IMG/VR virus record: IMGVR_UViG_3300042260_000241
Length of the DNA: 64,000 nucleotides
Strand: one strand, 5' to 3'
Source: a virus
Lineage: Duplodnaviria; Heunggongvirae; Uroviricota; Caudoviricetes
How positions within the stretch are numbered: position 1 is the first letter of the stretch; each line of letters begins with the position of its first letter. This document shows, piece after piece, positions 1 to 64,000 of the stretch. Under the pieces are notes generated by a model, which worked only from the letters and a program-made list of their open reading frames with translations, was not told the origin of the DNA and made no database searches. Made by a program: the position numbers and the translations under genes.

Positions 1-2
1 GA

Positions 3-995
3 TTGAAAGTTCATCAATCAAATCTTTGTTCTGAAATTATTTTGCCAACCAATGAAAAACGTACTGCGGTATGCTGTTTATCATCTCTTAACTTAGAATA
101 TTACGATGACTGGAAAGACGATAATCTTTTCCTTGCTGATATTGCAGAAATGCTTGACAATGTTCTTCAGTATTTTATTGATCATGCACCTACCGCAATC
201 GAAAGAGCAAAATATTCCGCAATGCGCGAGCGATCAATCGGCATCGGTGCGTTGGGTTGGCATGCCATCTTGCAAAAGAAAAACATAGCATTCGAGTCTG
301 CGCTAGCAAAATCTCTTAATATTCGTATTTTCAAAGGTGTCCGTGAAAAACTTGATATTGCAAATAAAGCTCTTGGATTGGAAAGAGGCGAAGCGCCTGA
401 TGCTAAGGGTACTGGTAATCGTTTCAGCCATCTTATGGCAATTGCTCCCAATGCTTCATCTTCCATTCTTATGGGCAATACCTCTCCTAGTGTTGAACCT
501 TATCGGGCTAACGCTTATCGCCAAGACACTTTATCGGGCTCTAAGTTAAATAAAAACAAATTCCTCGATAAAATTATTCAAAAGCATGCTGAAATTCATT
601 CAGAAGGATGGGCTGATGAAGTATGGCGTTCGATTATTGCCAATGATGGAAGTGTTCAGCACCTTGAATGGCTCGGCGAACATGAAAAAGAAGTATTTAA
701 GACTTCTATGGAGATTGACATGCGCTGGCTCATTGAACATGCTGCTGATCGTCAAGAGTATATAGATCAAGCACAGTCTTTAAATTTATTCTTTAGACCA
801 GATTCGCATATTAAATATATCCATGCTGTTCATTTCTTAGCATGGAAGAAAAAGTTAAAGACTTTGTATTACTGCCGTTCTGAAAAGATTGGTAAAGCTG
901 ATAAAGTTCACAAGAAACTTGAACGTGAAATTATTAAAGAAATTGATATAACAGCAGTCGCTCAAGGAAACGATTGCATTGCATGTGAAGGATAA
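3..995 (+). CDS. nrdA: Ribonucleotide reductase large subunit (class Ia NrdA), C-terminal part; the 5' end lies outside the window
   Basis: The ORF runs to the left window edge. It carries RNR alpha-subunit C-terminal motifs and a terminal CIACEG-type redox Cys pair. It sits upstream of thioredoxin and nrdB, as in T4-like phages. Confidence 0.8.
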   Translation: MKVHQSNLCSEIILPTNEKRTAVCCLSSLNLEYYDDWKDDNLFLADIAEMLDNVLQYFIDHAPTAIERAKYSAMRERSIGIGALGWHAILQKKNIAFESALAKSLNIRIFKGVREKLDIANKALGLERGEAPDAKGTGNRFSHLMAIAPNASSSILMGNTSPSVEPYRANAYRQDTLSGSKLNKNKFLDKIIQKHAEIHSEGWADEVWRSIIANDGSVQHLEWLGEHEKEVFKTSMEIDMRWLIEHAADRQEYIDQAQSLNLFFRPDSHIKYIHAVHFLAWKKKLKTLYYCRSEKIGKADKVHKKLEREIIKEIDITAVAQGNDCIACEG

Positions 996-998
996 AAT

Positions 999-1628
999 AT
1001 GAATATTAATGTTGGTGTACACACCTTATGGCCTTCTATTATTCTAGAACTTGACTATGGAGTGAGATTGCATAGACAACTCGATGAAACTTTTAATAAA
1101 GTTGAATTTGAACCTACGCCATCCGAGTGGGGTAGAACTCACAAAGTTTCCAAACGTCAAACTCAATATTGGTCTGATGACGTGATTAGTCAATTTGGTT
1201 TAACAGATTTTGAAAAAGAAGTTGATTCAGTTGTTCGTCAATATGCTGCGATGAACAATATGCAATATACTACATATAAAAGAACTTCGTGGTTTACAGC
1301 TTATGACAATGGTGATTATGCGCATATACATAATCATCAGAGTGCTTCTATTTCTGGATGTTTCTATTATAAAACTACTGGAGAAGATGGTAATATTTTC
1401 TTCACAAGTCCTGTTCCAGAAATGCGTTCTGCACCAGCCTGGGCGAATATGGGCAATAGACATGTTTTCCAAGTAAAAGAAGGAAAAATGTTAGTTTTCC
1501 CTGGTTGGCTAAATCATGGTGTGATGACAAATGAAACAGACACTCGTAGAATCAGTTTAGCATTTAATGTTGAATTTAATTATTTTGATACAGATGAATC
1601 AATTAAACAAGATTCCGATGGAGAATGA
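999..1628 (+). CDS. 2OG-Fe(II) oxygenase-like protein
   Basis: His-rich HxD...H-type motifs (AHIHNHQS ... NHGV). It is a conserved small ORF between nrdA and nrdB, as in T4-like marine phages. Confidence 0.45.
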   Translation: MNINVGVHTLWPSIILELDYGVRLHRQLDETFNKVEFEPTPSEWGRTHKVSKRQTQYWSDDVISQFGLTDFEKEVDSVVRQYAAMNNMQYTTYKRTSWFTAYDNGDYAHIHNHQSASISGCFYYKTTGEDGNIFFTSPVPEMRSAPAWANMGNRHVFQVKEGKMLVFPGWLNHGVMTNETDTRRISLAFNVEFNYFDTDESIKQDSDGE

Positions 1629-1642
1629 AAATAGTAAACAGG

Positions 1643-1680
1643 AAACGCATAGACCGTATGTTTGGTGGTCTATGCGTATT
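1643..1680 (+). terminator. hairpin terminator
   Basis: acgcatagacc-gtatgtttggt-ggtctatgcgt followed by ATT. Confidence 0.45.
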
Positions 1681-1733
1681 GTAGAAATGATAACCTGCAT
1701 TCATATTATTGCAGGAGTATGGAGGCACTGGTA

Positions 1734-1928
1734 ATGGACGCATATAACATCTACCATATTATAAAAAGACTTTGGTCTGAATATGTGAATAAAAGTAGCG
1801 GAACTTTAATTAAATCACAAGATGCAATCAAAGTGTGTGTATGGACTGATGATGGATATCGTGAAGTTGTCAATGTAATCTATAACGAAAAATATAAATT
1901 TATTGAATTAGAATTGGATCAAGAATGA
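1734..1928 (+). CDS. hypothetical protein
   Basis: An ATG with a GGAGG Shine-Dalgarno sequence about 8 nt upstream. It follows the hairpin terminator at 1643–1680. Confidence 0.5.
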   Translation: MDAYNIYHIIKRLWSEYVNKSSGTLIKSQDAIKVCVWTDDGYREVVNVIYNEKYKFIELELDQE

Positions 1929-2173
1929 AAGAAGTATTAAAATTTTCCGCAAGTTGGTGCGGTCCTTGTCAAATGTTATCAATGACATTAAAGGGCATCG
2001 AAGACAACACAGTTCCAGTACAAGAAATTGATATTGATGAACAATTGGATTTGGCTGCACAGTATAACATCAGAAGTGTTCCAACTATGATTATGTTACA
2101 AGATGGCGTTGAAGTAAAACGCGTTTCGGGTGCTTTGCCTGCTAATAAAGTTAAGGAATTTTTAAATGGTTAA
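1925..2173 (+). CDS. nrdC: Thioredoxin/glutaredoxin (NrdC-like)
   Basis: WCGPC active-site motif and an 82-aa thioredoxin fold. It overlaps its neighbours through ATGA junctions. Confidence 0.8.
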   Translation: MKEVLKFSASWCGPCQMLSMTLKGIEDNTVPVQEIDIDEQLDLAAQYNIRSVPTMIMLQDGVEVKRVSGALPANKVKEFLNG

Positions 2174-3146
2174 GCAAAAATCCAACCTAATGGATGAGCG
2201 TAATAGCTTTAAACCATTTAACTACCCTTGGGCGTACGATGCTTGGTTAAAACATGAACAAGCACATTGGCTACACACAGAAGTACCAATGGCTGAAGAC
2301 GTTAAAGACTGGAAGAAGAAACTAACTAAGGAAGAAAAAGAATTCCTAACAAACATCTTCCGTTTCTTTACACAAGGTGATATTGACGTAGCTGGTGGAT
2401 ATGTTAGGAACTATCTACCATACTTTCCACAACCAGAAGTGCGCATGATGTTAATGGGTTTTGCAGCACGTGAAGCACTACACATAGCTGCGTATTCTCA
2501 CTTGATTGAGACACTTGGTTTGCCAGAAACTACTTACAATCAGTTTCTCGAATATCAAGAAATGCGTGACAAACACGATTACGTTCTAGATATTAGTTCT
2601 AAGAATGGCACTGTCGAGTCTACGGCTACACATATTGCAGTATTCTCTGCTTTCACTGAAGGCATGCAATTATTCTCATCGTTTATCATGTTGCTAAACT
2701 TCCCTCGTCATGGTATGATGAAGGGTATGGGACAGATTGTTACTTGGTCTATTGTTGACGAAACAATGCACGCTGAGAACATGATGCGCCTATTCAAAGA
2801 GTACATCAAAGAAAATCCAGAAATTTGGAATGATGAATTAAAAGGAAAAATTTATACGATCGCTGAACGAATGGTAGAACTTGAAGATAAGTTTATCGAT
2901 CTTTGCGGCGAAGCACGTGACTTGAAGAAAGAAGATGTCAAGACCTACATTCGTTATATCGCAGATCGTCGTCTTATTGGTCTAGGTATGAAAGGTATCT
3001 TTAAAGTTAAGAAAAATCCACTTCCTTGGGTTGAGGAAATGATTAACGCTCCAACACATACTAATTTCTTTGAGAATCGTGCAACAGATTATGCAAAGGG
3101 TGCTTTAAGTGGATCGTGGGATGACGTTTGGGCTAAGGAGGCATAA
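2166..3146 (+). CDS. nrdB: Ribonucleotide reductase small subunit (NrdB)
   Basis: Di-iron ligand motifs (ExxH repeats) and a conserved Tyr-radical region. It is 326 aa long. Confidence 0.9.
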   Translation: MVKQKSNLMDERNSFKPFNYPWAYDAWLKHEQAHWLHTEVPMAEDVKDWKKKLTKEEKEFLTNIFRFFTQGDIDVAGGYVRNYLPYFPQPEVRMMLMGFAAREALHIAAYSHLIETLGLPETTYNQFLEYQEMRDKHDYVLDISSKNGTVESTATHIAVFSAFTEGMQLFSSFIMLLNFPRHGMMKGMGQIVTWSIVDETMHAENMMRLFKEYIKENPEIWNDELKGKIYTIAERMVELEDKFIDLCGEARDLKKEDVKTYIRYIADRRLIGLGMKGIFKVKKNPLPWVEEMINAPTHTNFFENRATDYAKGALSGSWDDVWAKEA

Positions 3147-3304
3147 TGGCTGTAAAACATTTCGATTGCGACGGTTGTGGCGCACATGGTAAAATTACAT
3201 TTAAAACAGACGATGAATTTAGGACGTCTGATGTGGCGTATTGTCCCTTCTGCGGAAGTGACATTTATGAAGATGAGGAATACGATGACGAAGAAGATCA
3301 GTAA
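3146..3304 (+). CDS. small zinc-ribbon protein
   Basis: A 52-aa ORF missing from the six-frame track because it is under 60 aa. It has CDGCG...CPFCG paired CxxC motifs and a TAATG overlap with the nrdB stop codon. Confidence 0.4.
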   Translation: MAVKHFDCDGCGAHGKITFKTDDEFRTSDVAYCPFCGSDIYEDEEYDDEEDQ

Positions 3305-3638
3305 GGTAATCATCTATTATGAAGACGGAACTTACGAAGAAATTACGCATAGCGTATCTCGTGTACAGGATGAAAAGGATAAAGGTAATGTTAGCCCAAG
3401 TCCTGTAACGCCAGATCTTAGACCTGATTATTATATTTTGCGTGATTGGAAAGATCCATACGAACCACCATATACAGTAACATGTGATAATACAAGTAAT
3501 GTGCCATTAGTATATAACATTGCATCTTCTACAAGTGATGTTCAAGAATGGCGATTCACTTCTACTGGTAATGCCGGCGTACTGAATAAATATACCATTA
3601 CATCAACTGGTAATGGTAATGTGGATTTATCAAAATAA
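3285..3638 (+). CDS. hypothetical protein
   Basis: An internal ATG with a GAGGA Shine-Dalgarno sequence 5 nt upstream. Confidence 0.45.
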   Translation: MTKKISKVIIYYEDGTYEEITHSVSRVQDEKDKGNVSPSPVTPDLRPDYYILRDWKDPYEPPYTVTCDNTSNVPLVYNIASSTSDVQEWRFTSTGNAGVLNKYTITSTGNGNVDLSK

Positions 3639-4014
3639 AGAATTTACTGAAGATCAAATAGACAAATACTTAGGCTTTGTCTATTTGATCACAAATAAGT
3701 TAAATGGAAGAAAGTACATAGGAAAGAAACTCTTTTGGTTCTCTAAGACAAGAACAGTCAAAGGGAAAAAGAAGAAAGAGAAAGTTCTTTCTGACTGGCA
3801 ACAATATTGGTCTTCATCAGAAGAACTAAAGAACGACGTCAAATCTCTGGGTGAAGAAAACTTCACTCGAGAGATTCTTTATTTGTGCTCAACAAAGGGC
3901 ACGATGTCGTATCTAGAACTCCGCGAACAAATTGATCGTCGTGTTATGGAAACAGATGATTACTATAATGCTTTCGTTGGAGGAAAAATACACAAAAAAC
4001 ATGTTAAGCTATGA
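3613..4014 (+). CDS. GIY-YIG domain protein (short seg-like homing endonuclease remnant)
   Basis: GFVYLITN...GRKYIGKK is a GIY-YIG motif. At 133 aa it is shorter than Seg enzymes. Confidence 0.55.
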   Translation: MVMWIYQNKEFTEDQIDKYLGFVYLITNKLNGRKYIGKKLFWFSKTRTVKGKKKKEKVLSDWQQYWSSSEELKNDVKSLGEENFTREILYLCSTKGTMSYLELREQIDRRVMETDDYYNAFVGGKIHKKHVKL

Positions 4015-4871
4015 TATATTTTCTATTATTCAACGCTATTGCGCTCTCAATAACTGCAGAATATTATGCTATCATGGGATTGATGGCAATATTTTCGGGA
4101 TCTCCTATAGCTATTGCTATCATGGGAGGTACTTTAGGTCTTTCTAAGATTCTAATAACATCTTGGTTATATAGAAATTGGAAGCAAACTAGTATTTTAC
4201 TAAAAGTTTACTTTTCAATTGCGGTATGTATTCTTATGCTTTTAACAAGCATGGGAATATTTGGTTACCTATCTAAAGCTCATTTAGATCAAGGTGTTGT
4301 GTCAGGCGATGTAACTGCAGCAGTTGCACTCATTGACGAAAAAATTAATATACAAAAGGAAAATATAAATGCAGCTCGTAAGACAATTTCTCAACTGGAT
4401 TCACAAGTTGACGCAGCCCTCAGTAGGACAACTGACGCCGCCGGAGCCGATCGTTCCACAGCTATTAGAAGAAGTCAAGCCAAAGAACGAGTCAAACTCA
4501 TCGAAGAAATCTCAACCGCCCAAAAAGAAATCGCAAAACTCAACGAACAGAGGGCGCCCATCGCAGTCGAACTCCGCAAAGTCGAAGCCGAAGTCGGTCC
4601 CATCAAATACATCGCAGCGTTCATCTACGAAGACAGCGCCGACCAAAACTCGCTCGAAAAAGCAGTCCGTTGGTTAATCGTACTTATCGTGTTAGTGTTT
4701 GATCCATTAGCAGTATTGATGTTTATTGCCGTGAATCAAACACTCGCTCAACAAAAACCACAAAAAGAAGAAACTATCATAAAAGAAGTGATTGATGCAG
4801 TTCCAAACAATGATATGGAATTTAATTCTGGTATTAGAGTAGATGATCAAATCACTATTGAAAAATGGTGA
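4011..4871 (+). CDS. membrane protein with central coiled-coil
   Basis: Predicted transmembrane helices at the N- and C-termini flank an Ala/Glu/Lys-rich coiled-coil segment. Confidence 0.5.
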   Translation: MIYFLLFNAIALSITAEYYAIMGLMAIFSGSPIAIAIMGGTLGLSKILITSWLYRNWKQTSILLKVYFSIAVCILMLLTSMGIFGYLSKAHLDQGVVSGDVTAAVALIDEKINIQKENINAARKTISQLDSQVDAALSRTTDAAGADRSTAIRRSQAKERVKLIEEISTAQKEIAKLNEQRAPIAVELRKVEAEVGPIKYIAAFIYEDSADQNSLEKAVRWLIVLIVLVFDPLAVLMFIAVNQTLAQQKPQKEETIIKEVIDAVPNNDMEFNSGIRVDDQITIEKW

Positions 4872-4985
4872 TTTGATTGTACAAACTTTTGATAGTACAG
4901 TATAATGTATCTTCAGGATACAAACTATAAAAGAAAACAAAAGTATACAGTTCCCAATAAATCCTAGATGTGTTATAATCTAGGT

Positions 4986-5501
4986 ATGAACTTAGTAGAA
5001 CACCTCAAATCTAGACATCTAGACTTAGAATTACACCGGCCAGTCGTCAACGACACCGAAGGTGTAGCTACATTTTATCTCTGGAATCTCTCGGGTCAGT
5101 TGGTCGGTTACCAACAATATAGACCTCTTGGAGAAAAGAAACCCCAAAACAATCCTAAAGAAGGTAAGTACTTCACTTATCGTAAACAACCTACACTCGC
5201 TGTTTGGGGTGTTGAAAGTTTAAAGTATCCCGGAAGTGTCTTCGTTTGCGAAGGTGTCTTTGACGCATGTCGGCTTACTGAAAAAGGCTGTGCTGCTGTT
5301 GCAGTTCTATCTAATAACACTGGATGGGATTTGCAAAATTGGCTTAGCATGTTGAATCGTCGAGTTGTTGCAGTTTGTGACAATGATGATGCAGGTCGCA
5401 AATTAGCTAAGTTTGGTCATGAAGCAGTCTTCACTTATGAAAAGGATCTAGGAGATTCTAGTGAAGACTATGTCAATTCTTTGGTGTTACATTATGCATA
5501 A
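4986..5501 (+). CDS. Toprim-domain protein (primase-like)
   Basis: VFVCEGVFDA and CDNDDAGRK match the Toprim E...DxD signature. A promoter TATAAT lies at about 4972. Confidence 0.55.
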   Translation: MNLVEHLKSRHLDLELHRPVVNDTEGVATFYLWNLSGQLVGYQQYRPLGEKKPQNNPKEGKYFTYRKQPTLAVWGVESLKYPGSVFVCEGVFDACRLTEKGCAAVAVLSNNTGWDLQNWLSMLNRRVVAVCDNDDAGRKLAKFGHEAVFTYEKDLGDSSEDYVNSLVLHYA

Positions 5502-5671
5502 GAAACTTGATCGTTGTAAAGATTGTATGTCGTTTGTTTCTCATAAGAATAAAAAGAATCTAACAGAAGCACAAAAGCGACATGACTATTGGTGTTGTGC
5601 TAAAGGAAAGAAAGCAATAGACAGTATTGCTCTTTGTATTGTACATGATTTAAAAAGAACTAAGGAATGAT

Positions 5672-5962
5672 ATGAGTGGTGGTCATTTTGATTACAAGCA
5701 ATATCAAATTGAATATATTGCTGATGAAATAGAGCAATTGATTCTAGACAATTATTCTGAAGAACTCAATGAATGGGGTGATCGGAAAGGTAGATTCTAT
5801 TCGGAGGAAACTCTTATGGAATTTAAAGATGCACTATGTACATTGCGTCAAGCTAAAATTTATGCACAACGTATTGATTGGTTAGTATCCGGTGATGATG
5901 GAGAAGATAGTTTCCATCGTCGCCTTAAAGAAGAATTAGACAAATTATCATGTTCAAAGTAA
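5672..5962 (+). CDS. hypothetical protein
   Basis: An ORF in the operon with good coding periodicity. Confidence 0.4.
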   Translation: MSGGHFDYKQYQIEYIADEIEQLILDNYSEELNEWGDRKGRFYSEETLMEFKDALCTLRQAKIYAQRIDWLVSGDDGEDSFHRRLKEELDKLSCSK

Positions 5963-6128
5963 TAGGTAAAGAAGAAACATTGAAGGTTCTTACTCTTGCT
6001 GAAGCAATGAATGTTGCTAAGCACATGAATGAATTCGTAAGAATTGTTGGTGAGGACTTTGAAGTCGTTGGTATCTTTGGTGCAGATTCTATTAAAGAAG
6101 GAGTTTGTCCAGATGGTATTGATTATGA

Positions 6129-6809
6129 TTGGAGAAAGCGTCGATGAGTTTTACTGAATCAGATAAACTTAAAATCCTTAAGTTAAAATCGGGAATTGCT
6201 TCTTATTATAATCTTCAAATGAAGAAAATTGGAGATCGTCAATTAGAAGCTCTTTTCTTTGAGAATTGCGTTATCAGCGGTGGTATCTCATGTTCAGTGT
6301 TTCATGAAACTGCTATTAATGATATCGACATCTACGCAAGATCTGCAAAGGCTATGATTCTTATTAAAGATTATATCATTAATTCAAAAAAGAATATTAA
6401 GACGTTTGCAACGTATTCAATCGATCCCGCAACAGGCGACAAACTTGTTACACAAGGCGCAAATCCTGCGATCACAGTTAATGCAGTAACTCTTACAAAT
6501 GACGTGCAATTTATTTACATGGATACGTGGGATAACTGCAAAAGCAAATTTGATTTTATTCACTGTCAACCTCATTATGATTTAGCTACACAGAAGTACT
6601 TTATTTCTAAAGCTCAATATGACTCTATCAAATCTAAAGAATTAGTAACGACAGGATTAGTTGAAATTAAAGAAAATAGACGTGACAAATATCTAAAACG
6701 TGGTTGGAAAGAGCAATTTAAATCAGCTGAATTTAAGTCCAATGATATTGGAGAAATTGGAATTATTGCTCAGGAAATTTCACAAATAATCCCATCTGTG
6801 ATAAAATAA
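6129..6809 (+). CDS. hypothetical protein
   Basis: A 226-aa ORF. Confidence 0.45.
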   Translation: MEKASMSFTESDKLKILKLKSGIASYYNLQMKKIGDRQLEALFFENCVISGGISCSVFHETAINDIDIYARSAKAMILIKDYIINSKKNIKTFATYSIDPATGDKLVTQGANPAITVNAVTLTNDVQFIYMDTWDNCKSKFDFIHCQPHYDLATQKYFISKAQYDSIKSKELVTTGLVEIKENRRDKYLKRGWKEQFKSAEFKSNDIGEIGIIAQEISQIIPSVIK

Positions 6810-7054
6810 ACCTATGGGAACTCTTACTGATTATTTTGCAAAGAACGCTTACAAACACACCTATGATATTGGCGATCGTGTTGAAGGCAAGTGGAATGGT
6901 ATACCATTTGTAGGATCTGTTGGAAATGATAGGTTTGTTAATGAAGATGATGGACCTGAAGTTACTATTCATCTCGATCTTCCTATTGTCTATAAAAGCA
7001 AAGTTCATAATATTTTAGTAGTTAAGCATAAACAAATTAAACGAAGGAAAGAAT

Positions 7055-7552
7055 ATGTCTATCCGGTGGATCGAAAACGCAAGCATGAGTGATATTCATC
7101 TGGGTCATCATAGTGATCTTGGTGAGAATTGCATGTTGATTCGTATTCAGGATCCAGCAACTGAGTTTAAACCTACTAAGCGGGAGTTTAAAGAAGTTCA
7201 CGAGTTTGAATTCCTCGACGCTGAGGATGAGGATGGCTTTCCAGATGAAGTAAAGATCTCTGATGAGCAAGCCGCACAAATCGTTAGACTGTTAGAGCAC
7301 GCACTAGAAAAGCAAATGAATGTTATGGTGCATTGTCATGCAGGTATTTGCCGTTCTGGTGCTGTGACTGAGGTTGGCACAATGCTAGGCTTCACCGCAA
7401 CTGAAAGGTTCCGTCAACCTAATTTGCGCGTTAAGCACAAGCTCATGAAAGCACTTGGTTGGACTTACGATAGCAACGAGCCAAAGACTTCGACAGGTGG
7501 TTATCTATCCATGAATGGTATTTGGCTCCCTAATAATTTTGGAGAAGAGTGA
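7055..7552 (+). CDS. Cys-based protein phosphatase (dual-specificity/Tyr phosphatase fold)
   Basis: VHCHAGICRSGAV matches the HCxxGxxR(S/T) CX5R P-loop signature. Confidence 0.65.
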   Translation: MSIRWIENASMSDIHLGHHSDLGENCMLIRIQDPATEFKPTKREFKEVHEFEFLDAEDEDGFPDEVKISDEQAAQIVRLLEHALEKQMNVMVHCHAGICRSGAVTEVGTMLGFTATERFRQPNLRVKHKLMKALGWTYDSNEPKTSTGGYLSMNGIWLPNNFGEE

Positions 7553-8016
7553 TGCCTACGGCTTATATTCTAATTGGAATTCCGGCGTCAGGAAAATCAA
7601 CGTGGATTAAATCACAACGCTGGTCAAATAATTGTGTGATTGCTTCGACTGATTCATACGTCGAGGCATTTGCACGTTCAGTTAATAAAACATACTCAGA
7701 AGTATTTGATCAAATTATGCCAACAGCAGTTGATCAAATGGTTAATGATGTCATTAATGCATACGAATCATCTAAAGATATTATCTGGGATCAAACGTCT
7801 ACTACGATTGCTTCAAGGAAAAAGAAGTTAAAGATGCTAGATGGGTATACAAAAATTGCCATTGTATTTAAAATACCAGAAATGGAAGAACTTATGAAGA
7901 GGTTATCGTCACGTCCTGGAAAAGTTATTCCATGGAATGTGGTTTCACAAATGATTAGTTCTTTTGAGCATCCTTCACTTGAAGAAGGATTTGATCAAAT
8001 TTGGCATGCGGAATGA
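7549..8016 (+). CDS. P-loop kinase (AAA_33-like; possibly polynucleotide kinase-like)
   Basis: GIPASGKST is a Walker A motif. The ORF encodes only a kinase domain. Confidence 0.5.
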   Translation: MMPTAYILIGIPASGKSTWIKSQRWSNNCVIASTDSYVEAFARSVNKTYSEVFDQIMPTAVDQMVNDVINAYESSKDIIWDQTSTTIASRKKKLKMLDGYTKIAIVFKIPEMEELMKRLSSRPGKVIPWNVVSQMISSFEHPSLEEGFDQIWHAE

Positions 8017-8023
8017 GGAAATT

Positions 8024-8251
8024 ATGACAGGAGGTAAACCAGTGGCGGCATTATTGCGCTCAAAGGCTGATGCATCAGATCAGATTAGTATCACTAAAAT
8101 TACAACTCTTAAGGAGGGCTATATGTTAATCACGGATTTTGAAAACTGTATGGGAAATATGACAGTTAAGATTTATCCTTCAGAGGCTGCTGCTAGAGCG
8201 TCTTCTCCAAATGAACGTGTTCTAAAAGTTAAAGTTGAAAGGGAACTATGA
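8024..8251 (+). CDS. hypothetical protein
   Basis: An ATG with a GAGGA Shine-Dalgarno sequence. Confidence 0.4.
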   Translation: MTGGKPVAALLRSKADASDQISITKITTLKEGYMLITDFENCMGNMTVKIYPSEAAARASSPNERVLKVKVEREL

Positions 8252-8425
8252 ATATAGATTTCAATACATTTTTTAGAATGCGTGTAGATGTTTCTAAAAT
8301 TAAAGACGATCAATATCAACTCGTAATTGAACGTGTAAATTTAGATGATTCGTTTTATAGTAGCAAATCTGAATTTTATTTAAACAAAGAACAACTAACA
8401 CTTCTTGTAAATTATTTCCAAGAGA

Positions 8426-8764
8426 TTGGAGATCAACATGATATCAAGTAATTCACCGATTGATTGGACAAAATTTATGTCAACAAGTGATAATGAAGAA
8501 TTTGTAAAGACTCCTGAATTTCGTGAATGGTTGATTAATATTCTTTCTGATGAAACTAATCCAACAACTATTACGTTTACGAAAAAAGATGGTACACAAC
8601 GTGTAATGAAGTGCACTCGTAGTCCAACACAAATTCCTGAAGATCAGCACCCTAAAAATAATACAAATGATTCGGAAACATCACTTCGTGTTTTTGATCT
8701 AGACAAAGGCGAATGGCGCTCGTTTATTGTTGAAAATGTTAAGCGCATTGAATATTCTTTCTAA
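8426..8764 (+). CDS. hypothetical protein
   Basis: An ORF in the operon. Confidence 0.4.
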   Translation: MEINMISSNSPIDWTKFMSTSDNEEFVKTPEFREWLINILSDETNPTTITFTKKDGTQRVMKCTRSPTQIPEDQHPKNNTNDSETSLRVFDLDKGEWRSFIVENVKRIEYSF

Positions 8765-8766
8765 TT

Positions 8767-9027
8767 ATGACTCAAATTTCAAATCCAGCAGATCGCGTTA
8801 AAATTAAAAAGATGCTTACTGAAGTATCTAATTCAATGACACGTATTGAAGCAGAACGTGATCTTATCAAGGAAACCATTAAAGAAATGTCTCAAGAGTT
8901 TAATCTCTCAAAGCGACAACTTAATCGAATGGCAAAAGTATATCATAAACAGAATTTCTCGCGTGAACAAGAAGAACATTCCGAGTTTGAGGATTTGTAT
9001 ACCTCGATCGTGGAAAGTAATACTTAA
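8767..9027 (+). CDS. hypothetical protein
   Basis: An ORF in the operon. Confidence 0.4.
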   Translation: MTQISNPADRVKIKKMLTEVSNSMTRIEAERDLIKETIKEMSQEFNLSKRQLNRMAKVYHKQNFSREQEEHSEFEDLYTSIVESNT

Positions 9028-9030
9028 GTT

Positions 9031-9066
9031 TACAGTGTACAATAATTCATTTTTAGTATATAATAC
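9031..9066 (+). promoter_or_regulatory. early promoter
   Basis: GTGTACAATAATTCATTTTTAGTATATAAT. Confidence 0.5.
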
Positions 9067-9086
9067 TACTATGAATTGGAGGACAC

Positions 9087-10256
9087 ATGGCAACTACTGC
9101 TAAAGAACCTAAAGAAAAATTGACACCTTCTGAAAAACGTGCTCAGAAGCGTCGTGAAGCCGCTGCCGCTGCCGAACAAGTTTTCGGCACTGGTCGTGGT
9201 TCTACTGAACCCACGATCAATCCATTGGATTATACAATTAGTCTAATGCGCGCATTGAACTACTACAACGCTGCTTACGAAAATAAGGATAAGCGCAAGT
9301 GGTTCATGTCGTACGTTGGTAAAAAGTCTACAGATTTTGAATCTCTTTCTGATTGGGAGTTTCGTTCTGTTGGCACAATGATTCGTCTTAAACAACGTGA
9401 ACAACCTCTTACTGATAAAGATCTTCAGTTTATTGAAGATAAAATCAAAGAACTCCGTGCTAAAGCTAAATCTGGTAAACAATACTCTTCCTTGAAAGGT
9501 GAACCCAAGGATAAGGAAGTAAAAGCTACTATCACTATTCAAGATCGTATTGCTGAAGCAGCATCTATTCATATTGGTGAAATCAATGGAATGATTGACG
9601 ACTTCATTACGTCTGATGTAGATATTGATGTAGGATCTTATTTGAAAGCTAACAATGTCAGCCCACAAGTTTCTAAACTCATTCCTGCAGCTTTTACCAA
9701 AACCATTAACGAACTCAATGAAGTTATTAAAGGCGATGACAAGCAGTTGGTCGAAGGTTATTCAAACATCAAGAAAACCAAGCTCAAGAAACTAATTAAA
9801 GGCATTGAATCTATCTCTGATGCATGTGCTCAACAAGTAGTTTCAGCTAAAGCTGCACGTAAACCAACTGTTCGTAAAGTTAAAGTTAAATCTCCTGCAG
9901 TTCTTGTTAAGAATGTCAAGTATATGAAGGAATTCGCAGAACTAAAAATTAGTTCTGTATCACCAGAATTGCTTGTTGAATCTAAAGAAGTGTGGATCTA
10001 TAACACCAAATATAAAAAGATTCAAGTGTATCGTGCAATCGGCGAAGGCGTCATGACTGTTAAAGGTACATCACTCATTGGATATGAAGTTGCAACATCA
10101 GGTTGTAAAACTCTTCGTAAACCAGAAGTAGTCACTCAATACGCCAATATGACTAAACGCACTTTGGCCCAAGAATTCAAATCGCTAAAGACTAAAGAAT
10201 CTGCAGTCAATGGTCGTATTAATCAAGAATGTATTATTCTGAAAGCTTTTAAATGA
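9087..10256 (+). CDS. hypothetical lysine-rich protein (not gp32-like by sequence)
   Basis: A 389-aa ORF downstream of an early promoter (TATAAT at about 9059) with an AGGAG Shine-Dalgarno sequence. Confidence 0.5.
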   Translation: MATTAKEPKEKLTPSEKRAQKRREAAAAAEQVFGTGRGSTEPTINPLDYTISLMRALNYYNAAYENKDKRKWFMSYVGKKSTDFESLSDWEFRSVGTMIRLKQREQPLTDKDLQFIEDKIKELRAKAKSGKQYSSLKGEPKDKEVKATITIQDRIAEAASIHIGEINGMIDDFITSDVDIDVGSYLKANNVSPQVSKLIPAAFTKTINELNEVIKGDDKQLVEGYSNIKKTKLKKLIKGIESISDACAQQVVSAKAARKPTVRKVKVKSPAVLVKNVKYMKEFAELKISSVSPELLVESKEVWIYNTKYKKIQVYRAIGEGVMTVKGTSLIGYEVATSGCKTLRKPEVVTQYANMTKRTLAQEFKSLKTKESAVNGRINQECIILKAFK

Positions 10257-11122
10257 TTTTACTCGATTACAGTCAAGTTTGCGTAGCAGCAATTCTTGCA
10301 TTCAGCCATGACTTGAAGCGTGGTACTGATATTGAAAAGAAAGATTTGATTCGCCACGTTGCGCTTAATTCTATTAAATCATACAAGAAAAAGTATGGTA
10401 AAGAATATGGGCAAATGGTTATTGCGTGCGATGGCCGCAATTATTGGCGCAAAGAATACTTTGCAAACTATAAAGGTTTGCGTAAGAAAGCACGTGAAGA
10501 ATCTGAACTCGATTGGAAGTTTATTTTTGAAACTCTAAACGAAATCCGTGAAGATCTAAAGTCTTATTTTTCGTATAAGGTTATTCACGTAGATCGTTGT
10601 GAAGCTGACGACGTCATTGCAGTGCTTGCCGAATCTACTCAGGAATTTGGTAAATTCGAACCCGTGATGATTGTGTCTTCAGACAAAGACTTCAAACAAC
10701 TTCATGCATATGAGAATGTTAAGCAGTTTAGTCCTATGCTTAAGAAGCTTGTTGTAGTCAATAAGAAAGAACTAAAAGAATGGCTTGTTGAACATATCGT
10801 TAAAGGTGATTCTGGCGACGGCATTCCAAATATTCTTACTAAAGATGATGCGCTAATGATTGGCGAACGTCAAAAGTCTGTATCATCTAAACGCCTTGAA
10901 GAATTCTTTGAACGTGGTTATGAAGCATGCCGTAACGATGAAGAACGTCGTAATTGGCAACGTAATATTCAACTAGTTGATTTTAAATATATTCCTGAAG
11001 ACGTTAAACAATCTATTCTGGATGCGTTTGAAACTCCTATTCAGGGAAGCAAAAGCGCTATTATGAATTACCTTATTAAAAATAGATGTCGAAATCTATT
11101 GAACGAAATTGAGGAGTTTTGA
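10253..11122 (+). CDS. rnh: RNase H / 5'-3' flap exonuclease (T4 rnh-like)
   Basis: FEN/5'-nuclease motifs: DDVIAVLAE, SSDKDF and GDSGDGIPNI. Confidence 0.85.
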   Translation: MILLDYSQVCVAAILAFSHDLKRGTDIEKKDLIRHVALNSIKSYKKKYGKEYGQMVIACDGRNYWRKEYFANYKGLRKKAREESELDWKFIFETLNEIREDLKSYFSYKVIHVDRCEADDVIAVLAESTQEFGKFEPVMIVSSDKDFKQLHAYENVKQFSPMLKKLVVVNKKELKEWLVEHIVKGDSGDGIPNILTKDDALMIGERQKSVSSKRLEEFFERGYEACRNDEERRNWQRNIQLVDFKYIPEDVKQSILDAFETPIQGSKSAIMNYLIKNRCRNLLNEIEEF

Positions 11123-11559
11123 TGTCAAAGTACATTACTGAAATCTTAGAAGAAGTTGATAAAGACCCAAAGTCTTTAGAAAAATATAAAACCAATGCAG
11201 CATTGAAGTTTATCTTTCAATATGCATTTATTCCAGAACAAAAGTTTGATTTGCCCGAAGGCACTCCTCCATTCAAAGAGGATCCAGCACCTCTTGGTAT
11301 GAGTAGAGCAAATTTTGTAATGGAGACTAAAAAGCTTTATATTTTCACAAAACAAAAAGAATTAAACAAAGTTCGTAAAGAACATTTGTTTATTCAATTG
11401 CTTGAAAATATTCATCCATCTGAGGCTAAACTCCTCATTGCTGTCAAAGATCAGAAGCTAAATAAGCTATATAAGAAAGTCACTGCAGACCTTGCAGCTG
11501 ACTATGGCTTCATTCCAAGACAGAGTAAAAATGAGGAATCAACACCAAAAAAATCTTAA
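11119..11559 (+). CDS. hypothetical protein
   Basis: An ORF with an ATGA overlap to rnh. Confidence 0.4.
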   Translation: MMSKYITEILEEVDKDPKSLEKYKTNAALKFIFQYAFIPEQKFDLPEGTPPFKEDPAPLGMSRANFVMETKKLYIFTKQKELNKVRKEHLFIQLLENIHPSEAKLLIAVKDQKLNKLYKKVTADLAADYGFIPRQSKNEESTPKKS

Positions 11560-11817
11560 GATTATTCTTTCACTCGAGCAACAGGAATTCGCTCACTGGT
11601 TGGCACACTTACCAGATGACGAAATCGACTACGTTGAATGGCTTCTTGAAGAAGTCGACATTGCTCTTGAAAACATGGTCATTGAACAAATTGGATTTGA
11701 CCAAGCGAAAGAAATAATCAGTAAGTATACCATTAATGGAATAGTTGACTAACACAGTCAACTATATACAAAAAATCGTAGATGGTGTATAATTAACCAT
11801 CTTGGAATGATTTTACT

Positions 11818-13092
11818 ATGATTTTAGACATCCTCAAAGAACTTGAAGCAACTTCCTCTCGTTTGGAGAAGGAAGCCATTCTGAAACGTGAAGAAAACAA
11901 CGAACTCTTGAAGCGTGTTTTCTTCTTGGCTTATGATCCATTCACTCAGTTCTATCAACGTAAGATTCCCGAGTATGTAACAGAGTCTATCCCGTGGCAT
12001 ACTCTAGAATCTGCACTGCCTAAGTTGGACGCATTGTCTAAACGAGAAGTAACTGGTAATGCAGCAATCGAATATTTGTCATTGCTTCTTTCAGAAGTTA
12101 GTGAAGACGATGCAAAGGTTATTGAACGTATCATTGCAAAAGATTTAAAATGTGGTGCTTCTGGCTCTACTGCTAACAAAGTTTGGCCGGATTTGATTCA
12201 TGAGTATCCATGTATGTTGTGTACTCCTTCTGATGAGAAGGTGCTGAGTAAATTTAAATTCCCAGCATATGCGCAATTAAAGATGGATGGTATGCGTTTC
12301 AACGCTATAGTTAAAGACGGCAAGTGCGAGTTCCGTAGTCGTAATGGTAAAGAAATTTTACTCCTTGGAAATCTTGAAGAAGAATTTGTTAACATTGCAA
12401 ATGGTCAGAATCTAGTGTTTGATGGTGAGTTGCTTATCAATGATAAGGGTATCATTCTTGATCGTCAGACTGGAAATGGCATCCTAAATAAAGCTGTTAA
12501 GGGTACCATCTCTATCGATGAAGCCCGTAAAGTACATGCAACAATATGGGATGTCATCGATTATGAAACTTTTAAACGAGGTGTTGGAAAACAAGACTAT
12601 CAGACACGTTTTACGTTGCTTGAGAATATGTCGCTTCCGCGTAAGGTACATCTTGTTGAGAGTAAAGTTATGGCAACTCTTGAAGAAGCTCAAAAAATCT
12701 TCGAAGAATACCTTGCACAAGGTCAAGAAGGAATTATCCTAAAAGACATGAGTGGTATTTGGGAAGATAAGCGTGTCAAAACTCAGGTCAAATTCAAAGC
12801 TGAACTTGATTGTGATTTGAAAGTCGTTGGCATTCAACCCGGTACTGGAAAGTACGAAGGAATGGTTGGTGCACTTCTCTGTGAAAGTTCTGATGGCATT
12901 GTCAAAGTTGATGTAGGTTCGGGTTTATCTGATGATGATCGTAAGCGCGATGACTATGTTGGTAAGATTGTAGCAGTAGTTTATAATGCACGTATTAAGA
13001 ACAAACAGGGTGAAGAGTCTTTGTTTCTACCACGTTTAATTGAAGTACGTGAAGATAAGAATGAAGCTGATTCATCTGAAAGAATCAAATGA
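11818..13092 (+). CDS. ATP-dependent DNA ligase (T4 gp30-like)
   Basis: KMDGMR matches the adenylation motif KxDG. There is an OB-domain C-terminus and a promoter at about 11797. Confidence 0.85.
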   Translation: MILDILKELEATSSRLEKEAILKREENNELLKRVFFLAYDPFTQFYQRKIPEYVTESIPWHTLESALPKLDALSKREVTGNAAIEYLSLLLSEVSEDDAKVIERIIAKDLKCGASGSTANKVWPDLIHEYPCMLCTPSDEKVLSKFKFPAYAQLKMDGMRFNAIVKDGKCEFRSRNGKEILLLGNLEEEFVNIANGQNLVFDGELLINDKGIILDRQTGNGILNKAVKGTISIDEARKVHATIWDVIDYETFKRGVGKQDYQTRFTLLENMSLPRKVHLVESKVMATLEEAQKIFEEYLAQGQEGIILKDMSGIWEDKRVKTQVKFKAELDCDLKVVGIQPGTGKYEGMVGALLCESSDGIVKVDVGSGLSDDDRKRDDYVGKIVAVVYNARIKNKQGEESLFLPRLIEVREDKNEADSSERIK

Positions 13093-13313
13093 CAATCCCA
13101 GTTGAACGTACTAACGCAGTTGTTTATACTCGTGAGTTTCTATTATCTTTATTGGATCCTAAAGAAACTCCACGTATACCAAAAGCAATACGTAAACAAG
13201 CATTACGTCTTCTTAGGCACTATCCATCGAAATTCGAAATGGACATAATTGCAAATAGAGAAGACGGTGATGAAGAAATTCCATTGATGAAAATATTTGG
13301 CAAAAATATGTAA
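13089..13313 (+). CDS. hypothetical protein
   Basis: An ORF overlapping the ligase stop codon. Confidence 0.4.
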   Translation: MTIPVERTNAVVYTREFLLSLLDPKETPRIPKAIRKQALRLLRHYPSKFEMDIIANREDGDEEIPLMKIFGKNM

Positions 13314-13521
13314 ATATTTTTAAAATATATCATAAATCACACATAAAACGTATATATATTATATCAACAAATAAAGAGGCATCAATGCATTTCTGTATAT
13401 CCACCAGCGTAAAATTAAGCTATGACTTTAATGGTCAGGCAATTGCGCGCCCTCTCACATCAAATGAAGGATGGGACGGGCACAGGGTCTAAGAGAAGTA
13501 GAAATACATACGCACTCACAA

Positions 13522-13556
13522 GGCCCTACTGAAAAGTTAGGGCCTTTTTGTTTGGT
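13522..13556 (+). terminator. rho-independent terminator
   Basis: A GC hairpin (aggccctact...agggcct) followed by TTTTTGTTT. Confidence 0.6.
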
Positions 13557-13700
13557 GGTGTACAATAATTCGTGGATGGTGTATAATACATCCATAGTCT
13601 GGTAAAACAGACAAACACAATCGAAGAAAAATTTTTCAAGATGGTGTACAAAAAATAGTAGATGGTGTATAATCTCTATCTACGCTGGTAAAACAGCAAA
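13557..13700 (+). promoter_or_regulatory. two tandem early-promoter modules upstream of the tRNA cluster
   Basis: Two copies of a ~50-nt module: TGTACAAWAATT-N-GGTGTATAAT followed by a conserved C(T)GGTAAAACAGCAAAC motif. Confidence 0.55.
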
Positions 13701-13736
13701 CGTTCTTTAAAAATTCGTAGAGTATTCGTAATTTGT

Positions 13737-13811
13737 TCCGGTGTGGTGTAATTGGTAACACAACAGACTTTGACTCTGTCGTCCTAGGTTCGAACCCTAG
13801 CACCGGTGCCA
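13737..13811 (+). tRNA. tRNA-Gln(TTG)
   Basis: Hand-folded cloverleaf: anticodon stem acaga/tctgt, loop ctTTGac, T-loop GGTTCGAAC, encoded CCA. Confidence 0.65.
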
Positions 13812-13814
13812 TAT

Positions 13815-13889
13815 AGATTGTAAACTTTGATGGTGAAGTCCTGCCTCTTAAGCAGAGAGAACTCGGTTCGAGTCCGAGACGATCTACCA
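13815..13889 (+). tRNA. tRNA-Lys(CTT) (anticodon assignment tentative)
   Basis: Acceptor agattgt/acgatct, T-arm ctcggTTCGAGTccgag, CCA. The anticodon stem has one mismatch. Confidence 0.45.
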
Positions 13890-13983
13890 TATCGAAATAC
13901 ATTACACGCCTAGTAACTAGCGGTGGTAGCCTAGTGAAGGGTGCTTCTCCTACCAAGAAGTTTATAGTGTATTTCGATATGGT
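13890..13983 (+). ncRNA. long-stem hairpin element (family 2, copy 1)
   Basis: Near-perfect inverted repeats of about 16–19 bp (ATATCGAAATACATTACAC / GTGTATTTCGATAT) flank about 60 nt. The element sits directly between a tRNA CCA end and the next tRNA. Confidence 0.4.
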
Positions 13984-13990
13984 TTTTAAT

Positions 13991-14068
13991 CTGTGTGTAA
14001 TGTCAATCTGGTAGACGGCCTGGTTTGGAACTAGGAGGCTGTAGGTTCAAATCCTACCACGCAGACCA
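13991..14068 (+). tRNA. tRNA-Pro(TGG) (tentative)
   Basis: Acceptor ctgtgtg/cacgcag (one GU pair), anticodon stem cctgg/ctagg, loop ttTGGaa, T-loop TTCAAAT, CCA. Confidence 0.45.
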
Positions 14069-14074
14069 GTTTAT

Positions 14075-14149
14075 ATCGCGTTTGACTTTTGGTGAGGTCC
14101 GTAGGCTTTCAACTTACTCAGACGGGTTCGATTCCCGTACGCGATACCA
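14075..14149 (+). tRNA. tRNA-Glu(TTC)
   Basis: Acceptor atcgcgt/acgcgat, anticodon loop ctTTCaa, T-arm acgggTTCGATTcccgt, CCA. Confidence 0.55.
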
Positions 14150-14155
14150 GTTTTT

Positions 14156-14230
14156 GGGGGCAGTAGAGGGCTACGGCGGTGGCTTGCAACTTCCGCGACT
14201 AGATGGGTTCGATACCCACGGCTTCCACCA
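14156..14230 (+). tRNA. tRNA-Ala(TGC)-like, degenerate (possible pseudogene)
   Basis: It shares the gggggca acceptor with the Ala tRNA at 17569. The anticodon loop ctTGCaa sits in a 7-bp stem with a U-U mismatch, the D-arm is abnormal, and CCA is encoded. Confidence 0.35.
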
Positions 14231-14352
14231 AGTTTTAGGATACATGCAGCAAATATAACATAATTGTTATGTAGTTGGTTCGATCCCAACATTTTCCGCC
14301 ATTTTGGAAAATTAGCTCATTTGGTAGAGCAAACAAAAAGTGTATCCTGTTG
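14231..14352 (+). ncRNA. YrlA/Y-RNA-like element A (terminal covarying stem plus a permuted tRNA-like module)
   Basis: Terminal stem AGGATAC...GTATCCT. Internal order: ttgtt – variable – T-arm (gttggTTCGATCccaac) – attttcc g cc – loop – ggaaaat – D-arm (tagctcatttggtagagc) – aacaa. This is a tRNA-like domain in which the acceptor is closed by a loop and the anticodon stem is replaced by the terminal stem. Confidence 0.5.
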
Positions 14353-14358
14353 TTTAAT

Positions 14359-14452
14359 AGTGACGTGGGTGAGAGGCTTAAACCACCTTCCTGCTAAGAA
14401 GACGATCCAGCAAAAACTGGGTCCGAGGGTTCGAATCCCTCCGTCACTGCCA
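14359..14452 (+). tRNA. tRNA-Ser(GCT)
   Basis: Type II, long variable arm. Anticodon loop ctGCTaa, T-arm gagggTTCGAATccctc, CCA. Confidence 0.65.
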
Positions 14453-14459
14453 ATTTTAT

Positions 14460-14554
14460 GCCTGTATAGTTTAATGGTAGAACTCCGAGCTTATACCTCG
14501 GCATCGGCGCCAGATTAGCGCACAGTCTAGGTTCGAATCCTAGTGCAGGTACCA
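14460..14554 (+). tRNA. atypical type-II-like tRNA (anticodon loop cuUAUac?), 95 nt
   Basis: Acceptor gcctgta/tgcaggt, perfect anticodon stem ccgag/ctcgg, 26-nt variable region, T-arm ctaggTTCGAATcctag, CCA. Identity undetermined. Confidence 0.35.
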
Positions 14555-14576
14555 CTTTATAATGAAAGGAAGCGAT

Positions 14577-15140
14577 ATGCCTAGTGTATTTTTAGTAAGT
14601 GATACGCACTTCGGCCACGCTGGTGTATGCCGCTTCATGAGAAAAGACGGCACCACTAAGTTGAGGCCGTGGGATGATCCAGATGAAATGGATGAAGAAA
14701 TGGTTAGACGCTGGAACGAAACTGTTCGTCCCGGCGACAAGGTTTATCACCTTGGCGATGTAGTCATCAACCGTAAGGCGCTGAAGACACTCTATCGTCT
14801 CAATGGTGATAAAGTTTTGATTAAAGGTAATCACGACATCTTTAGACCAGAGGATTATGCTCCTCACTTTAGAGATGTTCGAGCATACCATGTAATGAAT
14901 GGAATGATTTTAAGTCATATTCCAGTACATCCTGATGCTCTTTATAGATTTGGATGTAACATTCATGGTCACTTGCATGATGGAAGAGTTATGATGCAAC
15001 CTGTAGGAAAGTATGGAACAGAAGTAGTTGATCCAAGATACTTTAGTGCATGTGTTGAACAACATGATTTTCGTCCTGTATTGTTTGAAGATGTCGTTAA
15101 ACAAGTTAAAGAACAGGGTGGTGTTATAGGCTTTAAGTAA
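14577..15140 (+). CDS. calcineurin-like metallophosphoesterase
   Basis: SDTHFGH, HLGDVV and GNHD motifs. The gene is embedded in the tRNA cluster. Confidence 0.7.
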   Translation: MPSVFLVSDTHFGHAGVCRFMRKDGTTKLRPWDDPDEMDEEMVRRWNETVRPGDKVYHLGDVVINRKALKTLYRLNGDKVLIKGNHDIFRPEDYAPHFRDVRAYHVMNGMILSHIPVHPDALYRFGCNIHGHLHDGRVMMQPVGKYGTEVVDPRYFSACVEQHDFRPVLFEDVVKQVKEQGGVIGFK

Positions 15141-15147
15141 TTAAGTT

Positions 15148-15224
15148 GCGCCTATAGCTCAGTTGGTCAGAGCAGTGGACTCATAATCCATTGGTCCTAG
15201 GTTCAAGTCCTAGTGGGCGCACCA
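15148..15224 (+). tRNA. tRNA-Met(CAT)
   Basis: Acceptor gcgccta/tgggcgc, D-arm tagctcagttggtcagagc, anticodon loop ctCATaa, T-loop TTCAAGT, CCA. Confidence 0.7.
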
Positions 15225-15257
15225 TACATATTTGGAGATACATTTGTAGGAGTAATC

Positions 15258-15818
15258 ATGTCACACGTTTTAGCACTTGATGCATCGGGCTTACCACGTA
15301 AGTGGATCAATTACGAAGATGCCATCACATATTTCGCAAAGGGAATGGTTGTCTGGTCACTAGGTGATACAGTAGCTACTTTCCGTGGCGGAGTGCAAAA
15401 TGATGGTGTACTTTCTGTTATTGAAACTCCTTCGATCATTGCAGTAAAAGGCAAAGGTTTTAACTTAGAAAAGGCCGGAAAGGTAGTACTTTCTAACCGT
15501 ACTTTGTTTGCTCGTGATAAGCACGTATGTGCTTACTGTGGCGGATCGTTCTCTAATGGACAACTTTCTCGTGATCATGTACATCCTGTTTCACGTGGAG
15601 GCGAAAACACTTGGATGAATTGTGTTACTGCATGTATAAAGTGTAATACTTCAAAAGGTGCACGTACCCCAAAAGAATTCGGTCACGAACTTCTGTACGT
15701 TCCTTATGAACCTAATCACTTCGAAAATATGATTCTGCAAAACCGGCACATCCGAGCAGATCAAATGGAGTACTTAATCGGTGGTGTTCCAAAACACTCT
15801 CGTGTACTTCTTAACTAA
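15258..15818 (+). CDS. HNH homing endonuclease
   Basis: HVHPVSRGGENTWMNCVTACIKCN is an HNH motif. The gene is free-standing between tRNA genes. Confidence 0.8.
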   Translation: MSHVLALDASGLPRKWINYEDAITYFAKGMVVWSLGDTVATFRGGVQNDGVLSVIETPSIIAVKGKGFNLEKAGKVVLSNRTLFARDKHVCAYCGGSFSNGQLSRDHVHPVSRGGENTWMNCVTACIKCNTSKGARTPKEFGHELLYVPYEPNHFENMILQNRHIRADQMEYLIGGVPKHSRVLLN

Positions 15819-15821
15819 TAT

Positions 15822-15899
15822 GTACGGGTGGCAGAGAGGCCCAATGCAAGAGTCTGCAAAACTCTAAAACCGTCGGTTCGAATCCGACTCCGTACTCCA
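15822..15899 (+). tRNA. tRNA-Cys(GCA)
   Basis: Anticodon stem agagt/actct, loop ctGCAaa, T-arm gtcggTTCGAATccgac, CCA. Confidence 0.65.
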
Positions 15900-16067
15900 G
15901 ACTGACGATTTCGGCTTGAAAAGCCCTTATAAATCAACAACTTATGAGGCTAAAATGCATACGTATGCATCCTGAGGGTGGATACCTTCTTCAAGCTGAT
16001 TTCGTTCATCCTGATGCATTCTGGATGAAAATTGTATACTAAAGGTTACAGTGTAACAATGCATAAA

Positions 16068-16200
16068 ATAGTGTACAATAATTGCTGGTTGGTGTATAAT
16101 CTATCCATACGCTGCTAAAACAGCAAAGGAATATTGTAGATCATAGCGGTGTACAATAATTCATGGATGGTTTATAATCTATCCATACGCTCTTTAACAA
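16068..16200 (+). promoter_or_regulatory. two further copies of the tRNA-cluster promoter module
   Basis: TGTACAATAATT-N-GGTGTATAAT / GGTTTATAAT followed by ATCCATACGCTG-N-AAAACAGCAAA. The module is near-identical to the copies at 13557–13700. Confidence 0.5.
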
Positions 16201-16228
16201 ATTGATCACATATAAATTGCCGGGAGGC

Positions 16229-16317
16229 AATCACTATATGTAAGTGTACTAGAATGCGCCATGACGGTCGAGGAATTTATTCCCACCACGCAGGAAGACA
16301 TAAGTACACTTACATAT
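16229..16317 (+). ncRNA. long-stem hairpin element (family 2, copy 2)
   Basis: Perfect 15-bp inverted repeat ATATGTAAGTGTACT / AGTACACTTACATAT flanking about 52 nt. It sits immediately 5' of tRNA-Glu. Confidence 0.4.
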
Positions 16318-16321
16318 AGAT

Positions 16322-16397
16322 GCACCGTTCGTCTATCGGTTTAGGACACCAGCCTTTCACGTTGGTAAGATGGGTTCGATTCCCATACGGTGTACCA
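16322..16397 (+). tRNA. tRNA-Glu(TTC) (second copy; assignment tentative)
   Basis: Anticodon stem ccagc/gttgg, loop ctTTCac, T-arm atgggTTCGATTcccat, CCA. Confidence 0.5.
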
Positions 16398-16404
16398 GAT
16401 TTCT

Positions 16405-16479
16405 GGTCTCAAAGTGTTCATGGACGCACGCGACACTGTCACTGTCGAAGAAGGGGATCGTTACCCCTTGGGACCGCCA
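16405..16479 (+). tRNA. tRNA-Asp(GTC)
   Basis: Anticodon stem cgaca/tgtcg, loop ctGTCac, unusual T-loop ATCGTTA, CCA. Confidence 0.65.
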
Positions 16480-16485
16480 AGTTTT

Positions 16486-16560
16486 GCCGGATTAGCACAG
16501 CGGTAGTGCAATCGCCTTGTAAGCGATAGGTCGTCTGTTCGAACCAGACATCCGGCACCA
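16486..16560 (+). tRNA. tRNA-Thr(TGT)
   Basis: D-arm tagcacagcggtagtgc, anticodon stem atcgc/gcgat, loop ctTGTaa, T-arm gtctgTTCGAACcagac, CCA. Confidence 0.65.
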
Positions 16561-16688
16561 AGACACTACGCCTCGCAGCGGTGTCAATCTCAACATAGGG
16601 TTGAGCGTGTATAGTTCGGGTCTACGCCAGTAGGTCTTTTCGGTCACCACGTAGAGTGACGGCTAAAGTTCGTAATGCCACAAATTTT

Positions 16689-16762
16689 GCCCGGTTAGCT
16701 CAAAAGTAGAGCATACGACTGATAATCGTAAGACAGAGGAGCGTTACCTCTACCGGGTACCA
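16689..16762 (+). tRNA. tRNA-Ile(GAT)
   Basis: Anticodon stem tacga/tcgta, loop ctGATaa, CCA. Confidence 0.65.
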
Positions 16763-16768
16763 AAACAT

Positions 16769-16853
16769 GGAGGTGCCGCCGTAATGGTATGGCAGGAGAC
16801 TGTAAATCTTCCGACTTAGGTCACAATAGGTTCGATCCCTATCACCTCCACCA
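16769..16853 (+). tRNA. tRNA-Tyr(GTA)
   Basis: Type II. Anticodon loop ctGTAaa, long variable arm, T-arm aggTTCGATCcct, CCA. Confidence 0.65.
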
Positions 16854-16861
16854 AGTTTAAT

Positions 16862-16941
16862 GGACTTCTGGTATTAGCAGGGAAGTACGCCGTGGGATTA
16901 ATCCTTCGGAGGCGTTGGTTCAATTCCAACGAAGTCCACCA
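16862..16941 (+). tRNA. tRNA-like, anticodon undetermined (contains the GGATTAATCC palindrome; possibly Leu-type or a pseudogene)
   Basis: Good acceptor (ggacttc/gaagtcc), T-arm gttggTTCAATTccaac and CCA, but I could not find a canonical anticodon stem. Confidence 0.35.
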
Positions 16942-16981
16942 AGTTTACATTATATCGCATTTGTGGTATAATAAAGAATAT

Positions 16982-17057
16982 TCCGAAGTAGCACAGAGGT
17001 AGTTGCAGCGCACTGTTAATGCGCCTGTCGTAGGTTCGATCCCTACCTTCGGAGCCA
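16982..17057 (+). tRNA. tRNA-Asn(GTT)
   Basis: Anticodon stem gcgca/tgcgc, loop ctGTTaa, T-arm gtaggTTCGATCcctac, CCA. Confidence 0.7.
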
Positions 17058-17127
17058 AGTTTTAGAGTAGGTTCAGCAAATAAAAAGCATTCAACTTGTA
17101 ATTGAAAACGCAAAAACTACTCTGTTG
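17058..17127 (+). ncRNA. Y-RNA-like element B (reduced member)
   Basis: agtttt-AGAGTAG-gTTCAGCAAa ... aaaaa-CTACTCT-gtt, with an internal anticodon-arm-like hairpin ttcaa-cttgtaa-ttgaa. Confidence 0.45.
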
Positions 17128-17132
17128 TATTT

Positions 17133-17216
17133 GCCTAGGTGGTGGAATGGTATACACTCTGGTCTTAGAAGCCAGCGCCGCGAGGATTGAGAGTTCGAGT
17201 CTCTCCCTAGGCACCA
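17133..17216 (+). tRNA. tRNA-Leu(TAG)
   Basis: Type II. Anticodon stem ctggt/gccag, loop ctTAGaa, T-arm gagagTTCGAGTctctc, CCA. Confidence 0.7.
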
Positions 17217-17568
17217 TGTTTTGTAAGTGTCAGCAAGAGAAAGTCACGCTGGTCAACATTCTTCGAAGGTGTTGGTCAGTAGAAGGTAGCGGGTTCGATC
17301 CCCGTCCGATCGGAAGATCGGAATACAGTTGGAGTATCGTCTGGACTATTATCCCGAGTGACGTACCGAGTCCCGGCCGGCTTAATTACACGGGTGAATG
17401 GTGTCTATAACGATGGGGACACTACTTACAAATTCAATACTCGCCTTGACTGATGGCGTAGAGAAGGATAAATTGTCAGTCATCTTTTTAAAGCGTACTG
17501 CTGAAGTTGGTTCAGTTAGATAGGGAGATCCAATTGCCTATATCGTTAGTATGCTTTAAAAAGATTTT

Positions 17569-17643
17569 GGGGGCATGGCGTAATTGGGAACGCAGTAGCT
17601 TTGCAAGCTTCAGTTCGGGGTTCGATTCCCCGTGCTTCCACCA
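17569..17643 (+). tRNA. tRNA-Ala(TGC)
   Basis: Acceptor gggggca/tgcttcc, D-arm gcgtaattgggaacgc, anticodon loop ttTGCaa, T-arm cggggTTCGATTccccg, CCA. Confidence 0.6.
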
Positions 17644-17904
17644 AGAATACTAAGACAATACTCGGTACTGTGAGTAGATGGAAACCGACCCATGCGAGAC
17701 TGCGTGGGCTTCAATTACGCAGGCATTGGTAATTCTGTGCAGGTCAGATTGACGATGCGAAAGTAAGTCGGTCCAGTAGGGTCAGGAAAAGTATTGTCGG
17801 CGGAAAAAGCTGCCGGACGTCAGAAGTTAGATTCATACACATCGGTATCCATGGACCCGGTGGCAATTTGTTTCTAACGCCGTGTATACGTACAAGATTT
17901 TTAT

Positions 17905-17981
17905 GCCCCGTTAACTCAGTGGATTAGAGTACTAGGCTACGAACTTAGGAGTCGGGCGTTCGAATCGCTCACGGGGTGCCA
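17905..17981 (+). tRNA. tRNA-Arg(ACG)
   Basis: Anticodon stem ctagg/cttag, loop ctACGaa, T-loop TTCGAAT, CCA. Confidence 0.65.
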
Positions 17982-17987
17982 AACAAT

Positions 17988-18063
17988 GCCAATATAGCTC
18001 AGATGGTAGAGCAGCGGACTGAAAATTCGTGTGTCGGTGGTTCAATTCCACCTATTGGCACCA
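17988..18063 (+). tRNA. tRNA-Phe(GAA)
   Basis: D-arm tagctcagatggtagagc, anticodon loop ctGAAaa, T-arm ggtggTTCAATTccacc, CCA. Confidence 0.7.
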
Positions 18064-18067
18064 ATAT

Positions 18068-18150
18068 GCACATGTGGCGGAATTGGTATACGCGCATGGT
18101 TGAGGTCCATGTCCTTCGGGTTGAGAGTTCGAGTCTCTCCTTGTGCACCA
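18068..18150 (+). tRNA. tRNA-Leu(GAG)
   Basis: Type II. Anticodon stem catgg/ccatg, loop ttGAGgt, T-arm gagagTTCGAGTctctc, CCA. Confidence 0.6.
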
Positions 18151-18156
18151 AGTTTA

Positions 18157-18230
18157 CGCGGGTAGGGTGGTCACCACTGCAGTCTCATAAGCTCGCAGCA
18201 TCGGCGGTTCGAATCCGTCACCCGCATCCA
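18157..18230 (+). tRNA. degenerate tRNA-like with a CAT anticodon loop (ctCATaa) and a weak anticodon stem
   Basis: T-arm ggcggTTCGAATccgtc, acceptor 3' strand plus CCA, but only 3 bp in the anticodon stem. Confidence 0.3.
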
Positions 18231-18296
18231 GTTTTAGGATCCATTCAGCAATCTTAAAAATTTCACTGTTAATGAAACCAAAAGAGGATCCTGTTA
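18230..18296 (+). ncRNA. Y-RNA-like element C (reduced member)
   Basis: gtttt-AGGATCC-aTTCAGCAAt ... aaaaga-GGATCCT-gtt, with an internal hairpin tttca-ctgttaa-tgaaa. Confidence 0.45.
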
Positions 18297-18301
18297 TTTT
18301 T

Positions 18302-18376
18302 GGTGATATAGCATAGACGGATATGCAGGGCTCTCATAAGGCTCACAGGAAGGATCGTTACCTTCTATCACCACCA
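18302..18376 (+). tRNA. tRNA-Met/Ile2(CAT)
   Basis: Acceptor ggtgata/tatcacc, anticodon loop ctCATaa, T-loop ATCGTTA, CCA. Confidence 0.6.
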
Positions 18377-18391
18377 TATATAGAATATCAT

Positions 18392-18468
18392 CGGAGTGTA
18401 GCACAGCCTGGTAGTGCGCTTGCTTTGGGAGCAAGAGGTCCAAGGTTCGAATCCTTGTACTCCGACCA
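18392..18468 (+). tRNA. tRNA-Pro(TGG)
   Basis: D-arm gcacagcctggtagtgc (Pro-like), anticodon stem cttgc/gcaag, loop ttTGGga, T-arm caaggTTCGAATccttg, CCA. Confidence 0.7.
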
Positions 18469-18476
18469 AATTTAGG

Positions 18477-18749
18477 ATGAATATGATTGTTAACCCTTTG
18501 AAAAAGAATGTTCTGGTTGCAGAACGTAATCGTGAAAACACAACTGCCAGTGGAATAGTAGTACAAGGCGTTGAAGGTCTTGGTGAATCCAAGTCTGCTA
18601 AAGTTCTTGCGATTGGGCCAGACGTCACTGAAGTAAAAGTTGGTGATACTGTTTATCTCATGTGGAATAAAGCAAAGCTTGTTAAAGTCGATGGTGCACA
18701 ACGTGCTATCGTCGCTGAAGAAGACATTGTTGCTGTTTTAGAAGATTAA
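18477..18749 (+). CDS. co-chaperonin GroES-like protein (functional analogue of T4 gp31)
   Basis: MNMIVNPLKKNVLVAERNRENTTASGIVV...VKVGDTVYL...VDGAQRAIVAEEDIVAVLED follows the GroES/Cpn10 sequence pattern. Confidence 0.7.
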   Translation: MNMIVNPLKKNVLVAERNRENTTASGIVVQGVEGLGESKSAKVLAIGPDVTEVKVGDTVYLMWNKAKLVKVDGAQRAIVAEEDIVAVLED

Positions 18750-18751
18750 TT

Positions 18752-18827
18752 GCTGCTATAGCTCTAGTGGTAGAGCGCTTCCTTGGTAAGGAAGAGGTCA
18801 CTGGTTCGAATCCAGTTAGCAGCACCA
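18752..18827 (+). tRNA. tRNA-Thr(GGT)
   Basis: D-arm tagctctagtggtagagc, anticodon stem cttcc/ggaag, loop ttGGTaa, CCA. Confidence 0.7.
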
Positions 18828-18842
18828 TTCCAGGAGTTTTAT

Positions 18843-19031
18843 ATGAAAATGAGTGATGGCGGCAAGGGAAGTTCTCCTCGTCCTTATTCTGTAGATAAAG
18901 ATACATACGCATCTAATTGGGATGCTATCTTTGGTAAAAAGAAAAAAGAAGATAATACTGGTGTACAAAAAACCGAGTATTATGATATAATTTCTACTGA
19001 AGATTGCTTAACTGATAAAGACAAACAATAA
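18843..19031 (+). CDS. hypothetical protein
   Basis: A 62-aa ORF between tRNA genes. Confidence 0.35.
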   Translation: MKMSDGGKGSSPRPYSVDKDTYASNWDAIFGKKKKEDNTGVQKTEYYDIISTEDCLTDKDKQ

Positions 19032-19038
19032 AGATATT

Positions 19039-19121
19039 GCCCGAGTGGTGGAATGGTAGACACAGCAGACTTAAAATCTGCCGCCTTGTGCGTACCGGTT
19101 CGAGTCCGGTCTCGGGTACCA
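19039..19121 (+). tRNA. tRNA-Leu(TAA)
   Basis: Type II. Anticodon stem gcaga/tctgc, loop ctTAAaa, T-arm accggTTCGAGTccggt, CCA. Confidence 0.7.
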
Positions 19122-19173
19122 ATATAATTTGCATTGGTAGCACGTCGATGTATAAATAAAGATAGGAGGCACT

Positions 19174-19779
19174 ATGCATTTTATCATTTATAAGACTACT
19201 CACGTTCAATCAGGCAAATATTATATTGGGATGCATTCAACTTCTGATTTAGAAGATGGCTATCTCGGTAGTGGAAAATGGATAAAAGCTGCCGTGAAAA
19301 AGCACGGCAGAGACTCATTTGAAAGAGTAATTCTCAAAGAGCTATCATCATACGATGATATGAAGAATGAAGAAGCTAAAGTAATCAATGAAGAAGTTCT
19401 CAATGATCCGTTATGCATGAATATGATGCATGGTGGAAAAGGCGGCTGGAAAACATTGAATGATTCTGATTCTGCATATCAAAGACGAAGTGAAGCTGGT
19501 AAAAAAGCACACGAAGTTCATAAGCATTTAGTGAATAATCTTCAAAGAGGAAGTAATCAAAAGACTGTTTCTACGTTAAAAGAAAAATACGGCAATGATC
19601 ATTTTGCAAAATTAGGCAAAATGAAAAATGTAACAGATGAATACCGATCAAAATTAAGTAAAGCTCAATGCGGTATGAAAATGATAAACAATGGTAAAAT
19701 AAACACCTTTGTGAAAAAAGAAGAATTGAATGAATACTTATCTAAAGGATGGGTATTAGGAAGAATTAGATCTCAGTAA
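19174..19779 (+). CDS. GIY-YIG homing endonuclease (SegB-like, free-standing in the tRNA cluster)
   Basis: FIIYKTTHVQSGKYYIGMH ... YLGSG is a canonical GIY-YIG motif. T4 segB occupies the equivalent position in the T4 tRNA region. Confidence 0.8.
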   Translation: MHFIIYKTTHVQSGKYYIGMHSTSDLEDGYLGSGKWIKAAVKKHGRDSFERVILKELSSYDDMKNEEAKVINEEVLNDPLCMNMMHGGKGGWKTLNDSDSAYQRRSEAGKKAHEVHKHLVNNLQRGSNQKTVSTLKEKYGNDHFAKLGKMKNVTDEYRSKLSKAQCGMKMINNGKINTFVKKEELNEYLSKGWVLGRIRSQ

Positions 19780-19957
19780 GATAACAGCAGTCGTCGGGTC
19801 TCCAAAACCCTGAAGTGTTGGTGCAACTCCAGCCTGGGATGCCAAATAAAAGTTGTGTCGACGACTAATCTCGGTGCTCCCGTTCTCCCGAGTTAAAATG
19901 ACTGTTTGTGGTTCTCCCCTGACGAGATAAAGCAAAAAGTAAGACGGGGCCAAATAT

Positions 19958-20048
19958 GGAAACGTGGCAGAGTTGGTCTATTGCTCCAGCCTTGAAAACT
20001 GGCGACTCTTAATCGGGTCCGTGAGTTCGAATCTCACCGTTTCCGCCA
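19958..20048 (+). tRNA. tRNA-Ser(TGA)
   Basis: Type II. Acceptor ggaaacg/cgtttcc, anticodon loop ctTGAaa, T-arm gtgagTTCGAATctcac, CCA. Confidence 0.6.
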
Positions 20049-20054
20049 AAATTA

Positions 20055-20144
20055 CGAGGGTTGCCAGAGAGGCCTATTGGCGCATCTTGGAAAGGTGATG
20101 GTTGCGAAAGCGGCACGAGAGTTCGAATCTCTCACCCTCGGCCA
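20055..20144 (+). tRNA. type II tRNA, probably Ser(GGA) (anticodon loop irregular)
   Basis: Acceptor cgagggt/accctcg, long variable arm, T-arm gagagTTCGAATctctc, CCA. Confidence 0.4.
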
Positions 20145-20149
20145 ATTTT

Positions 20150-20229
20150 GTGTGTTTCGTATAAATGTTTAGGGCATCATTACATGAGGGTAAAACCTCC
20201 GGATGTGGGTTCGAATCCCACAACACACA
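20150..20229 (+). tRNA. atypical tRNA-like element without encoded CCA
   Basis: Perfect 7-bp acceptor (gtgtgtt/aacacac) and T-arm gtgggTTCGAATcccac, but the D and anticodon region is aberrant. Confidence 0.3.
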
Positions 20230-20231
20230 AT

Positions 20232-20319
20232 GGAAGATTAAACAGACTGGGTCTGTAACTGTTTCGAAAACAGATTGATCGCTTATGCGGTTGCAGTTCG
20301 ATTCTGCAGTCTTCCTCCA
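20232..20319 (+). tRNA. tRNA-Ser(CGA)
   Basis: Type II. Anticodon loop ttCGAaa, T-arm tgcagTTCGATTctgca, CCA. Confidence 0.55.
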
Positions 20320-20325
20320 ATAAGA

Positions 20326-21471
20326 TTAGAGAATATCAAATTCTGGATATATTGTTTTATATGATGTATTTGCAATTATATCAAATTGTTCTAAAAATTC
20401 TTTAGCACTATCCCAATTTGGGGTATCATATTCTAATAATTCTAATGCAGTTTGAATCAGAACCTGACTTCCTTCTATTTTAGAAGGATTTTTAAAGTTT
20501 TTTAATTTTTCTTTATAAATGTTTTTAACACTCTTTGGTAAATTACTAACTTGAAGAATATTGTCAAGTACTGGACTACTCATAATATGAGTAAACGCAA
20601 TACCAGTTATGCTCATTATTTCTTCTAATGTGGTTATGAGTTCTGGGATATATCCTACGTTTAAAAGACTTATAGTAGAATTTACACCATAGGAAAAATT
20701 TTTATTATTAGAAATATTATCGATGATGTTATTTAAGTCACAACCATGACGTATATAATCATTCACTATCTTATTGCCATCGATACTGAGATTTAATTGG
20801 ATCTTGCAATTTAACTCATTTAGAATAGCAATGATATTTTTATTTGGTTTAGTATAATTTGTAGAAAATGTTATTAGTCGCAATTGCGTTGATTCTTGTT
20901 TAATTAAATTAATTAAGTCTAAACAATCCGAATCTATGAGAGGTTCTCCTCCAGAAATAGTGATAGACACTACTTCTTTGAATGAACCTTTAAGCTTATC
21001 TATGTCAAAGCGATTATTTACTTCAGTAAAATTATATAGATTTTTTAAAAATATACTTTTCTTAGAAAGTTCTCCTAGTTTTGAACTAGAATATGGCGAA
21101 CACATTCTACATGCAAGATTACATGTATTTTTAAGAGATATATTAAATACTTTTGGAAAAGAGTTTGAATTTAGATCAACTGAAATGCCGTATTTAGTAA
21201 AGTCTTTATTCTTAAAAGAACGATATGAAAAAGTTGTATCAGGAACATTGCATGCTTCACAATTATGATTAATAGTATTGGAGATAATGTTTTTTCTTAA
21301 TGATTTAAACTCATCATCAGTCCATATCTTTATAAAAGATTCGACTGGACCTTCAAGTTTTTTATATTTGCAACATGGCGCAATAGTATTATTTTGAAGA
21401 TTTAGTTGAGCATGAAGCCAAGGTACTGCACATCGATTTCCATTTTCAATTAGATCATCTGTAGTTTTCAT
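20326..21471 (-). CDS. radical SAM domain protein
   Basis: CNLACRMC matches the CxxxCxxC radical SAM cluster motif and ITISGGEPLI is a SAM-binding motif. GC content is much lower than in the surrounding sequence, and the gene is on the opposite strand. Confidence 0.7.
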   Translation of the reverse strand: MKTTDDLIENGNRCAVPWLHAQLNLQNNTIAPCCKYKKLEGPVESFIKIWTDDEFKSLRKNIISNTINHNCEACNVPDTTFSYRSFKNKDFTKYGISVDLNSNSFPKVFNISLKNTCNLACRMCSPYSSSKLGELSKKSIFLKNLYNFTEVNNRFDIDKLKGSFKEVVSITISGGEPLIDSDCLDLINLIKQESTQLRLITFSTNYTKPNKNIIAILNELNCKIQLNLSIDGNKIVNDYIRHGCDLNNIIDNISNNKNFSYGVNSTISLLNVGYIPELITTLEEIMSITGIAFTHIMSSPVLDNILQVSNLPKSVKNIYKEKLKNFKNPSKIEGSQVLIQTALELLEYDTPNWDSAKEFLEQFDIIANTSYKTIYPEFDIL

Positions 21472-21520
21472 AAAATAAAAAAAAAAAAAAAATAAGTATA
21501 TAACATTATATATAGATCAT

Positions 21521-21595
21521 GCGGGCATGGTGCTAGTGGTAACACATAACTTTGCCAAAGTTAAGTTGCGGGTTCAATTCCCGCTGCCCGCTCCA
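21521..21595 (+). tRNA. tRNA-Gly(GCC)
   Basis: Anticodon stem taact/agtta, loop ttGCCaa, T-arm gcgggTTCAATTcccgc, CCA. Confidence 0.7.
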
Positions 21596-21608
21596 TTTAG
21601 GATTATGT

Positions 21609-21764
21609 ATGAACGAGTTAAATGAACACGGTGTTCCACTACATGCATGCAATGAGTATAGACATGATGAACATTGGTGGACATGGGCAAAATGGATTAC
21701 ACAAAATTGTAAAAGACTTGGTTCAGATGGACTGAACGTATATTACCAAAAGCCTGTACAATAA
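21609..21764 (+). CDS. hypothetical small protein
   Basis: A 51-aa ORF following the tRNA. Confidence 0.3.
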   Translation: MNELNEHGVPLHACNEYRHDEHWWTWAKWITQNCKRLGSDGLNVYYQKPVQ

Positions 21765-21789
21765 TTCGTGATTGTGGTATAATATAAGT

Positions 21790-22065
21790 ATGGTAAATGA
21801 TAAAGAACATGAAATTATGTCAATCACTCAGGAAGAATGTTCCGAAGTGATTCAAGCAATTAGCAAGATCAATCGATTTGGTTTTGATGGACGACATCCT
21901 GAAAAGACTTACAATAATCGTGAACATCTTGAGGAAGAAGTAGGAGACGTCTTAGCAATGATTGATCTTCTACTTGAGAATGAGATTGTGTCTTGGGCTA
22001 ATGTGAACAAGGCACGTAGAGCAAAGTTTGAGAAGCTCCGTCAATGGAGCACTATCATGGACTAA
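21790..22065 (+). CDS. MazG-like NTP pyrophosphohydrolase (small)
   Basis: EEVGDVL matches the MazG EExxE/D motif. An early promoter TATAAT lies at about 21776. Confidence 0.45.
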   Translation: MVNDKEHEIMSITQEECSEVIQAISKINRFGFDGRHPEKTYNNREHLEEEVGDVLAMIDLLLENEIVSWANVNKARRAKFEKLRQWSTIMD

Positions 22066-22070
22066 ATAAT

Positions 22071-22144
22071 GCGGGATTGGTATAGGGGTTGTGCCCTAGT
22101 CTTCCAAACTAGAGAGACCGGTTCGAGCCCGGTATCCCGCTCCA
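22071..22144 (+). tRNA. tRNA-Gly(TCC)
   Basis: Anticodon stem ctagt/actag, loop ctTCCaa, T-arm accggTTCGAGCccggt, CCA. Confidence 0.65.
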
Positions 22145-22168
22145 TTTAACTTTAACCAGGAGAAAGCA

Positions 22169-22300
22169 ATGAAACGAAAACTGATCGTCAAGCAGCGTAA
22201 CCGCTTCGTTGCTTTGGCACAATTCCGAAAAGCGGGAGTGCATCGCAAAACTAATAAAGCTTTGCGTAAATCACTCAACCAAGCTATTTTGGAAGTGTAA
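22169..22300 (+). CDS. small basic protein (possible bS21-like ribosomal protein fragment)
   Basis: A 43-aa ORF with a strong AGGAG Shine-Dalgarno sequence. FVALAQFRKAGV resembles the S21 FDVALRRFKRSCEKAGV segment. Confidence 0.3.
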   Translation: MKRKLIVKQRNRFVALAQFRKAGVHRKTNKALRKSLNQAILEV

Positions 22301-22366
22301 CTCAAAGGCTAGAGTACCCGGCTTTTAACCGGATAGTTGTGGGTTCGAGTCCCACCACTTCTACCA
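22291..22366 (+). tRNA. tRNA-Lys(TTT)
   Basis: Anticodon stem ccgg/ccgg, loop ctTTTaa, T-arm gtgggTTCGAGTcccac, CCA. Confidence 0.65.
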
Positions 22367-22510
22367 TATAGTTAAGTACATTTTGTCACTATCGTATGGG
22401 TAAGCCCATCAATCTCCCCTCAACACCGGAGTCGCGCTCGGTTCGTAGGGATCGGAATGGATTGAAATAGCTACCAGGCCTGACAACTTGGGAAATGTAC
22501 TTAACTATAT
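22367..22510 (+). ncRNA. long-stem hairpin element (family 2, copy 3)
   Basis: 17-bp inverted repeat TATAGTTAAGTACATTT / AAATGTACTTAACTATA flanking about 108 nt. It lies between the tRNA-Lys CCA and tRNA-His. Confidence 0.4.
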
Positions 22511-22587
22511 GGTGACTATAGTGTAAAGGTTCAGCACCTCGCTCTGTGAAAGCGATAGAATGGGATCGTTCCCCATTAGTTACCCCA
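22511..22587 (+). tRNA. tRNA-His(GTG)
   Basis: An extra G-1 opposite a C discriminator, anticodon stem tcgct/agcga, loop ctGTGaa, CCA. Confidence 0.7.
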
Positions 22588-22594
22588 TGAATAT

Positions 22595-22670
22595 GGATCC
22601 TTAGCTCAGCGGTACGAGCAACTCCCTTACAAGGAGAAGGTCATAGGTTCAATCCCTATAGGATCCACCA
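22595..22670 (+). tRNA. tRNA-Val(TAC)
   Basis: D-arm tagctcagcggtacgagc, anticodon loop ctTACaa, T-arm ataggTTCAATCcctat, CCA. Confidence 0.7.
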
Positions 22671-22778
22671 AGTTATAGGATAGGTTCAGCAAACCATAAC
22701 GCATGCGAATGGATCGCAATTTGACTTCTAATCAAACCTTGGGGGTTCAATTCCCTCTGCAAAACAACTATCCTGTTG
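22671..22778 (+). ncRNA. Y-RNA-like element D (tRNA-like member with T-arm)
   Basis: agttat-AGGATAG-gTTCAGCAAa ... aaaacaa-CTATCCT-gtt. Internally it has an anticodon-arm-like hairpin tttga-cttctaa-tcaaa and a T-arm gggggTTCAATTccctc. Confidence 0.5.
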
Positions 22779-22800
22779 AATACGAATACTCTACGAATTC

Positions 22801-22926
22801 GGAGATGTGATGTAATGGTAGCATAGCATAGCAAAAAACCAATTCTGTAAAGAATTGTTCCAGCATATTCTAAGCTCAACTTTGTAAAAGTTCTTGTCCG
22901 TGGTTCGAATCCCGGCATCTCCACCA
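22801..22926 (+). tRNA. tRNA-like gene with a ~50-nt internal insertion (two tgtaaa-loop hairpins)
   Basis: Perfect acceptor ggagatg/catctcc, D-arm, T-arm and CCA, but about 126 nt long. Confidence 0.35.
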
Positions 22927-22931
22927 ATTTC

Positions 22932-23006
22932 ATCTCTGTAGCTCAAAGGTAGAGCGCTGCTTTGACATAGCAGATACGGCGGATCGTTACCGTCCAGAGG
23001 TACCAT
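22932..23006 (+). tRNA. tRNA-Val(GAC)
   Basis: Anticodon stem ctgct/agcag, loop ttGACat, T-loop ATCGTTA, CCA. Confidence 0.6.
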
Positions 23007-23007
23007 G

Positions 23008-23085
23008 CGCTTGTGACGAAAACTGGTAAACGTGCTTGTCTCAAACACAAGATTTTGAGGGTTCGACTCCCTCCGAGCGCACCAG
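23008..23085 (+). tRNA. tRNA with anticodon CAA and a short variable arm (identity uncertain)
   Basis: Acceptor gcgcttg/cgagcgc, anticodon stem cttgt/acaag, loop ctCAAac, T-arm gagggTTCGACTccctc, CCA. Confidence 0.5.
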
Positions 23086-23095
23086 AGGATTTGAT

Positions 23096-23635
23096 ATGCA
23101 CGCAATTACTTGGAAACCCGGTGAAAATAAACAATTAGATGAATTGTTTGATAAGCTACGCGAACAACAATTTAGTTTAGGTGATAGATTATCTTATAAT
23201 TACAATACGCATATGTTATCATCCGTTATAGCACTCACTATAACATTTGATGATGAAATTCCCGTTGTGTGCAGTACAATAGCATCAAAAAATATATGGC
23301 CACAAGGTGTTTATAGAATCTATAATAGAACTTGGAAACCAACACGAAGAAAAGAATCAATTCATCGAGGTGTTACACCTGAGATGGCATTAACCGGAAA
23401 AAGTCAGATAAAATGGCTTGAAGAAAATACCGATTGCAAATTGTATTTTTTCTCTAGAGAAACTAAGAATTGGCGCACATGGTCGATTAGATCTTTAAAA
23501 CGAGATCACGAAATGGAATTCTTAGATGGAGAACACGAGTATCTTACATGTGAAAATAAAGATGATCCTAAATGTTGGCAAACTATGATTTATAATGGTG
23601 ATTCAAGTTTATTGAAAAATTGGCCCCATAAATGA
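23096..23635 (+). CDS. hypothetical protein
   Basis: A 179-aa ORF with a GAGGA Shine-Dalgarno sequence. Confidence 0.5.
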   Translation: MHAITWKPGENKQLDELFDKLREQQFSLGDRLSYNYNTHMLSSVIALTITFDDEIPVVCSTIASKNIWPQGVYRIYNRTWKPTRRKESIHRGVTPEMALTGKSQIKWLEENTDCKLYFFSRETKNWRTWSIRSLKRDHEMEFLDGEHEYLTCENKDDPKCWQTMIYNGDSSLLKNWPHK

Positions 23636-23668
23636 TGTACAAAAAATAAGTTTTAATTTATAATCAAG
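23636..23668 (+). promoter_or_regulatory. early promoter
   Basis: TGTACAAAAAATAAG...TTTATAAT. Confidence 0.45.
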
Positions 23669-23902
23669 AAAATGGGATGATTACAGCAACTTTAATTCTA
23701 CGAAGCTAAAGTACTGCCACTATAGGAGGACCACCGTAAGGTGTAAATTACGTGGCTAGGGAGAAAACCTGAAGTGAAAATCTGACTCCGATAATCGGAA
23801 ATATGATAGTAGTCTATCTAGTTCGGCAGGGTATAAGTGCCTGGTTAGAAAACCAAATAACGAACCGGTCATCCCGCGTTATTATTAACTCATTGGAATA
23901 TT

Positions 23903-24352
23903 ATGTCACTTACACTTAAAAATCTTGAGAGTGCACTAGCCGGTGAATCTGTGGCACATATTAAATATCGATACTTTGCCAAGATCGCTCGCGAAGAAGG
24001 CTATGAAGAAGTTGCAAAACACTTTGAACATACTGCCGATCAAGAAATTCTTCACGCATGGGGTCATCTTGAACTTCTTATTGGTAAACCTTCTACGAAG
24101 GAATGCCTTGAGAAAGCTATCGAAGGTGAAACCTATGAATTTAATTACATGTACCCAGAGTTTCATGCCGCTGCTGTAAAAGAAGGCGACATGGCTGCTG
24201 CTGGTGTAGCACTCGAACAAATCGCAGAATCGAAAGAACATGCTGAACAGTTTAAAGCTGTATTGGCAAAGGCTGAAAAGCGATTCGCTGCTCTAGCAAA
24301 AGTTGAAAAACGTCATGCTGAAGCATATCAACAAGTTTGGGAGAGTCTATAA
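23903..24352 (+). CDS. rubrerythrin-like ferritin-fold di-iron protein (N-terminal domain only)
   Basis: ExxH-type di-iron ligand spacing in a 149-aa four-helix-bundle-like sequence. Confidence 0.6.
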   Translation: MSLTLKNLESALAGESVAHIKYRYFAKIAREEGYEEVAKHFEHTADQEILHAWGHLELLIGKPSTKECLEKAIEGETYEFNYMYPEFHAAAVKEGDMAAAGVALEQIAESKEHAEQFKAVLAKAEKRFAALAKVEKRHAEAYQQVWESL

Positions 24353-24480
24353 TGGATCATGTATGTATTGTTTGTGGTCACGTCCACGATGAAGAATTAG
24401 AAGGAAAATGGGAAGAACTTCCAGATGACTTCGTCTGCCCAGAGTGCGGCGTAGGCAAAGAAGACTACGAAACTCTATAA
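24352..24480 (+). CDS. rubredoxin
   Basis: A 42-aa ORF under the track threshold. CIVCG ... CPECG matches the rubredoxin CxxCG...CPxCG motif. It has a TAATG overlap with the upstream gene. Confidence 0.75.
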   Translation: MDHVCIVCGHVHDEELEGKWEELPDDFVCPECGVGKEDYETL

Positions 24481-24622
24481 AAATATTAGGATAGGTTCAG
24501 CAACACCTCTATCGGCGTGAAAGCGCCACATAGGACTGGGCGTAGACAAGTTAAATCCTTTACGTCCTAATGAGTCTTCGAGTTCCTCATGAAAAATAAA
24601 GAAGTAGGCAACTATCCTGTTT
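24481..24622 (+). ncRNA. Y-RNA-like element E, immediately upstream of the Ro60-like gene
   Basis: attAGGATAGgTTCAGCAAc ... gcaaCTATCCTgtt terminal stem. Internal hairpins ggcg-tgaaa-gcgcc and atgag...ctcat. Confidence 0.5.
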
Positions 24623-24629
24623 ACATTAA

Positions 24630-24660
24630 TTCGTTGATATGTTATAATCTATCTATGAAT
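24630..24660 (+). promoter_or_regulatory. early promoter for the Ro60-like gene
   Basis: ACATTAATTCGTTGATATGTTATAAT. Confidence 0.45.
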
Positions 24661-24746
24661 TGAGGTTAAGTTCCGCAAATCATCGCTGATAATTGGGTCC
24701 GCCCAACATTAGCTCCATTTATTAACCTGTTGAAAGTGAAAAAATC

Positions 24747-26183
24747 ATGAATACTTTTGTTCAAGCCGTTCAGGCACAAGAAGCTCGTACCGAAAACGGT
24801 ATGAAGGCTCGTAAGTCCACTGCATCAAAGTGTGTAGACTTGTTCTTCAAGCTCGGCGCCATGCGTGGCAAGGATATCACCAAGGAATTCGTCGCAGCTT
24901 ATGTTGAAGACAAGGACTTGGCTTTGCGTATCGCTCAGCATGCCCGTGACGCACGCGGTGGTGCTGGTGAACGTAAGATCTTCCGTGATATTCTAGTTTA
25001 TCTAGAAAAGCATGATGCAGAAGCTGCTAAGGCTCTGCTTCGTAAGGTACCTGAAATCGGTCGTTGGGACGATATCTTCGTCTTTAAGACTGAAGCGATG
25101 AAGGCCGAGGCATATACTATGTTGGGTGACGCTCTTCGTGAGAAGAATGGTCTCGCAGCAAAGTGGACTCCTCGTCAAGGTCCTATTGCGGTTGAAATCC
25201 GTAAGTTCTTCGGTATGTCTCCAAAGTTCTATCGTAAGTCCTTGGTTGAAATGACTAAGGTTGTAGAATCCGCGATGTGTGCGAAGGAATGGGATACCAT
25301 CAACTTCAGTCACGTTCCTTCTGTTGCAGCTGCACGCTACAAGAAGGCCTTTAACCGTAACACTACCGAGTACGCTAAGTATGTCGCAGAGTTGGTGAAG
25401 GATCCTAAGGATCGTAGTATTGAAGTTAAGGTCAATGCTGGCGCTGTATACCCATACGACGTCATCAAGGGTTTGAATGGTTATGGCTATTCTAACTCGT
25501 TCGATAAGACCGAACTTGACCTCATCACTAAGCAATGGGAGGCTTTGCCCAACTATGTCGGTGATGCAAATGTCCTAGCATTGGTTGACGTTTCTGGTTC
25601 TATGGCTTGTCCAGTAGGAGGTTTTGGTTCCGGTGCTAAGACTACTTGTATGGACGTAGCGGTTTCGCTTGGTTTGTATGTTGCAGAAAAGAACAAGGGT
25701 AAGTTCAAGGATACTTTCTTGACTTTCTCAGAATCTCCTGAACTATTGCACCTTAAGGGTAACGTTGTTCAGAAGTCTCAACAAATGGTTAAGTCTACTT
25801 GGGGTATGTCCACTAACCTACACAAGGCTATGGAAAAGATCTTGAAGACTGCTAAGGACGGAAACGTTCCTCAGTCGGAAATGCCTGAGATGTTGTTGAT
25901 CATGTCTGACATGCAATTCAACGCCTGTGCTAAGTTCGATCACTCTGCTATGCAGATGATTGAAAGCAAGTACAAGGCAGCTGGATACGAAATGCCAAAG
26001 ATCGTATTTTGGAACTTGAACGCTAAGGACAACGTGCCAGTGTCGTTCGATAAGTCCGGAGTTGCTCTGGTAGCTGGATTCTCTCCTTCTGTATTGAAGG
26101 CAGTCCTTGCGGCTGATATGGAGCAATTCACTCCTGAAGCAATTATGCGTAAGGCAGTGTGTATCCCACGCTACGACTATTAA
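24747..26183 (+). CDS. Ro60/Rsr-like protein (TROVE-like helical domain plus C-terminal vWA domain)
   Basis: LALVDVSGSM is a MIDAS DxSxS motif, and the C-terminal vWA region resembles Ro60 (ALDVSASM...FSDEM...FTDNE pattern). The 478-aa length and domain order match Ro60. Confidence 0.6.
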   Translation: MNTFVQAVQAQEARTENGMKARKSTASKCVDLFFKLGAMRGKDITKEFVAAYVEDKDLALRIAQHARDARGGAGERKIFRDILVYLEKHDAEAAKALLRKVPEIGRWDDIFVFKTEAMKAEAYTMLGDALREKNGLAAKWTPRQGPIAVEIRKFFGMSPKFYRKSLVEMTKVVESAMCAKEWDTINFSHVPSVAAARYKKAFNRNTTEYAKYVAELVKDPKDRSIEVKVNAGAVYPYDVIKGLNGYGYSNSFDKTELDLITKQWEALPNYVGDANVLALVDVSGSMACPVGGFGSGAKTTCMDVAVSLGLYVAEKNKGKFKDTFLTFSESPELLHLKGNVVQKSQQMVKSTWGMSTNLHKAMEKILKTAKDGNVPQSEMPEMLLIMSDMQFNACAKFDHSAMQMIESKYKAAGYEMPKIVFWNLNAKDNVPVSFDKSGVALVAGFSPSVLKAVLAADMEQFTPEAIMRKAVCIPRYDY

Positions 26184-26199
26184 GCTTCGGCTTAATATA

Positions 26200-26226
26200 A
26201 CAAAGGCCCCGAAAGGGGCCTTTGTA
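26200..26226. terminator. bidirectional rho-independent terminator
   Basis: aaaggcccc-gaaa-ggggccttt lies between convergent genes. Confidence 0.6.
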
Positions 26227-26238
26227 GTTTCTGCATTT

Positions 26239-26853
26239 TTATTTTGACAATGGGTTGTCTATTGCTTTTTGAATTTTACTATCAACGCTAGAGTTAAGCT
26301 TGTCTAACTTACTATCAGTATCTCTACGTAGACGATCCATGTCACGTCTCATAGCTTCAACTTCATCACGTGTTTTATCAAGCGTTGCACGAACATCATT
26401 GCGAATTGCCTTTAAGTCCTGATCAGTTTCACGCTGAGCTTGCTTTACTGAGCGTTCGATCTGTTCAGCAACTGTTTCAGTGCGACGGATGTCAGTCTTA
26501 AGATCGTTCTTAATATCACGAGTGTAGTCTGTCGTCTTTGCCGAATTTTCTTCGATGACTGCAAGGCGCTTGTCGAATTCACTAAGATCTGGAGATACAT
26601 ACTCTGCGATCTTTTTCTTCATGCCTTGATAGTCTTTATAGACTTCAAACGTACCATATAAACCGCCAAGAGTGGATGATAAGATTGTGAAAGCAACCAT
26701 TAGTTTAGCTGGTGTGAATTCGTATCCACCAATGCTAATTACTGTATCTTTGCTTGCATATTTCTTAGCAGCAGCTTCTAGCTTGTCTACTTTTTTGTTA
26801 ATGTCAACTGTGTCTGTCATTTTAGTTTCCTTTCTTGTTATACTGTAAGTCAA
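26239..26853 (-). CDS. membrane-anchored coiled-coil protein
   Basis: An N-terminal transmembrane segment followed by a long charged heptad-rich region. Confidence 0.5.
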   Translation of the reverse strand: MTYSITRKETKMTDTVDINKKVDKLEAAAKKYASKDTVISIGGYEFTPAKLMVAFTILSSTLGGLYGTFEVYKDYQGMKKKIAEYVSPDLSEFDKRLAVIEENSAKTTDYTRDIKNDLKTDIRRTETVAEQIERSVKQAQRETDQDLKAIRNDVRATLDKTRDEVEAMRRDMDRLRRDTDSKLDKLNSSVDSKIQKAIDNPLSK

Positions 26854-28327
26854 CTAAATCTCTATGAAGCCTGTCTGAAGACATCTGGCGCAGAGCACGA
26901 GCATTATCTACTACACTTTGGTTTTTGTAAATTTCTTTTGGTTGATAAAATTGATTATCCGGCATCATTGTAAAATAAGAAGCGTAACCAACTGGTTGAG
27001 TTGCTAGAGCTGTTATATTAACACCTACGGCAGCTTCATTATTCTGTACATTCTTTTTCACCGATTCATTTTGTTGAGTTTGTTGTTGCTGATCGACTTG
27101 CTGATTTCTTTCTTGCATAAAATCAATCACCAATCTATCAGTGGCGTTCATTGAAAATGCAGAGCCTAGCGATACAGTCTTGGTTGAAGACTGATTAGCA
27201 AACCCCGCAACCGATAGGCCTGTTCCAGATGATGCAGAACTAGATGCTGTAGCTGCAACCGATTCAGCGCTTTCACGTGTTGATTGACTAGATGCTAGAG
27301 CAGTCGAAACAGCTTCTTGTGTTACTGATTTTTCTACATTAGCAATTCTACTTTGTTCTGATCTAACAATGGTTAATATCGTAGACAACGATACTGTTGG
27401 AGCAGATTTACTACTTTCAGTCGCCTTGGTTGAAGATTGCGCTTGACTACTTGGTGCGCTTACAGTTGGGGCAGTTTGCTGTGTAACCGTTTGTGTTGGT
27501 GTACTAGTAGGAGCAGCAGTCGTTGTTTGAGTAACGGTTTGCTGAACAGGTGTAGTAACCACTTCAGTTGTCGGAACAACAGTACTCTCAACTGTAGTTG
27601 GAGCTACGGTTGTAGTGTTTTGAGGTTGTATACTCGCTATATACGCGGCGCCGTATCCTGGGCATGTTGGAGAATACAAAGGATTATCCTTACATGGATC
27701 TACAGGCGCAGCACCCGTACTCCAATCAGCGATAGTTCCATTCACTACAAGTGTACCAAACGGAGCAAAATACTTTTGATCGTATTGTCCTTGTGCTGGA
27801 TCTCCAACTGTACCTACTGAAACGTTAGTCATATTAAGACCTAGCGAATAGTAAGATGTAGAGATAGATCCATCAGCCTTGATCGTTGTAGTGAATGTAT
27901 TTAAAGCAGGAGCTCCTCCATAATACTGACTAATATTATTCCAACTGTACTTCATTGAAGAGCCATCGCCTTGAGTGGTATATGTAGTTCCACTGTTTGG
28001 AGCAATATCAGCCCAAAGAGATGCTATGAAATAACTAGCCATAGCATCTTTAAGCTGACGAGAATCCCACTGCCAAGGAGATAGAGAACCTTCAGTGCCC
28101 GGTTGCTTAAAGCTTATGACACCATTATCATACATCCAAGATTCTGTAAATGTCTGTCCATAGAATGGAAAGGAGAATCCAAGAGGTACGTGTGCGTATC
28201 CATCGTCACCTATTTGATGAGTGACGATGGGCGATTGAGTTGTGATTACTTGAGAATTAGAAACCGAATAGCTTGTAGATAGCAATACCAAGCAAGCTAC
28301 CGACACCAATTTTCTTGTATGTATCAT
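26822..28327 (-). CDS. secreted protein with a Thr/Pro/Ser-rich (mucin-like) linker
   Basis: A signal-peptide-like N-terminus (after an internal Met), a Cys-containing globular domain and a long TTxxPT repeat region. Confidence 0.5.
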   Translation of the reverse strand: MIHTRKLVSVACLVLLSTSYSVSNSQVITTQSPIVTHQIGDDGYAHVPLGFSFPFYGQTFTESWMYDNGVISFKQPGTEGSLSPWQWDSRQLKDAMASYFIASLWADIAPNSGTTYTTQGDGSSMKYSWNNISQYYGGAPALNTFTTTIKADGSISTSYYSLGLNMTNVSVGTVGDPAQGQYDQKYFAPFGTLVVNGTIADWSTGAAPVDPCKDNPLYSPTCPGYGAAYIASIQPQNTTTVAPTTVESTVVPTTEVVTTPVQQTVTQTTTAAPTSTPTQTVTQQTAPTVSAPSSQAQSSTKATESSKSAPTVSLSTILTIVRSEQSRIANVEKSVTQEAVSTALASSQSTRESAESVAATASSSASSGTGLSVAGFANQSSTKTVSLGSAFSMNATDRLVIDFMQERNQQVDQQQQTQQNESVKKNVQNNEAAVGVNITALATQPVGYASYFTMMPDNQFYQPKEIYKNQSVVDNARALRQMSSDRLHRDLVDLQYNKKGN

Positions 28328-29111
28328 CACTCTTCTCCTTGATTGGTTGTGGGATCTTCTCTGGATTAGATTCCCATTGCTGACGAGCAGCTTCACCAAT
28401 CTTACCTTCATATGGGCATGGAGTTCCAGCTGCCAACATGGCATCAAAGACACGACGATCTTGACACATTGTTGCTACAGCAGCAACCTTCATTCCCATA
28501 TCATATAAAGTCTTTGATAACTTTAGGCGTTCGCAGTTCTCATCTCTGATTGTGCCGCCAGTGGAGACACCAAAGATTTGTGTTTGAACAGAACCAGATG
28601 TACCAGTTGTACATAGATCGCTGTTACCACCCGACATCATAGATGGAGCTACTGCTGTTGGAGGAGGTTGAATTACACGTTGATTAATATCAGTAACGCT
28701 GATATTACGATTGGTCATATCACCGGTGTTAACGTTTTGATTGACGTTAGTTGCAGCCGATGTATTATTGTTGTTATATGTCATAGTACCGGAGTTGACA
28801 TTGTTGTTATTGTATGTCATTGTTCCGGTACTTACGTTATTGTTATTCACTGTCGTCTCACCACTGTTTACGTTCACGTTTGTATTCGTGTTTGTAGATG
28901 TATTGGTGTTAGTAGACGTACTAGTAACAGTACTAGTACTTGTGTTAGTACTAGTAGCGTTTGTAGTATTGTTTGATGTTACGGTGCTTGTACTCGTAGA
29001 ATTATTGTTAGTGTCTACAAGTGTTTTCGAGTCATAGGTCGTTTGAGCGACCGACATAGATGAAGCCATAACAAAAAGCACCGCTGCGGATATAGCGGTC
29101 TTCTTGTTCAT
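28257..29111 (-). CDS. secreted Ser/Thr/Asn-rich repeat protein
   Basis: A signal peptide, (STN)n low-complexity repeats and a C-terminal Cys-containing domain. Confidence 0.5.
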   Translation of the reverse strand: MNKKTAISAAVLFVMASSMSVAQTTYDSKTLVDTNNNSTSTSTVTSNNTTNATSTNTSTSTVTSTSTNTNTSTNTNTNVNVNSGETTVNNNNVSTGTMTYNNNNVNSGTMTYNNNNTSAATNVNQNVNTGDMTNRNISVTDINQRVIQPPPTAVAPSMMSGGNSDLCTTGTSGSVQTQIFGVSTGGTIRDENCERLKLSKTLYDMGMKVAAVATMCQDRRVFDAMLAAGTPCPYEGKIGEAARQQWESNPEKIPQPIKEKSDDTYKKIGVGSLLGIAIYKLFGF

Positions 29112-29249
29112 TTTAGTCCTTCTTATTCTGGCTTGTTACAGTCTTTGCAGGGTTGGTCCTTTGGATGTAGCGCCCCACAACGCTTACATTCTTTTGTGTT
29201 ATACATTCCTCACCTTTCGTGTTTTATACATATTTATAAGGAGAGAAAA

Positions 29250-29537
29250 ATGCCAGGTGTATATCGTGAGAAAACTTGCCCGACGTGTGGAACTAAACAC
29301 CGTAAGAAGGGTATCTTTTGCTCAAAAACATGCTCTAATAAAGGACGTGATGAAGAGTACAGAGCAAAAATGCGAGATAGGATGCTTAATACTGATGAAG
29401 GACAAGTGAGAGCATGGAATTTAAATTGGGATGAAACGGATGAACCCGTAGCACCTCAAATTTATAAAGAAAAACCATCTCTTCAAAGAGGTCAATTTAT
29501 TTCAGGAGGTGATATTTGGACTATTGCAGATGATTAA
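29250..29537 (+). CDS. zinc-ribbon protein
   Basis: CPTCG...CSKTC motif with an AAGGAG Shine-Dalgarno sequence. Confidence 0.45.
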   Translation: MPGVYREKTCPTCGTKHRKKGIFCSKTCSNKGRDEEYRAKMRDRMLNTDEGQVRAWNLNWDETDEPVAPQIYKEKPSLQRGQFISGGDIWTIADD

Positions 29538-29603
29538 TTAGATTGTACAAATAATCGTAAACCATATATAATTAAACCATATAAACATTCTAGGAGTTAG
29601 AAT

Positions 29604-30581
29604 ATGAAAACAGGCATCCTCATCGGGCGCTTTCAGCCCTTTCACGTCGGTCACTTACATTCTGTCGGAGTGGCAGCATCCCAAGTAGACAAGCTCTACA
29701 TTCTCGTTGGTTCGGCAAATGCATGTCGATCAATCAAAAACCCTTGGACTTTTGCAGAACGAAAAGATATGATTCGTTCAAAACTTTGGTCTGCACACAT
29801 CACTAATGTTGAGATAGTACCTCTCAATGATTATCCCTATAACGATACGCAATGGATCGCTGATGTTCGAGCAACTGCTGAACATTATGACATGGGAAAG
29901 CCTACACTCTTTGGTCACATGAAGGAAGGTAATGACTATCTTAAATGGTTTCCTGATTGGAAGTACCGCGATATTGAAACTCCTCATCCGGTGAATGCCA
30001 CATCTATTCGTCAACGTATGTACGCGACTGACGATTCAACAATGCCCCGCACAGTACGTGATGATTTTGCATATTATGAAAAAGAAAAGAAACTTTTTGC
30101 AAATTACCCATTTCCAGAAACACTTAACTTCAACTGTGGAGACGCTGTCGTCGAATGCCAAGGACACGTCCTTCTTATCCGTCGGCTCCGTGCGCCGGGG
30201 GCAGGAGCTTGGGCTCTACCTGGTGGGTTTAAAAACGGGAACGAGTCCTTTTTGGACTGCGCAGTACGAGAACTACAAGAAGAAACAAATATTCGAGTCC
30301 CTGAGAAAGTCCTTCGAGGATCAATCGTAAAGACTGAATTGTTTGACTCTCCAAAGCGTTCATTTGGAATTCCACGCAATACGCTTGCCGTGTACTTCCG
30401 TATCAATCCTGATCCAGATGGTGGTCTACCTCGTGCAAATGGCGCAGATGATGCAGCTGAATGCAAATGGTTTCCTCTCACCGATGTGCTTAATTCAATG
30501 GAATTGTATGACGACCATGCGCACATCATCTCCAAGGTCACTGGTGTAATGCCCATGCCGGCATTTGTCGGTGTACGATAA
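29604..30581 (+). CDS. natV: bifunctional NMN adenylyltransferase / Nudix hydrolase (NatV/NadM-Nudix)
   Basis: GRFQPFHVGH matches the (H/T)xGH nucleotidyltransferase motif. A C-terminal Nudix box GGFKNGNESFLDCAVRELQEETNI is present. Confidence 0.8.
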   Translation: MKTGILIGRFQPFHVGHLHSVGVAASQVDKLYILVGSANACRSIKNPWTFAERKDMIRSKLWSAHITNVEIVPLNDYPYNDTQWIADVRATAEHYDMGKPTLFGHMKEGNDYLKWFPDWKYRDIETPHPVNATSIRQRMYATDDSTMPRTVRDDFAYYEKEKKLFANYPFPETLNFNCGDAVVECQGHVLLIRRLRAPGAGAWALPGGFKNGNESFLDCAVRELQEETNIRVPEKVLRGSIVKTELFDSPKRSFGIPRNTLAVYFRINPDPDGGLPRANGADDAAECKWFPLTDVLNSMELYDDHAHIISKVTGVMPMPAFVGVR

Positions 30582-30629
30582 TTCGTCAATTTGTTATAAT
30601 TAATCATCAACTAAAGTAAGGAGCTTACT

Positions 30630-32030
30630 ATGAAACTCGCTAAATCAATCATTCTTAACACCGATAGTTACAAAGTCTCGATGTTCAAACAGTATCCGAT
30701 TGGCACTACTGGCGTCTACAGCTACATTGAATCTCGTGGTGGTCGTTACGACGAAACTGTATTCTTCGGTCTGCAAGCATTCATTAAGGAGTATCTACTT
30801 GAACCAATCACACAAGCCGACATTGACTTGGCGGATGAGATTCTTTCTGCACACGGGGAACCTTTCAACAGGGTCGGCTGGGAATATATCCTGCAGACGC
30901 ACGGTGGTTTCCTCCCAGTGGTTATTCGTGCTGTACCTGAAGGCACTGTGGTCCCTGTCAAAAACGTTCTGGCAACAATCGAGAACACTGACCCAGAATG
31001 TTTCTGGTTGACAACCTATCTGGAAACTGCTCTGCTTCGTGCAGTGTGGTATCCCACAACAGTTGCTACTCAAAGCAAATATATTAAGAACATTATCAAA
31101 GACTTTTTGGAGCGTACTGGTGACCCTACTCTCATTGATTTTAAGTTGCACGACTTTGGTGCTCGCGGTGTTTCTAGTATGGAGTCTGCTGGAATCGGCG
31201 GCGCCGCTCATCTCGTTAACTTTATGGGAACGGATACTATTACGGGGATTCTTTACGCTCGTGAGTATTACAACGCTGGCATTGCTGGTTTTAGTATTCC
31301 TGCCGCCGAACACAGCACCATCACAAGTTGGGGTCGTGAAAACGAGGTAAAAGCATATGCAAACATGGTTCAACAATTCGCCAAACCTGGTTCCATTGTT
31401 GCTGTTGTTAGCGACAGCTATGATGTTTATAATGCCGCTTCCAAACTTTGGGGGGAAGAACTTCGTCAACAAGTTATTGATAGTGGTGCAACTATCGTTA
31501 TTCGCCCTGACAGTGGTGATCCTGTGGAAGTAAACCGTCGCCTAGTTGAGATCCTAGGAGAAAAGTTTGGCTACACTACAAACGCAAAGGGATTCAAGGT
31601 CCTAAACAATGTTCGTCTTATTCAAGGTGATGGTGTTAACGAACTTACTATTCGTTCTATCCTTGGCTCTTTCATGGCAATGGGTTGGTCTGCTGACAAT
31701 ATTGCTTTTGGTATGGGTGGAGCTCTACTTCAACAAGTTGACCGCGACACTCAAAAGTTTGCAATGAAGTGTAGTTCTATGCAAATGAATGGCTTGTGGA
31801 ACGATGTGCAGAAAGACCCTATCACCGATCCTGGCAAGAAATCTAAAGCAGGTCGTGTCACTCTTTGGAAGAGTGGTGGCGAATGGATTAGTGCAGTCGA
31901 TCGACCAACCGGCTGGTATGACCGTGCGATCGGTGAAGTCGAAGAAGTCCTTGAAGAAGTCTATCGTGATGGTAAACTAATCACCGAATACACATTCGAA
32001 GACGTACGTAAAGCTTCAAACGCTATCTGA
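30630..32030 (+). CDS. nadV: nicotinamide phosphoribosyltransferase (NadV)
   Basis: A 466-aa NAPRTase-family protein. Its N-terminus MKLAKSIILNTDSYKVSM is typical of NadV/Nampt. It lies adjacent to natV, as in KVP40-like phages. Confidence 0.8.
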   Translation: MKLAKSIILNTDSYKVSMFKQYPIGTTGVYSYIESRGGRYDETVFFGLQAFIKEYLLEPITQADIDLADEILSAHGEPFNRVGWEYILQTHGGFLPVVIRAVPEGTVVPVKNVLATIENTDPECFWLTTYLETALLRAVWYPTTVATQSKYIKNIIKDFLERTGDPTLIDFKLHDFGARGVSSMESAGIGGAAHLVNFMGTDTITGILYAREYYNAGIAGFSIPAAEHSTITSWGRENEVKAYANMVQQFAKPGSIVAVVSDSYDVYNAASKLWGEELRQQVIDSGATIVIRPDSGDPVEVNRRLVEILGEKFGYTTNAKGFKVLNNVRLIQGDGVNELTIRSILGSFMAMGWSADNIAFGMGGALLQQVDRDTQKFAMKCSSMQMNGLWNDVQKDPITDPGKKSKAGRVTLWKSGGEWISAVDRPTGWYDRAIGEVEEVLEEVYRDGKLITEYTFEDVRKASNAI

Positions 32031-32049
32031 ATACTTTAGGTTTCAGTTT

Positions 32050-32120
32050 CAAATACCCGACTAATTTAGTCGGGTATTGTCGTTTTAGTGTACGGAAATT
32101 CGTCAATTTGATATAATACA
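32050..32120 (+). promoter_or_regulatory. PeSL-like module (stem-loop plus early promoter)
   Basis: Hairpin atacccgactaatttagtcgggtat followed by TGTACGGAAATTCGTCAATTTGATATAAT. Confidence 0.55.
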
Positions 32121-32123
32121 TCT

Positions 32124-32390
32124 ATGGAATTAAAAATCAACATTCTTATAGAGGCGATGAAAGCTCAAATCGCTAAACCTACACGAGCTGTAGTGAACAG
32201 TGAGTCTGCTTTCGTCAAGGATCGTCTTAACAAACTCGGCGAATACGAACTAGCAAAATCGTATTGGAATTGGGTGTGTATGAATAGCTCGAATGCAATA
32301 TTTGGAGACGAAGTCATGAACTTGCAAGATCAACTTGACGCGATTGATAAACAATCTATCATGCCTTCATGGGGCACGTACGGAACATAA
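32124..32390 (+). CDS. hypothetical protein
   Basis: A single ORF between PeSL-like modules. Confidence 0.4.
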   Translation: MELKINILIEAMKAQIAKPTRAVVNSESAFVKDRLNKLGEYELAKSYWNWVCMNSSNAIFGDEVMNLQDQLDAIDKQSIMPSWGTYGT

Positions 32391-32451
32391 TAATTGACTA
32401 AAATAGTCGGGTATTGTGTACGGAAATTCATCAATTTGATATAATCTATCT

Positions 32452-32670
32452 ATGAACAACGAAATTACTTTAGAAGGTTTGACAAAGGCACAGTGTGTAA
32501 TCGCAGATTGCCTTTGGAAAGCTGATACTCAAGAAGACATTGCCAAAGTGATTGCTCTTTTTGGTGAAACTGAAGTGAATCTCATCAAACAGCTTATGTT
32601 GGCTGCGATGTTTGATGAAGTTGAAGATGTTTCGCATGCCAACGCTCTTTTGAAATCTTTTACTCTGTAA
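32452..32670 (+). CDS. hypothetical protein
   Basis: A single ORF. Confidence 0.4.
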   Translation: MNNEITLEGLTKAQCVIADCLWKADTQEDIAKVIALFGETEVNLIKQLMLAAMFDEVEDVSHANALLKSFTL

Positions 32671-32681
32671 GGAACTATATC

Positions 32682-32963
32682 ATGGAATCCACTGTGACTC
32701 TCATCAAAGCTCGTCGTGAACAACTCGCTACGATTCGTGCTGAACTTAAAGAATTGACTGCTAAAGCGAAAGCTGAACGTGTTCAATTGGTTGCTAATCG
32801 TAAAGCTGAAGTTGAAGCTCGCAAACAAGAACGTGATGTGAAGAAAGCTGAACGCATTGCAAAGCTTGAAGCTCGCCTGCGCGATCTGAAATCTCCTCCT
32901 GTTGGTGCCAAAGCGCTTAAAGCAGCTCGCAAACCTGGACCTGTAACTGTAACCAAAAGTTAA
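32682..32963 (+). CDS. coiled-coil protein
   Basis: Lys/Glu/Ala-rich heptads. Confidence 0.4.
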   Translation: MESTVTLIKARREQLATIRAELKELTAKAKAERVQLVANRKAEVEARKQERDVKKAERIAKLEARLRDLKSPPVGAKALKAARKPGPVTVTKS

Positions 32964-33056
32964 CAGTTAATAGTTGACTAAAACAGTCAACTACTATGTA
33001 CAGAAATTAGACGTTTTGTTATAATTAACCTATCGACAAACAAACAAGGAAACACT

Positions 33057-33335
33057 ATGTCTCAGATGATCAAGCAATACGAAACTTCCAAAGGCGGTCT
33101 GGTTCAAGAATTCGCATCAGGTCTAATTCGTCACACTGCTGCTAAGGGTTTTTACTCTGGCGATATCGCTGAGACCGGTGTAATGCCTGCTCTTCCAGTG
33201 AAGCGTGGTCGTGGTCGTCCTCGTAAAGACATCGGCGAATCTGGCGCAGTGTTTGACTTCAGCGCATTCATTCCTCCTAAAGTTCCGAAGTGGACTGGTC
33301 CTTCTCGTAAGTTTGTGTTCAGCAAGGGCGAATAA
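33057..33335 (+). CDS. AT-hook DNA-binding protein
   Basis: KRGRGRPRKD is an AT-hook motif. Confidence 0.45.
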   Translation: MSQMIKQYETSKGGLVQEFASGLIRHTAAKGFYSGDIAETGVMPALPVKRGRGRPRKDIGESGAVFDFSAFIPPKVPKWTGPSRKFVFSKGE

Positions 33336-33670
33336 TGAAACAACGTACTGACTCTTATATCTTCACCGCTGATCCTATGTCAGTGAGTGATATGCAAAGC
33401 ATCAACGTTGTTCGTAAAACTGTTGCTGCATCTAACAAGATTGCTCGACAGAATCATAAGTGGGCTTGCCAACGTGCTGCGTACAATGGTGAACCTAAAC
33501 CTAAAGTTCCTACGATGTATCGTGTACGACTCATGCCTCGTGGCCCTCGTAAAGCAGCTTACGAACAACACCTTGCAGAAGGTGGGCACAAATTGTGGAT
33601 GGGATTCAACGTCTATCTTCCTCAAAAATACGCAAAGGCCTTTGATGTCTATGTTCACGAATGCCGATAA
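33335..33670 (+). CDS. hypothetical protein
   Basis: An ORF coupled through ATGA to the upstream gene. Confidence 0.4.
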   Translation: MKQRTDSYIFTADPMSVSDMQSINVVRKTVAASNKIARQNHKWACQRAAYNGEPKPKVPTMYRVRLMPRGPRKAAYEQHLAEGGHKLWMGFNVYLPQKYAKAFDVYVHECR

Positions 33671-36400
33671 TTTGAAAATGCAAGTAGACACTATGCTACT
33701 TGCATTGCTGGGTTCTCAAGAGCTTGTAGAACGTTGGTGGTGTGGTGAAAACTGGCATTTTAATCTTGAGAGACCTGAAGTGATATGGTCTAAAGATCCC
33801 AATGTGGTGTATGCATACGTGGCCGGGTCCTGTTACAAGTAATACTTAAGTATACAGCTGGTTTTAGTCAACTATTATGTACATAAATTCGTACATTTGA
33901 TATAATCTATCCATAGACTAAGGAAACAAATCATGGCTCGTAAATCTAAAGATGTTGTAACAGTTGTTGATGGCGTAAAGTTTACACAATGCGCTTATCG
34001 TGGTCCTCGTAAAGGTGAAGCTACATTCCCTACAGACAAATCACGATATACAGTGTGGGCACAAACTGCATCTAAGTATGTACGTGGATCTGGTGCTTGC
34101 CAAGGTACTATTGACAAAATTGGAGCTTAAATGGATTTGCGAAAATTGATTATTGAACGTATTTTCTTTGCGTTCACTGACGAAGAACTTCAGAATGGTC
34201 TTGGTGTACACCCTGACGAAGTTGAAACTCTTAGCGATCTTGATCTTCTTGAACTCTATGAAGAAACCTTTAATTCGCCTGGATGTGATGAAATATGACT
34301 AAACCTAAAATTGTTTTTGCGCCAGGTTGCTTTGATAATCTAGACGTATCTCAAGAAGAACTTGACAAATTAATGGCTGATCTTCAACAAATGGTTGAGG
34401 ATGGCACATTGTTCGAAAATTCTCGATTGCTTGATGAGAACGATCCCGAAGATCTTGAAATCATGAAAAAAATCGATAGCGAAATGATCGAAAATGCTAA
34501 TCGGAAATTGCAATGAAATACTGGACTATCGCATTTCCCGGTGAGTGTGGTCAACACGTTGTAGAAACGTGGAGCGAAGATCAAATTCTGAGTTCAGCTT
34601 GGTACAGAAACTGGGTGTATAAAATGGTACAGGCCAATAAGCATTCTCTCATTAGTGATGAACTTGCGATTGATGATTGGTGTGTAGTTCATTGGGCTAT
34701 TGAAACAGATGAATGGGGAAATAAGTTATGAGTGATCGTGTGTATGCACCTGACAAATGGGTAGTGATTGAAATTACAAATAAAGAAGGCGTATCTCATA
34801 AGCGTGTTCTTGGTTCGTGGTATGGCGGATTTGCAAATGGTGATTCCTGGCGAGCAAGTTCTGGTATCACCGAAGTAATTGATGAAGGTGATCACTATCG
34901 AGTTCTTAATGAATCAGGTAGTACGTATAATTGCTTCAAAGGATGTGAAGGTATGAGTGGATATACGATGGGTGTATTGTCACGCATGCAAAAGCAAACT
35001 GAAGAAGATGGTGGTAAAATTGAAGTAGTGGAGATACAAAATGCGTAATCGTTATGGCGATGAATATGAGTTTGTAAAACTCGATGAGAACACCTATACA
35101 ATCAAAGGTGATTTGAAGTATTGGCGTTTTGGTGGACGTGAAGGTCAAGAACGCATGGACATGTCAGATGTTGGTTTCGTAGATCCAAGTGGTGGTCCAT
35201 TCATTTCACTTGGTTATCATATTGAAGGACGTCCTGTTACACGTATTAGTGTTGATGGCAACCTAGATGGTATGCCTAACATTGCATTTGAGGTTGTATG
35301 ACTTGGGTTCTCAGTATATGCACAGCGGGATGGTTGATGTGCGGATCATATGTTGAAGCACGTTATCCATCCGAAGAAGCATGTTATAAGGCACTAAACG
35401 ATTTGTACACACGAAATCCAAAGGGTTATAACTACGTTCTATGTTCACCTGTTGCTGGAGTGACAAAGCCATCATGAGATATCGTATCATTAGAGAATCA
35501 AACCTAAATGGTGATCGCTTTTATGAAGTTCATTTTTACGAACAGGTGAAATATATGTACTTCTTCAAACGTTGGAAGTGGGTACCATCAGTTGAGCATG
35601 AACGTCGTGCCGAATGGTGGTTTACTCGTACAGCTCGATATGCAACGTTTGAAGAAGCTCAAAAAGTCGTCAATGCCCGTGCCACAAAACGCATGGAAGT
35701 TGAGGTGGGTGAAGTAGAACGTGATAATTCGTATAGAGTATGATTGGACATAACTTCAACCGCAACCTACATGCCAAGGGGATGTTCGTGTATTGTGGTC
35801 GATGTGGGCTCATACGTTTAGGAAATCGAGCCACTCAAAAGGCGATCAACAAACCTTGTGTGGGTCTACGGGATCTTGAAGATGAAGAATACCTGAAAGC
35901 TACTGGCAAGAAAGGTAAACCTTGAGTTTTCAAATCCTGCTGCACGATAATAAACTTTAGTATACACTTTCAGAACTGGAATGACGTACGTTCATTCTTC
36001 CTGCTCGAGTGAGTATCCTACCACCACGTTCTCATAGAAATACCCGACTAAAATAGTCAACTATTCCCGTAAAATACACCATGTGGTATAATCTACTTTT
36101 CGGAGTAAACACATGGCAAACACATCTAAATTCTCTTTCGTAATTCTTTTGGAATACGTTCCTATTACTATTTCAGATCTGTATACTTACGGTTTAAAAA
36201 TTATCGAAAATGAATCAGATTTGGAACTTGGTTACTTTACAGTAGAAGGTGAAAACCAAAGTATTAAAGAATTCAAATCCTTCCTTAATGGGACAAATTT
36301 CATCTAATGAAATAGTTGACTGTTTTAGTCAACTACTATTCCCAATAAATTGACGTTTTGATATAATCTATCTAACGACAAACAAACAAGGAAACACGAA

Positions 36401-36673
36401 ATGAATACAGCTCAATTGAACGCCCTCTCTATCGCTGAACTGATCGCTCTGAACACAAAGATCGTAGCGATCGTCAAGGAAAAACAACGTATGAATAATC
36501 GTACTGCATCCTTTGAGTTCATGCCCGGTCATTTGGTGAACTATACTTCGAACAAGTTTGGTGGACGTGAGTCGGGCAAAGTTCTCGAGGTGAAGCGTAC
36601 AAAAGTGTTGGTTGAAGTTGCAGGTCGTGGACGAGTTCTGGTGCCCGCATCAATGCTGCGTCACGGAGCCTAA
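36401..36673 (+). CDS. hypothetical protein
   Basis: An ORF after the promoter at about 36345. Confidence 0.4.
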   Translation: MNTAQLNALSIAELIALNTKIVAIVKEKQRMNNRTASFEFMPGHLVNYTSNKFGGRESGKVLEVKRTKVLVEVAGRGRVLVPASMLRHGA

Positions 36674-37188
36674 TCATGAGTGGTGCATACTTCTACATCG
36701 AATATCGTAACGGTAAAATCACCGAGATCGAATTCAAAACTCAAAAAATGGCAAAGAAAGCATACGAACTCTATGACAAGGAGCCCGAGGATTCTGCAAA
36801 AGGTTGGGGTTGGGATACGAAGTACGAGACCCCTTCATTGGCGCAACAAATTCGAGCAAGAAAAAGTCAATGAATGACTAAAGGAAAATTTTCAAATGAC
36901 TAGTATTTACCTACACAAAGATGACTTGGAAACGATTCTAAAGTTTCTAAAAGATTTTCCCGATGCTCATACCATTGAAGTGACGTGTGACAACAGTTCA
37001 GGCATTGGTTCAATCATCAATGCTACGATTCATGCACAGGATGTGTATGGCCATAAAGTAGCAGTCACGAAGAGCATCGTAGACGAAACAAGTTGGTAGT
37101 ACTAAAGTATACAGCTAGTTTCAGTATACTATTATGTTCGCAAATTCGTAGGTGTGATATAATCTATCCATAGACTAAGGAAACAAAC

Positions 37189-37545
37189 ATGGATAAGCAA
37201 GCATACCTCATCAAGCGTCTCGAATCGAACATTCAGTCCTGCAAGGAAAGCATGGACAAGTTCATCGAAAAGCTTAAGGAAGATCCCGCATATGCGCTTT
37301 CCTGGGGTACCGGTACGTTTCAGACTGCAGCGAATCTGAAAGTCTACGAAATGGTGTATGCTGCACTGACTGCTGAGACTCCTTGCTCGGTTCAAGCGGT
37401 GAAGGAAACTCTAATGGATCGAGTGCTGCACAAGTCCAAGTATCCGCCTCAGTCTACGTCTCCCTGCTCGAATTTGATGGAGCAGTACGAATTGGCTGCC
37501 TATGCTGATCTTCTTTCTGACCTGCGTTACTATGAAGGTGAATAA
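37189..37545 (+). CDS. hypothetical protein
   Basis: An ORF after the promoter at about 37135. Confidence 0.4.
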   Translation: MDKQAYLIKRLESNIQSCKESMDKFIEKLKEDPAYALSWGTGTFQTAANLKVYEMVYAALTAETPCSVQAVKETLMDRVLHKSKYPPQSTSPCSNLMEQYELAAYADLLSDLRYYEGE

Positions 37546-38952
37546 TATGATTAACGACTTCTGGCTTCGGCCAATCTATTTTGGACTGGGTTTCTCGGTC
37601 TGTTTCTTTCTCTTTTCGAAAGGTATTCTATGAGAACGCGTAGTGGTGACGTAATGGCGCTTCTATTTTATCTGGCTCTAATTATCGGTATTGTCTATGG
37701 CTGGATATCAAATATTGTGATTATCGCGGGATCGAATTTCAGTGAAATTACAGGTCTGCTTGTCCTTCGAGTTGTAGGTATATTCGTAGCACCGTTGGGT
37801 GTTGTATTGGGATATGTCTAAGATATTCATTATCGCAGGTACTCATGACGAGTATCTTCAGTGGCGCAGTAGAAACTTTCCCGAGTTACTTCTAAATGGT
37901 GAAATAAGCAAACCGACTGATATTATATACGTGTGTGGTGCAGAAACTCTTAAAGGAATATCAAATCCAACAGGTAGATTCATTGGCACGTGGTATAAAC
38001 GATCTAATATTGAAGAGATTCTATTTCAACTTCAAATCGCGGGAAAACTATTAGATACGAATATCATGACACAATTACTTACAATGGTACAGAAAAGACA
38101 TCATGCTTGAATATTGGACAGTAGAAAATACAGGTTGGAGTGGTGGAATATCGTGGTTTCAAATCGGCGGGACTGATGCTAATCCATTAAGATTTGAATC
38201 TAAATATGAAGCTATTGAATATCTTCTTGCAGAAAAAGAAGAATTAAATCAAGATACTACTCAGTGGAGAATCGTGCATACCACGTTTGAGAGAAGCGAT
38301 AATCGAGAAGTTACTACTCGAGTATGGACGATTATATGACTCTACAGGACGAATGGAATATAACAAATCAAAGTCTTGAATTCTTAAATAACGCCTTTAT
38401 TTCATTACATAAAAAGAATTCAAAAGACTGGTCTGATTTAGAAAATTATTTAGCTCTAGAATATCGTGAAAGCGCTAGAACGATATGTGAATGGAGATAT
38501 TGGATTCTTGAGAGAGCACGAAAAGAAGGTATTAAGATCAAATAAATGCCCTCTTTCTTAAAATAAAAGTATTCAAAACGCCATGACAAAGCCACGTACG
38601 TGACTTGAGAATACGTACGTGGATAGTTACAGGCCACGTTCTTCTCGTAATAGTTGACTAAAACAATCGGGTATTGGTTCCCAGTAAATTGATTTCGTGG
38701 TACAATAGATCCATTAAATCAACAAGGAGCACACGATGACAACTGTAGCACAAATGATCGAGTGGATGAAGACTCTCCCGCAAGACGCAGAAGTCGAGTG
38801 CGGTGTGGAAGTCACTGGCGGCTACAGCACCTACATGGAAATGCGGCCGGTTGACATCGAATACAGCGATGTTCTCGACTACACTGGTCCGGAGTATGAC
38901 AAATACCCGAATATCAGAGGCAAGGTCATGGTTATGATCCGAGGAGGATGAG

Positions 38953-39120
38953 ATGAACGAACGAATTGAACAACTTGCTCTTGAGTGTTATCAGGCTCCT
39001 GAGTTTGATTATAAAAAGTTCGCCGAGTTGATTGTTAGGGAATGTGTTGAAATTGTTGATGCGCGGTGGGATCCTGTTCTTGTTGAAAAGATTAAAGAAC
39101 ATTTCGGAGTTGAAGAATGA
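38953..39120 (+). CDS. small protein, paralog of 42592..42840 (MNERI...FAELIVREC...HFGVEE family)
   Basis: A 55-aa ORF missing from the track. Its N- and C-terminal blocks are shared with the downstream paralog. Confidence 0.45.
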   Translation: MNERIEQLALECYQAPEFDYKKFAELIVRECVEIVDARWDPVLVEKIKEHFGVEE

Positions 39121-39281
39121 TTGTATACGTAGTGACAGGATGGCCGAATACCTGTCCCAGTGAGAAGTTTGAAGCTGGGTCGTATAAAACTCGAGAACGA
39201 GCTGAAGAAGTCATGGAGATTTCCTATCAAGATTACTTGAACTGCGAATTCGAGATTGAAGAAATGTGGGTCGAAGAATGA
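39117..39281 (+). CDS. small protein, paralog of 42837..42998
   Basis: ATGA-coupled, with a shared MI.(V/F)VV...W...E...C.FE(V/I)EE pattern. Confidence 0.4.
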   Translation: MIVYVVTGWPNTCPSEKFEAGSYKTRERAEEVMEISYQDYLNCEFEIEEMWVEE

Positions 39282-40494
39282 AATTTCTTGATGTAAAGTG
39301 GTTCTGTGCTGGGCATGGCAATTGTGCCATCGTAAAGGTAGAAGATCCATATGAGGGTGTGAAGTACTATATCGGCGCTTTTCCAGGTGAAGCTCATGGT
39401 CATAATGAACAGGAAGATATCGAACACGTGATGAATTGGGGATCTAGCTTTCCAAAAACCAGTTGGTGATATTCTATTTGGATGAATATGAACTATAAGC
39501 ACTACTGTCCCGAGTACGATTTTCTTGAAATAGATGCTGATTCGCCCGAATACGAGAACTGTATCTGTGAAATAGATTCTAATGGTCGAGGACCAGAATA
39601 TCATAAAGGTGATCGTGTACTAGTAAAGCCAAATAAGTTACAGGCAACGGTGATTCGTCAAATCCTGACCTATGATTATCCTGAATCCTTTTGGGGTAAT
39701 GTAGAACTACTCTACGACGACGGTGTCAAAGGATTATCAAATAGCTGGCAGGTGGAGAAGATATGACATATATTCTAATGATTTGGACAGTAGTAGGATT
39801 TGCAGGTATGAGTCATAGTACTGCTACTAAAATGGATTGGCGACCACTGGGTGAGTTTCATATGGAAGAAGATCGTATAGGTAAGAAGACAGCATATCAA
39901 ATGTGTGAAGAAGGTGCTCGTCAATTAGGTCTAAAATCTGAAAACTATCGCTGCGTGAGATCAAAATGAATAACATAGATCCAAAACGAAACTGGCCTGA
40001 AGACTATTATCACGAAAATGGTGAATACTATTGTCGGTGTCATGTATGCAATAATATGTTTATTGGATATAAGAGAAGAGTAGTATGTAAGATATGCAGT
40101 GAAAAGAATAACAAAAAAGAAATAGCAAAATCATCAGGTTATTCTCGTATTGGATTGAATAATGTCTAACGATCTAACAGAATTCCTACCAGATATAGAG
40201 AAACATATTCCCGTAGAATATAAGCGAAACTATCGAGAAGTAAAATACCTATCGAGAAAAAGAGAACATGACCTAGGAGATCCTTTCCTTGAAGAAGAAA
40301 AGATCGAAAGGATGTTTCAATAAACGGGTAGTCAATGAAAGGACGTTTCTATTTATGGTGTAGCCGGAGACACACCTGCGTACACCTGCATGTCCAAAGT
40401 TACCATTGTAGGCGCTCATCGTATCTCGGCGTCTTGAAAACAAAAGTATTCAATATCTCCGGGACGGGAACCGAATCCGAAAGTATTCAATTTC

Positions 40495-40560
40495 CTCTGC
40501 TAATACCCGACTAATTTAGTATACTACTATGTCCGGAAATTAGATTTCGTGGTATAATTA
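40495..40560 (+). promoter_or_regulatory. PeSL-like module
   Basis: atacccgactaatttagtatact hairpin followed by TGTCCGGAAATTAGATTTCGTGGTATAAT. Confidence 0.5.
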
Positions 40561-40586
40561 CTCTAACGGGAAACAAACAAGGATAC

Positions 40587-40796
40587 ATGATGATGAACTT
40601 CGAAGACCGCTGCCTCGCAATCGTAAAATCTGTTACAGATATCCCTGCCGATTTCTATAATGGTACCATGTTTCTGGAAACAGAAGATTCTAAGATCGCT
40701 ACCGAAGTCTATAACGCTCTGTCGATCAACAATCAGACCATCGGCATCATCTTCGGTAAGTGCGCCTCCGGTGAAACTTCCTACGATTTTGTCTGA
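40587..40796 (+). CDS. hypothetical protein (first gene of the GC-rich codon-usage cassette)
   Basis: An ORF with a strong ctg/tcc/ggt codon bias, unlike its neighbours. Confidence 0.45.
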   Translation: MMMNFEDRCLAIVKSVTDIPADFYNGTMFLETEDSKIATEVYNALSINNQTIGIIFGKCASGETSYDFV

Positions 40797-41009
40797 TTCT
40801 GTGGTATAATCAACTCATGAAATACATCAAAGAACTTCTCCAAGCTGCAATCCTCGCCGTCCTCTTCGGTGGTCCTCTCTTTGCCTACTTCCTGTTTGTC
40901 ATGAAGCCGTAATACCAAAGTATACAGCTAGTTCTAGTATACTATTAGTGTACGACAATTAGACGTTTTGTTATAATTAACCTATCGACAAACAAACAGG
41001 AACCTTCAT

Positions 41010-41933
41010 ATGACCACAAACGTACAGATCTCCTTCTCCAAAGCTACCAACAAGTTCACTTGCGTTATCAACGGTAACAAGTTTACTACGGGTAAGCAGG
41101 ACTACATCGAGTACATGTACAAGAAGATCACTGGTACCAAGAAGACTTTCGCTGAAATCGCTGGCGAAAAGAAGGCTTCCACTGCCGAAAAGTACAACAT
41201 CAACGAGCGCTTCGAGTTCGTCGAGAACCTGGTCGAAATGATCGCATCGGGTCTGACTCCCTCGGCTGTGATCACCGGTGAAGGTGGCCTCGGCAAGACC
41301 TATACTGTCAACAAGACTCTGGTTGCTTCGGGTCTGAAGGACCTCTCGGATGTTGGTGCTCTGGAAGTTGCCTCTACCATCAATCGTAACAACTCCTTCA
41401 CCTCCGTTAAGGGTTACTCTACTCCTAAGGGTCTGTATCGTACTCTCTACGAGAACAAGGACTCGGTGGTCGTGTTCGACGACTGCGACTCTATTCTGAA
41501 GGATCCAGTTGCTCTGAACCTGTTGAAGTCTGCTCTGGACTCCTATGGCAAGCGGATCATCTCCTGGAATGCTGAAACCTCCTTTGGTCGCGATGAAGAC
41601 CTGCCACGTAGCTTCGAGTTCAAGGGTCGTGTAATCTTCATCTCTAACATGTCTCAGGACAAGATCGATCAGGCCATCCGTTCACGTAGCATGATGGTTG
41701 ACCTCTCTATGACCGAAGACCAGAAGATCGAGCGTATGGAAGTCATCTCTGCCTCTGACGAGTTCCTGCCTGAATTCTCTGTTGAATACAAGAAGGATGC
41801 TCTTGACCTGATTCGTTCGGTCAAGGAAGACGCCAAGGAGATCTCCCTGCGTACTCTGATCTCGGTTACTAAGATTCGTGCTTCCGGTAACAAGAACTGG
41901 AAGGGTATGGCAACCTATATCCTGTGCAACTAA
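41010..41933 (+). CDS. AAA+ ATPase
   Basis: GEGGLGKTY is a Walker A motif and VVVFDDCD a Walker B motif. GC content is about 52% against a window average of about 40%. Confidence 0.65.
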   Translation: MTTNVQISFSKATNKFTCVINGNKFTTGKQDYIEYMYKKITGTKKTFAEIAGEKKASTAEKYNINERFEFVENLVEMIASGLTPSAVITGEGGLGKTYTVNKTLVASGLKDLSDVGALEVASTINRNNSFTSVKGYSTPKGLYRTLYENKDSVVVFDDCDSILKDPVALNLLKSALDSYGKRIISWNAETSFGRDEDLPRSFEFKGRVIFISNMSQDKIDQAIRSRSMMVDLSMTEDQKIERMEVISASDEFLPEFSVEYKKDALDLIRSVKEDAKEISLRTLISVTKIRASGNKNWKGMATYILCN

Positions 41934-41945
41934 TACGGAGTACTC

Positions 41946-42095
41946 ATGAGTAAGATGGGTGAACTAATACTGGATATCCAAACGGCGCTGGAGGAGGGTA
42001 ACCTCTCCTTCAGAGAGATTGCCTACAGGTTCGAGGTACCCTACGACTGGGTAGTAACGATCGCTGAGGAGATGGCGGAAGAAGAAGCGGAGTAA
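41946..42095 (+). CDS. small acidic protein (GC-rich cassette)
   Basis: A 49-aa ORF with the same codon bias. Confidence 0.35.
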   Translation: MSKMGELILDIQTALEEGNLSFREIAYRFEVPYDWVVTIAEEMAEEEAE

Positions 42096-42591
42096 CCTTC
42101 TAGATTGCGGTTTTAAATCAGGAGTCCAGCGGTATGGGCTTTAGGCCTTTGATGCGGGTCTTCGGAGATTCAGTTGAAAACGGATTCTAAGATGACTTGT
42201 CATCCTCGGGAAAATTTCCCGCCAGAAAAAATCACTTTGAAACGGAATTGTCCTCAAAAAATCTCGGGAAAAAATTTAGCATGAAAACGGAAATTATATG
42301 TTAACACTTATATTGTCAGGATGTATGCTCGGAGTGTATATCTTTATGACTGGACTAGATCGAGATAAATGGATAGCTTGGTCTAGCGCGGCGCTCATGG
42401 CTTTTAACTGGTTTGTAGCAGAGATACAATTGTATCGAGCACTATACTAATGGTGTCCATTAATTCATAATTAGATTATAATCTATCATGCAATTTATCT
42501 TTGGTATCATACTCTTGTACTTCATGTTCTATGGAGATCCGGATGTATTTGATCTCCTGCATGCTTTCTTGATAAAATACCTGAGTGGACT

Positions 42592-42840
42592 ATGAACGAA
42601 CGAATTCGAGAACTTTGGTCTCAGGCTGGTGGTCATTATAATGGTGGCAACCAACACACTTGGCCTGAATATACAATTACTGATCCTGAAAAGTTCGCCG
42701 AGTTGATTGTGAGAGAATGTGCCGAATTGTCTGTGAATAGTCAATATGCCAATACCAAAAATGAGTATTATGAAGGCTTCAATGAGGCATTGGTTTATGC
42801 TGGAAATAAGATTAGAAAACATTTCGGAGTTGAAGAATGA
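42592..42840 (+). CDS. small protein, paralog of 38953..39120
   Basis: Shared MNERI...KFAELIVREC...KHFGVEE blocks. Confidence 0.5.
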   Translation: MNERIRELWSQAGGHYNGGNQHTWPEYTITDPEKFAELIVRECAELSVNSQYANTKNEYYEGFNEALVYAGNKIRKHFGVEE

Positions 42841-42998
42841 TCCAGTTCGTAGTTAGAGAAGTAGAATGGGGCGGGGATGTAGATGGCACTGGTCCCGAGC
42901 GTTGGTTGGGCCGGGCTGTGGGCTGCTTCGATACAGAGGACGAAGCAATAGACTTTGCCGATGCTCAATGGAATGAATGTGAAGTGGTTGAGGAATGA
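42837..42998 (+). CDS. small protein, paralog of 39117..39281 (GC-rich)
   Basis: An ATGA-coupled 53-aa ORF. Confidence 0.4.
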   Translation: MIQFVVREVEWGGDVDGTGPERWLGRAVGCFDTEDEAIDFADAQWNECEVVEE

Positions 42999-43865
42999 TA
43001 CAATACTCTGAAAAGTTCGACGCCTATTATGATGACGAGACGAACGAATGGCTCGAGTCAAAATGCGACGACCCGACATGCGAGTACTGTGTGAGCCGTC
43101 CTGAGAAACCCGAGGAAAAACATGCTACTGATTAATGCTGCTATGAATCTTGTTGTATTTCTGTGGATGTACGAGAATTTGCGATCATGGTCGGGTGCAC
43201 TATACCGATTTGTTATGTGGGCTAATCTGGTGTGGGTTCCTGTTTGCATGGTGTTTTACTTCTATGAATGACTTTGCTTTCTATGGTGCGATTGTAGCGC
43301 TGCTACTAATTGTTACAGGTAGTCCTGGATTGGCTGTGATCATGATGTTTATTGCTTGGATAGCATCATGATTTTAGGCTATACCGAAAAGGAAGATGGT
43401 AGCTGGGAAGCAATTATGCCCGCTGAACGTGGATACATATACACTCAAGCTTTCATCTTATGCCGTGAATGTAATAAGGCAATTCGACCTCAGGGTGGAC
43501 CTCGATATAACAGTGTATGTTTGGAATGCTATGAAAAGATACGAAAAATTTGACGACTGGTTTTGGGAGATAGAGGGATTTGGAACTCGAGGAGAACGAT
43601 TCTTCGAATCACTTGATCATATGTCTGATAAAGAAGGCCTTGAATGGTTGAAGGCTTGTTGGGAATGTGCACGAAATGAACATAAGGAATCAAATGAATA
43701 AAGGCTTAAATGTACCAGGTTTGAAATTACCTTGGGAAGTTGTTGATGCAATCATATTGGCTGCAATGCTTGATCAGCATACTACATTGAAAACCGAGTT
43801 ATACGAACATCATGTGAATGGAAAATGGATGCATCCCGAAGATGTAATTCGTTCTAAGGATATGC

Positions 43866-44336
43866 TTGTTCACATTGAAGCTATTATTGATTATTATGGA
43901 GGTGGAAATGTCTGAAGATAAGTATGATGCCTTTGTTGCGGGATTAGAATCTAAGTATCCAAAAATGTTTAGTGAACCTTATGGCGGTGTGGCTGTAGGT
44001 GAAGGTTGGTGGCCTATCATCGAAGCACTCTGTGCACAAATTCATCATCATGTAAAATGGAAACAGGAACAGAAAGAAAAGTATAATCGTGGAGAAGGTT
44101 GTCCTCCTGTAACTATTTCGCAAATCAAGGAAAAGTTTGGTGGCCTTCGTTTCTACTACGAAGGTGGCGATCCAGCTATTGCTGGTATGGTCACTATGGC
44201 AGAATCCTGGGCAGCTCATTCCTGTGAAGAATGCGGCAAACCTGGAAAGTCTCGCGAAGGTGGTTGGATTCGTACTCTCTGCGATGAACATGAGGCAGAA
44301 CGCCAAGCCGAAATGAAAAGACGTTTTGGTGATTAA
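43866..44336 (+). CDS. hypothetical protein
   Basis: A 156-aa ORF. Confidence 0.45.
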   Translation: MFTLKLLLIIMEVEMSEDKYDAFVAGLESKYPKMFSEPYGGVAVGEGWWPIIEALCAQIHHHVKWKQEQKEKYNRGEGCPPVTISQIKEKFGGLRFYYEGGDPAIAGMVTMAESWAAHSCEECGKPGKSREGGWIRTLCDEHEAERQAEMKRRFGD

Positions 44337-44420
44337 GATAAATTTGAAAAATTAAATTGTACAGAAATTCGTGGAATTGGTATAATAGATCTCTGAGTAA
44401 CAACTAAATGTAACTATATT

Positions 44421-45482
44421 ATGACTTACTACATTCGTAATGGAAATCAATTTGACGTAGCTAAAGAGAAGTCTCTTGACATTCAAGATTCTCTTCCCGC
44501 AGGGAACTATATTGTCAAGGAACGACCAATGGATGGTCCTCTCTACCTTGAAGGTGTTGATGACTTTACTCCTATTAAGAAACTTTATGGTACTACTACT
44601 CGTGATGCAGATCGTATCATGCGTACTTACCAAGATCGCGGTATCTCTACCGGTGTTTTACTGAATGGTGAAAAGGGGTCGGGTAAAACATTGCTAGCCA
44701 AGACTTTGTCTATTGAAGCAGCTAAGCTTGGTATTCCTACTATTATCATCAATGCTCCTTGGGTTGGTGACAAGTTCAATAAGTTCATTCAAGATATTGA
44801 TCAAGAATGTATCATCATGTTTGATGAATTTGAAAAGGTGTACGACTCCGATCAGCAGGAAGTTATTCTTACTCTATTGGATGGTGTATTCCCTTCGAAG
44901 AAACTATTCGTTCTAACCTGTAACGATAAGTGGCGTATTGATTCTCATATGCGTAACCGTCCTGGTCGTATCTTCTACATGCTGGACTTCAAAGGTCTGG
45001 AAGATGAATTCATTCGTGAGTACTGTGAAGATACTCTTAAGGCTAAGGAACATATCGAAAAGATTTGTCAAATTGCTGCTACCTTCTCGCAGTTTAACTT
45101 TGACATGTTGAAAGCTCTTGTTGAGGAAATGAATCGATACGACGAAGAACCTCGTCAAGCTCTACGTATGTTGAATGCTAAGCCTGAATTCTCGGGTGAT
45201 AGTAACTTTAAGGTCGAGTGGCGCTTCAATGGTAAACTTATTGAGGATACTAACTGCGAACCTAACACTTGGCAAGGCAACCCATTGATGGCTGAACGCA
45301 TTCATGGTTGGTATGATACCGATCCCGATAGCGACGAAGATAAGGGTAAGTCTATCCGCTTTGGTGTGCACGATCTTATTCAGGTTATGCCCAAGGAAGG
45401 TCGCTTTGTGTACAAGCAAGGTGAAGTGGAAATCACCATGATTCGTAAAGCGGAACACCAATTCAACTGGGACGCTTTTTAA
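44421..45482 (+). CDS. AAA+ ATPase (second, divergent)
   Basis: NGEKGSGKTLLAKTL is a Walker A motif and IIMFDEFEK a Walker B motif. An early promoter lies at about 44360. Confidence 0.65.
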   Translation: MTYYIRNGNQFDVAKEKSLDIQDSLPAGNYIVKERPMDGPLYLEGVDDFTPIKKLYGTTTRDADRIMRTYQDRGISTGVLLNGEKGSGKTLLAKTLSIEAAKLGIPTIIINAPWVGDKFNKFIQDIDQECIIMFDEFEKVYDSDQQEVILTLLDGVFPSKKLFVLTCNDKWRIDSHMRNRPGRIFYMLDFKGLEDEFIREYCEDTLKAKEHIEKICQIAATFSQFNFDMLKALVEEMNRYDEEPRQALRMLNAKPEFSGDSNFKVEWRFNGKLIEDTNCEPNTWQGNPLMAERIHGWYDTDPDSDEDKGKSIRFGVHDLIQVMPKEGRFVYKQGEVEITMIRKAEHQFNWDAF

Positions 45483-45935
45483 TACTAAAGTTCTATATGT
45501 ACAAAAACTCCTTTCCTTGATATAATTAATCTACAGGAAAGGAGTTTGATATGGCAAGAATTGAAAAACCCAATGTTCAGGCTTTCAAAGTTGAACTGTA
45601 TGAATATGAGCGTGGTTGGGGATCGAAGCACTGGGACACTTGGTACTTTGATAACGAACAGGAAGCACGTCAAGCAGCCATTGATTATAACCTAAAGCAC
45701 AATAACAAAGATTACGTACCTGACTGGTATGTTCGTGCAGATTACACAGGACCCGTATGATGAAAAATTTTCTTGATGAGATATTGTATCAACTATACAG
45801 TTCTTCTCTTTCGATTATGGATGTAATTGTAATTAGTGTTATTAGTGCACTTGCACACGAGTATCACTGGTCTGTTTGGATTGTGTTGATTCCATGGATT
45901 GCATATTCGGCTTATCAAAAAGTTAAGTACGACAA

Positions 45936-46298
45936 ATGAAAGCATATCTACATGGCAAGATACACGCCAAGAAATACGGTGGAGTCTCAGATGATTACGC
46001 AGACATTGACGACTTCATCGATTCAACTAAACAAGCAGTTGCTGATGTTAGACACAGAGCAATTTTACATTCAGCATTTGGATGTTTCCTCGTCGAGAAA
46101 ATGTTTGGTCGTACAAGGATCAACTCCGATGGACGCGAATATTCTCCAAGAGATGTTGCTGAAGATCATATCCAACAAGACTTAGGCTTCATCCCTACGA
46201 TGGAGATGTACCTAAACAATATGACCATTCAGCCCTGGATGAGTGGTACTGAAAAGAAAAACCAGGCAACTCGTAAATTCATTAAACTTGAGGATTGA
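45936..46298 (+). CDS. hypothetical protein
   Basis: ORF. Confidence 0.4.
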   Translation: MKAYLHGKIHAKKYGGVSDDYADIDDFIDSTKQAVADVRHRAILHSAFGCFLVEKMFGRTRINSDGREYSPRDVAEDHIQQDLGFIPTMEMYLNNMTIQPWMSGTEKKNQATRKFIKLED

Positions 46299-46304
46299 TA
46301 TATT

Positions 46305-46658
46305 ATGGCAAGCAAATTGGTTCGTATCGAGGCTCCTATTAAAGGTGTCTTTGGTGAGACGGTGAACGTCGGTGATGTAGTCATGGTTATGACTACTGGT
46401 TGGGGTAATGCTTATTTGAATAAAGGTAAGTATCTTGGTTATGTTGAAGGCAGTGGTTACTATAAACAGTGCGCACAGATTGCAATTGAAACCAAGCGAT
46501 ACGTTCAAGTGAAACCAGATGGCACTGAGTTTAATTGGAATAAAGATTATAACCGAGATACTTGGCAAGAAGTACGTAAAACGCTTACACGTAAAGAGAT
46601 TCCGTATACACGTATTTCAACTCTCAAACTTAATCGCATCGCAACTCTGAAAGCCTAA
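46305..46658 (+). CDS. hypothetical protein
   Basis: ORF. Confidence 0.4.
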   Translation: MASKLVRIEAPIKGVFGETVNVGDVVMVMTTGWGNAYLNKGKYLGYVEGSGYYKQCAQIAIETKRYVQVKPDGTEFNWNKDYNRDTWQEVRKTLTRKEIPYTRISTLKLNRIATLKA

Positions 46659-46659
46659 C

Positions 46660-47133
46660 ATGTCTAATCTACAATCTGCTTTTGATAAACTGCTTGAAGA
46701 ACAACGTGAACTTCAAAAGAAGTTTCAAACGACTGCACAAGCACTCTTTAAAGAAACCACTAAGGAATTCTTTGACAAGAATCCCAATGTGACTGCTATC
46801 GTCTGGACACAATATACACCTTACTTTAATGATGGCGATACTTGCGAATTCGGTGTACGTGATGCCACTTTTACAAATGCTCCAGATCCTGAAAATGTTA
46901 GATGGGGTGAATATGACGGTGATGAAGAAGTCGCTGCCGATGGATCTGAGATCTTTGCTTGGGAAGGTTGGGGTGAAGCACCTCATAGTCTAAATACTGA
47001 AATGTGTAAGGCGTTTGATCGAATGATTCAATCTTCTGAAATGGAAGATGTCATGAAAGCGATGTTTGGTGACCACGTCAAAGTGGTTGCTACTCGTGAA
47101 GGTTTTGATGTGGATGATTACGATCATGATTAA
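46660..47133 (+). CDS. hypothetical acidic protein
   Basis: ORF. Confidence 0.4.
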   Translation: MSNLQSAFDKLLEEQRELQKKFQTTAQALFKETTKEFFDKNPNVTAIVWTQYTPYFNDGDTCEFGVRDATFTNAPDPENVRWGEYDGDEEVAADGSEIFAWEGWGEAPHSLNTEMCKAFDRMIQSSEMEDVMKAMFGDHVKVVATREGFDVDDYDHD

Positions 47134-47310
47134 AGCATTTTCTGTATTTGCATTTATCTTTTCCATTCTTGTTTTTATCCAACTTGGATGGAAGGTTCTT
47201 ACACACCAGGAAAAATGGGAGTTTACAAAAATTCTTTTTCGTGGTATAATTATTAGTATGGTAACGGTCACCATCTTGGCCGGAATTGTTATTTTGTTCT
47301 AAGGAAATAT

Positions 47311-48105
47311 ATGAATCGCTTTGTTAAACTGTCTTTGATTGCCGGCGCAGTTGCTTCTATGGTTGCATGTACTCGTATTGAGACAGGTGAAGTTGGTGTT
47401 CGAGTTGGTTTTGATAAACAAGTTCAGTCTGGTGAATTGATGCCAGGTACTTTTAACCAAGTTCTTATTGGTGATGTTTTGACTTTCCCAGTTAAAGACG
47501 TTAACGTTGTCATGGAGAATATGACTCCGGTTGCAAAAGACAACTCTACAATGGCAGACCTTGACGCAGTTGTTGTATATAACATTAATCCTAACCAAGT
47601 TAGTGAATTGTATTCTACGAAGAACAAGAGTTTCCATGCAGAAGCAAAAGGTGACATTTTCTTGATGTATAACTATGTCGTACAAAATGCTCGTAACGCA
47701 ATCTATAAGACTGCTCGTAAATACGAAGCTCTTGACATGGCTGATAACCGTGATCAAATGGAACAGATGATTAAAGAGGAAATCACTAAAAATCTTGCTG
47801 AAGAAAAGTTGGATGGTTCTATTACTATCTCTCAGGTGATGATTCGCAACGTTACTCCTGCAGCAAGCGTTGTTGATTCTGCTAATGCATTGGTTCGCTC
47901 CAAGAACGAACTGAAACAAAAAGAAGTTGAAGTGAAGACTGCTGAAGCAGAAGCACGTCGTATGGCTGCATTGGCAAATCAATCCAGTTCTTCTATTGCA
48001 TATATGCAAGCTCAGGCAATGTTGAATATCTCTGAAGGTATTAAAAATGGAAAGGTACAAACAATTGTTGTTCCTTCTAACTTCACCGCATTGATGACAA
48101 AATGA
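47311..48105 (+). CDS. SPFH/band-7 (prohibitin-like) lipoprotein
   Basis: Lipobox LIAGAVASMVAC and an SPFH-like core with a C-terminal coiled coil. Confidence 0.55.
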   Translation: MNRFVKLSLIAGAVASMVACTRIETGEVGVRVGFDKQVQSGELMPGTFNQVLIGDVLTFPVKDVNVVMENMTPVAKDNSTMADLDAVVVYNINPNQVSELYSTKNKSFHAEAKGDIFLMYNYVVQNARNAIYKTARKYEALDMADNRDQMEQMIKEEITKNLAEEKLDGSITISQVMIRNVTPAASVVDSANALVRSKNELKQKEVEVKTAEAEARRMAALANQSSSSIAYMQAQAMLNISEGIKNGKVQTIVVPSNFTALMTK

Positions 48106-48601
48106 AATTTCCCAAACTAACACCTAATTGGTTTACAGTTCTTCCGGGAACTGTAAAGTTAGCAAGTTTTACACTGTTTGTTATTTGGTGTGCAATGCTT
48201 ATAACTAATCCTGGTTTTACTCTATTACTTACTGCAGTAACTCTAAGTATTGTAAGCATTATGAGGATTGCTGTTTTTCTAGTGGAAAAGAAATAATGAG
48301 TGACTTCGAAGTACATCCAATAGGTACTTCACGGGAGATTAAACTCTCCCGTGAACTTGCGCAGTCAATTGATGAAGCAATAACACAATATGGTAAAGTA
48401 GTTCCTCATGATGTTCTGCAAGCATATCTAAAACTTAGAGAATTTTATGCAAAACAAATCGAAACAGAACTGTTGTAACGGAGATTGTCGTCAAGGCAGG
48501 GATTGCCCACACTATGATGGCACAGTTCCTGGTTTTTCTAAGATCATAATCACTATCATTACTGTTATGATAGTACTTTTAACAATAAAAACATTATTGT
48601 C

Positions 48602-49270
48602 ATGAAAATTTACATTTCAAACTATCGCAATCATTGGATTTCTCCTTATACTATTCTAGAAAAGGTACTTTTTTGGAAAAATTGGGAAGAAATTGACTAT
48701 GATGAGCCTTGGGTTGAAAAATGGTCTGATCGTTTGATGCCTTTTTGCAATTTTTGGCAAAAATTTTTGGATTTTGTTCATCCTGATGTTAATTATGTGA
48801 AAATTGACCGTTGGGATACATGGTCTATGGATCATACATTGGGCAAAATCGCTCTTCCAATGCTAAAACAACTAAAAGCAACCAAACATGGTGCACCTTT
48901 GGTTGACGACGAAGACGTTCCAGACGAATTGAAGTCTACTTCAGCACCTGCAAAAGAAAATGAATGGGATACTGATGGAAACCACTTCAAACGCTGGGAT
49001 TACGTCATGGACGAAATGATTTTTGCCTTTGAACACCGTCTCGATGATTCATGGCAAGACGCTTATCGCTCTGGTGAGATTGATTTTGTCTCCGTGCCAG
49101 TTGACAAAGATGGAAATGAAGTTCCAAAGGCCAGCGCAAAGTATTTTGAAATGCGTAAAGGACCTAAAGACACGTATCAGTGTGATTATGATGGAATTCG
49201 TAAAGTAGAGGAACGTATCCAAAATGGATTCCGTTTGTTTGGAAAATATTATTCGGGACTATGGGACTAA
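48602..49270 (+). CDS. hypothetical protein
   Basis: ORF. Confidence 0.4.
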   Translation: MKIYISNYRNHWISPYTILEKVLFWKNWEEIDYDEPWVEKWSDRLMPFCNFWQKFLDFVHPDVNYVKIDRWDTWSMDHTLGKIALPMLKQLKATKHGAPLVDDEDVPDELKSTSAPAKENEWDTDGNHFKRWDYVMDEMIFAFEHRLDDSWQDAYRSGEIDFVSVPVDKDGNEVPKASAKYFEMRKGPKDTYQCDYDGIRKVEERIQNGFRLFGKYYSGLWD

Positions 49271-49538
49271 TATTAAAAAATACAATTGAATGGATCCGAA
49301 ATGACTTACGCTCTCATCCTATTCGTTTTATCCTTGAGCTTACTGCATGGGCTTTGTCAATTGGGTGTTCATTGGTCATGGCTATTACAGTCCCGAATCC
49401 GCCCTTATTTTATTTGTACCCTGCTTGGATCCTCGGTTGTAGCATCTATCTCTGGGCTGCTTTTACTCGTGGAAGCTTTGGGATGGTTGCGAATTACTTA
49501 CTTTTAACTGCAATTGATATTATTGGATTGATGAGATT

Positions 49539-50129
49539 ATGGACGACTGCGTAATTTACGACTTTGAAACACTTGGTCAAGACCAACGTAATTCGGTCGT
49601 TTTGTCATTCGCAATGATTACTTTTAGCGAACGACACTATAAGAGTGATCCATATGAATATATGGAACTAGTGAATAAAGCTAAGTTCATTAAGTTTGAT
49701 GTAGCATCTCAAGTTAATGCCGGTCGTAAGATTAATCTTGAAACACTAAAGTGGTGGAAAGATCAAGGTGACGAAGCACAGAAACAACTTCGTCCTTTAC
49801 TTGATGATAAACCACTTTCAGAACTTGCTAATTTCATCAAGAAAAACACTGAAGATTGTAAGATTAAGAAATCATTCACTCGTGGTAATACGTTTGATCC
49901 TATGTTTCTACAATATATTATGGAAGAAACTGGTGATAAGGATCCATTTCACTGGCGTTCCGTACGTGATACGCGCTCTATGATTGAAGGTATGTCATTT
50001 GGAATGAAACTTGATAATGGTTTTACACCAAGTGAACTTGAAAACCAATTTATTAAACATGATCCAAGACACGATATTGCGATGGACGTCATGAGAATGC
50101 AACTTCTTGCACAAGCCATTTTACAATAA
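49539..50129 (+). CDS. DEDD-family 3'-5' exonuclease (DexA-like)
   Basis: VIYDFETLG matches the Exo I DxE motif. Confidence 0.55.
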   Translation: MDDCVIYDFETLGQDQRNSVVLSFAMITFSERHYKSDPYEYMELVNKAKFIKFDVASQVNAGRKINLETLKWWKDQGDEAQKQLRPLLDDKPLSELANFIKKNTEDCKIKKSFTRGNTFDPMFLQYIMEETGDKDPFHWRSVRDTRSMIEGMSFGMKLDNGFTPSELENQFIKHDPRHDIAMDVMRMQLLAQAILQ

Positions 50130-50154
50130 TTCGTTTTTATGATATAATACAAAT

Positions 50155-51006
50155 ATGAAAATAGCTCTTGCATCAGATTTACATATCGAATTTGGCCCCG
50201 TTTCATTAGAAAATGATGGGGCTGATGTGCTTATTTTGTCGGGCGATATTATTGTCGCCAATGATTTGAGGGAACGCGATGTTTACAATATTAGAGGCTA
50301 CGCTGATCGTTCTAATAAATTCCATACGTTCTTTGAAGAATGTTGTGCGCGATTCCCTAATGTCATTTATGTTATGGGGAACCATGAACATTATCACGGT
50401 GATTTTAAGTTCACTCTTGAACATCTCCGCACTCATCTTAGCTACCTACCTAATCTTCATATTCTTGAAAGAGAATACGTTACTCTTGGCGATGTAACTT
50501 TCATCGGCGGCACACTTTGGACTGATATGAATAATGGTGATGCACTGACGTTATATCATATGCGCACAATGATGAATGACTTCCGCATTGTTAAAAACAG
50601 TAATCGCGAAGTGAACTTCAAAGATGAAAATGGTAAGTTTCATACTCGGTCTGCAAAGTTTTGCGCTGAGGACGCCTTTGAAGAACATGTTAAGATGAAA
50701 GAATATATTCGTCATGTTATTGAAGGTCAATTTGATGAAAAATTTGTAGTAGTTGGTCACCATGCACCAAGTAAACAAAGCACAAAACCTCGCTATCAAA
50801 ACGATACTTTGATGAATGGTGGTTATTCTTCTGATCTTAGTGAGTTTATTCTTGATCATCCTCAAATCAAAATCTGGACTCACGGTCACACTCATGATAA
50901 GTTTGATTATATGATTGGATCTACTCGTATTATTTGTAACCCGCGCGGTTACATTGGTTATGAAGATACAGCTGATAACTTTAAATTAGAATATTTTGAA
51001 GTATGA
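50155..51006 (+). CDS. metallophosphoesterase
   Basis: DLHIEF, LSGDI, GNHEHY, GHHAP and GHTH motifs. Confidence 0.7.
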   Translation: MKIALASDLHIEFGPVSLENDGADVLILSGDIIVANDLRERDVYNIRGYADRSNKFHTFFEECCARFPNVIYVMGNHEHYHGDFKFTLEHLRTHLSYLPNLHILEREYVTLGDVTFIGGTLWTDMNNGDALTLYHMRTMMNDFRIVKNSNREVNFKDENGKFHTRSAKFCAEDAFEEHVKMKEYIRHVIEGQFDEKFVVVGHHAPSKQSTKPRYQNDTLMNGGYSSDLSEFILDHPQIKIWTHGHTHDKFDYMIGSTRIICNPRGYIGYEDTADNFKLEYFEV

Positions 51007-51466
51007 TTGTTCAACTTGAAACTGATGAAAATGGTGATTTGATTCTTCCACTTAGTGACGAGCTTTGTGCCGAAGCCGGCTGGAAGATCGGTGATACTAT
51101 TGAATGGATTGATAATGGTGATGGTTCTTGGACAATGAGGAAAAAAGAAATGGAAAAAGAACTTGTAATGGTTGAGTGTATTTCTACATTTCGTATGCGC
51201 TATGTTGTAGAAGTACCAAAGGGCAAAAAAGAATGGGCAATGGATACAGTTGTCTGCAATGAAGCTGAAGAGTTTTCTCAAGAACATATTGGCGAGCAAA
51301 TCGTTTCTCACCGTGTGATTGATGAAGCAGAATATCTTCGAATGTTTGATGAAGATAACTCTTATCTTAGCAAATGGGATAATGATCTAAAGTTTAGATG
51401 TGTTAAACGCTGGGAAGAATCAGAGATTGAACATTCTGAGTATTACTATGATACTGAAAGAAACAA

Positions 51467-51964
51467 ATGAAAATCTATCTTGACATGGATGGAGTCCTTA
51501 CGGACTTTGAAAAACGATATGAAGAATTGTTTGGTGTAAGACCAGACGAGGTACAGTCACGAACTAAACATTTTTGGGATAATTGGCAAGAATTTATCAA
51601 TGGTGGTAACTTTAAAACTCTTGATAAACATAAACATGCAGATACTCTTTTGAATTTTGTAAATTCTCTTGGAGTTCCTGTTGAAATTTTATCTTCTTCG
51701 GGTGGTGAAAAAAATCATGAATGTGTGACTATTCAAAAGATTGCATGGTTGTGTAATAATGGTATTCCATATAAAGCAAATATTGTTCCAGGTGGATCTA
51801 AGAAAGCTTCATATGCTCACCCTTGGCACATTTTAGTTGATGATACTCCACACGTCGTAGAAAAGTATCGTGCAGCAGGTGGTACTGCTGTACTTCACCA
51901 TGATATCAATGAAACGATTGCACAATTATCTAAGTTGCATTTAGAATGGCAGGGCGGTCAATGA
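51467..51964 (+). CDS. HAD-family 5'(3')-deoxyribonucleotidase-like
   Basis: LDMDGVLTDF matches the DxDGV HAD motif I. Confidence 0.6.
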   Translation: MKIYLDMDGVLTDFEKRYEELFGVRPDEVQSRTKHFWDNWQEFINGGNFKTLDKHKHADTLLNFVNSLGVPVEILSSSGGEKNHECVTIQKIAWLCNNGIPYKANIVPGGSKKASYAHPWHILVDDTPHVVEKYRAAGGTAVLHHDINETIAQLSKLHLEWQGGQ

Positions 51965-52620
51965 TATGTGCTTCAACTACTATATCGCGTGACCTCTTAG
52001 TCCAGAGTGGAAGTAGTGAAATAAAAGATTATATCTATAAAGAACTTCAATCTCAGATTAGTAAAAGTCTGATAAAAGACTTAGAAAAGCATATGAATAT
52101 AAAAGAAACAAGAGATGCATTAACTGATACAATAACATATACTGCAACCGTTGACCCCTATACTGCTTACAACACTTCTTCGAACACCATAACTGTTGCA
52201 GGTTATAATGGTGTTATTGGTAGTTCTACGATAACTCCTGTACAAAAAAACCTACGTGTGGTAGAATATACTAAATCTGGTAAAATTACACGCGTTGAAT
52301 TGCAATTTTATGATGAACACAGTGACGATTGGATTAAAGTTCCAAGAATTCAATTAGAGGAATAATATGTTTAGTGTTAATACAGCAAACAAACTTGATA
52401 CACAGTCTTATAGTGCGCCTATTCCTCCAGCGCCACCTCCAATAACAATTGTTAAACCTCTTTCGTATCAATTTCAAGTTGTTGAATATATGAAAGACGA
52501 TAAAATTGTAAAAGTAGAATTGCAAGTTCAACAAACTACACATGACGAATATGGTAATGTTGTGTTTAGTTCTGGTTTTTCTCCAGTTCCACGTATTCAA
52601 CTCCCTATGATTGATCATAA

Positions 52621-53391
52621 ATGATTTTCAAATTTAAACAAAAACCAGTAGTGCTTAACGCATATACTTATCGTAAAGAATTAGTTGATCTATTTCCAAT
52701 TCAACGTATGCAAAAACATATTCCTGAATGGTGGAGAAACATTGATGGAAAAGCTTATCATCCGCAATTTGGAGAAACAGAATCCAACACAATGAAACAT
52801 TGCGCTGGGTTTATGGACTTCTATAAGTATGGTTATACAATTCCTCTTTGGACCGATGCAAAATTTAAATTGGGTATGAATGGTCGATCCTTCGATGCGT
52901 TGTTTTCAGACGAAGGAAGTCAAGGTATTATTCATCAACCAGAACAGCGTGGATCATATTTACCTGCTAACAAATATCAACATGTCAAACTATCATCTCC
53001 ATGGATGATTGATTGTTCTGAAGAAGTTAATTTTGCATTTGTTGGCAATACTTGGAATATAGACAATCCAGATGATATCATCGTTCCTTCAGGTGTACTA
53101 AATTTCAAATATCAGAAATCTTTGAATATTAATATGTTTTTGTCATATGGTTCTAAAGAAAAAGTAATTGAGATTGCAAGCGGAACTCCACTATTCAATT
53201 TGTTGCCAATGACAGAACGCGAAATTGTTCTAAACGTTAAAGGCGTATCAAAGGAAGAATTTGCAGATAGAATGGGTGTGTATCAACACCACTTTGCATT
53301 CAATGGCAATTACTTTAAACTGCGTAATTTCTTGAAAAAGAAAGAACAAGAAGAAACAAAATCTAAGTGTCCTTTTGGATTTGGAAAATGA
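52621..53391 (+). CDS. hypothetical protein
   Basis: ORF. Confidence 0.4.
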   Translation: MIFKFKQKPVVLNAYTYRKELVDLFPIQRMQKHIPEWWRNIDGKAYHPQFGETESNTMKHCAGFMDFYKYGYTIPLWTDAKFKLGMNGRSFDALFSDEGSQGIIHQPEQRGSYLPANKYQHVKLSSPWMIDCSEEVNFAFVGNTWNIDNPDDIIVPSGVLNFKYQKSLNINMFLSYGSKEKVIEIASGTPLFNLLPMTEREIVLNVKGVSKEEFADRMGVYQHHFAFNGNYFKLRNFLKKKEQEETKSKCPFGFGK

Positions 53392-54032
53392 ATATCTTTT
53401 ATCTTCACGAAGATCCTGAAATCTGTGCACAAATGCACAACGACAAACACGTTGTAAAAATGATTTTGGAATATGCTCAATTACTTTCTACTGCCCACCG
53501 TTTTCTTGATGGTACTATTTCTATGGGTCGTTCAAAATCTGGACGTAAGAAAACTTCATATGTGCTTGACGATCAGCGTGATAGTGTTCTTTACGCTGCT
53601 ACTCATATCAATCATCCTTCTGCTAAATGGGTAAGACATTGCGAACAGAATTATTTTTGGCTCTTTGAAATGTGGATAGAACTTCTTCGTGAATATTCTC
53701 ATCGCTATGATAAGGTACACTCTTCTGATCGTTTGGTTGAATATCTTGCTAACTCGCCAAAGAACATTCCAAAGGATGTCGAATGGTCTCCACCTTGGCG
53801 CGCTATGCCAGATGAATTTAAAGTAGATCGTTCTATCGATGATTATACTGTTAAATCGTATCGAGCATATTATCTTGGTGCTAAAGTGAAAATGTGCCGT
53901 TGGACTAATCGCGAAATGCCTGAATGGTTTGCAGATGGTATAAATACATTATATGAAGATGCTTGTTATATTGAACACAAGCCAAAACTGAATAGAATTA
54001 TTTCGATGCCACTACAATATGCCAACATATAA
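53367..54032 (+). CDS. hypothetical protein
   Basis: ORF. Confidence 0.4.
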   Translation: MSFWIWKMNIFYLHEDPEICAQMHNDKHVVKMILEYAQLLSTAHRFLDGTISMGRSKSGRKKTSYVLDDQRDSVLYAATHINHPSAKWVRHCEQNYFWLFEMWIELLREYSHRYDKVHSSDRLVEYLANSPKNIPKDVEWSPPWRAMPDEFKVDRSIDDYTVKSYRAYYLGAKVKMCRWTNREMPEWFADGINTLYEDACYIEHKPKLNRIISMPLQYANI

Positions 54033-54284
54033 ATTCAAAGACACTCGCAGTGGAGAAGAATTTGACAAGTTTATGTCAATCTCTGCTCGCGAGCAATATC
54101 TAAAAGACAATCCCCATTTAGAGCAAATGATTGCAGGAGTTCCAATGATTGGAGATCCTGTGAACATGGGCGTCACCAAGCGCGATTCAGGCTTCAAGCA
54201 CGTATTACAACAAATCCATGAAAGGACTCCAGGCAGCGACTTGAAGAAAATGAACGCTTTTTAATAACCAACCGGAGATAAAGA

Positions 54285-55064
54285 TTGGCAAGCTCAAGAA
54301 AAGCATCACTTAAGAGCGTAGATAATGAATCACATGATAATAAATCCCCAAGAGTTGCAGTGAACAATTCGTTAAAAATAAGGATTGATGACTTAAAAAC
54401 ATTCGAACCACTTACACAGAATCAAAAAATATTTTTTGATTCCTATAAAAGAGGTGATTATTTTGTAGCATTACATGGAGTTGCCGGAACTGGTAAAACA
54501 TTTTGTGCATTGTATAAAGCACTAGAAGAAGTACTCGATAAGAGTAATCCATTTAAAAAGATTATTGTTGTTCGTTCAGCAGTACAATCACGTGAAATTG
54601 GTCATTTGCCTGGAGACGTGACCGAAAAAATGGAAATCTATCAACAACCATACCGTCAAATTTGCGAAACATTATTTGGTCGCAAAGATGCATGGGATAG
54701 ATTAGAAGAACAAGGTTATATTGAATTCATTTCAACTTCGTTCATTCGCGGTATGTCATTTGACGATGCAATTATTATCGTTGATGAAATGCAGAATTTG
54801 ACGTTTGAAGAAATTGACACTGTTATGACTCGTGTTGGTTACCGTTCTAAAATCATTTGGTGCGGTGATTATAGACAAACTGATTTGAATAAAAAGAAGA
54901 ATGATGTCACTGGTATTTTGAAGTTTTTTGACATTGCATATCATATGGGTGCATTTACAAAGATTGAATTTACAGTTGATGATATTGTTCGAAGTTCATT
55001 GGTCAAGGATTATATTTTGGCCAAATTAAAATATGAAGACAACGTTTCACCACATTCATCATGA
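54285..55064 (+). CDS. phoH: PhoH-like ATPase
   Basis: HGVAGTGKTF is a Walker A motif and IIVDEMQNL a Walker B motif. Confidence 0.75.
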   Translation: MASSRKASLKSVDNESHDNKSPRVAVNNSLKIRIDDLKTFEPLTQNQKIFFDSYKRGDYFVALHGVAGTGKTFCALYKALEEVLDKSNPFKKIIVVRSAVQSREIGHLPGDVTEKMEIYQQPYRQICETLFGRKDAWDRLEEQGYIEFISTSFIRGMSFDDAIIIVDEMQNLTFEEIDTVMTRVGYRSKIIWCGDYRQTDLNKKKNDVTGILKFFDIAYHMGAFTKIEFTVDDIVRSSLVKDYILAKLKYEDNVSPHSS

Positions 55065-55692
55065 GATTGATAAGCTTACCCGTATCGATTCACCGGGTGG
55101 TAGACTATATCAAACGCCAACCGGTCGATCCTATCCATCGGTCACATCTGTCCTCGGAATCCTTGGAAAAGCAGAAATCCTTGAGTGGAGAAAACGGGTT
55201 GGAGAAGACGAAGCAAATAGGATCTCGTCAAGAGCAGCACGTAGAGGCACTGCTATACACACGCTCTGCGAACATTATTTACTCAACGAGAACGTCAATC
55301 CTGGACCTTTTGATTTAGATACATTTAAGTCTTTAAAGCCATATCTAGACAATATAAATAATATACATTGTCTAGAGACTCAACTTTATTCAGATTTCCT
55401 TCAAGTTGCCGGTACTGTAGATTGTATTGCCGAGTATGAAGGAAAACTTTCTATAATTGACTTTAAAACGTCAAAGAGAGTTAAGTCACGAGACGATATT
55501 CACGGGTATTTCATGCAGACAGCTGCATATGCTGTTATGTTTGAAGAAAGAACCGGAATTCCAGTTGGAAAATTGGTTATCATCATGTCTGTCGATGATG
55601 ATAAACCATTAATTTTCAAAGAGAAACGCGACGATTGGATAAATAGATTTATAGAGCTAAGGGAAGATTATTCAAAGCTCATGAACAAATAA
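55033..55692 (+). CDS. putative PD-(D/E)XK-like nuclease
   Basis: VDCIAEYEGKLSIIDFKTSK gives a D...E.K arrangement. The start codon is uncertain. Confidence 0.35.
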   Translation: MKTTFHHIHHEIDKLTRIDSPGGRLYQTPTGRSYPSVTSVLGILGKAEILEWRKRVGEDEANRISSRAARRGTAIHTLCEHYLLNENVNPGPFDLDTFKSLKPYLDNINNIHCLETQLYSDFLQVAGTVDCIAEYEGKLSIIDFKTSKRVKSRDDIHGYFMQTAAYAVMFEERTGIPVGKLVIIMSVDDDKPLIFKEKRDDWINRFIELREDYSKLMNK

Positions 55693-55705
55693 AGGAACAG
55701 ATAAA

Positions 55706-56293
55706 ATGGCTGTTATAGTTAAAGGCGATAGAATTACATTTCCAAGCGGTGATCAAACCGATCCAGGTATTGGAATTAATACTTTAAAGGCGATGGTAAC
55801 AAACCAATCGGCAACTCATGGTGCCGTTGCGTGGGGATCCCATTATAACTGGGATAGACGTCAAGAAGCACAAAACGTGCGCGGTAGATATTACGTCTCG
55901 AGATCAAACTATGCTGGAAGTGGTATTCAGTTAGCTGACGGGTATGGTAACATTTATTATAGTAATGGATACACGACTACGATTGGTAATGACACTGTAA
56001 CCTTTGCAAATAACACGGGTTATGCGCTAAAGGTTAACGTTAGAGCATGGGCTGGCAGATGGACTGATGATACGGAATATCATTCAGTATGGCGTGGTGG
56101 TTCTATTTCAAATAACTATACGCATTCGGGTGGTACACAGATTATTAGTACTAACTCTAACGATACTACATATGTAGATACCATTCCAGCAAATACATCA
56201 TATACATATTATCATTATTGTGGACTTCCTGGTGGTAGTGGTGGTGACCAACTTAACGCATATTTCACTGTTAGTTTTAACACATGGGTATAA
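55706..56293 (+). CDS. hypothetical protein
   Basis: ORF. Confidence 0.4.
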   Translation: MAVIVKGDRITFPSGDQTDPGIGINTLKAMVTNQSATHGAVAWGSHYNWDRRQEAQNVRGRYYVSRSNYAGSGIQLADGYGNIYYSNGYTTTIGNDTVTFANNTGYALKVNVRAWAGRWTDDTEYHSVWRGGSISNNYTHSGGTQIISTNSNDTTYVDTIPANTSYTYYHYCGLPGGSGGDQLNAYFTVSFNTWV

Positions 56294-56308
56294 TATAAAC
56301 TTTTCATT

Positions 56309-56920
56309 ATGAAAATTGAAGAAATAGATTATTCGAAAATAAGTGCATATATTCCTGAGGTTTTACAAGCGTTCAACGGCAAACAAGCTTTGAACGCTTG
56401 TTCGCTAGAAGAATTTAGAGATGCATTTAGAGTTAACCAAATGCAGTGTAAAGCATGGTTATTAGACAATATACACTTCGTAAACAAAGAATCCAAGGTG
56501 TTGGTCATAGGATCATGGCTAGGTTTCACCTCGTATTGTCTTTATAAAATGGGATTTAACAATATAAGTGAGACAGATCCAGACGATAGACTTGAAGTTA
56601 TTGCTAATGCAATAAATTGTGTCAATGAAAATTTTATTCATCTGAATGAAGATGTAAATCATATTGATATTAGCCAATACGATTTAGTCATAAACACTTC
56701 ATGTGAGCATATTGAAGATAATACTTGGTTCTCTTTAATAAAACCAGGTGCAGTAGTAGTTCTTCAATCTACAAATTTTAAATGTGATGATCATGTAAAT
56801 ACTGTTGAAAGTATAGATGAGATGAAACACTTATATAAGATGAAAACCGTTTATGAAGATGAACTTAAGTTGAATGATATTTTCACACGATATATGCTAA
56901 TTGGTATTAAAGATGTATGA
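56309..56920 (+). CDS. hypothetical protein (possible class I SAM-methyltransferase-like fold)
   Basis: VLVIGSWLGFTSY is glycine-rich-loop-like. This is the first gene of the low-GC island. Confidence 0.3.
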   Translation: MKIEEIDYSKISAYIPEVLQAFNGKQALNACSLEEFRDAFRVNQMQCKAWLLDNIHFVNKESKVLVIGSWLGFTSYCLYKMGFNNISETDPDDRLEVIANAINCVNENFIHLNEDVNHIDISQYDLVINTSCEHIEDNTWFSLIKPGAVVVLQSTNFKCDDHVNTVESIDEMKHLYKMKTVYEDELKLNDIFTRYMLIGIKDV

Positions 56921-57560
56921 TATCTTTTTCATCTGTTACAATGAAAGTAACAGAATTGAGAATTGGAATAGAGTTGTAGAATTACACCCCAACGCAAAAA
57001 TGGTGTATGGCGTCACTGATATTGCAAAGGCTCATCTAAGATGTAATGAACTTTGTACAACTGAAAGATTCTGGACAATCGATGGAGATAATTGGTTGTT
57101 AGACAGTCTTGATGTTGATGAGTATGAAGAAGATCTTATATTCTTTGATGCAATAGATCCGATAGACAATTACGTTTCTACAATTGGTGGTGTTAAATTA
57201 TGGAAGAAAAATAGTTTCATTAACACTACAATGGATAAAGGTGATTTTTGCAAATTTGCAACAAAGACATATAAAGTAATTCACAAATCATTATCAATTC
57301 ACAGATATGACAATACTCCAGAAGAAGCGTGGAGACATACTTTTAGACATATTGTAAAGTCGTTAACTGGAATTATTAGTAAAGAAGTTTTAGAAGACAA
57401 TTTAAATCGTGCAAAAGAACACGAGCATCTAAATTCCCACAGTTATCGTGGATACTTAGATGCTCTTGAATATGTTAAAGAGTGCGGCGGTGATTTTACT
57501 AAGATAAATTTAATAAATGATTATGATTGGTTATCATTAAAATGCGCCAAGAAGGTGTAA
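56901..57560 (+). CDS. hypothetical protein
   Basis: ORF. Confidence 0.4.
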   Translation: MVLKMYDIFFICYNESNRIENWNRVVELHPNAKMVYGVTDIAKAHLRCNELCTTERFWTIDGDNWLLDSLDVDEYEEDLIFFDAIDPIDNYVSTIGGVKLWKKNSFINTTMDKGDFCKFATKTYKVIHKSLSIHRYDNTPEEAWRHTFRHIVKSLTGIISKEVLEDNLNRAKEHEHLNSHSYRGYLDALEYVKECGGDFTKINLINDYDWLSLKCAKKV

Positions 57561-58016
57561 TCTCCATTCCGTAGAACAATTCATTGCAGAATGTGTTTCT
57601 CTAGTATCTACTTTGTACGCATTTCCAACTGGCATTTCGAATAAACCGTGATCTTTAAATACAAAGAAACATTGTTCATTTGTCACTAATGGAATATGTA
57701 ATCTTGGTGAATCATCTCTATGCATCGAATAACATGATCTTGGTTTTAGCCACATTAGACGAGTACGTTTAAGACCAAACTCATTTATGATTTCTTCGAA
57801 TATGCTATTTTTGAAGAATGGATTGAGAATACATTTAGACCAATCGTCAGATGGTTTCATTCTTCCAACAGCATCTGACCATGGATCGTTATTTAAATAT
57901 TGTAATCCCGCTTGCCTACCATTAGGATATTCAGTCCACTGAATATCCTTTTCTACATTTGTATATGCATTCAAAAGTGTAGAATGATCTACACTGCCCA
58001 TAATTTTAAAAATCAT
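57537..58016 (-). CDS. cupin/AspH-like 2OG-Fe(II) oxygenase (paralog 1)
   Basis: MHRDDSP gives HxD and THSAMN gives the distal His. Confidence 0.45.
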   Translation of the reverse strand: MIFKIMGSVDHSTLLNAYTNVEKDIQWTEYPNGRQAGLQYLNNDPWSDAVGRMKPSDDWSKCILNPFFKNSIFEEIINEFGLKRTRLMWLKPRSCYSMHRDDSPRLHIPLVTNEQCFFVFKDHGLFEMPVGNAYKVDTRETHSAMNCSTEWRLHLLGAF

Positions 58017-58017
58017 A

Positions 58018-58551
58018 TTATTCTTCGACTATAGTTGCAGTTATTTGAGTCAAATCGTCGTTTTCAATTATAGAATTCCATAAAACATTAATTGGCACAT
58101 TTATAACTAATGCCATCACCGGTTCTTTAACATGTGTAGAACTTATAGAAGACGTATCAATTGCAATAGGTTGATCAATTACAATTTCTTCTTTAACATA
58201 TAGTGCTTTTAACAATTGTTGATCAGCATCTTTGGATGGCACGTCAGCAAAATCATATGTTTTTAGTATCATTTGTGGTGTTTCAACAAGTGGAAGCATG
58301 ACGAGTGCACTATTTTGTTCCATTATATGAGGAGCAGATGATGCAACCAGTTCTACCAGATAGATAGAATCTACAACCTTTGGCACAAATGGCAACTGAT
58401 CTAACACATGATTAATTGCAGGGTTTGATAGATCTAATTCATTTAAACTTGCTTTTTGTATATAATTTTTTATTGATTTTTCTTTACTAATATATAAATC
58501 TATCAATGCCTGTTTATCGTAATCGATATTGACACGTTTATATCCTGACAT
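58018..58551 (-). CDS. hypothetical protein
   Basis: ORF. Confidence 0.4.
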   Translation of the reverse strand: MSGYKRVNIDYDKQALIDLYISKEKSIKNYIQKASLNELDLSNPAINHVLDQLPFVPKVVDSIYLVELVASSAPHIMEQNSALVMLPLVETPQMILKTYDFADVPSKDADQQLLKALYVKEEIVIDQPIAIDTSSISSTHVKEPVMALVINVPINVLWNSIIENDDLTQITATIVEE

Positions 58552-58593
58552 GGCAAATTCCTTTCGGTTAACTTAATTCTATATTTATAACAC

Positions 58594-59193
58594 ATGAACA
58601 ACTACATAAAACCTCTAAAATTAGACTTAGACTACGAATATTTGCTAAATTTAGCGTTAAATACTCTTTCTAAAAATACCATTTCTGGTACATACGACAT
58701 TAAAGGAATTGCAAAATGTGAAGATGATATATATTTAACATCTATAAGAAATATTTTTCCCTGTCTTAGTCCGCAATTTACAATTTTAAGATACAAACAA
58801 AATCAAGGTCTTCCAGTTCATATTGATAAAGCTAGAAATTGTACATTAAATATTCCACTAGCGAACTGTGAAAATACTATAACTACATTTTATGAAAATA
58901 TTGACTCTCGTGAATATGATATAAGTGATCATCCTGCTGGAAAAAGTGGTAACATTATAGTTATAAAAAATAAATTGGATGAAGTATTTAATTTTACTAT
59001 GATAACACCCGTATTATTTAATACATCTATACCGCATAGTGTTATGAACTATGGTGAAAAAGAAAGAATTATGTTAACTTGGCCTCTAACACTGAATTAT
59101 ATGTTTGAAACTGCAATTGATATATTTAATGACGATGCTGCAAGTGCTTTAACACCTTTGAAACATTCTCTGAATTCATCGGTACATTCATGA
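58594..59193 (+). CDS. cupin/AspH-like 2OG-Fe(II) oxygenase (paralog 2)
   Basis: VHIDKA gives HxD and PHSVMN the distal His. Confidence 0.45.
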   Translation: MNNYIKPLKLDLDYEYLLNLALNTLSKNTISGTYDIKGIAKCEDDIYLTSIRNIFPCLSPQFTILRYKQNQGLPVHIDKARNCTLNIPLANCENTITTFYENIDSREYDISDHPAGKSGNIIVIKNKLDEVFNFTMITPVLFNTSIPHSVMNYGEKERIMLTWPLTLNYMFETAIDIFNDDAASALTPLKHSLNSSVHS

Positions 59194-59839
59194 TTAAATG
59201 AATACTATCTGATGTCCAACTTATAGTTCTATGAGTTTTACGTGTATTTACGTAGTAAACTCTACCCGGTTCTATTATGAGTTTCTTATCTGTTTCCATT
59301 ATCCAATCATATTGTAATGGTCCACAATTATTCAAAAATGCAACTAATCTGAATGAATTTCTTGGTATTGACGGATGATCTCTGTGCGGTAGAAAGTAAC
59401 CACCAACACCAGAATTAATTAAGAAAGTTCTTCCAAGTGGAGAAAACTCTTCTAAAACATTTGTTAAGCTATAACACGCATTATATACTTCCGTTGGTTG
59501 ATTAAACTCTAATTCTGTTACATGTCTACCAAGTTCTGCAATCGCTTGTGCTTGACTGGGATTATCTTTGTGAGTTTTTCCGGGAAGATTCGTTAAAGAT
59601 AATGCTTTCCTATTATTATGAATATGCGGTCTTGGTAAATAGTCAACCCATTCATTTTCAAACTTAGATATTTCATTCATAAATTGTGAAGTATCTATTT
59701 TAAAATCCAATGGTTCGCAATCACCTAGATTTAATAACGCTAATTCATTTGCAACAGTTTCTAAATTTACATTATTAGAATCGTATTGCACAGGGCGTTG
59801 ACTTATTTCGTTTGGTTGTACTATAGTATTTGTCATCAC
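59126..59839 (-). CDS. cupin/AspH-like 2OG-Fe(II) oxygenase (paralog 3)
   Basis: HRDHP gives HxD and THRTI the distal His. Confidence 0.45.
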   Translation of the reverse strand: MMTNTIVQPNEISQRPVQYDSNNVNLETVANELALLNLGDCEPLDFKIDTSQFMNEISKFENEWVDYLPRPHIHNNRKALSLTNLPGKTHKDNPSQAQAIAELGRHVTELEFNQPTEVYNACYSLTNVLEEFSPLGRTFLINSGVGGYFLPHRDHPSIPRNSFRLVAFLNNCGPLQYDWIMETDKKLIIEPGRVYYVNTRKTHRTISWTSDSIHLIMNVPMNSENVSKVLKHLQHRH

Positions 59840-60519
59840 ATTATTCCAGTATCAATTAAATCATTTTTATAAAAAGCCCAAGCTCTTTCGCAGCACTGCC
59901 AACAGATACCACATCTAGTTGTTTTTGATGCAGTACACGTATGGGTTATATTTGGTATATCCAATAAATTTAAATCTTTTATAAGCTTTACAGTATCTGC
60001 TTTACTATAATCCCAGAATACGTCAAGTATTCTTTTATGGTTTGCTTTTATACGTTTTGGTCCATTGTAAAAACTTCCATCTGCATCTATAAATCTATCA
60101 TATTCATAGTTTGGTAATAACTCTGGTGGATCTAAACTTTCAGGATTTTTTGTTATAGCAGTCAGTGCTAAATCAAATTCATATTTCTGAATTGCTTCTA
60201 TTACTCCAGATTTAACCTGAGAAGAGTGATGTCCATCGCCAGTTCCCACGAATATTATATCAGAGTCTTTTAGTCCAAAAGTCTTATCAATATAGTTTAC
60301 TATTCTTTTTGCATGTAATTCAGAATCATCGGGTCTTTTTACACAGAAGTATTTTATTTCAACGTCTACATTAAGTTTACGTTTTGTATCTTGTAATAAA
60401 TATGCTAATAGAGTCGAATCAATTCCACCCGATATGAAAACGCCTATTATTTTATGCGTTTTCACGATATCTTCTATAATTTTTAGTATCATGGTATAAT
60501 AATGAGAAATGAACAACAA
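59836..60519 (-). CDS. PP-loop ATPase (QueC/ExsB-like)
   Basis: VFISGGIDS matches the SGGxDS PP-loop. A C-terminal Cys cluster CGICWQCC is present. Confidence 0.5.
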   Translation of the reverse strand: MLFISHYYTMILKIIEDIVKTHKIIGVFISGGIDSTLLAYLLQDTKRKLNVDVEIKYFCVKRPDDSELHAKRIVNYIDKTFGLKDSDIIFVGTGDGHHSSQVKSGVIEAIQKYEFDLALTAITKNPESLDPPELLPNYEYDRFIDADGSFYNGPKRIKANHKRILDVFWDYSKADTVKLIKDLNLLDIPNITHTCTASKTTRCGICWQCCERAWAFYKNDLIDTGIM

Positions 60520-61266
60520 ATTTGTAATATAAAAAGTAGGATTAGCGATCCATATGCTATTTCTGACTTTTTATCTAATGATGATATACAACATTTAATA
60601 GAACTTTATAAATCATATCATGTTAAAGTTCACAAAAATACAGGACCAATTGTACTTGACTTGAATCATGTATTTGACGATCACGTAATTTCAAAAATTC
60701 TTCATAAGATACAGAACGAAATTGGACTATATGAAATAACTTCTGCGTTTTTCTTTGAAACGACATACCCGCACGTTATCCATAATGATGATTTAATTCA
60801 GTTACCTAATGGTATATATAAGGCTATTACAATTCCATTAGAGATTAAACGTGAATACGAATCAAATGATTTTCCAAAGTTATGTTTCTTTGATCAGTTT
60901 TATTTTCACGGTCCATCTAAGTTTTTTAAAAATAGTGAAAATGATAATATCAAAGTTCATTATAATAAAAGTGTTTATGATTATAGTCAAATAGATGGCA
61001 TCTTAAACGATAATGTGATAAATGACGATACATACCAAAAGCTTTTTACACATATAAAACCAAAATGGTTAGAAGGTCTTAGTTTACATTCAACATTAGA
61101 ATGGAAACCAACAACAGCTTTGATATTTGATAGCACTAGATTGCATGCGGCAAGTGATTTTAGAAAACTTGGAATAACATCTAAGATGGCTATAAGTGTT
61201 TTTACTACTATATCATCAGAAGAAAAGATAAAATATATTGATTTAAAAGAGGTGCAAGATGTTTGA
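60502..61266 (+). CDS. hypothetical protein (possible fourth cupin oxygenase)
   Basis: HVIHNDD ... RLHAASDF. Confidence 0.3.
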   Translation: MRNEQQICNIKSRISDPYAISDFLSNDDIQHLIELYKSYHVKVHKNTGPIVLDLNHVFDDHVISKILHKIQNEIGLYEITSAFFFETTYPHVIHNDDLIQLPNGIYKAITIPLEIKREYESNDFPKLCFFDQFYFHGPSKFFKNSENDNIKVHYNKSVYDYSQIDGILNDNVINDDTYQKLFTHIKPKWLEGLSLHSTLEWKPTTALIFDSTRLHAASDFRKLGITSKMAISVFTTISSEEKIKYIDLKEVQDV

Positions 61267-61972
61267 ATGGACTTTTAGAAAAGCAGCAATATTCCAAATT
61301 GGCATGACACTAAGTTTACCAATTGCGTTTATGTATTTAGATGTAAGTTGGTTGGTGCTGTCTTTATTTGTTTTTTGGAGTTTTTCTTTAGCAACTACTG
61401 TAGGTTTACATAGACTTTTTGTTCATAATACATATAAGACTTCAAGATTTTGGCATTGGGTTTTAGGTTTAACAAGTTGTTTATCTATGACATCTAGTCC
61501 TATACAGTGGGCTGTTGCGCATTACACACATCACAAATATAGTGATACTGATAAAGATCCTCATAATGCAAGTCTTGCGCGAATATTTGGCATTGCGTAT
61601 TTTTCAAATGCAAATTACGATTTTACTAGAGCTAGAAGACTTATGAAAGATAATATGCATCGCTTCTTATTTAAATATTATTTGTTAATTCCTATCGTTT
61701 GGACTACAACATGGTATTTGATAGGCGGAGTTTCTGCTGCATATTTTTCATGGGCATTTCCAGCTGTGATATATATGTGGGCAAGTGCAATACATACAAG
61801 ATTATCACACCAAAATAAAAGAGCAGTAAATATGCATCCATTGTTTGTGTTATTGTTTCTTGGTGAACATTTGCATAGAGATCACCATGATACTCCAAAT
61901 TTGCAAAATTACGCAACTGAAAAAGGACAGATTGATCCTGGATATTGGTTAATAAAGTTGATTAGACAATGA
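61259..61972 (+). CDS. membrane fatty-acid desaturase/hydroxylase-like di-iron protein
   Basis: Histidine boxes HRLFVH, HYTHHKY and HRDHHD, plus predicted transmembrane helices. Confidence 0.55.
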   Translation: MFEWTFRKAAIFQIGMTLSLPIAFMYLDVSWLVLSLFVFWSFSLATTVGLHRLFVHNTYKTSRFWHWVLGLTSCLSMTSSPIQWAVAHYTHHKYSDTDKDPHNASLARIFGIAYFSNANYDFTRARRLMKDNMHRFLFKYYLLIPIVWTTTWYLIGGVSAAYFSWAFPAVIYMWASAIHTRLSHQNKRAVNMHPLFVLLFLGEHLHRDHHDTPNLQNYATEKGQIDPGYWLIKLIRQ

Positions 61973-62688
61973 CAAGAGTTAAATTGACAGTAGGATGGTT
62001 TTTGTTTTCTTTGATAACATTTCCATTTTTAGCATATTATAATTTTGATCCAGCATTAGCAATACTGGGTGTGTTGTGGGCGTGGCTAGTATTGATTATT
62101 GGTCAAGTTTTAGCAGCACACCGATATTTTGTTCATACGTCATTTGAAGCAAATTGGTTTCAACAGTTTATTATGAATTTCATGTTAACTATTGGATTTC
62201 AGGGTACTTCACAGGATTGGATAATATCACACAGTTATCACCACAAACATTCAGATACTGATATTGATCCAACTAATATTAAAGTGATAGGATTTTTCAA
62301 GAATTATACTAGTCTTTGGCAATTACATTCGCCAGTTGATGCAGGTGGAATACGATTAAGTCTTAGAAGTTTGCAAAATCCATTAACTAAATTTTTTCAT
62401 AATAACTATTATGTCATTTGGATATGCTGGGCTTTATGTTTAAATCTAATATCGTTTGAAGTGTTTGTATGGTTTTTCTTTTTGCCAGTCATATTTAGTC
62501 ATTGTTTTATGAATTTGCAAAATCATTTAGGTCATAGATCTAATGTAAGTTATGTTATTAATACTTTAGCGCCCGGAGATGGTTATCATAGGTATCATCA
62601 TGAAAATCCAAGAGAATATAAATTCGGTGAGTATGATATGATTGCTTTTTTGATAAAACATCTTTTTAAATCAAAGGGTGTACATTAA
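61969..62688 (+). CDS. membrane fatty-acid desaturase/hydroxylase-like di-iron protein (tandem paralog)
   Basis: Histidine boxes HRYFVH, SHSYHHKH and HRYHHEN. Confidence 0.55.
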   Translation: MTRVKLTVGWFLFSLITFPFLAYYNFDPALAILGVLWAWLVLIIGQVLAAHRYFVHTSFEANWFQQFIMNFMLTIGFQGTSQDWIISHSYHHKHSDTDIDPTNIKVIGFFKNYTSLWQLHSPVDAGGIRLSLRSLQNPLTKFFHNNYYVIWICWALCLNLISFEVFVWFFFLPVIFSHCFMNLQNHLGHRSNVSYVINTLAPGDGYHRYHHENPREYKFGEYDMIAFLIKHLFKSKGVH

Positions 62689-62715
62689 ATCGCATTTGGT
62701 TTATAATATAAAGAA

Positions 62716-62779
62716 TTGTTGTAATCCCTTCAAAGCGAAGGACTTCTGGACGCGGGTTCGACTCCCGCCATCTCCACCA
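62716..62779 (+). ncRNA. ssrA: tmRNA (ssrA) acceptor piece of a circularly permuted two-piece tmRNA
   Basis: T-arm gcgggTTCGACTcccgc, then acceptor 3' strand catctcc, discriminator A and CCA. The 5' partner ggggatg is encoded about 90 nt downstream. Confidence 0.55.
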
Positions 62780-62867
62780 AAAGCACATACATCGCTTGTC
62801 ACTTGAAACACTGCGATGGTACAGATGATAGTAGTGAAGTAATATCTGCTTAATGTGTGCTTTTGAT

Positions 62868-63035
62868 GGGGATGCCATGGTTTCGACAGAGGTAGATAGT
62901 AGAGACGGCAGCACGAGAGTTGACCGACGTAATCGGCAAAATCAAAGTAAACGCAAACGATGAAGTTTACGCATTGGCAGCTTAATCGCTGACTAGGGTT
63001 CGATGGGTTCCTCGTAACAGAATACCCATCCTTTA
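62868..63035 (+). ncRNA. ssrA: tmRNA (ssrA) coding piece
   Basis: The 5' end GGGGATGCCATGGTTTCGACAGAGG matches the tmRNA GGGG..GG.TTCGAC signature. The tag reading frame ends ...GCAAACGATGAAGTTTACGCATTGGCAGCTTAA, encoding ANDEVYALAA followed by a stop codon. Confidence 0.6.
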
Positions 63036-63050
63036 ACCAAAGGATCTATT

Positions 63051-63620
63051 ATGAAAAGAAATATAGCAGCAGCTATTCTTCTTGTGGTGGTAGTAATCAC
63101 TGGAGCAGTTTATTTTAAAGAGGTTGCACACCGCAAGGCAGAAGCCGCAAAACAAGTAGCACTAGAAGTCCAGCAAGAAATCAATAAAGCGCTACAAAAA
63201 GAAATTGAGCGTAAAGAAGCAAAGATGTCTAGAGACCTACATTGCTTGGCTCACAATATATACTTCGAAGCCGGAGGCGAATCCTATGAAGGAAAGGTTG
63301 CAGTGGCTCAAGTAACAGTTAACCGTAAAGAAGCAAAAGGCTTCCCGAATCGGGTTTGTGATGTTGTACATCAAAGTGCAGTGTTTGAAGATGGGTCGAA
63401 GGTATGTCAGTTTTCATGGACGTGCGATGACAGACGACAACCAAGTAGACAATTATACAAAGAATGTTATGAGATCGCCAAAAAGGTATTGATCGAAGGC
63501 AAGAGATTGCCTATAATAGGTAAAGCGTTATTCTTCCACAATGACACAGTTAGACCATCGTGGGCACATAAGAAAAGGCTAATTGCTAAAATCGGTAATC
63601 ATTCATTCTATGGAGTATAA
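63051..63620 (+). CDS. SleB/CwlJ-like cell-wall hydrolase with an N-terminal membrane anchor
   Basis: CLAHNIYFEA...VAVAQVTVNR...VCDVVHQ...QFSW are Hydrolase_2-family motifs. Confidence 0.65.
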   Translation: MKRNIAAAILLVVVVITGAVYFKEVAHRKAEAAKQVALEVQQEINKALQKEIERKEAKMSRDLHCLAHNIYFEAGGESYEGKVAVAQVTVNRKEAKGFPNRVCDVVHQSAVFEDGSKVCQFSWTCDDRRQPSRQLYKECYEIAKKVLIEGKRLPIIGKALFFHNDTVRPSWAHKKRLIAKIGNHSFYGV

Positions 63621-63899
63621 ATGTTGACAGTAGTCGATCCATTCGGAGAGATTGGTCTCACAGACGAGTTCGTTCTAACAAAACGATTTAGGTCTGCAAA
63701 TGAGTTTTCAATCTATATCGAAGAACAAGTGAAAGAAAAGAAATGTGGGTATATGGAAGCGATATTAAACTATTGCGACGAGAAGGACTTAGATCCTCAG
63801 AATATATCCTCATTGATCAGCCAGTCCCTAAAGGACAAGGTTAGAGTTGAAGCAGAAGAGCTAAACTATATTAAAAAACGAGCACAATTGCCGTTATGA
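63621..63899 (+). CDS. hypothetical protein
   Basis: ORF. Confidence 0.4.
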   Translation: MLTVVDPFGEIGLTDEFVLTKRFRSANEFSIYIEEQVKEKKCGYMEAILNYCDEKDLDPQNISSLISQSLKDKVRVEAEELNYIKKRAQLPL

Positions 63900-64000
63900 T
63901 AACACTATCTCCCTTTGACGTATACAAAATGTACTTAGCGTTTAAGCTACATTTTACAACAGATAATTATGATGCGATTGCTATGAAAGGCAGAGTCCGA

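Follow-up and report, generated by a model that had tools for sequence, protein, structure and literature searches.

The tRNA array in the analysed window, a 64-kb stretch of viral DNA (Caudoviricetes), is interspersed with long hairpins, which raises the question of whether these are processing signals of the tRNA transcript, mobile DNA, or RNAs in their own right. The original prediction, made from the sequence alone, counted three of them, at 13890–13983, 16229–16317 and 22367–22510. All three are present, at positions that were roughly right although the stems begin 3-4 nt earlier than had been given, but two members had been missed, one at 17482-17565 and another in a tmRNA at 62778-62865. 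The hairpins and the two tRNAs that contribute to their stems are as follows.

13815..13889, + strand: tRNA-Lys(CUU), whose 3′ ACCA is the base of copy 1
13886..13983, + strand: copy 1, arms 13886-13904 and 13965-13983, head (the enclosed sequence) 13905-13964 (60 nt)
13886-13904, + strand: 5′ arm of copy 1, ACCAUAUCGAAAUACAUUA, its leading 4 nt being the ACCA end of tRNA-Lys(CUU)
16234..16319, + strand: copy 2, arms 16234-16250 and 16303-16319, 17 perfect bp, 52-nt head
17482..17565, + strand: copy 4, arms 17482-17500 and 17547-17565, 46-nt head
22291..22366, + strand: tRNA-Lys(UUU), whose 3′ ACCA is the base of copy 3
22362..22514, + strand: copy 3, arms 22362-22384 and 22492-22514 with the flanking U·G (perfect part 22363-22383 and 22493-22513), head of 107-109 nt
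62778..62865, + strand: fifth member, hairpin of the intervening sequence (62780-62867) of a permuted two-piece tmRNA
62778-62789 and 62854-62865, + strand: stem of the tmRNA hairpin, CAAAAGCACAUA pairing with UGUGUGCUUUUG

The stems in the window contain 17-23 pairs. Perfect pairing, which had been claimed for all three of the hairpins first noticed, holds for copies 2 and 3 (17 and 21 perfect Watson-Crick pairs, or 23 pairs in copy 3 when two flanking U·G are counted) but not for copy 1, where 18 of the 19 pairs are Watson-Crick, 16 of them consecutive and perfect, and one is U·G. The stem of copy 4 consists of 17 Watson-Crick pairs and 2 G·U. The hairpins had also been placed exactly between the CCA end of one tRNA and the first nucleotide of the next, and this is true in part. 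Copies 1 and 3 do start in ACCA; the 5′ arm of copy 3 takes in the (U)ACCA end of tRNA-Lys(UUU), and its 3′ arm overlaps G-1, G+1 and U+2 of tRNA-His(GUG). Copy 1, however, is separated by a 7-nt spacer from tRNA-Pro(UGG), which starts at 13991, and copy 2 is not in a tRNA-tRNA spacer at all: tRNA-Cys is 335 nt away on the upstream side, the hairpin lies in a leader behind promoter-like sites at 16072-16100 and 16150-16178, and tRNA-Glu(UUC) follows after 2 nt, at 16322. Copy 4 begins at the predicted transcription start of a promoter-like site (17446-17474), and tRNA-Ala(UGC) starts at 17569. The tmRNA hairpin extends from within the CCA of the acceptor piece to a point 2 nt short of the GGGG with which the coding piece begins. 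The position of a tmRNA intervening sequence is held by 62780-62867 only, and the four array copies are in analogous CCA-to-5′-end or leader positions.

Copies 1-3 fold far better than their own shuffles (z = -4.2 to -5.4; 0/200 shuffles as good), and the fold of copy 1 in its context was cloverleaf, hairpin, cloverleaf. A scan for motif plus pairing found five family hairpins in the window, against 0.215 expected from 200 dinucleotide shuffles. The heads of the five copies are mutually unrelated, no head being common to two of them. No family in Rfam matched the hairpins, nor was there a tRNA (RF00005) match inside the four array hairpins of the window.

The arms had been described as sharing the core ATAT…GTAC(A)T, but the actual core is CCAUAU-NN-AARYRYAYU, and the stem consensus is (N)ACCAUAU-NN-AARYRYAYU plus its complement, mostly 18-22 bp long (73 of 95 family stems). 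The prediction that the hairpins form a family was borne out by the sharing of this consensus across related viral loci, which were chosen via the following gene.

24747-26183: Ro-like gene (DUF2828/DUF7788, phrog_850 'RNA-binding protein')

Counting 80 such loci and the window, 93 different stems have a tRNA no more than 12 nt away. Every one of these stems is on the tRNA strand, and each of the 122 neighbouring tRNAs runs in the same direction as its element. The stem usually starts within the NCCA of the upstream tRNA (45 of the 51 elements that have one) and ends 0-8 nt before the next tRNA; the downstream tRNA starts no more than 12 nt from the stem end in 71 of the 93 elements. The UGG partner of CCA lies outside any downstream tRNA in 33 of the 45 NCCA-starting elements. 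An independent pattern search yielded 101 viral loci, 86 of which have at least five tRNAs, while the same pattern in 596 Gb of cellular genomes gave only two true members, both on phage-like tRNA-array contigs. Overall, the family is carried by hundreds of contigs of uncultivated T4-like phages, and cellular genomes are almost free of it. In one locus, L065, some 10 units are packed into roughly 2 kb; three adjoin one another directly, and one head is duplicated. Stem sequences seem more alike within one genome (L065, L009). The hairpins are a large, previously undescribed family of phage RNA stem-loops, and in the literature we came across no account of a conserved handle combined with exchangeable heads.

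Selection acts on these elements at the RNA level, on the tRNA-sense strand. When all non-Watson-Crick pairs were given an equal penalty, stems adjoining tRNAs contained 81 G·U, 15 A·C and 22 other such pairs, compared with 36 G·U, 30 A·C and 87 others in hairpins far from tRNAs, and the independent sample gave 126 G·U versus 40 A·C. This sense-strand G·U bias indicates that the elements fold as RNA. The covariation score of the stem was 0.464, versus 0.185 in shuffles and at most 0.139 with the partners slid, and both-sided changes were seen at 16 of the 20 stem pairs. A purely structural role of the stem leaves unexplained the invariant A-U pairs at alignment columns 12, 13 and 18. In related phages, with which the original prediction had proposed a comparison, the hairpins are conserved with compensatory changes. 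Copy 1 and its orthologue in locus L082 share the stem, with one C-G to U-A compensatory change, and differ completely in the head, which has been replaced; copy 2 and its L082 orthologue have an identical head core and an inner stem with four double compensatory changes (GUGUAC/GUACAC versus ACACAU/GUGUGU).

At orthologous junctions generally, heads were either at least 94% identical or else unrelated, and the presence or absence of the hairpin itself varied. The same head was found at different junctions in 8 of the 21 multi-member head clusters. The copy 4 head is conserved, with a pair covarying from U-A to C-G, in L082, L040 and L044, the last two of which have it at another junction. Copy 3 and a near-identical relative (L017) show five head differences, three of which fall in predicted pairs and keep the pairing; these include a U-A to C-G double change in an AUGGG/CCCAU hairpin and a change of G·U to A-U. 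Some heads are, judging from such changes, under structural selection. On average, heads are barely more structured than shuffles (mean z = -0.48), so many of them could be functionless passengers; the four array heads of the window, taken alone, showed no significant structure (z = -0.81 to +1.06). Words typical of tRNA T-loops and D-loops are over-represented among unrelated heads, and the head of one relative passes the tRNA model RF00005 (L065 3295-3389, 31.4 bits).

The heads also move between tRNA arrays and tmRNA genes. The insert in the window tmRNA is 76 nt, versus 17 in the Rfam beta_tmRNA model, and family core motifs were present at both ends in 42 of 67 distinct phage tmRNA intervening sequences. 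Heads 93-100% identical occur in the two contexts: between tmRNA intervening sequences and tRNA-array hairpins of different phages, matches link L138 with L028 (100% over 33 nt), L156 with L065 (97%) and L166 with L280. Enzymes of tRNA processing cleave permuted tmRNA transcripts, and the mature RNA lacks the intervening sequence (PMC11915505).

On this evidence we lean towards the explanation that the hairpins are excisable stem-loop cassettes, which would be freed by host tRNA-end processing as stem-capped small RNAs. The hairpins occupy stretches of the precursor that have to be removed anyway, namely tRNA-tRNA spacers, the leader between promoter and first tRNA, and the tmRNA intervening sequence. 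The 3′ trailer of the upstream RNA, from NCCA on, is predicted to pair with the 5′ leader of the downstream tRNA, and this AU-rich 'handle' of about 20 bp would close a variable 'head' of 30-200 nt. Host RNase P would make one cut, where the downstream tRNA or tmRNA piece begins, and the other cut would be made either at or just after CCA by an endonuclease of RNase E or Z type, or by RNase III within the two-turn duplex. CCAU↓AUU agrees with the RN↓WUU rule (arrows, cut) and is a candidate site for a cut of RNase E/Z type; cleavage of the hairpins by RNase III is plausible, and the combination of RNase E/Z and RNase P could achieve as much. A precedent is provided by the proline tRNAs of E. 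coli, where hairpins that follow CCA directly are removed by RNase E (PMC5291269). A perfect duplex that includes CCA should, on the other hand, resist RNase E, which requires single-stranded RNA. The freed cassette would be an exonuclease-resistant, presumably stable, stem-capped small RNA, and the flanking tRNAs would mature normally; the hairpin is not needed for their maturation, as most tRNA junctions in the arrays lack one. The handle would then serve as a common module for biogenesis and stability, and probably also supplies homology for head exchange by recombination, whereas the heads would be diverse payloads, some tRNA-like and some under structural selection. A bolder version, which we put forward only tentatively, is that of a phage-specific system of interchangeable small-RNA cassettes, in which the CCA-pairing handle of about 20 bp both exploits host tRNA/tmRNA end-processing, so that many different stem-capped RNAs are freed, and provides the homology for exchanging heads between the spacers of tRNA arrays and tmRNA intervening sequences. 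If this were true, the heads would constitute a fast-evolving effector library, for example of decoys for tRNA-targeting nucleases, tRNA-elbow mimics or partners of the Ro-like protein.

The original prediction regarded the hairpins as possible processing signals for the tRNA polycistron, and they are indeed placed where the precursor must be cut. In the strict form of this idea, their sole purpose is to let host RNase III separate adjacent tRNAs, and the loop has no meaning beyond that of a spacer. The stems, at 18-22 bp, approximate the two helical turns that are the classic minimum for RNase III, they are uninterrupted or nearly so, and on the transcribed strand their duplexes are perfect or admit G·U pairs; RNase III acts on comparable stems that flank rRNAs and on the intervening sequences of 23S rRNA (PMC6582327, PMC4990558). 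However, of about 980 tRNA-tRNA spacers in the related arrays, 373 measure at most 10 nt and lack a hairpin; tRNAs can thus be separated without one, and a role as mere signals is unlikely. A meaningless spacer also accords badly with heads that are conserved with compensatory changes or kept 93-100% identical across tmRNA and tRNA contexts, and a scan of 27 window ORFs showed no RNase III gene. We regard the strict form as improbable.

Somewhat less probable still is a selfish nature of the hairpins: like intervening sequences or MITEs, they would spread as DNA, and fold as RNA only so that the insertion is tolerated and cut out of the precursor. The inverted repeats would then be recombination or transposition ends, comparable to the terminal repeats of MITEs. 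Such spreading could account for the variable presence and replaced heads at orthologous junctions, for the recurrence of one head at different junctions (the 8/21 clusters) and in both tmRNA and tRNA contexts, and for the run of units with a duplicated head in L065 and the within-genome likeness of stems in L065 and L009; 23S rRNA intervening sequences, too, are regarded as selfish (PMC4990558). Against this, no target-site duplication was found: the flanks, ACC...GGU, are complementary rather than direct repeats, and filled and empty junctions compared with each other show no duplication, although a TA hidden in the palindromic ATAT is possible. No transposase and no head common to two window copies was seen, the elements occur in one orientation only, that of the tRNA strand, and are confined to CCA-proximal spacers, and the asymmetry of 81 G·U to 15 A·C is not expected of double-stranded DNA ends. 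As they lack both target-site duplications and near-identical copies, the hairpins are not classical MITEs, in agreement with the original prediction.

The MITE reading fits poorly, as do those of Y RNAs and terminators. Y RNAs are characterised by a stem that is conserved and a loop that varies. The same pattern is seen in these hairpins, which could accordingly be Y-RNA-like ligands of the Ro-like gene product, the stem being the protein-binding site and the head an effector module; we consider this quite improbable. The Ro-like gene follows copy 3 at a distance of 2.2 kb (2.2-10.9 kb for the array hairpins as a whole), but its co-occurrence with the family is uninformative because the loci were selected through that gene. 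The invariant A-U pairs suggest sequence-specific recognition, and some heads have tRNA T-loop and D-loop motifs, as YrlA has (PMC4201824). None of the four array hairpins, however, matched the YrlA model (RF02553) even at E up to 10; a separate element at 14246-14359 matches it with 34.2 bits, versus a gathering score of 69. Ro binds a bulged helix and the bulge is required, whereas the hairpin stems are continuous duplexes without a Ro-type bulge. Synechococcus phage BUCT-ZZ01, the closest isolate with the gene, has tRNAs but no match to the 5′-arm motif in the 25-kb region examined, and no solved Ro structure could be linked by sequence to the DUF2828/DUF7788 protein. An intrinsic terminator has a short, GC-rich stem, a small loop and a U tract. 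That the hairpins are such terminators, or inverted repeats due to chance, is effectively refuted, despite short U runs after copies 1 and 4, by the excess of motif-bearing hairpins over shuffles (5 versus 0.215), by conservation with covariation, by a terminator scan that reported none of the five sites, the stems being AU-rich (30% GC on average) with window array loops of 46-109 nt, and by the tRNA genes that directly follow in the same transcription units.

Among known systems, species 1/2 of T4 (rnaC, rnaD), to which the hairpins had been likened, are also non-tRNA RNAs co-transcribed with the tRNA cluster of a T4-type phage, but the likeness is one of position only: rnaC and rnaD fold as chimeras resembling tRNAs, in which the terminal stems are short and a T-arm and CCA-like end are present, and have no terminal duplex of 17-23 bp. 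They are closer to other elements of the window (pseudo-tRNAs, Y-like RNAs) than to the hairpins. In E. coli 3′ETS-leuZ and in MALAT1-mascRNA, the end of an RNA is set by RNase P, Z or E, recruited by the tRNA next to it. In the tRNA-miRNA TMERs of gammaherpesvirus 68, a tRNA-like structure is immediately followed on its 3′ side by hairpins (PMC4337559). The biogenesis proposed for the excisable cassettes follows the same logic, a tRNA-processing enzyme defining the end of an adjacent RNA, although the organisms and RNAs are unrelated and the phage hairpin pairs with CCA itself and swaps heads. RNase III stems of rRNA operons and of the T7 early region are likewise two-turn dsRNAs made from sequences flanking the RNA to be released (PMC6582327), but in the phage stem the sequence itself is conserved, the CCA end of the tRNA is part of the duplex, and the RNA enclosed is small and variable. 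The RNase III-excised intervening sequences of 23S rRNA (helix 25, helix 45), which are also long stem-loop insertions in a stable-RNA precursor, are removed without religation, sporadic, and held to be selfish or of unknown function (PMC4990558, PMC2801512). They lie in rRNA helices rather than CCA-proximal spacers and have no sequence relationship to the hairpins, which are phage-borne. Bacterial MITEs such as the Correia elements of Neisseria end in inverted repeats of some 20 nt, and their transcripts form hairpins. The phage hairpins resemble them in these respects and in total length (85-150 nt), and differ in lacking target-site duplications and near-identical copies, in their single orientation and sense-strand G·U bias, and in their unrelated interiors. 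Finally, although the array hairpins are flanked by two different tRNAs, or by a promoter leader and a tRNA, rather than by parts of one molecule, the intervening sequence of a permuted tmRNA likewise lies between an encoded 3′-CCA and a 5′ end processed as in tRNAs, and its hairpin closes the acceptor stem.

The window carries 32 tRNA genes on the plus strand (13737-23084) and a tmRNA gene near 62.7 kb, as called by ARAGORN. The three hairpins of the original prediction were all recovered by a repeat finder, together with a fourth of the same kind, with arms at the following positions:

13886-13904 and 13965-13983, plus strand: copy 1, 19 nt with one U·G pair
16234-16250 and 16303-16319, plus strand: copy 2, 17 nt, perfect
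17482-17499 and 17548-17565, plus strand: copy 4, directly before tRNA-Ala
22363-22383 and 22493-22513, plus strand: copy 3, 21 nt, perfect

All four fold far better than their own shuffles (z = -4.2 to -5.4, 0 of 200 shuffles as good). The predicted placement of each element between two tRNAs holds for copies 1 and 3, whose 5′ arm opens with the terminal ACCA of the preceding tRNA-Lys, and not for copy 2, which has no tRNA on its 5′ side. Folded in context, copies 1 and 3 gave cloverleaf, hairpin and cloverleaf with zero unpaired bases between the acceptor stem and the hairpin; copies 2 and 4 lie behind promoter-like sites, just ahead of the tRNA that opens a presumed transcription unit. A covariance model built from loop-less stems of relatives recovered zero true members; its span is shorter than the real loops (46-109 nt), so this outcome is a failure of the method and not evidence. 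A scan for core motif plus pairing, with shuffles, was used in its place and found exactly five plus-strand hairpins in the window against 0.215 expected in shuffles, four in the tRNA array and one inside the tmRNA gene.

With the conserved Ro-like DUF2828 protein (24747-26183) as query, 80 related viral loci were fetched, and most of them contain tRNA arrays full of hairpins of the same kind. Together with the window they gave 93 distinct stems located within 12 nt of a tRNA; the consensus of the aligned stems is (N)ACCAUAU-NN-AARYRYAYU paired with YAGUGUGUUUNNAUAUGGU, and 73 of 95 stems measure 18-22 bp. An independent pattern search, performed with no selection on any protein, yielded 101 viral loci, 86 of which carry at least five tRNAs. 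The same pattern generated 13 matches in 596 Gb of bacterial and archaeal genomes, only two of them real members, both on phage-like tRNA-array contigs binned into MAGs. In all, the collected family exceeds 180 distinct members. The window is T4-like in its ribonucleotide reductase, T4-type RNase H, DNA ligase and SegE-like endonuclease. DNA searches of the phage isolate collection, at close and at distant range, matched tRNAs only and gave no close cultured relative. In Synechococcus phage BUCT-ZZ01, the closest isolate with the Ro-like gene, the 5′-arm motif of the family was absent from the 25-kb region examined. Rfam searches covered the window in full (gathering threshold), the array (E up to 10), nine loci of relatives and two regions rich in heads. 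They brought up no family for the hairpins, and matches were confined to tRNA, tmRNA, a weak YrlA match at another site and a tRNA-like head in locus L065. No description of the family was found in Rfam 15 or the literature searched. In the window and its relatives, the spacers of phage tRNA arrays house a large structured-RNA family whose members combine a common handle (the conserved stem of about 20 bp) with an exchangeable head (the variable sequence that the handle closes).

In 45 of the 51 elements with an upstream tRNA, the stem begins within the NCCA of that tRNA. In 33 of these 45, the complementary UGG lies outside any downstream tRNA, and is therefore a dedicated partner for the CCA end. 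On the other side, a tRNA begins no more than 12 nt beyond the stem in 71 of 93 elements, usually across a gap of 0-8 nt, so that a predicted RNase P site just 3′ of the element is its most constant feature.

The fifth hairpin has an equivalent position. The tmRNA of the window (62667-63039, plus strand) is a permuted, two-piece one (beta_tmRNA, 161 bits; tmRNA_permuted, 146 bits), and its intervening sequence (62780-62867) is a hairpin of the family type extending from the CCA of the acceptor piece to a point 2 nt short of the coding piece's GGGG, with an insert of 76 nt versus 17 in the Rfam model. The tmRNA neighbour protein as query returned only distant loci, none with a tmRNA, and a direct tmRNA pattern search was used instead. 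Among the 67 distinct phage two-piece tmRNA intervening sequences (50-80 nt) obtained, 42 carry the core motifs of the family at each end, arranged as CCACCA/AAAGCAYAYU...RURUGCUUUUGAU/GGGG. Permuted tmRNA transcripts are cleaved by tRNA-processing enzymes, and the mature RNA lacks the intervening sequence (PMC11915505). The family joins tRNA operon spacers to the intervening sequence of two-piece tmRNA genes, two subjects usually handled apart. The window tmRNA is of betaproteobacterial type, with the tag peptide ANDEVYALAA, which hints at a betaproteobacterial host for the phage. Similar two-piece tmRNAs occur in at least 100 other IMG/VR contigs, and in one locus (L111) the intervening sequence contains an intact tRNA.

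Stem extension was scored with an equal penalty for every non-Watson-Crick pair, and the exceptions were then counted.

Non-Watson-Crick pairs in extended stems
Stems next to tRNAs: G·U 81, A·C 15, other 22
Hairpins far from tRNAs: G·U 36, A·C 30, other 87

The sample from the independent pattern search gave 126 G·U versus 40 A·C. A G·U pair on one strand reads as A·C on the opposite one, so this bias indicates that selection acts on the sense transcript. Changes were seen on both sides in 16 of 20 stem pairs, and the stem covariation score was 0.464 versus 0.185 in shuffles and at most 0.139 with partners slid. Direct orthologues were supplied by contig L082, which is syntenic with 10017-18049 of the window at 75-94% identity. 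There, copy 2 keeps the head core while its stem has four double compensatory changes; copy 1 keeps the stem, with one C-G to U-A change, around a completely different head; and copy 4, at 94% identity, shows a U-A to C-G covariation within its head. As L082 does not reach copy 3, this copy was compared with the near-identical L017, where the heads differ at five positions, three of them in predicted pairs whose pairing is preserved. The comparison with tRNA clusters of related phages suggested with the original prediction thus found the hairpins kept, with compensatory changes. The feature is real and conserved, and it acts at the RNA level. The stem alignment also contains invariant A-U pairs in the handle, at columns 12, 13 and 18, a hint of sequence-specific recognition by a nuclease or other protein.

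The heads behave differently from the handle. The 219 heads fell into 143 similarity clusters, and at orthologous junctions (same flanking tRNAs, flanks 77-100% and arms 75-100% identical) head identity was bimodal, either ≥0.94 or ≤0.62, which indicates replacement of heads rather than drift. Eight of the 21 multi-member clusters occupy different junctions. Heads are also shared between contexts: tmRNA intervening-sequence heads of L138, L167 and L199 match tRNA-array heads of L028 (100% over 33 nt) and L009, those of L156, L181 and L118 match tRNA-array heads of L065 and others (97%), and that of L166 matches heads in the arrays of L280 and L273. In these cases head and inner handle move together, and the outer handle is suited to the CCA and leader of each site. 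GC content is 47% in heads versus 30% in stems, and heads are on average only slightly more structured than shuffles (mean z = -0.48). The T-loop word GGTTCGA (8 observed versus 0.34 expected) and the D-loop word TGGTAGC (5 versus 0.35) recur across unrelated heads. One head, with a tRNA-like body (L065 unit 3286-3397), passes the Rfam tRNA threshold, and there the handle acts as a closed acceptor stem. About ten family hairpins are packed into some 2 kb of L065 (2156-4159), two units having identical heads; three lie directly next to one another across linkers of 9-11 nt, and among the others are scattered degenerate tRNA-like pieces and one ORF.

Other elements and genes in and around the array, or elsewhere in the window, are as follows:

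3653-3689 and 4846-4877, between ORFs: short palindromic hairpins AUCAAAU...AUUUGAU
13559-13587, 13645-13673, 16072-16100, 16150-16178, 18962-18991 and 21755-21783: promoter-like module TGTACA-17/18-TATAAT
14074-14146, 14157-14230, 16862-16939, 18158-18232, 20150-20229, 22701-22761 and 22801-22926: tRNA-like sequences without an ARAGORN call
14237-14359, 17064-17127, 18235-18295 and 22676-22786: a different inter-tRNA element family, short terminal stem AGGAUnn...nnAUCCUG and conserved (G)UUCAGCAA box; probably the first family that the title of the original prediction implies
14460-14554, plus strand: tRNA-Ile, anticodon UAU, 95 nt, with a long variable arm unusual for an isoleucine tRNA
14562-15140: phosphoesterase gene
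15213-15818, plus strand: HNH endonuclease gene inside the array
16561-16688 (128 nt) and 17644-17904 (261 nt), plus strand: inter-tRNA spacers with no ORF, no Rfam match and no element assigned to them
17222-17440, plus strand: structured RNA of about 215 nt, closing stem GUAAGUG...CUACUUAC, T-arm-like GGGUUCGAUCCCC inside
18414-18749: GroES-like co-chaperonin gene
19174-19779, plus strand: SegE-like GIY-YIG endonuclease gene inside the array
20326-21471, minus (opposite) strand: radical SAM protein gene inside the array
24747-26183, plus strand: DUF2828 and DUF7788 ORF (phrog_850, 'RNA-binding protein')
29604-32030, plus strand: NAD salvage pair, a cytidylyltransferase-like (NadM/NadR-type) plus NUDIX protein and a nicotinamide phosphoribosyltransferase

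The AUCAAAU...AUUUGAU hairpins, the best false matches of the stem model, may be small terminators or regulatory hairpins. The promoter-like modules sit in longer conserved repeats (GGTGTACAATAATTCnTGGATGGTGTATAAT), with tandem pairs ahead of tRNA gene blocks. Several uncalled tRNA-like sequences have a CCA end, and example scores are 39.7 bits (tRNA-Sec model) and 34.6 and 31.9 bits (tRNA model); they may be degenerate or non-canonical tRNAs. The tRNA-Ile(UAU) gene beside tRNA-Ser(GCU) is conserved in several relatives, and the 17222-17440 RNA, with a very weak YrlA match (18.6 bits), is kept in L082, L007, L044 and L067. The DUF2828 and DUF7788 ORF occurs in 710 phage-collection records and adjoins the tRNA array in 80 of 80 related loci, which were fetched with this same protein; the order of the NAD salvage pair relative to it is the same in BUCT-ZZ01.

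The best-supported reading takes the hairpins as stem-loop cassettes that can be excised, set into stretches of stable-RNA precursors that are discarded in any case. The RNase P cut at the downstream tRNA or tmRNA piece would set the 3′ end of the cassette. On the 5′ side, the cut may fall at the CCA or 1 nt beyond, where CCAU/AUU agrees with the RNase E rule; hairpins directly after the CCA of E. coli proline tRNAs are removed by RNase E (PMC5291269). Alternatively, RNase III may cut within the two-turn duplex, as it does in the processing stems of rRNA and the intervening sequences of 23S rRNA (PMC6582327, PMC4990558). By either path, a small RNA would be released whose handle protects both ends.

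The original proposal of processing signals is weakened in its pure form: of the roughly 980 spacers in these arrays, 373 measure ≤10 nt, so the hairpin is not needed for tRNA maturation, which counts against a pure signal. Two possibilities are left, functional small RNAs or tolerated selfish inserts; that particular heads persist from one context to another and carry compensatory changes speaks for a function of some heads at least. A Y-RNA reading better suits the AGGAU...UUCAGCAA...AUCCUG elements, which are widespread in related loci and one of which (14246-14359) has a sub-threshold YrlA (Y RNA-like) match (34.2 bits, E = 2e-4). The DUF2828 and DUF7788 protein is possibly Ro60/TROVE-like; its sequence found no match among solved structures. 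For a retron reading, no reverse transcriptase was found among 27 window ORFs scanned, a minority of those present. Heads as captured sequence were rejected, with no match elsewhere in the window or loci outside homologous hairpins, and a CRISPR-like reading of the L065 cluster was dropped because its repeats are inverted and its 'spacers' are 41 to 95 nt long and structured. A terminator scan rejected intrinsic terminators. As had been proposed from the outset, the elements do not match the MITE pattern, a reading that fails its defining tests (junctions and the G·U versus A·C strand bias).

Phage tRNA arrays are usually treated as lists of tRNAs, and their spacers are now shown to hold a modular RNA family. 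Through it, the release of non-tRNA RNAs from tRNA polycistrons, the reason for the great length of phage tmRNA intervening sequences, and whether tRNA-processing enzymes serve phages in the production of small-RNA effectors become testable. The hundreds of variants of the family found in nature, with their compensatory changes, form a ready data set for finding the enzyme that recognises the handle.

Other non-coding RNAs, such as ROOL and GOLLD, also cluster near phage tRNA islands (PMC12286853). The originally proposed likeness to the T4 species 1/2 RNAs survives as an analogy of position only, structural kinship with T4 rnaC and rnaD being rejected. The closest known elements are the 23S rRNA intervening sequences excised by RNase III and the intervening sequence of permuted tmRNA, of which one window member is an example. 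The hairpins extend this theme of excised spacers and intervening sequences, with an unusual modular architecture.

Follow-up and report, generated by a model that had tools for sequence, protein, structure and literature searches.

Structured RNA elements with a common handle and tRNA-like inserts beside a gene for a Ro60-shaped protein: candidate Y-RNA-like RNAs of a tailed phage

Related systems and the common design of the elements

Small structured RNAs, some of them tRNA-like, lie among co-oriented tRNA genes in the tRNA region of phage T4. Y RNAs are encoded on the same strand as the adjoining Ro60 gene, bear a motif in their 5' part by the terminal helix, and act as mimics of tRNA (PMC4201824). 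In phages, the Ro60 protein of Thermus phage phiLo binds two Yrl RNAs encoded upstream of its gene as well as the host PNPase (PMC12135203), and gp130 of Bas63, a Ro60-like protein whose gene lies directly upstream of a tRNA array, acts against the Ppl defence system; that Y RNAs exist was surmised for this locus, but none was identified there (PMC11482910).

Here, we analysed a stretch of 64 kb of phage DNA (64,000 nucleotides, referred to as the window) in which at least seven copies of one small-RNA design lie beside a gene for a Ro60-shaped ring protein. Similar to YrlA (Rfam RF02553; Chen et al. 2014, PMC4201824), these RNAs are located on the same strand as the neighbouring protein gene, and their paired 5' and 3' ends are followed by a short conserved motif on the 5' strand. 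They differ from YrlA in this motif (N3-CAGCAA versus GNCGAA(N0-1)G), in the type of partner protein (DUF2828/DUF7788 versus TROVE/vWA_Ro60), in the many copies per genome (7 in the window), in their location mostly inside tRNA arrays and in carrying inserts beyond the YrlA module. The Yrl1 and Yrl2 RNAs of phiLo are likewise phage-encoded, arranged in tandem directly upstream of a Ro60 homologue and composed of a terminal stem and an internal loop with a protein-binding motif, which is putative for the window. In the case of phiLo, however, the motif is CGAA, the Ro60 homologue is recognisable and binding was demonstrated by experiment (PMC12135203), whereas binding in the window is our proposal. 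Bas63 gp130 (Felixounavirus; PhageMaP preprint, PMC11482910) resembles the window protein in being Ro60-like by structure and in adjoining a tRNA array; that work reports a Ppl phenotype without an RNA partner, whereas the window offers RNAs known from sequence, without a phenotype. Judging from genus-wide conservation and the described position, Bas63 gp130 probably belongs to the family of the window protein.

The elements termed A to E share a handle that consists of a closing helix of 7 bp, the sequence of which varies from copy to copy, three nucleotides, the motif CAGCAA and an A-rich 3' strand, with an unpaired G directly 3' of the closing helix. The pattern TAGRNTNNNWKCAGCAA has five exact matches in the window, all on the + strand, and these are elements A to E, in agreement with the positions and layout given in a preliminary description of this DNA. 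If one mismatch was allowed, eight matches were observed, compared to a mean of 0.85 in shuffled sequences, and none of 100 shuffles reached eight. A covariance model (R1), for which B, C and 73 short relatives found in further contigs formed the training set, recovered A (40.4 bits), D (33.8 bits) and E (26.3 bits), none of which was in the training set, and detected nothing beyond A to E on both strands of the 64 kb at E<=10. We consider the observation of A to E confirmed. Since folding energy sets apart only A from shuffled sequences (z -4.1), with B to E folding no better than these (z -0.5 to -2.0), the case rests on comparative evidence.

Homologous elements, which the preliminary description had suggested looking for in related phage genomes, are abundant: the covariance model search yielded 226 copies in the window and 80 related viral contigs, all on the strand of the genes. 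That description had also noted that the 7-nt block differs between copies and always has a perfect reverse-complement partner, and had read this as compensatory covariation. The pairing is indeed perfect in all five elements. In 118 distinct relatives, the seven handle pairs are 100% Watson-Crick (74% in shuffles, 34-46% in slid controls), double changes affecting both sides occur at six of the seven pairs, and about 40 different stem sequences are found. In a one-sided test that starts from the 5' signatures and thus avoids selecting on pairing, a perfect partner was present for 240 of 289 signatures on the sense strand but for none of the 13 antisense ones. The unpaired G right after the 3' arm is the best-conserved flank (239 of the 240 cases). 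The handle helix has next to no G.U pairs, which is atypical of helical RNA, but the internal helices of the inserts contain such pairs and show RNA-type covariation. At the level of sequence, these data support a helix that is under selection, with compensatory changes.

Individual elements and their surroundings

Element A (14233-14352, + strand; AGGATAC/GTATCCT, ATG-CAGCAA) carries an insert of a hairpin, a T arm, a closed acceptor-like hairpin and a D arm, the latter three corresponding to the module of YrlA, i.e. a permuted tRNA-like domain. Its score with the Rfam YrlA model is 34.2 bits (E 2e-4, gathering score 69), with the T, acceptor and D arms aligned, and the three helices are kept with covariation in seven related copies. 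The proposed YrlA-type architecture of A thus holds for these arms; the ttgtt/aacaa half-stem that was part of the proposal competes with a local hairpin, which is preferred in the minimum-free-energy fold. The copies of five cultured phages likewise all stay below the Rfam threshold.

Elements B (17060-17127, + strand; AGAGTAG/CTACTCT, GTT-CAGCAA; R1 72.9 bits) and C (18232-18296, + strand; AGGATCC/GGATCCT, ATT-CAGCAA; R1 71.6 bits) contain mimics of an anticodon arm, as previously suggested, with 5-bp stems and 7-nt loops of the type CU-NNN-AA. The insert of B, TTCAA-CTTGTAA-TTGAA extended by GC/GC, recurs in near-identical form in five related loci where the stems differ yet are complementary. 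B is flanked by tRNA-Asn on one side and tRNA-Leu on the other, whereas C (TTTCA-CTGTTAA-TGAAA) lies between a CCA-ending tRNA-like gene and tRNA-Met. Element D (22673-22778, + strand; AGGATAG/CTATCCT, GTT-CAGCAA) is a cloverleaf in which the handle replaces the acceptor stem. In addition to the T arm and the anticodon-like arm (CTTCTAA) already recognised, it has a D-like arm; positions 22701-22761 score 31.9 bits with the Rfam tRNA model, and the arms are conserved or covarying in four related loci. Element E (24484-24622, + strand; AGGATAG/CTATCCT, GTT-CAGCAA) contains, on the 3' side of its insert, a conserved hairpin whose loop is of the TTCGAG type, and then an A-rich tract. In ten other loci, positional relatives closely precede the Ro-like gene.

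The family had been put at five, possibly six, members; a signature scan added two to A to E. Element F (23674-23876, + strand; GGGATGA/TCATCCC, TTA-CAGCAA, 3' G) has an insert of 170 nt, and forms the leader of the rubrerythrin/rubredoxin genes. Six loci have relatives that measure 220-279 nt and whose stems are GGGATGA or GGGTTGG; F itself gave no R1 match under either filter setting. Element G (24663-24729, + strand; AGGTTAA/TTAACCT, GTT-CCGCAA, 3' G) scored 20.8 bits with R1 (E 0.005, filters off) and lies within the mRNA leader of the Ro-like gene, with its end 18 nt before the ATG. The sixth candidate of the preliminary description, given there as 17219-17450 and here termed element H (17219-17433, + strand), is a conserved structured RNA and stays a candidate member: its terminal helix has 9 bp, and it contains GT-CAGCAA as well as a T-arm-like hairpin, but its linker has 2 nt, it lacks the 3' G and R1 did not match it under either filter setting. 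H is conserved in three related loci (L057, L062 and L064), where the invariant terminal helix gives no evidence of covariation.

A to D start 5-6 nt after the CCA end of a tRNA or tRNA-like gene, as had been reported, and 9-10 nt separate A to C from the next tRNA. The sequence (a)gtttt, previously taken as the left end of the elements, is the usual spacer after CCA in this cluster and, being found between plain tRNAs too, is no specific mark of the elements. For 42% of all copies, a tRNA or a further copy ends no more than 12 nt before their start. Other, different hairpins likewise occupy gaps between tRNAs in the window, and homing-endonuclease genes are located in the same cluster. A promoter-like site (TGTACA-N17-TATAAT, 23636-23664, + strand; consensus match only) ends 10 nt before F, and GG-starting stems of related elements also come after -10-like boxes. 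In a second promoter-like site (TTTACA-N17-TATAAT with an upstream TG, 24620-24648, + strand), the -10 hexamer forms the start of the 14-nt box TATAATCTATCTAT (24643-24656). This box has 14 matches in the window compared to 2.15 expected, and its end is 6 nt away from G.

The neighbouring protein and its linkage to the handle

The gene at 24747-26183 (+ strand) codes for a protein of 478 aa with the Pfam domains DUF2828 and DUF7788. Its sequence matched neither Pfam TROVE or vWA_Ro60 nor any sequence in the PDB, whereas the same Pfam search matched gp220 of phage Bxz1 strongly to TROVE and vWA_Ro60. With an AlphaFold2 model of the protein (pLDDT 72, pTM 0.67), the top eight Foldseek hits in the PDB were all Ro60/TROVE structures (E 1e-7 to 5e-6, TM 0.44-0.57, full-length alignment), and only Ro60 structures matched the model over its full length. 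The fold in common with Xenopus Ro60 (1YVR), D. radiodurans Rsr (2NVO) and human Ro60 (9NEN) is a ring of alpha-helical repeats with a C-terminal vWA-type domain, at 13-16% sequence identity. The protein is thus predicted to have a Ro60 fold, a relationship that we regard as real at the level of the fold, given a model of medium confidence and TM scores of about 0.5. The earlier designation as Ro60-like stands in terms of fold but not of sequence, which places the protein in DUF2828/DUF7788 and not in the TROVE family. We propose this protein as the partner of the handle RNAs.

Among related loci, 259 copies lie upstream and two downstream of the Ro-like gene; 50 of the 74 loci have a copy whose end is 13-25 nt upstream of the start codon, and in a minority even the closest copy is at a distance of over 1 kb. 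The handle co-occurs with a DUF2828 homologue (30-47% protein identity) in KVP40, Felixounavirus SP116, cyanophage BUCT-ZZ01, Campylobacter phage CP8, mycobacteriophage Bazzle, Listeria phage LP-066, Staphylococcus phage S-CoN_Ph8 and Bacillus phage 136, and this pairing was found in every checked phage lineage that has the DUF2828 protein; the homologue in Felixounavirus genomes and the window protein have about 40% identity. In these phages, the copies are always in the sense of the gene, at most a few kb away from it and often in tandem beside it. SP116 has three handle RNAs among its first tRNAs, Bazzle has three tandem copies after the gene in a 25-kb locus without annotated tRNA, and in the Staphylococcus phage a tandem of three copies begins 20 nt downstream of the Ro-like gene, with more than 2 kb between it and the single tRNA of the locus. 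Copies downstream of the gene also occur in Felix O1-like phages. Two phages served as specificity controls for this pairing. The tRNA region of T5 (25 tRNAs) resembles the window in that small structured RNAs (eight stable RNAs) are interspersed and co-oriented with the tRNA genes, but it contains neither a CAGCAA handle nor a Ro-like gene. Bxz1, with a canonical TROVE and vWA_Ro60 protein and a YrlA-like RNA carrying GCCGAG after its terminal helix, has no CAGCAA handle in 50 kb.

Proposed role and alternative explanations

The explanation that we favour, at a probability of roughly three in four, is that the elements are Y-RNA-like noncoding RNAs and partners of the divergent Ro60-like protein encoded at 24747-26183. 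The handle RNAs reached no Rfam family at threshold, and no description was found in the searchable literature. Since the pairing of handle and protein gene recurs in every checked lineage with this protein, they most likely represent an undescribed class of phage Y RNAs. The constant handle would be the protein-binding site; it is placed just where canonical Y RNAs have GGUCCGA or GNCGAA by the terminal helix. The swappable insert of tRNA parts would present a tRNA-like surface to tRNA-recognising enzymes of the host or of defence systems while being tethered to, or gated by, the protein ring. A to D may be transcribed within the tRNA operon and freed, like the tRNAs beside them, by RNase P and 3'-end processing, much as the preliminary description had proposed for RNase P and RNase Z; they would then keep a short U-rich tail at the 3' end. 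F, E and G could be parts of a unit that starts at a promoter and has the Ro-like gene as its last member. Since only 18 nt separate the last copy from the start codon, the bound protein could also repress its own translation. By analogy to bacterial complexes of Ro60, Y RNA and PNPase and to the reported anti-Ppl activity of Bas63 gp130, a role in RNA surveillance or counter-defence during infection is likely, this being the least certain step. Several points speak against the Y-RNA reading: the handle motif is unlike the published GNCGAA, A scores at only half the Rfam YrlA threshold, the protein is linked to Ro60 by a model of medium confidence and not by sequence, the handle helix is poor in G.U pairs, B to E fold no better than shuffles, and in a minority of related loci the gene has no copy close by.

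Alternatively, the elements could act in cis to process or insulate parts of the tRNA operon, without a link to the Ro-like protein, i.e. spacer hairpins that guide cleavage by RNase E, III or P or stop neighbouring tRNAs from misfolding. The close spacing to tRNAs or other copies, the flush placement of A to D and the different hairpins in other gaps agree with this, but we consider it unlikely: the copies of Bazzle and of the Staphylococcus phage have no annotated tRNA close by, F and G sit in mRNA leaders, the tRNA-rich region of T5 is devoid of such elements, and CAGCAA and the 3' G are kept across very different hosts with the DUF2828 gene as the only shared neighbour. Quite unlikely, too, is that the handle serves the Ro-like gene mainly as an operator of translation or as a signal in the mRNA leader, with the dispersed copies being by-products or titrating decoys. 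The frequent location of a copy just before the start codon and the promoter-like site directly upstream of G would suit an operator, but most copies lie kilobases away within tRNA arrays, some phages have them downstream of the gene, and an operator does not need conserved, covarying tRNA-like inserts. Such a function can stand beside the Y-RNA explanation and need not take its place.

That the elements are decayed tRNA genes, neutral remnants of tRNA duplication in the cluster, appears very improbable despite the T arms, D arms and anticodon-like loops of the inserts and the several "tRNA-OTHER" pseudo-tRNAs annotated in the same arrays of KVP40 and Felix O1-like phages. The best-conserved part is the handle, which is not a tRNA feature and is held paired by compensatory changes in more than 200 distinct copies, and orthologous copies have near-identical inserts but stems changed on both sides; the present data argue against evolution at a neutral rate and against non-retention between related genomes. 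An element acting at the level of DNA, either a small mobile element with inverted repeats or a site of recombination or nuclease action, is just as hard to credit. An almost purely Watson-Crick helix is typical of DNA palindromes, and the homing-endonuclease genes in the cluster fit this reading as well. The flanks (T-rich 5', GTT 3'), however, are not direct repeats, contrary to the transposon ends with target-site duplications considered in the preliminary description, and the varying inverted repeats around a fixed asymmetric internal motif are the reverse of what transposon ends look like. Moreover, all 226 copies have one orientation, and the G.U pairs and covariation of the internal helices are of the RNA type.

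The handle family in the window and in related loci

Elements A (14233-14352), B (17060-17127), C (18232-18296), D (22673-22778) and E (24484-24622), all on the + strand, had been described before as a family of five, possibly six, members, and their positions and layout were borne out by the window sequence. Each consists of a handle, i.e. a 7-bp closing helix, a 3-nt linker, CAGCAA, an A-rich 3' strand and an unpaired 3' G, and of a swappable, mostly tRNA-derived insert enclosed by it. The TAGRNTNNNWKCAGCAA pattern had five exact matches in the window, all on the + strand and identical with A to E, and gave a mean of 0.85 matches in shuffled sequence even with one mismatch tolerated. The 7-nt block of each of the five elements has its perfect reverse complement at the opposite end, as claimed. 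All five are real, but the count was too low, since two further members were found on the + strand: F (23674-23875; GGGATGA/TCATCCC, TTA-CAGCAA, 3' G), which has relatives of 220-279 nt in other loci, and G (24663-24728; AGGTTAA/TTAACCT, GTT-CCGCAA), which lies between E and the Ro-like gene. The left-hand 'agtttt' did not hold up as a hallmark, as it is the usual spacer after CCA across the tRNA cluster and thus not specific to the elements. The suspected sixth element, H (17219-17433), is a conserved structured RNA of about 215 nt in which a 9-bp terminal helix is followed by a linker of 2 nt and CAGCAA. It lacks the 3' G and was not matched by the covariance model of the handle family (R1) described below. 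It is common to three related loci (L057, L062 and L064) and contains a T-arm-like hairpin and several covarying helices; its terminal helix is invariant in all four available sequences.

When folded and compared to shuffled sequences, A alone was clearly better (z -4.1; B to E, z -0.5 to -2.0). Folding energy being a weak discriminator and uninformative for B to E, the case was built by comparison. Metagenomes contain thousands of close homologues of the Ro-like protein, encoded by ORF 24747-26183 directly 3' of E, and 80 viral contigs were fetched via this protein (58-97% protein identity). These loci were scanned for a 7-mer followed by 3 nt, CAGCAA and, at most 300 nt away, the reverse complement of the 7-mer, which yielded 268 gene-sense matches, comprising 213 distinct sequences with about 40 different stems. 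The handle consensus is TTTT / A-G-R-A-T-N-N / N-T-W / CAGCAA ... A-rich / N-N-A-T-Y-C-T / G-T-T, where the CAGCAA is rarely replaced by CCGCAA or CTGCAA. In a test without selection on pairing, 42% of all 635 sense-strand CAGCAA hexamers had a perfect partner, compared to 1.6-6.3% in the reversed, complemented, same-sequence and antisense controls. The 5' signature alone had a perfect partner in 240 of 289 cases on the sense strand, with G as the next base in 239 of the 240, and in 0 of 13 on the antisense strand.

R1 was built from 75 short members with the outer helix alone annotated. It recovered A, D and E, none of which was in the training set, with 40.4, 33.8 and 26.3 bits, respectively, and no other matches in the 64-kb window. 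With filters off, a setting used solely to find G, long members were fragmented and scored lower. Over the window and the 80 loci, R1 found 226 copies at E<=0.01, every one of them sense to the gene. In this alignment, the seven handle pairs were 100% Watson-Crick in 826 cells (shuffles, 74%; slid controls, 34-46%), double changes were seen in six of the seven, with a covariation score of 0.66 vs 0.14. Among orthologous copies, the insert is nearly constant while both stem strands change, e.g. from AGAGTAG/CTACTCT in B to AGAATAG/CTATTCT in the related locus L009. The pairing statistics, double changes and one-sided tests in related loci, together with these stem changes in orthologues, confirm the central claim of the preliminary description, a selected helix with compensatory change. 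As in Y RNAs, a terminal helix, here of 7 bp, pairs the 5' and 3' ends in every copy. The sequence of the 3-nt linker is correlated with the base that precedes the 3' arm (GTT-A, ATT/TTT-C, TAA-T); an extension of the helix into the linker and the 3' flank was considered and rejected, since the two correlate without complementarity.

A DNA-level element or palindrome was considered as an alternative. In favour of this, G.U pairs are nearly absent from the handle helix (0 of the 826 cells of the model alignment and about seven among about 230 distinct copies), as would be expected of such a palindrome, but the same would be expected if a protein strictly reads a short, AU-rich helix. Evidence against a DNA element comes from the single orientation, the variable arms, the asymmetric core and the covariation of RNA type within the inserts. 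A miniature inverted-repeat transposon was rejected, as the arms vary, the flanks are without direct repeats and 226/226 copies have one orientation; terminal inverted repeats with target-site duplication had been named as an outcome that would refute the elements, and no target duplication was found.

tRNA-derived inserts and the surrounding tRNA cluster

At gathering thresholds, Rfam yielded tRNAs and one tmRNA only, and a family for the elements was not found in Rfam 15. Element A had been likened to YrlA, and its T arm, closed acceptor-like hairpin and D arm do align with that model, but at 34.2 bits vs a gathering threshold of 69; the misfit of the handle region to Rfam YrlA accounts for a score of half the threshold. 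YrlA (RF02553) had no match at threshold in the window or in the loci L083-L087. The permuted domain of T arm, acceptor and D arm is confined to A and six relatives, seven copies from different loci in which three helices are kept and 13 of 23 pairs show double changes, and it is absent from B, C, E, F and G. The T arm and anticodon-like arm claimed for D were recognized, along with a D-like arm and in normal tRNA order; in D and four relatives, the handle replaces the acceptor stem. The insert of D scored 31.9 bits with the tRNA model (RF00005). None of the elements forms a complete, chargeable tRNA cloverleaf, and ARAGORN calls none of them. Among the 86 members of at most 75 nt, 52 have a 5-bp stem with a 7-nt loop; this loop begins with CU in 37 and ends with AA in 41 of the 52, which is the anticodon-loop signature, and the middle triplets are of many different kinds. 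The anticodon-arm-like hairpins reported for B and C proved to have loops identical to those of tRNA-Thr(UGU) and tRNA-Asn(GUU) of the window. Copies of the E type have in common a 3' hairpin with a TTCGAG-type loop. Taken together, these inserts point to a modular design of one handle with many tRNA-derived inserts. A weak Rfam match of C to the Dictyostelium class I RNA, and plastid-UTR matches antisense to tRNAs, were dismissed as chance or tRNA echoes.

ARAGORN predicted 32 tRNA genes at 13.7-23.1 kb, all on the + strand. Further tRNA-like genes that it did not call, with weak Rfam matches to tRNA, tRNA-Sec or tmRNA ends, are located at 14074-14146, 14157-14230 (with a CCACCA end and an Ala-like G3.U70), 16862-16939, 18155-18229, 20150-20229 and 22801-22926, the last resembling a tRNA that contains a long insert. 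Four long hairpins (13886-13983, 16234-16319, 17482-17565 and 22363-22513) are located between tRNA genes or immediately ahead of one and have stems of 17-21 bp, two of them perfect and two 94-95% complementary, enclosing 48-109 nt. Lacking the CAGCAA handle, they belong to a different class and are possibly sites of double-strand-specific processing or further small RNAs. An HNH gene with a Pfam match (15259-15819) and an ORF that reads as GIY-YIG-like with no Pfam match on record (19175-19780) are situated among the tRNA genes and handle RNAs. A radical SAM gene (20320-21494) occupies the opposite strand in the middle of the cluster, and its start codon is immediately preceded by a 21-nt near-homopolymer A run (21474-21494; 20/21 A, T on the coding strand). 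Elsewhere in the window, a tmRNA gene (62667-63076; tag ANDEVYALAA) scores with the betaproteobacterial as well as with the permuted tmRNA model. In INPHARED, a near-identity search with the DNA of the window matched tRNA genes alone; the phage is large and uncultured, and has no close relative among deposited phage genomes.

The Ro-like protein and its arrangement with the RNAs

Pfam assigns DUF2828 and DUF7788 to the 478-aa product of ORF 24747-26183. TROVE (PF05731) and vWA_Ro60 (PF25045) did not match it even at E<=10; in the positive control, gp220 of mycobacteriophage Bxz1, both families were detected. Searches of PDB sequences with phmmer and with a 24-sequence profile matched nothing. 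An AlphaFold2 model of medium confidence (pLDDT 72, pTM 0.67) was the basis of the fold comparison: in Foldseek against the PDB, ranks 1-8 were all Ro60 (E 1e-7 to 5e-6, TM 0.44-0.57), namely those of phage phiLo and Xenopus, Deinococcus Rsr and human Ro60, with alignments over the full length of about 510 columns, and isolated vWA domains ranked after them. Of the Ro60-like neighbour in the preliminary description, the ring of helical repeats and the vWA fold are thus retained as a model prediction, but not a TROVE match at the sequence level, so the protein appears to be sequence-divergent and Ro60-shaped, the link to Ro60 being one of modelled fold. Homologues in some GenBank records carry the label 'Ro-like RNA binding protein'.

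Of the copies in the 80 loci, 259 are upstream and 2 downstream of the Ro-like gene. In 50 of the 74 loci with sufficient upstream sequence, the distance from the end of a copy to the ATG is 13-25 nt (18 nt in the window), and 42% of all copies start no more than 12 nt from where a tRNA or another copy ends. The usual order is promoter, F-type, E-type, G-type and Ro-like gene; the window has genes for rubrerythrin and rubredoxin between F and E. A promoter-like sequence, TGTACA/TTTACA-N17-TATAAT, recurs on the + strand (13559-13673, 16072-16186, 16944-16972, 18962-18991, 21755-21783, 23636-23664, 24620-24656 and at 32-37 kb, all by consensus match) and is often extended to TATAATCTATCYAT, a box with 14 matches in the window compared to 2.15 expected. 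This consensus probably represents the phage's class of early or middle promoters. One such site ends 10 nt before F and a second 15 nt before G, with an extended -10 box 6 nt before G, and copies with a GG-starting stem are also preceded by -10-like boxes in other loci.

Ro60/Y RNA particles occur in animals, bacteria and a few phages. Like the Y RNAs of bacteria and phages, the handle RNAs lie near a Ro60-like gene and on its strand, both in the 80 loci and in eight cultured lineages. The Y RNA motif in the 5' strand is GGUCCGA in animals and GNCGAA(N0-1)G in bacteria, whereas the handle family has CAGCAA in this place. We rate the RNA family, from sequence, as a variant of the Ro60/Y RNA type with another protein lineage, another handle motif and a predicted partnership of the two; it further stands out by its multiple copies in each genome and by inserts drawn from all parts of a tRNA. 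By analogy to Ro60 biology (PMC4201824, PMC12135203), the handle would bind the protein, and the insert would act as an effector or mimic module. Their position suggests that copies in the tRNA array could be freed by tRNA processing, leaving a U-rich tail of 9-10 nt, and that the gene-proximal copy may be a translational operator. In the KVP40 locus, a lone 5' half-handle (11965-11984; CGACATT-TTA-CAGCAA) without a convincing 3' partner is found 20 nt before the start codon of the Ro-like gene and may be a half-site operator.

Cultured phages and possible roles

By tblastn, homologues of the Ro-like protein were detected in 710 deposited phage genomes (30-47% identity). We examined eight cultured lineages, and all eight have the sense-strand handle near the gene: KVP40 (whose tRNA array includes four copies), Felixounavirus SP116 (three copies with AGACCNN stems, interspersed with the tRNAs that come first after the gene; predicted RNAs at 26,053-26,738 in the record), cyanophage BUCT-ZZ01 (four copies, of which one shortly precedes the gene), Campylobacter phage CP8 (two, with the last tRNA on one side and the gene on the other), mycobacteriophage Bazzle (a tandem of three that follows the gene, in a locus without annotated tRNA), Listeria phage LP-066 (a tandem of three ahead of the gene), Staphylococcus phage S-CoN_Ph8 (a tandem of three that follows the gene) and Bacillus phage 136 (nine). 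R1, trained on the clade of the window alone, gave matches at E<=0.01 in the first seven of these eight and also matched Bacillus phage 136, in all cases on the sense strand. The tRNA region of T5, which has 25 tRNAs, 8 stable RNAs and no Ro-like gene, contained no R1 match and no signature among the tRNAs. Mycobacteriophage Bxz1 encodes a canonical TROVE + vWA_Ro60 protein and, 190 nt upstream, a YrlA-like RNA with GCCGAG directly after the terminal helix; no CAGCAA handle was found in 50 kb of this phage. In the phages examined, the handle thus tracks the DUF2828 lineage rather than tRNA arrays or canonical Ro60. A scan of genome collections returned 10 contigs, all in metagenome-assembled genome bins and probably phage DNA, so it was uninformative on cellular homologues.

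Our search of the literature on DUF2828, Ro-like proteins and phage Y RNAs yielded no description of these RNAs, and an RNA partner or function of DUF2828 proteins was not found in the searchable part of it, where Y RNAs are confined to TROVE-annotated proteins and phiLo. The handle RNAs are thus offered as candidate partners for the orphan DUF2828 'Ro-like' proteins of hundreds of cultured phages, including KVP40, Felix O1-like, Listeria P100-like, Campylobacter and cluster E mycobacteriophages, with several of the RNAs beside every homologue examined and a simple, recognisable signature. A second, sequence-divergent Ro-like lineage would then share the two-part RNA design, with a handle of its own. 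The family also explains unannotated gaps, and possibly some oddities, in phage tRNA arrays.

The role of the handle RNAs in infection is the least certain part of our reading. The Ro60-like gp130 of Bas63 (Felixounavirus) counters the Ppl defence system according to a preprint, whose authors guess that some 'tRNAs' near gp130 are Y RNAs (PMC11482910). Since a DUF2828 homologue adjoins the tRNA array in 253/253 Felixounavirus-type records, gp130 very probably belongs to the same family, and the counter-defence claim becomes testable with candidate RNAs in genetically tractable phages. A tentative idea, which we consider rather unlikely as it stands, is that the CAGCAA handle is a universal adaptor that mounts any tRNA-shaped piece on the Ro-like ring, from an anticodon arm of selected identity or a T arm/acceptor domain up to an entire cloverleaf. 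If so, the copies of a genome would form a panel of tRNA decoys or baits under protein protection, directed against host immunity that targets tRNAs or serving to recruit host tRNA enzymes, exonucleases or ligases, and the copy nearest the gene would exert feedback on the synthesis of the Ro-like protein. The whole would be a widespread RNA-based counter-defence module in >700 sequenced phages, overlooked because its RNAs are unannotated or mislabelled.

Several minor observations were made in the cultured phages. T5 has its eight 'stable RNAs with unknown functions' annotated among the tRNAs at 10285-21567, none of which bears the CAGCAA handle; the unexplained small RNAs in phage tRNA arrays are thus of more than one kind. 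In LP-066, a gene for an RtcB-type RNA ligase (10815-12026) lies 1.3 kb downstream of the Ro-like gene, resembling bacterial rsr-rtcB operons. S-CoN_Ph8 carries two tiny 'hypothetical protein' CDSs, one of which (9328-9456) overlaps the end of the last copy by 2 nt; the other (9109-9198) covers one handle copy completely, and this one at least is probably a mis-annotation.

Follow-up and report, generated by a model that had tools for sequence, protein, structure and literature searches.

A divergent Ro60-type phage protein and a modular family of small RNAs with a constant handle encoded near its gene

The window, that is, the whole 64-kb stretch of phage DNA that was analyzed, encodes on its + strand a Ro60-like protein of 478 amino acids with a DUF2828 ring and a DUF7788 vWA domain (24747..26183, starting with ATG). 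Upstream of this gene lie a rubrerythrin gene (23903-24352), a rubredoxin gene (24352-24480) and a 131-nt RNA element on the + strand (24488..24618). Between this element and the Ro-like gene, where a preliminary description of the locus had placed the promoter of the gene, a sigma-70-like site with an extended -10 TG (TTTACA-17-TATAAT; 24620..24648, +) scored 11/12 in a consensus scan and is promoter-like by pattern match. Downstream, a G+C-rich hairpin, ACAAAGGCCCC-GAAA-GGGGCCUUUGU, is located between convergent genes (26200..26225). From its sequence it is likely a bidirectional terminator; Rfam gave only chance-level matches to it, and a simple terminator scan made no call. NAD-salvage genes are also present nearby. 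The identities of the rubrerythrin and rubredoxin neighbours, as previously proposed, are backed by Pfam, and an oxidative or UV stress role had been suggested on the strength of these neighbours. Of 80 related loci, only 3 combine the Ro-like gene with rubrerythrin and rubredoxin, and in these they lie on its opposite side; this link was therefore rejected.

The preliminary description had assigned a Ro60 architecture to the product of the open reading frame, citing a MIDAS motif, LALVDVSGSM. This motif occupies residues 277-286, and the MIDAS residues D281, S283, S285, T356 and D388 (DxSxS...T...D) show no variation across 103 aligned sequences. Searches against Pfam matched DUF2828 (PF11443) to residues 165-267 (E 3e-22; 79.5 bits, with a cut-off of 29) and DUF7788 (PF25043) to residues 275-458 (E 1e-47; 162.5 bits, with a cut-off of 27.1), while VWA_2 matched weakly (E 0.11) and TROVE (PF05731) did not match at E<=1. 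The protein matches phrog_850 (PHROG 850, "RNA-binding protein") over its full length (residues 1-477; E 2e-140). A search of NCBIfam returned nothing, and phmmer and profile searches of PDB sequences returned neither Ro60 nor any other match. An AF2 model of the protein reached a pLDDT of 87, and with this model all of the top 10 Foldseek matches were Ro60, with full-length alignments. As in Ro60, a C-terminal vWA domain closes a ring of helical repeats in the predicted structure. The kinship with Ro60 is thus visible through structure comparison only, and the proposed architecture stands at the level of the fold but not at that of TROVE sequence similarity. Based on the predicted structure, the product is a divergent Ro60-type protein of the DUF2828/DUF7788 family, in which a vWA/MIDAS domain caps a closed ring of helical repeats. 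Ro60 itself binds Y RNA on the outer surface of its ring and the ends of misfolded RNAs in its central hole.

A DUF2828 protein is encoded in approximately 710 of 50,697 phage records, and clustering of the Ro-like family at 50% identity gives no fewer than 5,500 clusters, with members in phages, giant viruses, plants, Mortierellaceae fungi and Amoebozoa. The protein in the window shares about 40% identity with FelixO1-type proteins, and a fusion to a 2'-5' RNA ligase occurs in one homologue. UniRef labels some of the giant-virus homologues "TROVE domain-containing protein."

The upstream element had been described as an approximately 140-nt sequence with a covarying AGGATAG...CTATCCT stem and an internal GNRA-type hairpin, and both features were recovered. 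End-to-end nhmmer matches upstream of the gene in related loci delimit the element, here referred to as a class A handle RNA, to 24488-24618, on the strand of the gene and with its 3' end 128 nt upstream of the ATG. Its closing stem, P1, pairs 24488-24494 with 24612-24618 and is followed by the single-stranded segment GUUCAGCAA (24495-24503). Three hairpins follow: H1, with a GAAA tetraloop (24514-24527); H2, with 9 bp including 2 G-U pairs, as paired by eye (24538-24567); and H3, GAG-UCUUCGAGUUC-CUC, with the T-loop-like loop UUCGAGU (24570-24590). An A-rich 3' strand (24591-24611) leads back to P1. In related loci, the P1 sequences AGAATAG/CTATTCT, AGGTTAG/CTAACCT, AGGGTAG/CTACCCT and AGGATCG/CGATCCT were found. 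Double changes occurred in 7 pairs of P1 and H3, giving a covariation score that was equalled in 0 of 500 shuffles. In H2, a comparison by eye with one related locus (L017) showed a G-C pair changed to A-U and both G-U pairs changed to Watson-Crick pairs. The folding energy of the single sequence is unremarkable (z = -1.64), and the structure therefore rests on this comparative evidence, by which the element is a genuine structured RNA with covarying helices.

The element had been taken for a Y RNA adjacent to the gene. The strand of the gene does indeed carry a conserved and structured RNA, but this is not a single RNA, being one of seven modular copies, and neither the Rfam Y_RNA model (RF00019) nor the YrlA model (RF02553) matched 24488-24618 even when 1.2 kb was searched at E<=10. 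With permissive Rfam thresholds, nothing was found on the element, on the copy in the 5' untranslated region (UTR) or on the class C copy described below, and blastn of the element against the 50,697 phage records gave chance matches only. All seven copies are on the + strand, between 14.2 and 24.7 kb; the remainder of this strand in the window contains no handle copy, and the - strand contains one chance-level match.

The copy closest to the Ro-like gene, AGGUUAA-GUUCCGCAA...UUAACCU (24663..24728, +), lies in the 5' UTR of its mRNA. It was identified by a regular expression and by model CM R1 (25.2 bits on the + strand versus 10.9 bits on the - strand), and its 3' end is 18 nt before the ATG. 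Upstream of the rubrerythrin gene, a 202-nt class C copy, GGGAUGA-UUACAGCAA...UCAUCCC (23674..23875, +), begins right downstream of a promoter-like site (23636-23664); in related loci, homologous copies of 200 to 275 nt immediately precede class A copies. A 98-nt copy (22677..22774, +; CM R1, 30.0 bits, E 4e-4) carries a near-complete tRNA body as its insert, with a D-like arm, an anticodon arm with a CU-UCU-AA loop and a T-arm but without an acceptor stem, and the Rfam tRNA model scored 31.9 bits on 22701-22761. Two short copies each contain a 5-bp stem with a 7-nt loop: one of 57 nt with the loop CUGUUAA, between tRNA-Leu and tRNA-Met (18236..18292, +; CM R1, 58.3 bits on + and 9.7 on -), and one of 60 nt with the loop CUUGUAA, between tRNA-Asn and tRNA-Leu (17064..17123, +; CM R1, 59 bits). 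In a 112-nt copy (14237..14348, +; CM R1, 33.4 bits, E 8e-5), the insert consists of a T-arm, a closed hairpin and a D-arm, which is the tRNA-like layout of YrlA; in the class A element, this domain is represented by the T-loop-like hairpin H3 only. Both the 98-nt and the 112-nt copies were outside the training set of CM R1.

In the loci fetched, 498 distinct copies were identified, most commonly of 40 to 79 nt. Their shared handle consists of the 7-bp helix P1 joining both ends (5' AG..., 3' ...CU), a single-stranded N-U-N-CAGCAA following the 5' strand of P1, an A-rich 3' strand and a G-U-U tail. The inserts differ from copy to copy and frequently derive from tRNA; they include T-arm/hairpin/D-arm arrangements, a whole tRNA body, anticodon-arm look-alikes and T-loop-like hairpins. 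Conservation within the stem and motif amounts to 84% for A1, 85% for U9, 87% for A16, 97% for C(-2) and 85% for U(-1), and to 100% for G2, C11, C14 and A15, the latter by construction, as the collecting pattern fixed G2, C11, G13, C14 and A15; the values for the flank, with G(+1) at 91% and U(+2) at 77%, are independent of this pattern. When sites were anchored on the single-stranded motif only, a 7-bp closing stem was present at 249 of 731 same-strand sites (34%), compared with 8% in the controls, namely, 53 of 705 opposite-strand sites and 59 of 726 sites in a shifted register. Of 80 loci retrieved with a pattern that did not constrain two positions of the stem, 61 were complementary there, against an expected value of about 14%. 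The element at 24488-24618 belongs to a previously undescribed family of small RNAs that is present in many copies and joins a constant handle to a variable insert.

All four Watson-Crick pair types occur at three positions of P1, and G-U pairs make up only 53 of 3486 pairs (1.5%), which is unusual for an RNA helix. Since P1 is nearly all Watson-Crick paired, it could equally be a DNA palindrome, and the many dispersed copies, together with the 76-nt tandem array in a giant virus, would also suit repeats that act as DNA or purely in cis, such as a dispersed inverted repeat of the MITE or REP type, a homing or recombination site or a transcription insulator. We regard this explanation as highly improbable: CAGCAA and G(+1) occur on one strand only, which is always that of the tRNAs and the Ro-like gene, and CM scores differ between the strands (58 versus 10 bits). 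Moreover, G-U pairs are found inside internal hairpins, including H2 of the element, the inserts are recognizable RNA modules (T-arm, D-arm, anticodon arm), and neither target-site duplications nor transposase genes were noticed in the course of this nonsystematic inspection.

Among 53 short copies, 26 contain hairpins with a 5-bp stem and a 7-nt loop, 27 in total, in which C occurs at loop position 1 in 20 cases, U at position 2 in 25, and A at positions 6 and 7 in 24 each, corresponding to C-U-NNN-A-A. A strict mimicry of anticodon loops by the short inserts was considered. Many of the copies are homologous to one another, and KVP40, the phage family of the window and, less clearly, P100 share another recurrent loop type, AUUGGA; for these reasons the anticodon-loop reading was demoted to a lead.

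Copies of the handle are found together with the Ro-like gene in diverse genomes. Four are co-located with it in the FelixO1-like E. coli phage skuden, and in the FelixO1-like tRNA cluster (L082) copies lie at 4061-4127, 4228-4285, 4623-4690 and 4710-4834. Three directly precede the gene, whose product is gp165, in Listeria phage P100, three directly follow it in Mycobacterium phage Loadrie, and co-located copies are also present in KVP40 and Vibrio phage F86. Two copies are directly upstream of the gene in Synechococcus phage BUCT-ZZ01, where tRNAs are absent nearby, and in a giant-virus metagenome-assembled genome (MAG), the 76-nt tandem array adjoins a DUF2828 gene. For an Ochrobactrum phage homologue, no copy was found within 7.2 kb around the gene. 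In 48 of 71 related loci (68%), a copy ends 13 to 25 nt upstream of the start codon, and by eye, from the annotation tables, the Ro-like gene was the only neighbour found beside copies in every phage locus inspected.

Many copies, on the other hand, occupy slots otherwise filled by tRNAs, as far as 10 kb away from the gene and with tRNA-like features (a U at -1 and a 7-bp stem), and could by their position and flanks be linked to the processing of tRNA and not to the protein. The handle might then be a cassette for processing or stabilizing the transcripts of tRNA clusters. RNase P, RNase E or RNase Z would cleave this cassette, with its acceptor-like 7-bp stem, the U at -1 and the conserved 3' G-U-U, and tRNA-like small RNAs would be released or protected independently of the Ro-like protein, whose gene would simply be a frequent resident of the region. 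In line with this, the layout is CCA-AGUUUU-[copy]-GUUGUAUUU-[tRNA], with conserved flanks (UUUU at -4 to -1 and the G at +1), the inserts are tRNA derived, and only 14 of 61 independently retrieved copies had the Ro-like gene within the short stretch retrieved. The handles beside the gene with no tRNAs near in BUCT-ZZ01, Loadrie and the giant-virus MAG, the frequent 5' UTR copy and the constancy of the Ro-like neighbour in the loci inspected argue against such a cassette, and we consider it rather unlikely. Phage tRNA clusters are known to yield small stable RNAs, namely, rnaC and rnaD of T4 and RNA I-IV and RNA1-3 of T5, which resemble the handle RNAs in being small, tRNA-like, of unknown function and set between phage tRNA genes. 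As relatives, they were rejected: the tRNA regions of T4 and T5 contain neither the handle (stem plus CAGCAA) nor a DUF2828 gene, which also speaks against a cassette that is independent of this gene.

Phage Ro60-Yrl ribonucleoproteins (RNPs) occur in Thermus phage phiLo and in mycobacteriophages. A canonical phage Ro60 binds host PNPase and two upstream Y-like RNAs (PMC12135203), and Y RNAs are expected within about 4 kb of a Ro gene and on the same strand (PMC4201824), as is the case for the element described here. Like Ro60/Rsr and its YrlA and Yrn1 RNAs, the phage system combines a protein gene with adjoining RNA genes on the same strand, several RNA paralogues per genome, and RNAs with a terminal helix, a 5'-side single-stranded motif that is conserved and a tRNA-mimicking module that varies. 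The element might conceivably be a canonical Y RNA of the bacterial type, from the YrlA family, that is too divergent for Rfam and represents no new class. Its position less than 130 nt from a gene for a Ro60 fold, the terminal stem joining its ends, the T-loop-like hairpin and the known presence of YrlA RNAs beside phage Ro60 genes (PMC4201824, PMC12135203) agree with this, as does the sister copy at 14237-14348, on which the Rfam YrlA model scored 34.2 bits (14246-14359; E 2.4e-6 when 136 nt were searched), short of the gathering score of 69. In that alignment, CAGCAA stands opposite the YrlA Ro-binding motif GNCGAA (PMC4201824). Nevertheless, this assignment appears distinctly improbable. 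The handle RNAs fall below the Rfam YrlA and Y_RNA thresholds, with no match at E<=1 on the copies of P100, Loadrie and skuden, and while they do have a covarying terminal stem, their conserved motif is N-U-N-CAGCAA instead of GNCGAA(N)G, GGUCCGA or CGAA. Furthermore, their inserts are far more diverse (40 to 275 nt), many consisting of one hairpin, the T/D module is missing from most copies (40 to 80 nt), and the copies are scattered among tRNA genes, with one in the 5' UTR of the gene. The protein, finally, belongs to DUF2828 and has no detectable sequence similarity to TROVE (PF05731).

A further parallel is provided by gp130 of the Felixounavirus Bas63, a Ro60-like protein encoded directly upstream of tRNA genes that counters the Ppl defense system (PMC11482910, PhageMaP preprint). 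Its Ro60-like structure was noted by the authors, who also surmised that some of the "tRNAs" might be Y RNAs, but partner RNAs were not identified in that work (PMC11482910). The handle copies of the FelixO1-like locus L082 are candidates for such partners of gp130.

Taken together, the comparisons establish the fold of the protein, the RNA family with its structure and the co-location of the two. With regard to binding and function, which we infer, we hold it moderately probable that the protein and the handle RNAs form a Y-RNA-like RNP with a new handle, which is autoregulated and acts in tRNA-related counter-defense. The RNAs would be excised from tRNA-cluster and early transcripts, and the handle would be bound by the Ro-like protein in a manner comparable to the binding of Ro60 to the terminal helix and 5'-strand motif of Y RNA. 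The inserts could then offer tRNA-like surfaces to host or phage enzymes that act on tRNA, serving as a decoy, tether or sensor, and the handle copy in its own 5' UTR might allow the Ro-like protein to repress its own translation. During infection, the RNP would likely function in counter-defense or RNA surveillance.

The Class I RNAs of dictyostelids have been known since 2004 and are needed for normal development; to our knowledge, they have been reported as unique to social amoebae, and we know of no mechanism for them. These RNAs (Rfam RF01414; Kjellin et al. 2021, PMC7919456) share with the handle RNAs an A/U-rich composition and a length of about 60 nt, a 6- to 7-bp terminal stem maintained by compensatory changes (PMC7919456), a start with (A)A-G and an end with C-U-G-U. 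An unstructured 11-nt motif, CCUUACAGCAA, adjoins the 5' strand of the stem and has near-invariant U, C, C, A and A as in the handle; in both groups, CAGCAA begins at nucleotide 11, the RNA is otherwise variable, and the genes occur in multi-copy families. The Class I format of terminal stem, start, end and motif is therefore found in the handle RNAs. RF01414 (Dicty_Class_I_RNA) was the best non-tRNA Rfam family for all five short phage copies tested and the best family overall for the copy at 17064-17123 (14.8 bits, not significant); as the five scores of 14.8 to 20.1 bits (E 0.45 to 7) compare with a gathering score of 41.5, membership in this family fails. The Class I RNAs also differ in the spacing between stem and CAGCAA, which is off by one nucleotide, in their DUSE promoter and eukaryotic host, and in length, which is 42 to 65 nt compared with 131 nt for the element; the window's short copies, at 57, 60 and 66 nt, fall within or close to this range. 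The RRM protein Rnp1A/CIBP is their only proven direct binder, and among the homologues returned for the Ro-like protein, which were viral, plant, fungal or from other amoebozoans, there was no named Dictyostelium protein. An Arabidopsis candidate discarded by Kjellin et al., GUUUUC-AUUACAGCAA...GAAAAC-UG (PMC7919456), is a further lead. We raise as a tentative possibility that the stem and CAGCAA handle is the recognition platform of the whole DUF2828 family and that the Class I RNAs are its eukaryotic members, namely, DUF2828-bound analogues of Y RNAs. If true, this module would have moved between viruses and eukaryotes, and the match in format makes the Class I puzzle testable, with a DUF2828 protein as the partner to look for.

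In summary, a DUF2828 protein that has so far been labelled only "RNA-binding" or "Ro-like" would gain concrete, testable partner RNAs, with candidates in culturable model phages, including FelixO1/Bas63, KVP40 and P100. Such handle RNAs could explain how the Bas63 protein provides escape from the Ppl defense system. If the handle does serve the whole DUF2828 family in this way, the phage RNAs would be modular adaptors that combine one handle with swappable tRNA-like baits against tRNA-targeting host defenses. RNPs of the Ro/Y type, built from a constant handle and exchangeable tRNA-like modules, would reach well beyond the TROVE sequence family.

The Ro-like gene of the window (24747..26183, +) encodes a 478-aa protein whose modelled structure is Ro60-like in fold. 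All ten top Foldseek matches of the AlphaFold2 model (pLDDT 87.2, pTM 0.86) against the PDB are Ro60 structures, including those of Xenopus (2i91/1yvr), human (9nep/9nf8/9nfa), Thermus phage phiLo (9kop/9l5y) and D. radiodurans Rsr (2nvo), with E values of 3e-10 to 9e-8, alignments of 513-574 columns and TM scores of up to 0.66; below these, the list consists of vWA domains only. The Ro60 architecture proposed in the preliminary description, which had called for such a structural check, thus stands for the fold but not for the TROVE sequence, as Pfam returned no TROVE match at E<=1. Pfam instead identifies DUF2828 (PF11443) at residues 165-267 (E 3e-22) and DUF7788 (PF25043) at residues 275-458 (E 1e-47), with a weak match to VWA_2 (E 0.11). 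The vWA domain with a Ro60-type MIDAS motif was borne out, with residues D281, S283, S285, T356 and D388 being invariant in an alignment of 103 sequences pooled from two homology searches. The PHROGs family phrog_850, named "RNA-binding protein," matches over the full length (E 2e-140), while NCBIfam and PDB sequence searches gave no matches. At this level, the Ro60-like reading is not new, since it already exists as annotation: an Ochrobactrum phage homologue is recorded with HHpred similarity to 2NVO, homologues in mycobacteriophages carry the annotation "Ro-like RNA binding protein," and giant-virus homologues are named "TROVE domain-containing" in UniRef.

The Ro-like (DUF2828) family is very large. 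It is present in 710 of 50,697 phage records, and a giant-virus query matched 5,508 clusters at 50% identity; mimivirus-like sequences also include DUF2828 proteins, and among eukaryotes, the named members belong to a liverwort (on Mb-scale contigs), to fungi of the genera Mortierella and Podila, and to two amoebozoans. Papers matched by a literature search for DUF2828 mostly concern plants. The closest cultured protein match is in Synechococcus phage BUCT-ZZ01 (47.5% identity), and a DNA-level search found no near relative of the window among cultured phages. One 1,045-aa protein, P0457, from a 99-kb JGI metagenome contig, has a C-terminal DUF2828-type Ro-like domain (residues 652-992) and is named "2'-5' RNA ligase" by its source, a fusion that points to RNA repair or processing.

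Upstream of the gene, Pfam identifies a rubrerythrin (23903-24352) and a rubredoxin (24352-24480), from which an oxidative or UV stress role had been proposed. These genes accompany the Ro-like gene in only 3 of 80 loci, and we therefore regard the stress-gene neighborhood as incidental. A promoter-like site (TTTACA-17-TATAAT with TG, 24620-24648) precedes the gene, and a G+C-rich hairpin (26200-26225) follows it. An NAD+ salvage pair lies 3.4 kb downstream, comprising a NadM-type NMN adenylyltransferase fused to Nudix (29604-30581, +) and Nampt (30630-32030, +), and a similar pair is found near the Ro-like gene in BUCT-ZZ01 (L085 21979-24749) and Mycobacterium phage Loadrie (L088 23981-26325). 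The window also encodes a permuted, two-piece tmRNA (62667-63076, +; Rfam beta_tmRNA, 161 bits; tmRNA_permuted, 146 bits) with the tag peptide ANDEVYALAA.

Comparative analysis indicates that the element upstream of the gene is a genuine structured RNA and one of several. Its true bounds are 24488-24618, and in related viral contigs nhmmer matched its whole length immediately before the gene. The terminal helix P1 (AGGAUAG with CUAUCCU) is followed on its 5' side by single-stranded GUUCAGCAA, and the 3' strand is A-rich. Internally, H1 carries a GAAA tetraloop, H2 has 9 bp with two G-U pairs, and H3 (AUGAG-UCUUCGAGUUC-CUCAU) has a T-loop-like UUCGAGU in its loop, in agreement with the GNRA-type and other hairpins described previously. 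The covariation noted for the terminal stem was upheld: in a 16-sequence alignment, double changes occur in seven pairs of P1 and H3 taken together, and 95.7% of cells are paired, sliding the partner by 1-3 columns reduces this to 36-51%, and the covariation score was attained by 0 of 500 shuffles. By eye, H2 of a close relative (L017) has one G-C replaced by A-U and both G-U pairs replaced by Watson-Crick pairs.

Scanning for ends like those of this element revealed a small-RNA family with a constant part, here called the handle, and a variable insert of ~25 to 260 nt. All copies have a 7-bp closing helix that starts with A-G and ends with C-U, N-U-N-C-A-G-C-A-A directly after the 5' strand, and an A-rich 3' strand; UUUU before and G-U-U after the copy are conserved flanks. 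The window contains seven copies, all on the + strand (14237-14348, 17064-17123, 18236-18292, 22677-22774, 23674-23875, 24488-24618 and 24663-24728), with none elsewhere on that strand and a single chance-level match on the - strand. A covariance model trained on 54 short copies recovers 14237-14348 (E 8e-5) and 22677-22774 (E 4e-4), both outside the training set, and gives much higher scores on + than on - (e.g., 58.3 versus 9.7 bits). Because copies were chosen by their stems, tests independent of this selection were added. When the single-stranded motif alone served as the anchor, the closing stem was present at 249 of 731 same-strand sites, compared with 53 of 705 sites on the opposite strand and 59 of 726 when the register was shifted. 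At two stem positions left free in the search pattern, 61 of 80 IMG/VR loci were complementary (~14% expected). In P1, G-U pairs are nearly absent (53/3486), which is unusual for an RNA helix. The RNA family is undescribed, modular and multicopy, and it is distinct from YrlA and Y_RNA; of the proposed adjacent Y-RNA-like element, what remains is that 24488-24618 is plausibly the RNA partner of the Ro-like protein.

The copies are located close to Ro-like genes. In the window's phage family, the 1 kb preceding the gene holds at least one copy in 65 of 71 loci. In 48 of the 71, the end of a copy is 13-25 nt short of the start codon, which places that copy in the 5' UTR; in the window, this is 24663-24728 (+), after the promoter-like site. 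The handle recurs beside homologues only 28-47% identical, including those of KVP40 (copies at L086 7998-8055, 9353-9565 and 11595-11841) and Vibrio phage F86. The FelixO1-like E. coli phage skuden has four copies within the tRNA cluster that adjoins the gene, Listeria phage P100 has three in tandem immediately before gp165, and Loadrie has three, also in tandem and with UGG-type stems, just downstream of gene 54; none of the copies in these three phages matched an Rfam family at E<=1. In a giant-virus MAG (L123), a tandem array of 76-nt units (13802-14014, +) adjoins a DUF2828 gene (12106-13638, -); it comprises at least three head-to-tail units, AGGAUAC-AUCCAGCAA...GUAUCCU-GUAU, and reaches the contig end. 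Around the Ochrobactrum phage homologue, the 7.2 kb inspected showed no copy. The main rival explanation, that the handle is a tRNA-type processing cassette independent of the Ro-like protein, appears unlikely to us: the tRNA regions of T4 and T5, though they contain stable RNAs of unknown function, have no copy and no Ro-like gene, and both the tRNA-free loci and the 5' UTR copy also count against it. BUCT-ZZ01, for instance, has two copies just upstream of the gene and no tRNAs annotated in 25 kb.

Several records merit separate mention. The tRNA cluster near the KVP40 Ro-like gene is annotated with five "tRNA-Pseudo" features of 75-124 nt (coordinates given: L086 3507-3753, 5304-5419, 7201-7282 and 9065-9139). 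In P100, a subthreshold ROOL RNA match (L087 6762-7313, +; E 8e-16, 86 bits against a gathering score of 99.1) separates the tRNA cluster from the three handle copies; judged by Rfam, the tRNAs in this record are annotated on the wrong strand.

Many inserts resemble parts of tRNAs. Along the insert of 14237-14348, a perfect T-arm comes first, then a closed hairpin and last a canonical D-arm, as has been described for YrlA (PMC4201824). The Rfam YrlA score of this copy is 34.2 bits (gathering score 69; E 2.4e-6 with 136 nt searched), and the alignment puts CAGCAA opposite the YrlA GNCGAA region. The insert of 22677-22774 is a tRNA body that lacks the acceptor stem (31.9 bits with Rfam tRNA), in the window's two short copies a 7-nt C-U-NNN-A-A loop caps a 5-bp stem, and class A copies, i.e., those like 24488-24618, have the T-loop-like H3. 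In some relatives, class A copies have another hairpin as well, which contains a true T-loop sequence, and, by eye, an apparent k-turn motif. The recurrent motif CUGGAGCC...GGCUUUGAAGG in class A copies of loci L004, L006, L012, L025, L051, L052, L065 and L076 is, by eye, k-turn in form, with a C-stem, a UUU bulge and tandem G-A pairs. In two long copies (L078 1537-1783 and L080 475-728), the insert resembles a permuted tRNA, with the T-arm and acceptor 3' strand with CCA, a long hairpin, and the acceptor 5' strand and D-arm in that order. The 32 tRNA genes of the window (13737-23084) share the + strand, and each has its CCA encoded; among them, a gene for a radical SAM protein lies on the opposite strand (20326-21471, -). 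Within this cluster, copies fill tRNA slots (CCA-AGUUUU-[copy]-GUUGUAUUU-[tRNA]). Two gaps of ~80 nt, 14150-14230 and 18155-18229, in which neither ARAGORN nor Rfam called a tRNA, are each followed by a copy preceded by ...(A/U)CCA-AGUUUU, the signature following every tRNA in the cluster, and may hold further unrecognized tRNA-like RNAs ending in CCA.

For 5 of 5 short phage copies tested, the top non-tRNA Rfam family was Dicty_Class_I_RNA (RF01414), which aligns over the full length and on the correct strand. As the scores are 14.8-20.1 bits (E 0.45-7) against a gathering score of 41.5, this is a resemblance and not membership. Class I RNAs are ~60 nt long with 32-41% G+C, and they have a 6-bp terminal stem maintained through compensatory changes, a conserved AAG start and CUGU end, and, next to the 5' strand of the stem, an unstructured 11-nt motif, CCUUACAGCAA, with near-invariant U3, C6, C9, A10 and A11; the remainder is variable, there are many genes, and counterparts were not found outside Dictyostelia (Kjellin et al., PMC7919456). 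The phage handle shares the A-G start, the C-U end followed by G-U, and CAGCAA from nucleotide 11. DUF2828 proteins are found in Amoebozoa among other eukaryotes, and the phage handle RNAs and Class I RNAs may be linked. An Arabidopsis candidate discarded by those authors, GUUUUC-AUUACAGCAA...GAAAAC-UG, has the full format and a CM score of 40 (PMC7919456 supplement).

Handle RNAs are similar to the Ro60-Y RNA system (PMC4201824 and PMC12135203) in combining a terminal helix and a conserved 5'-strand motif, the proposed protein site, with a variable tRNA-like effector module, and in having several paralogues per genome, encoded next to the protein. For one canonical phage Ro60, the binding partners are two Y-like RNAs from upstream of it and the PNPase of the host (PMC12135203). 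From this parallel, we propose that the DUF2828 protein would bind the handle, the 5' UTR copy would confer translational autoregulation, and tRNA-like inserts would engage tRNA-acting enzymes; binding, autoregulation and function are thus inferred, as is processing of the RNAs. A role in counter-defense is suggested by Bas63 gp130, a FelixO1-type Ro60-like protein that counters the Ppl system and some of whose neighboring "tRNAs" were speculated by its authors to be Y RNAs (PMC11482910), as well as by the 2'-5' RNA ligase fusion, the NAD-salvage neighbors and the placement of ROT/TROVE proteins among phage RNA-repair systems by Aravind and colleagues (PMC7824862). Taken together, the RNP described here would be a variant of the Ro/Y RNP, with a credible path to something broader.
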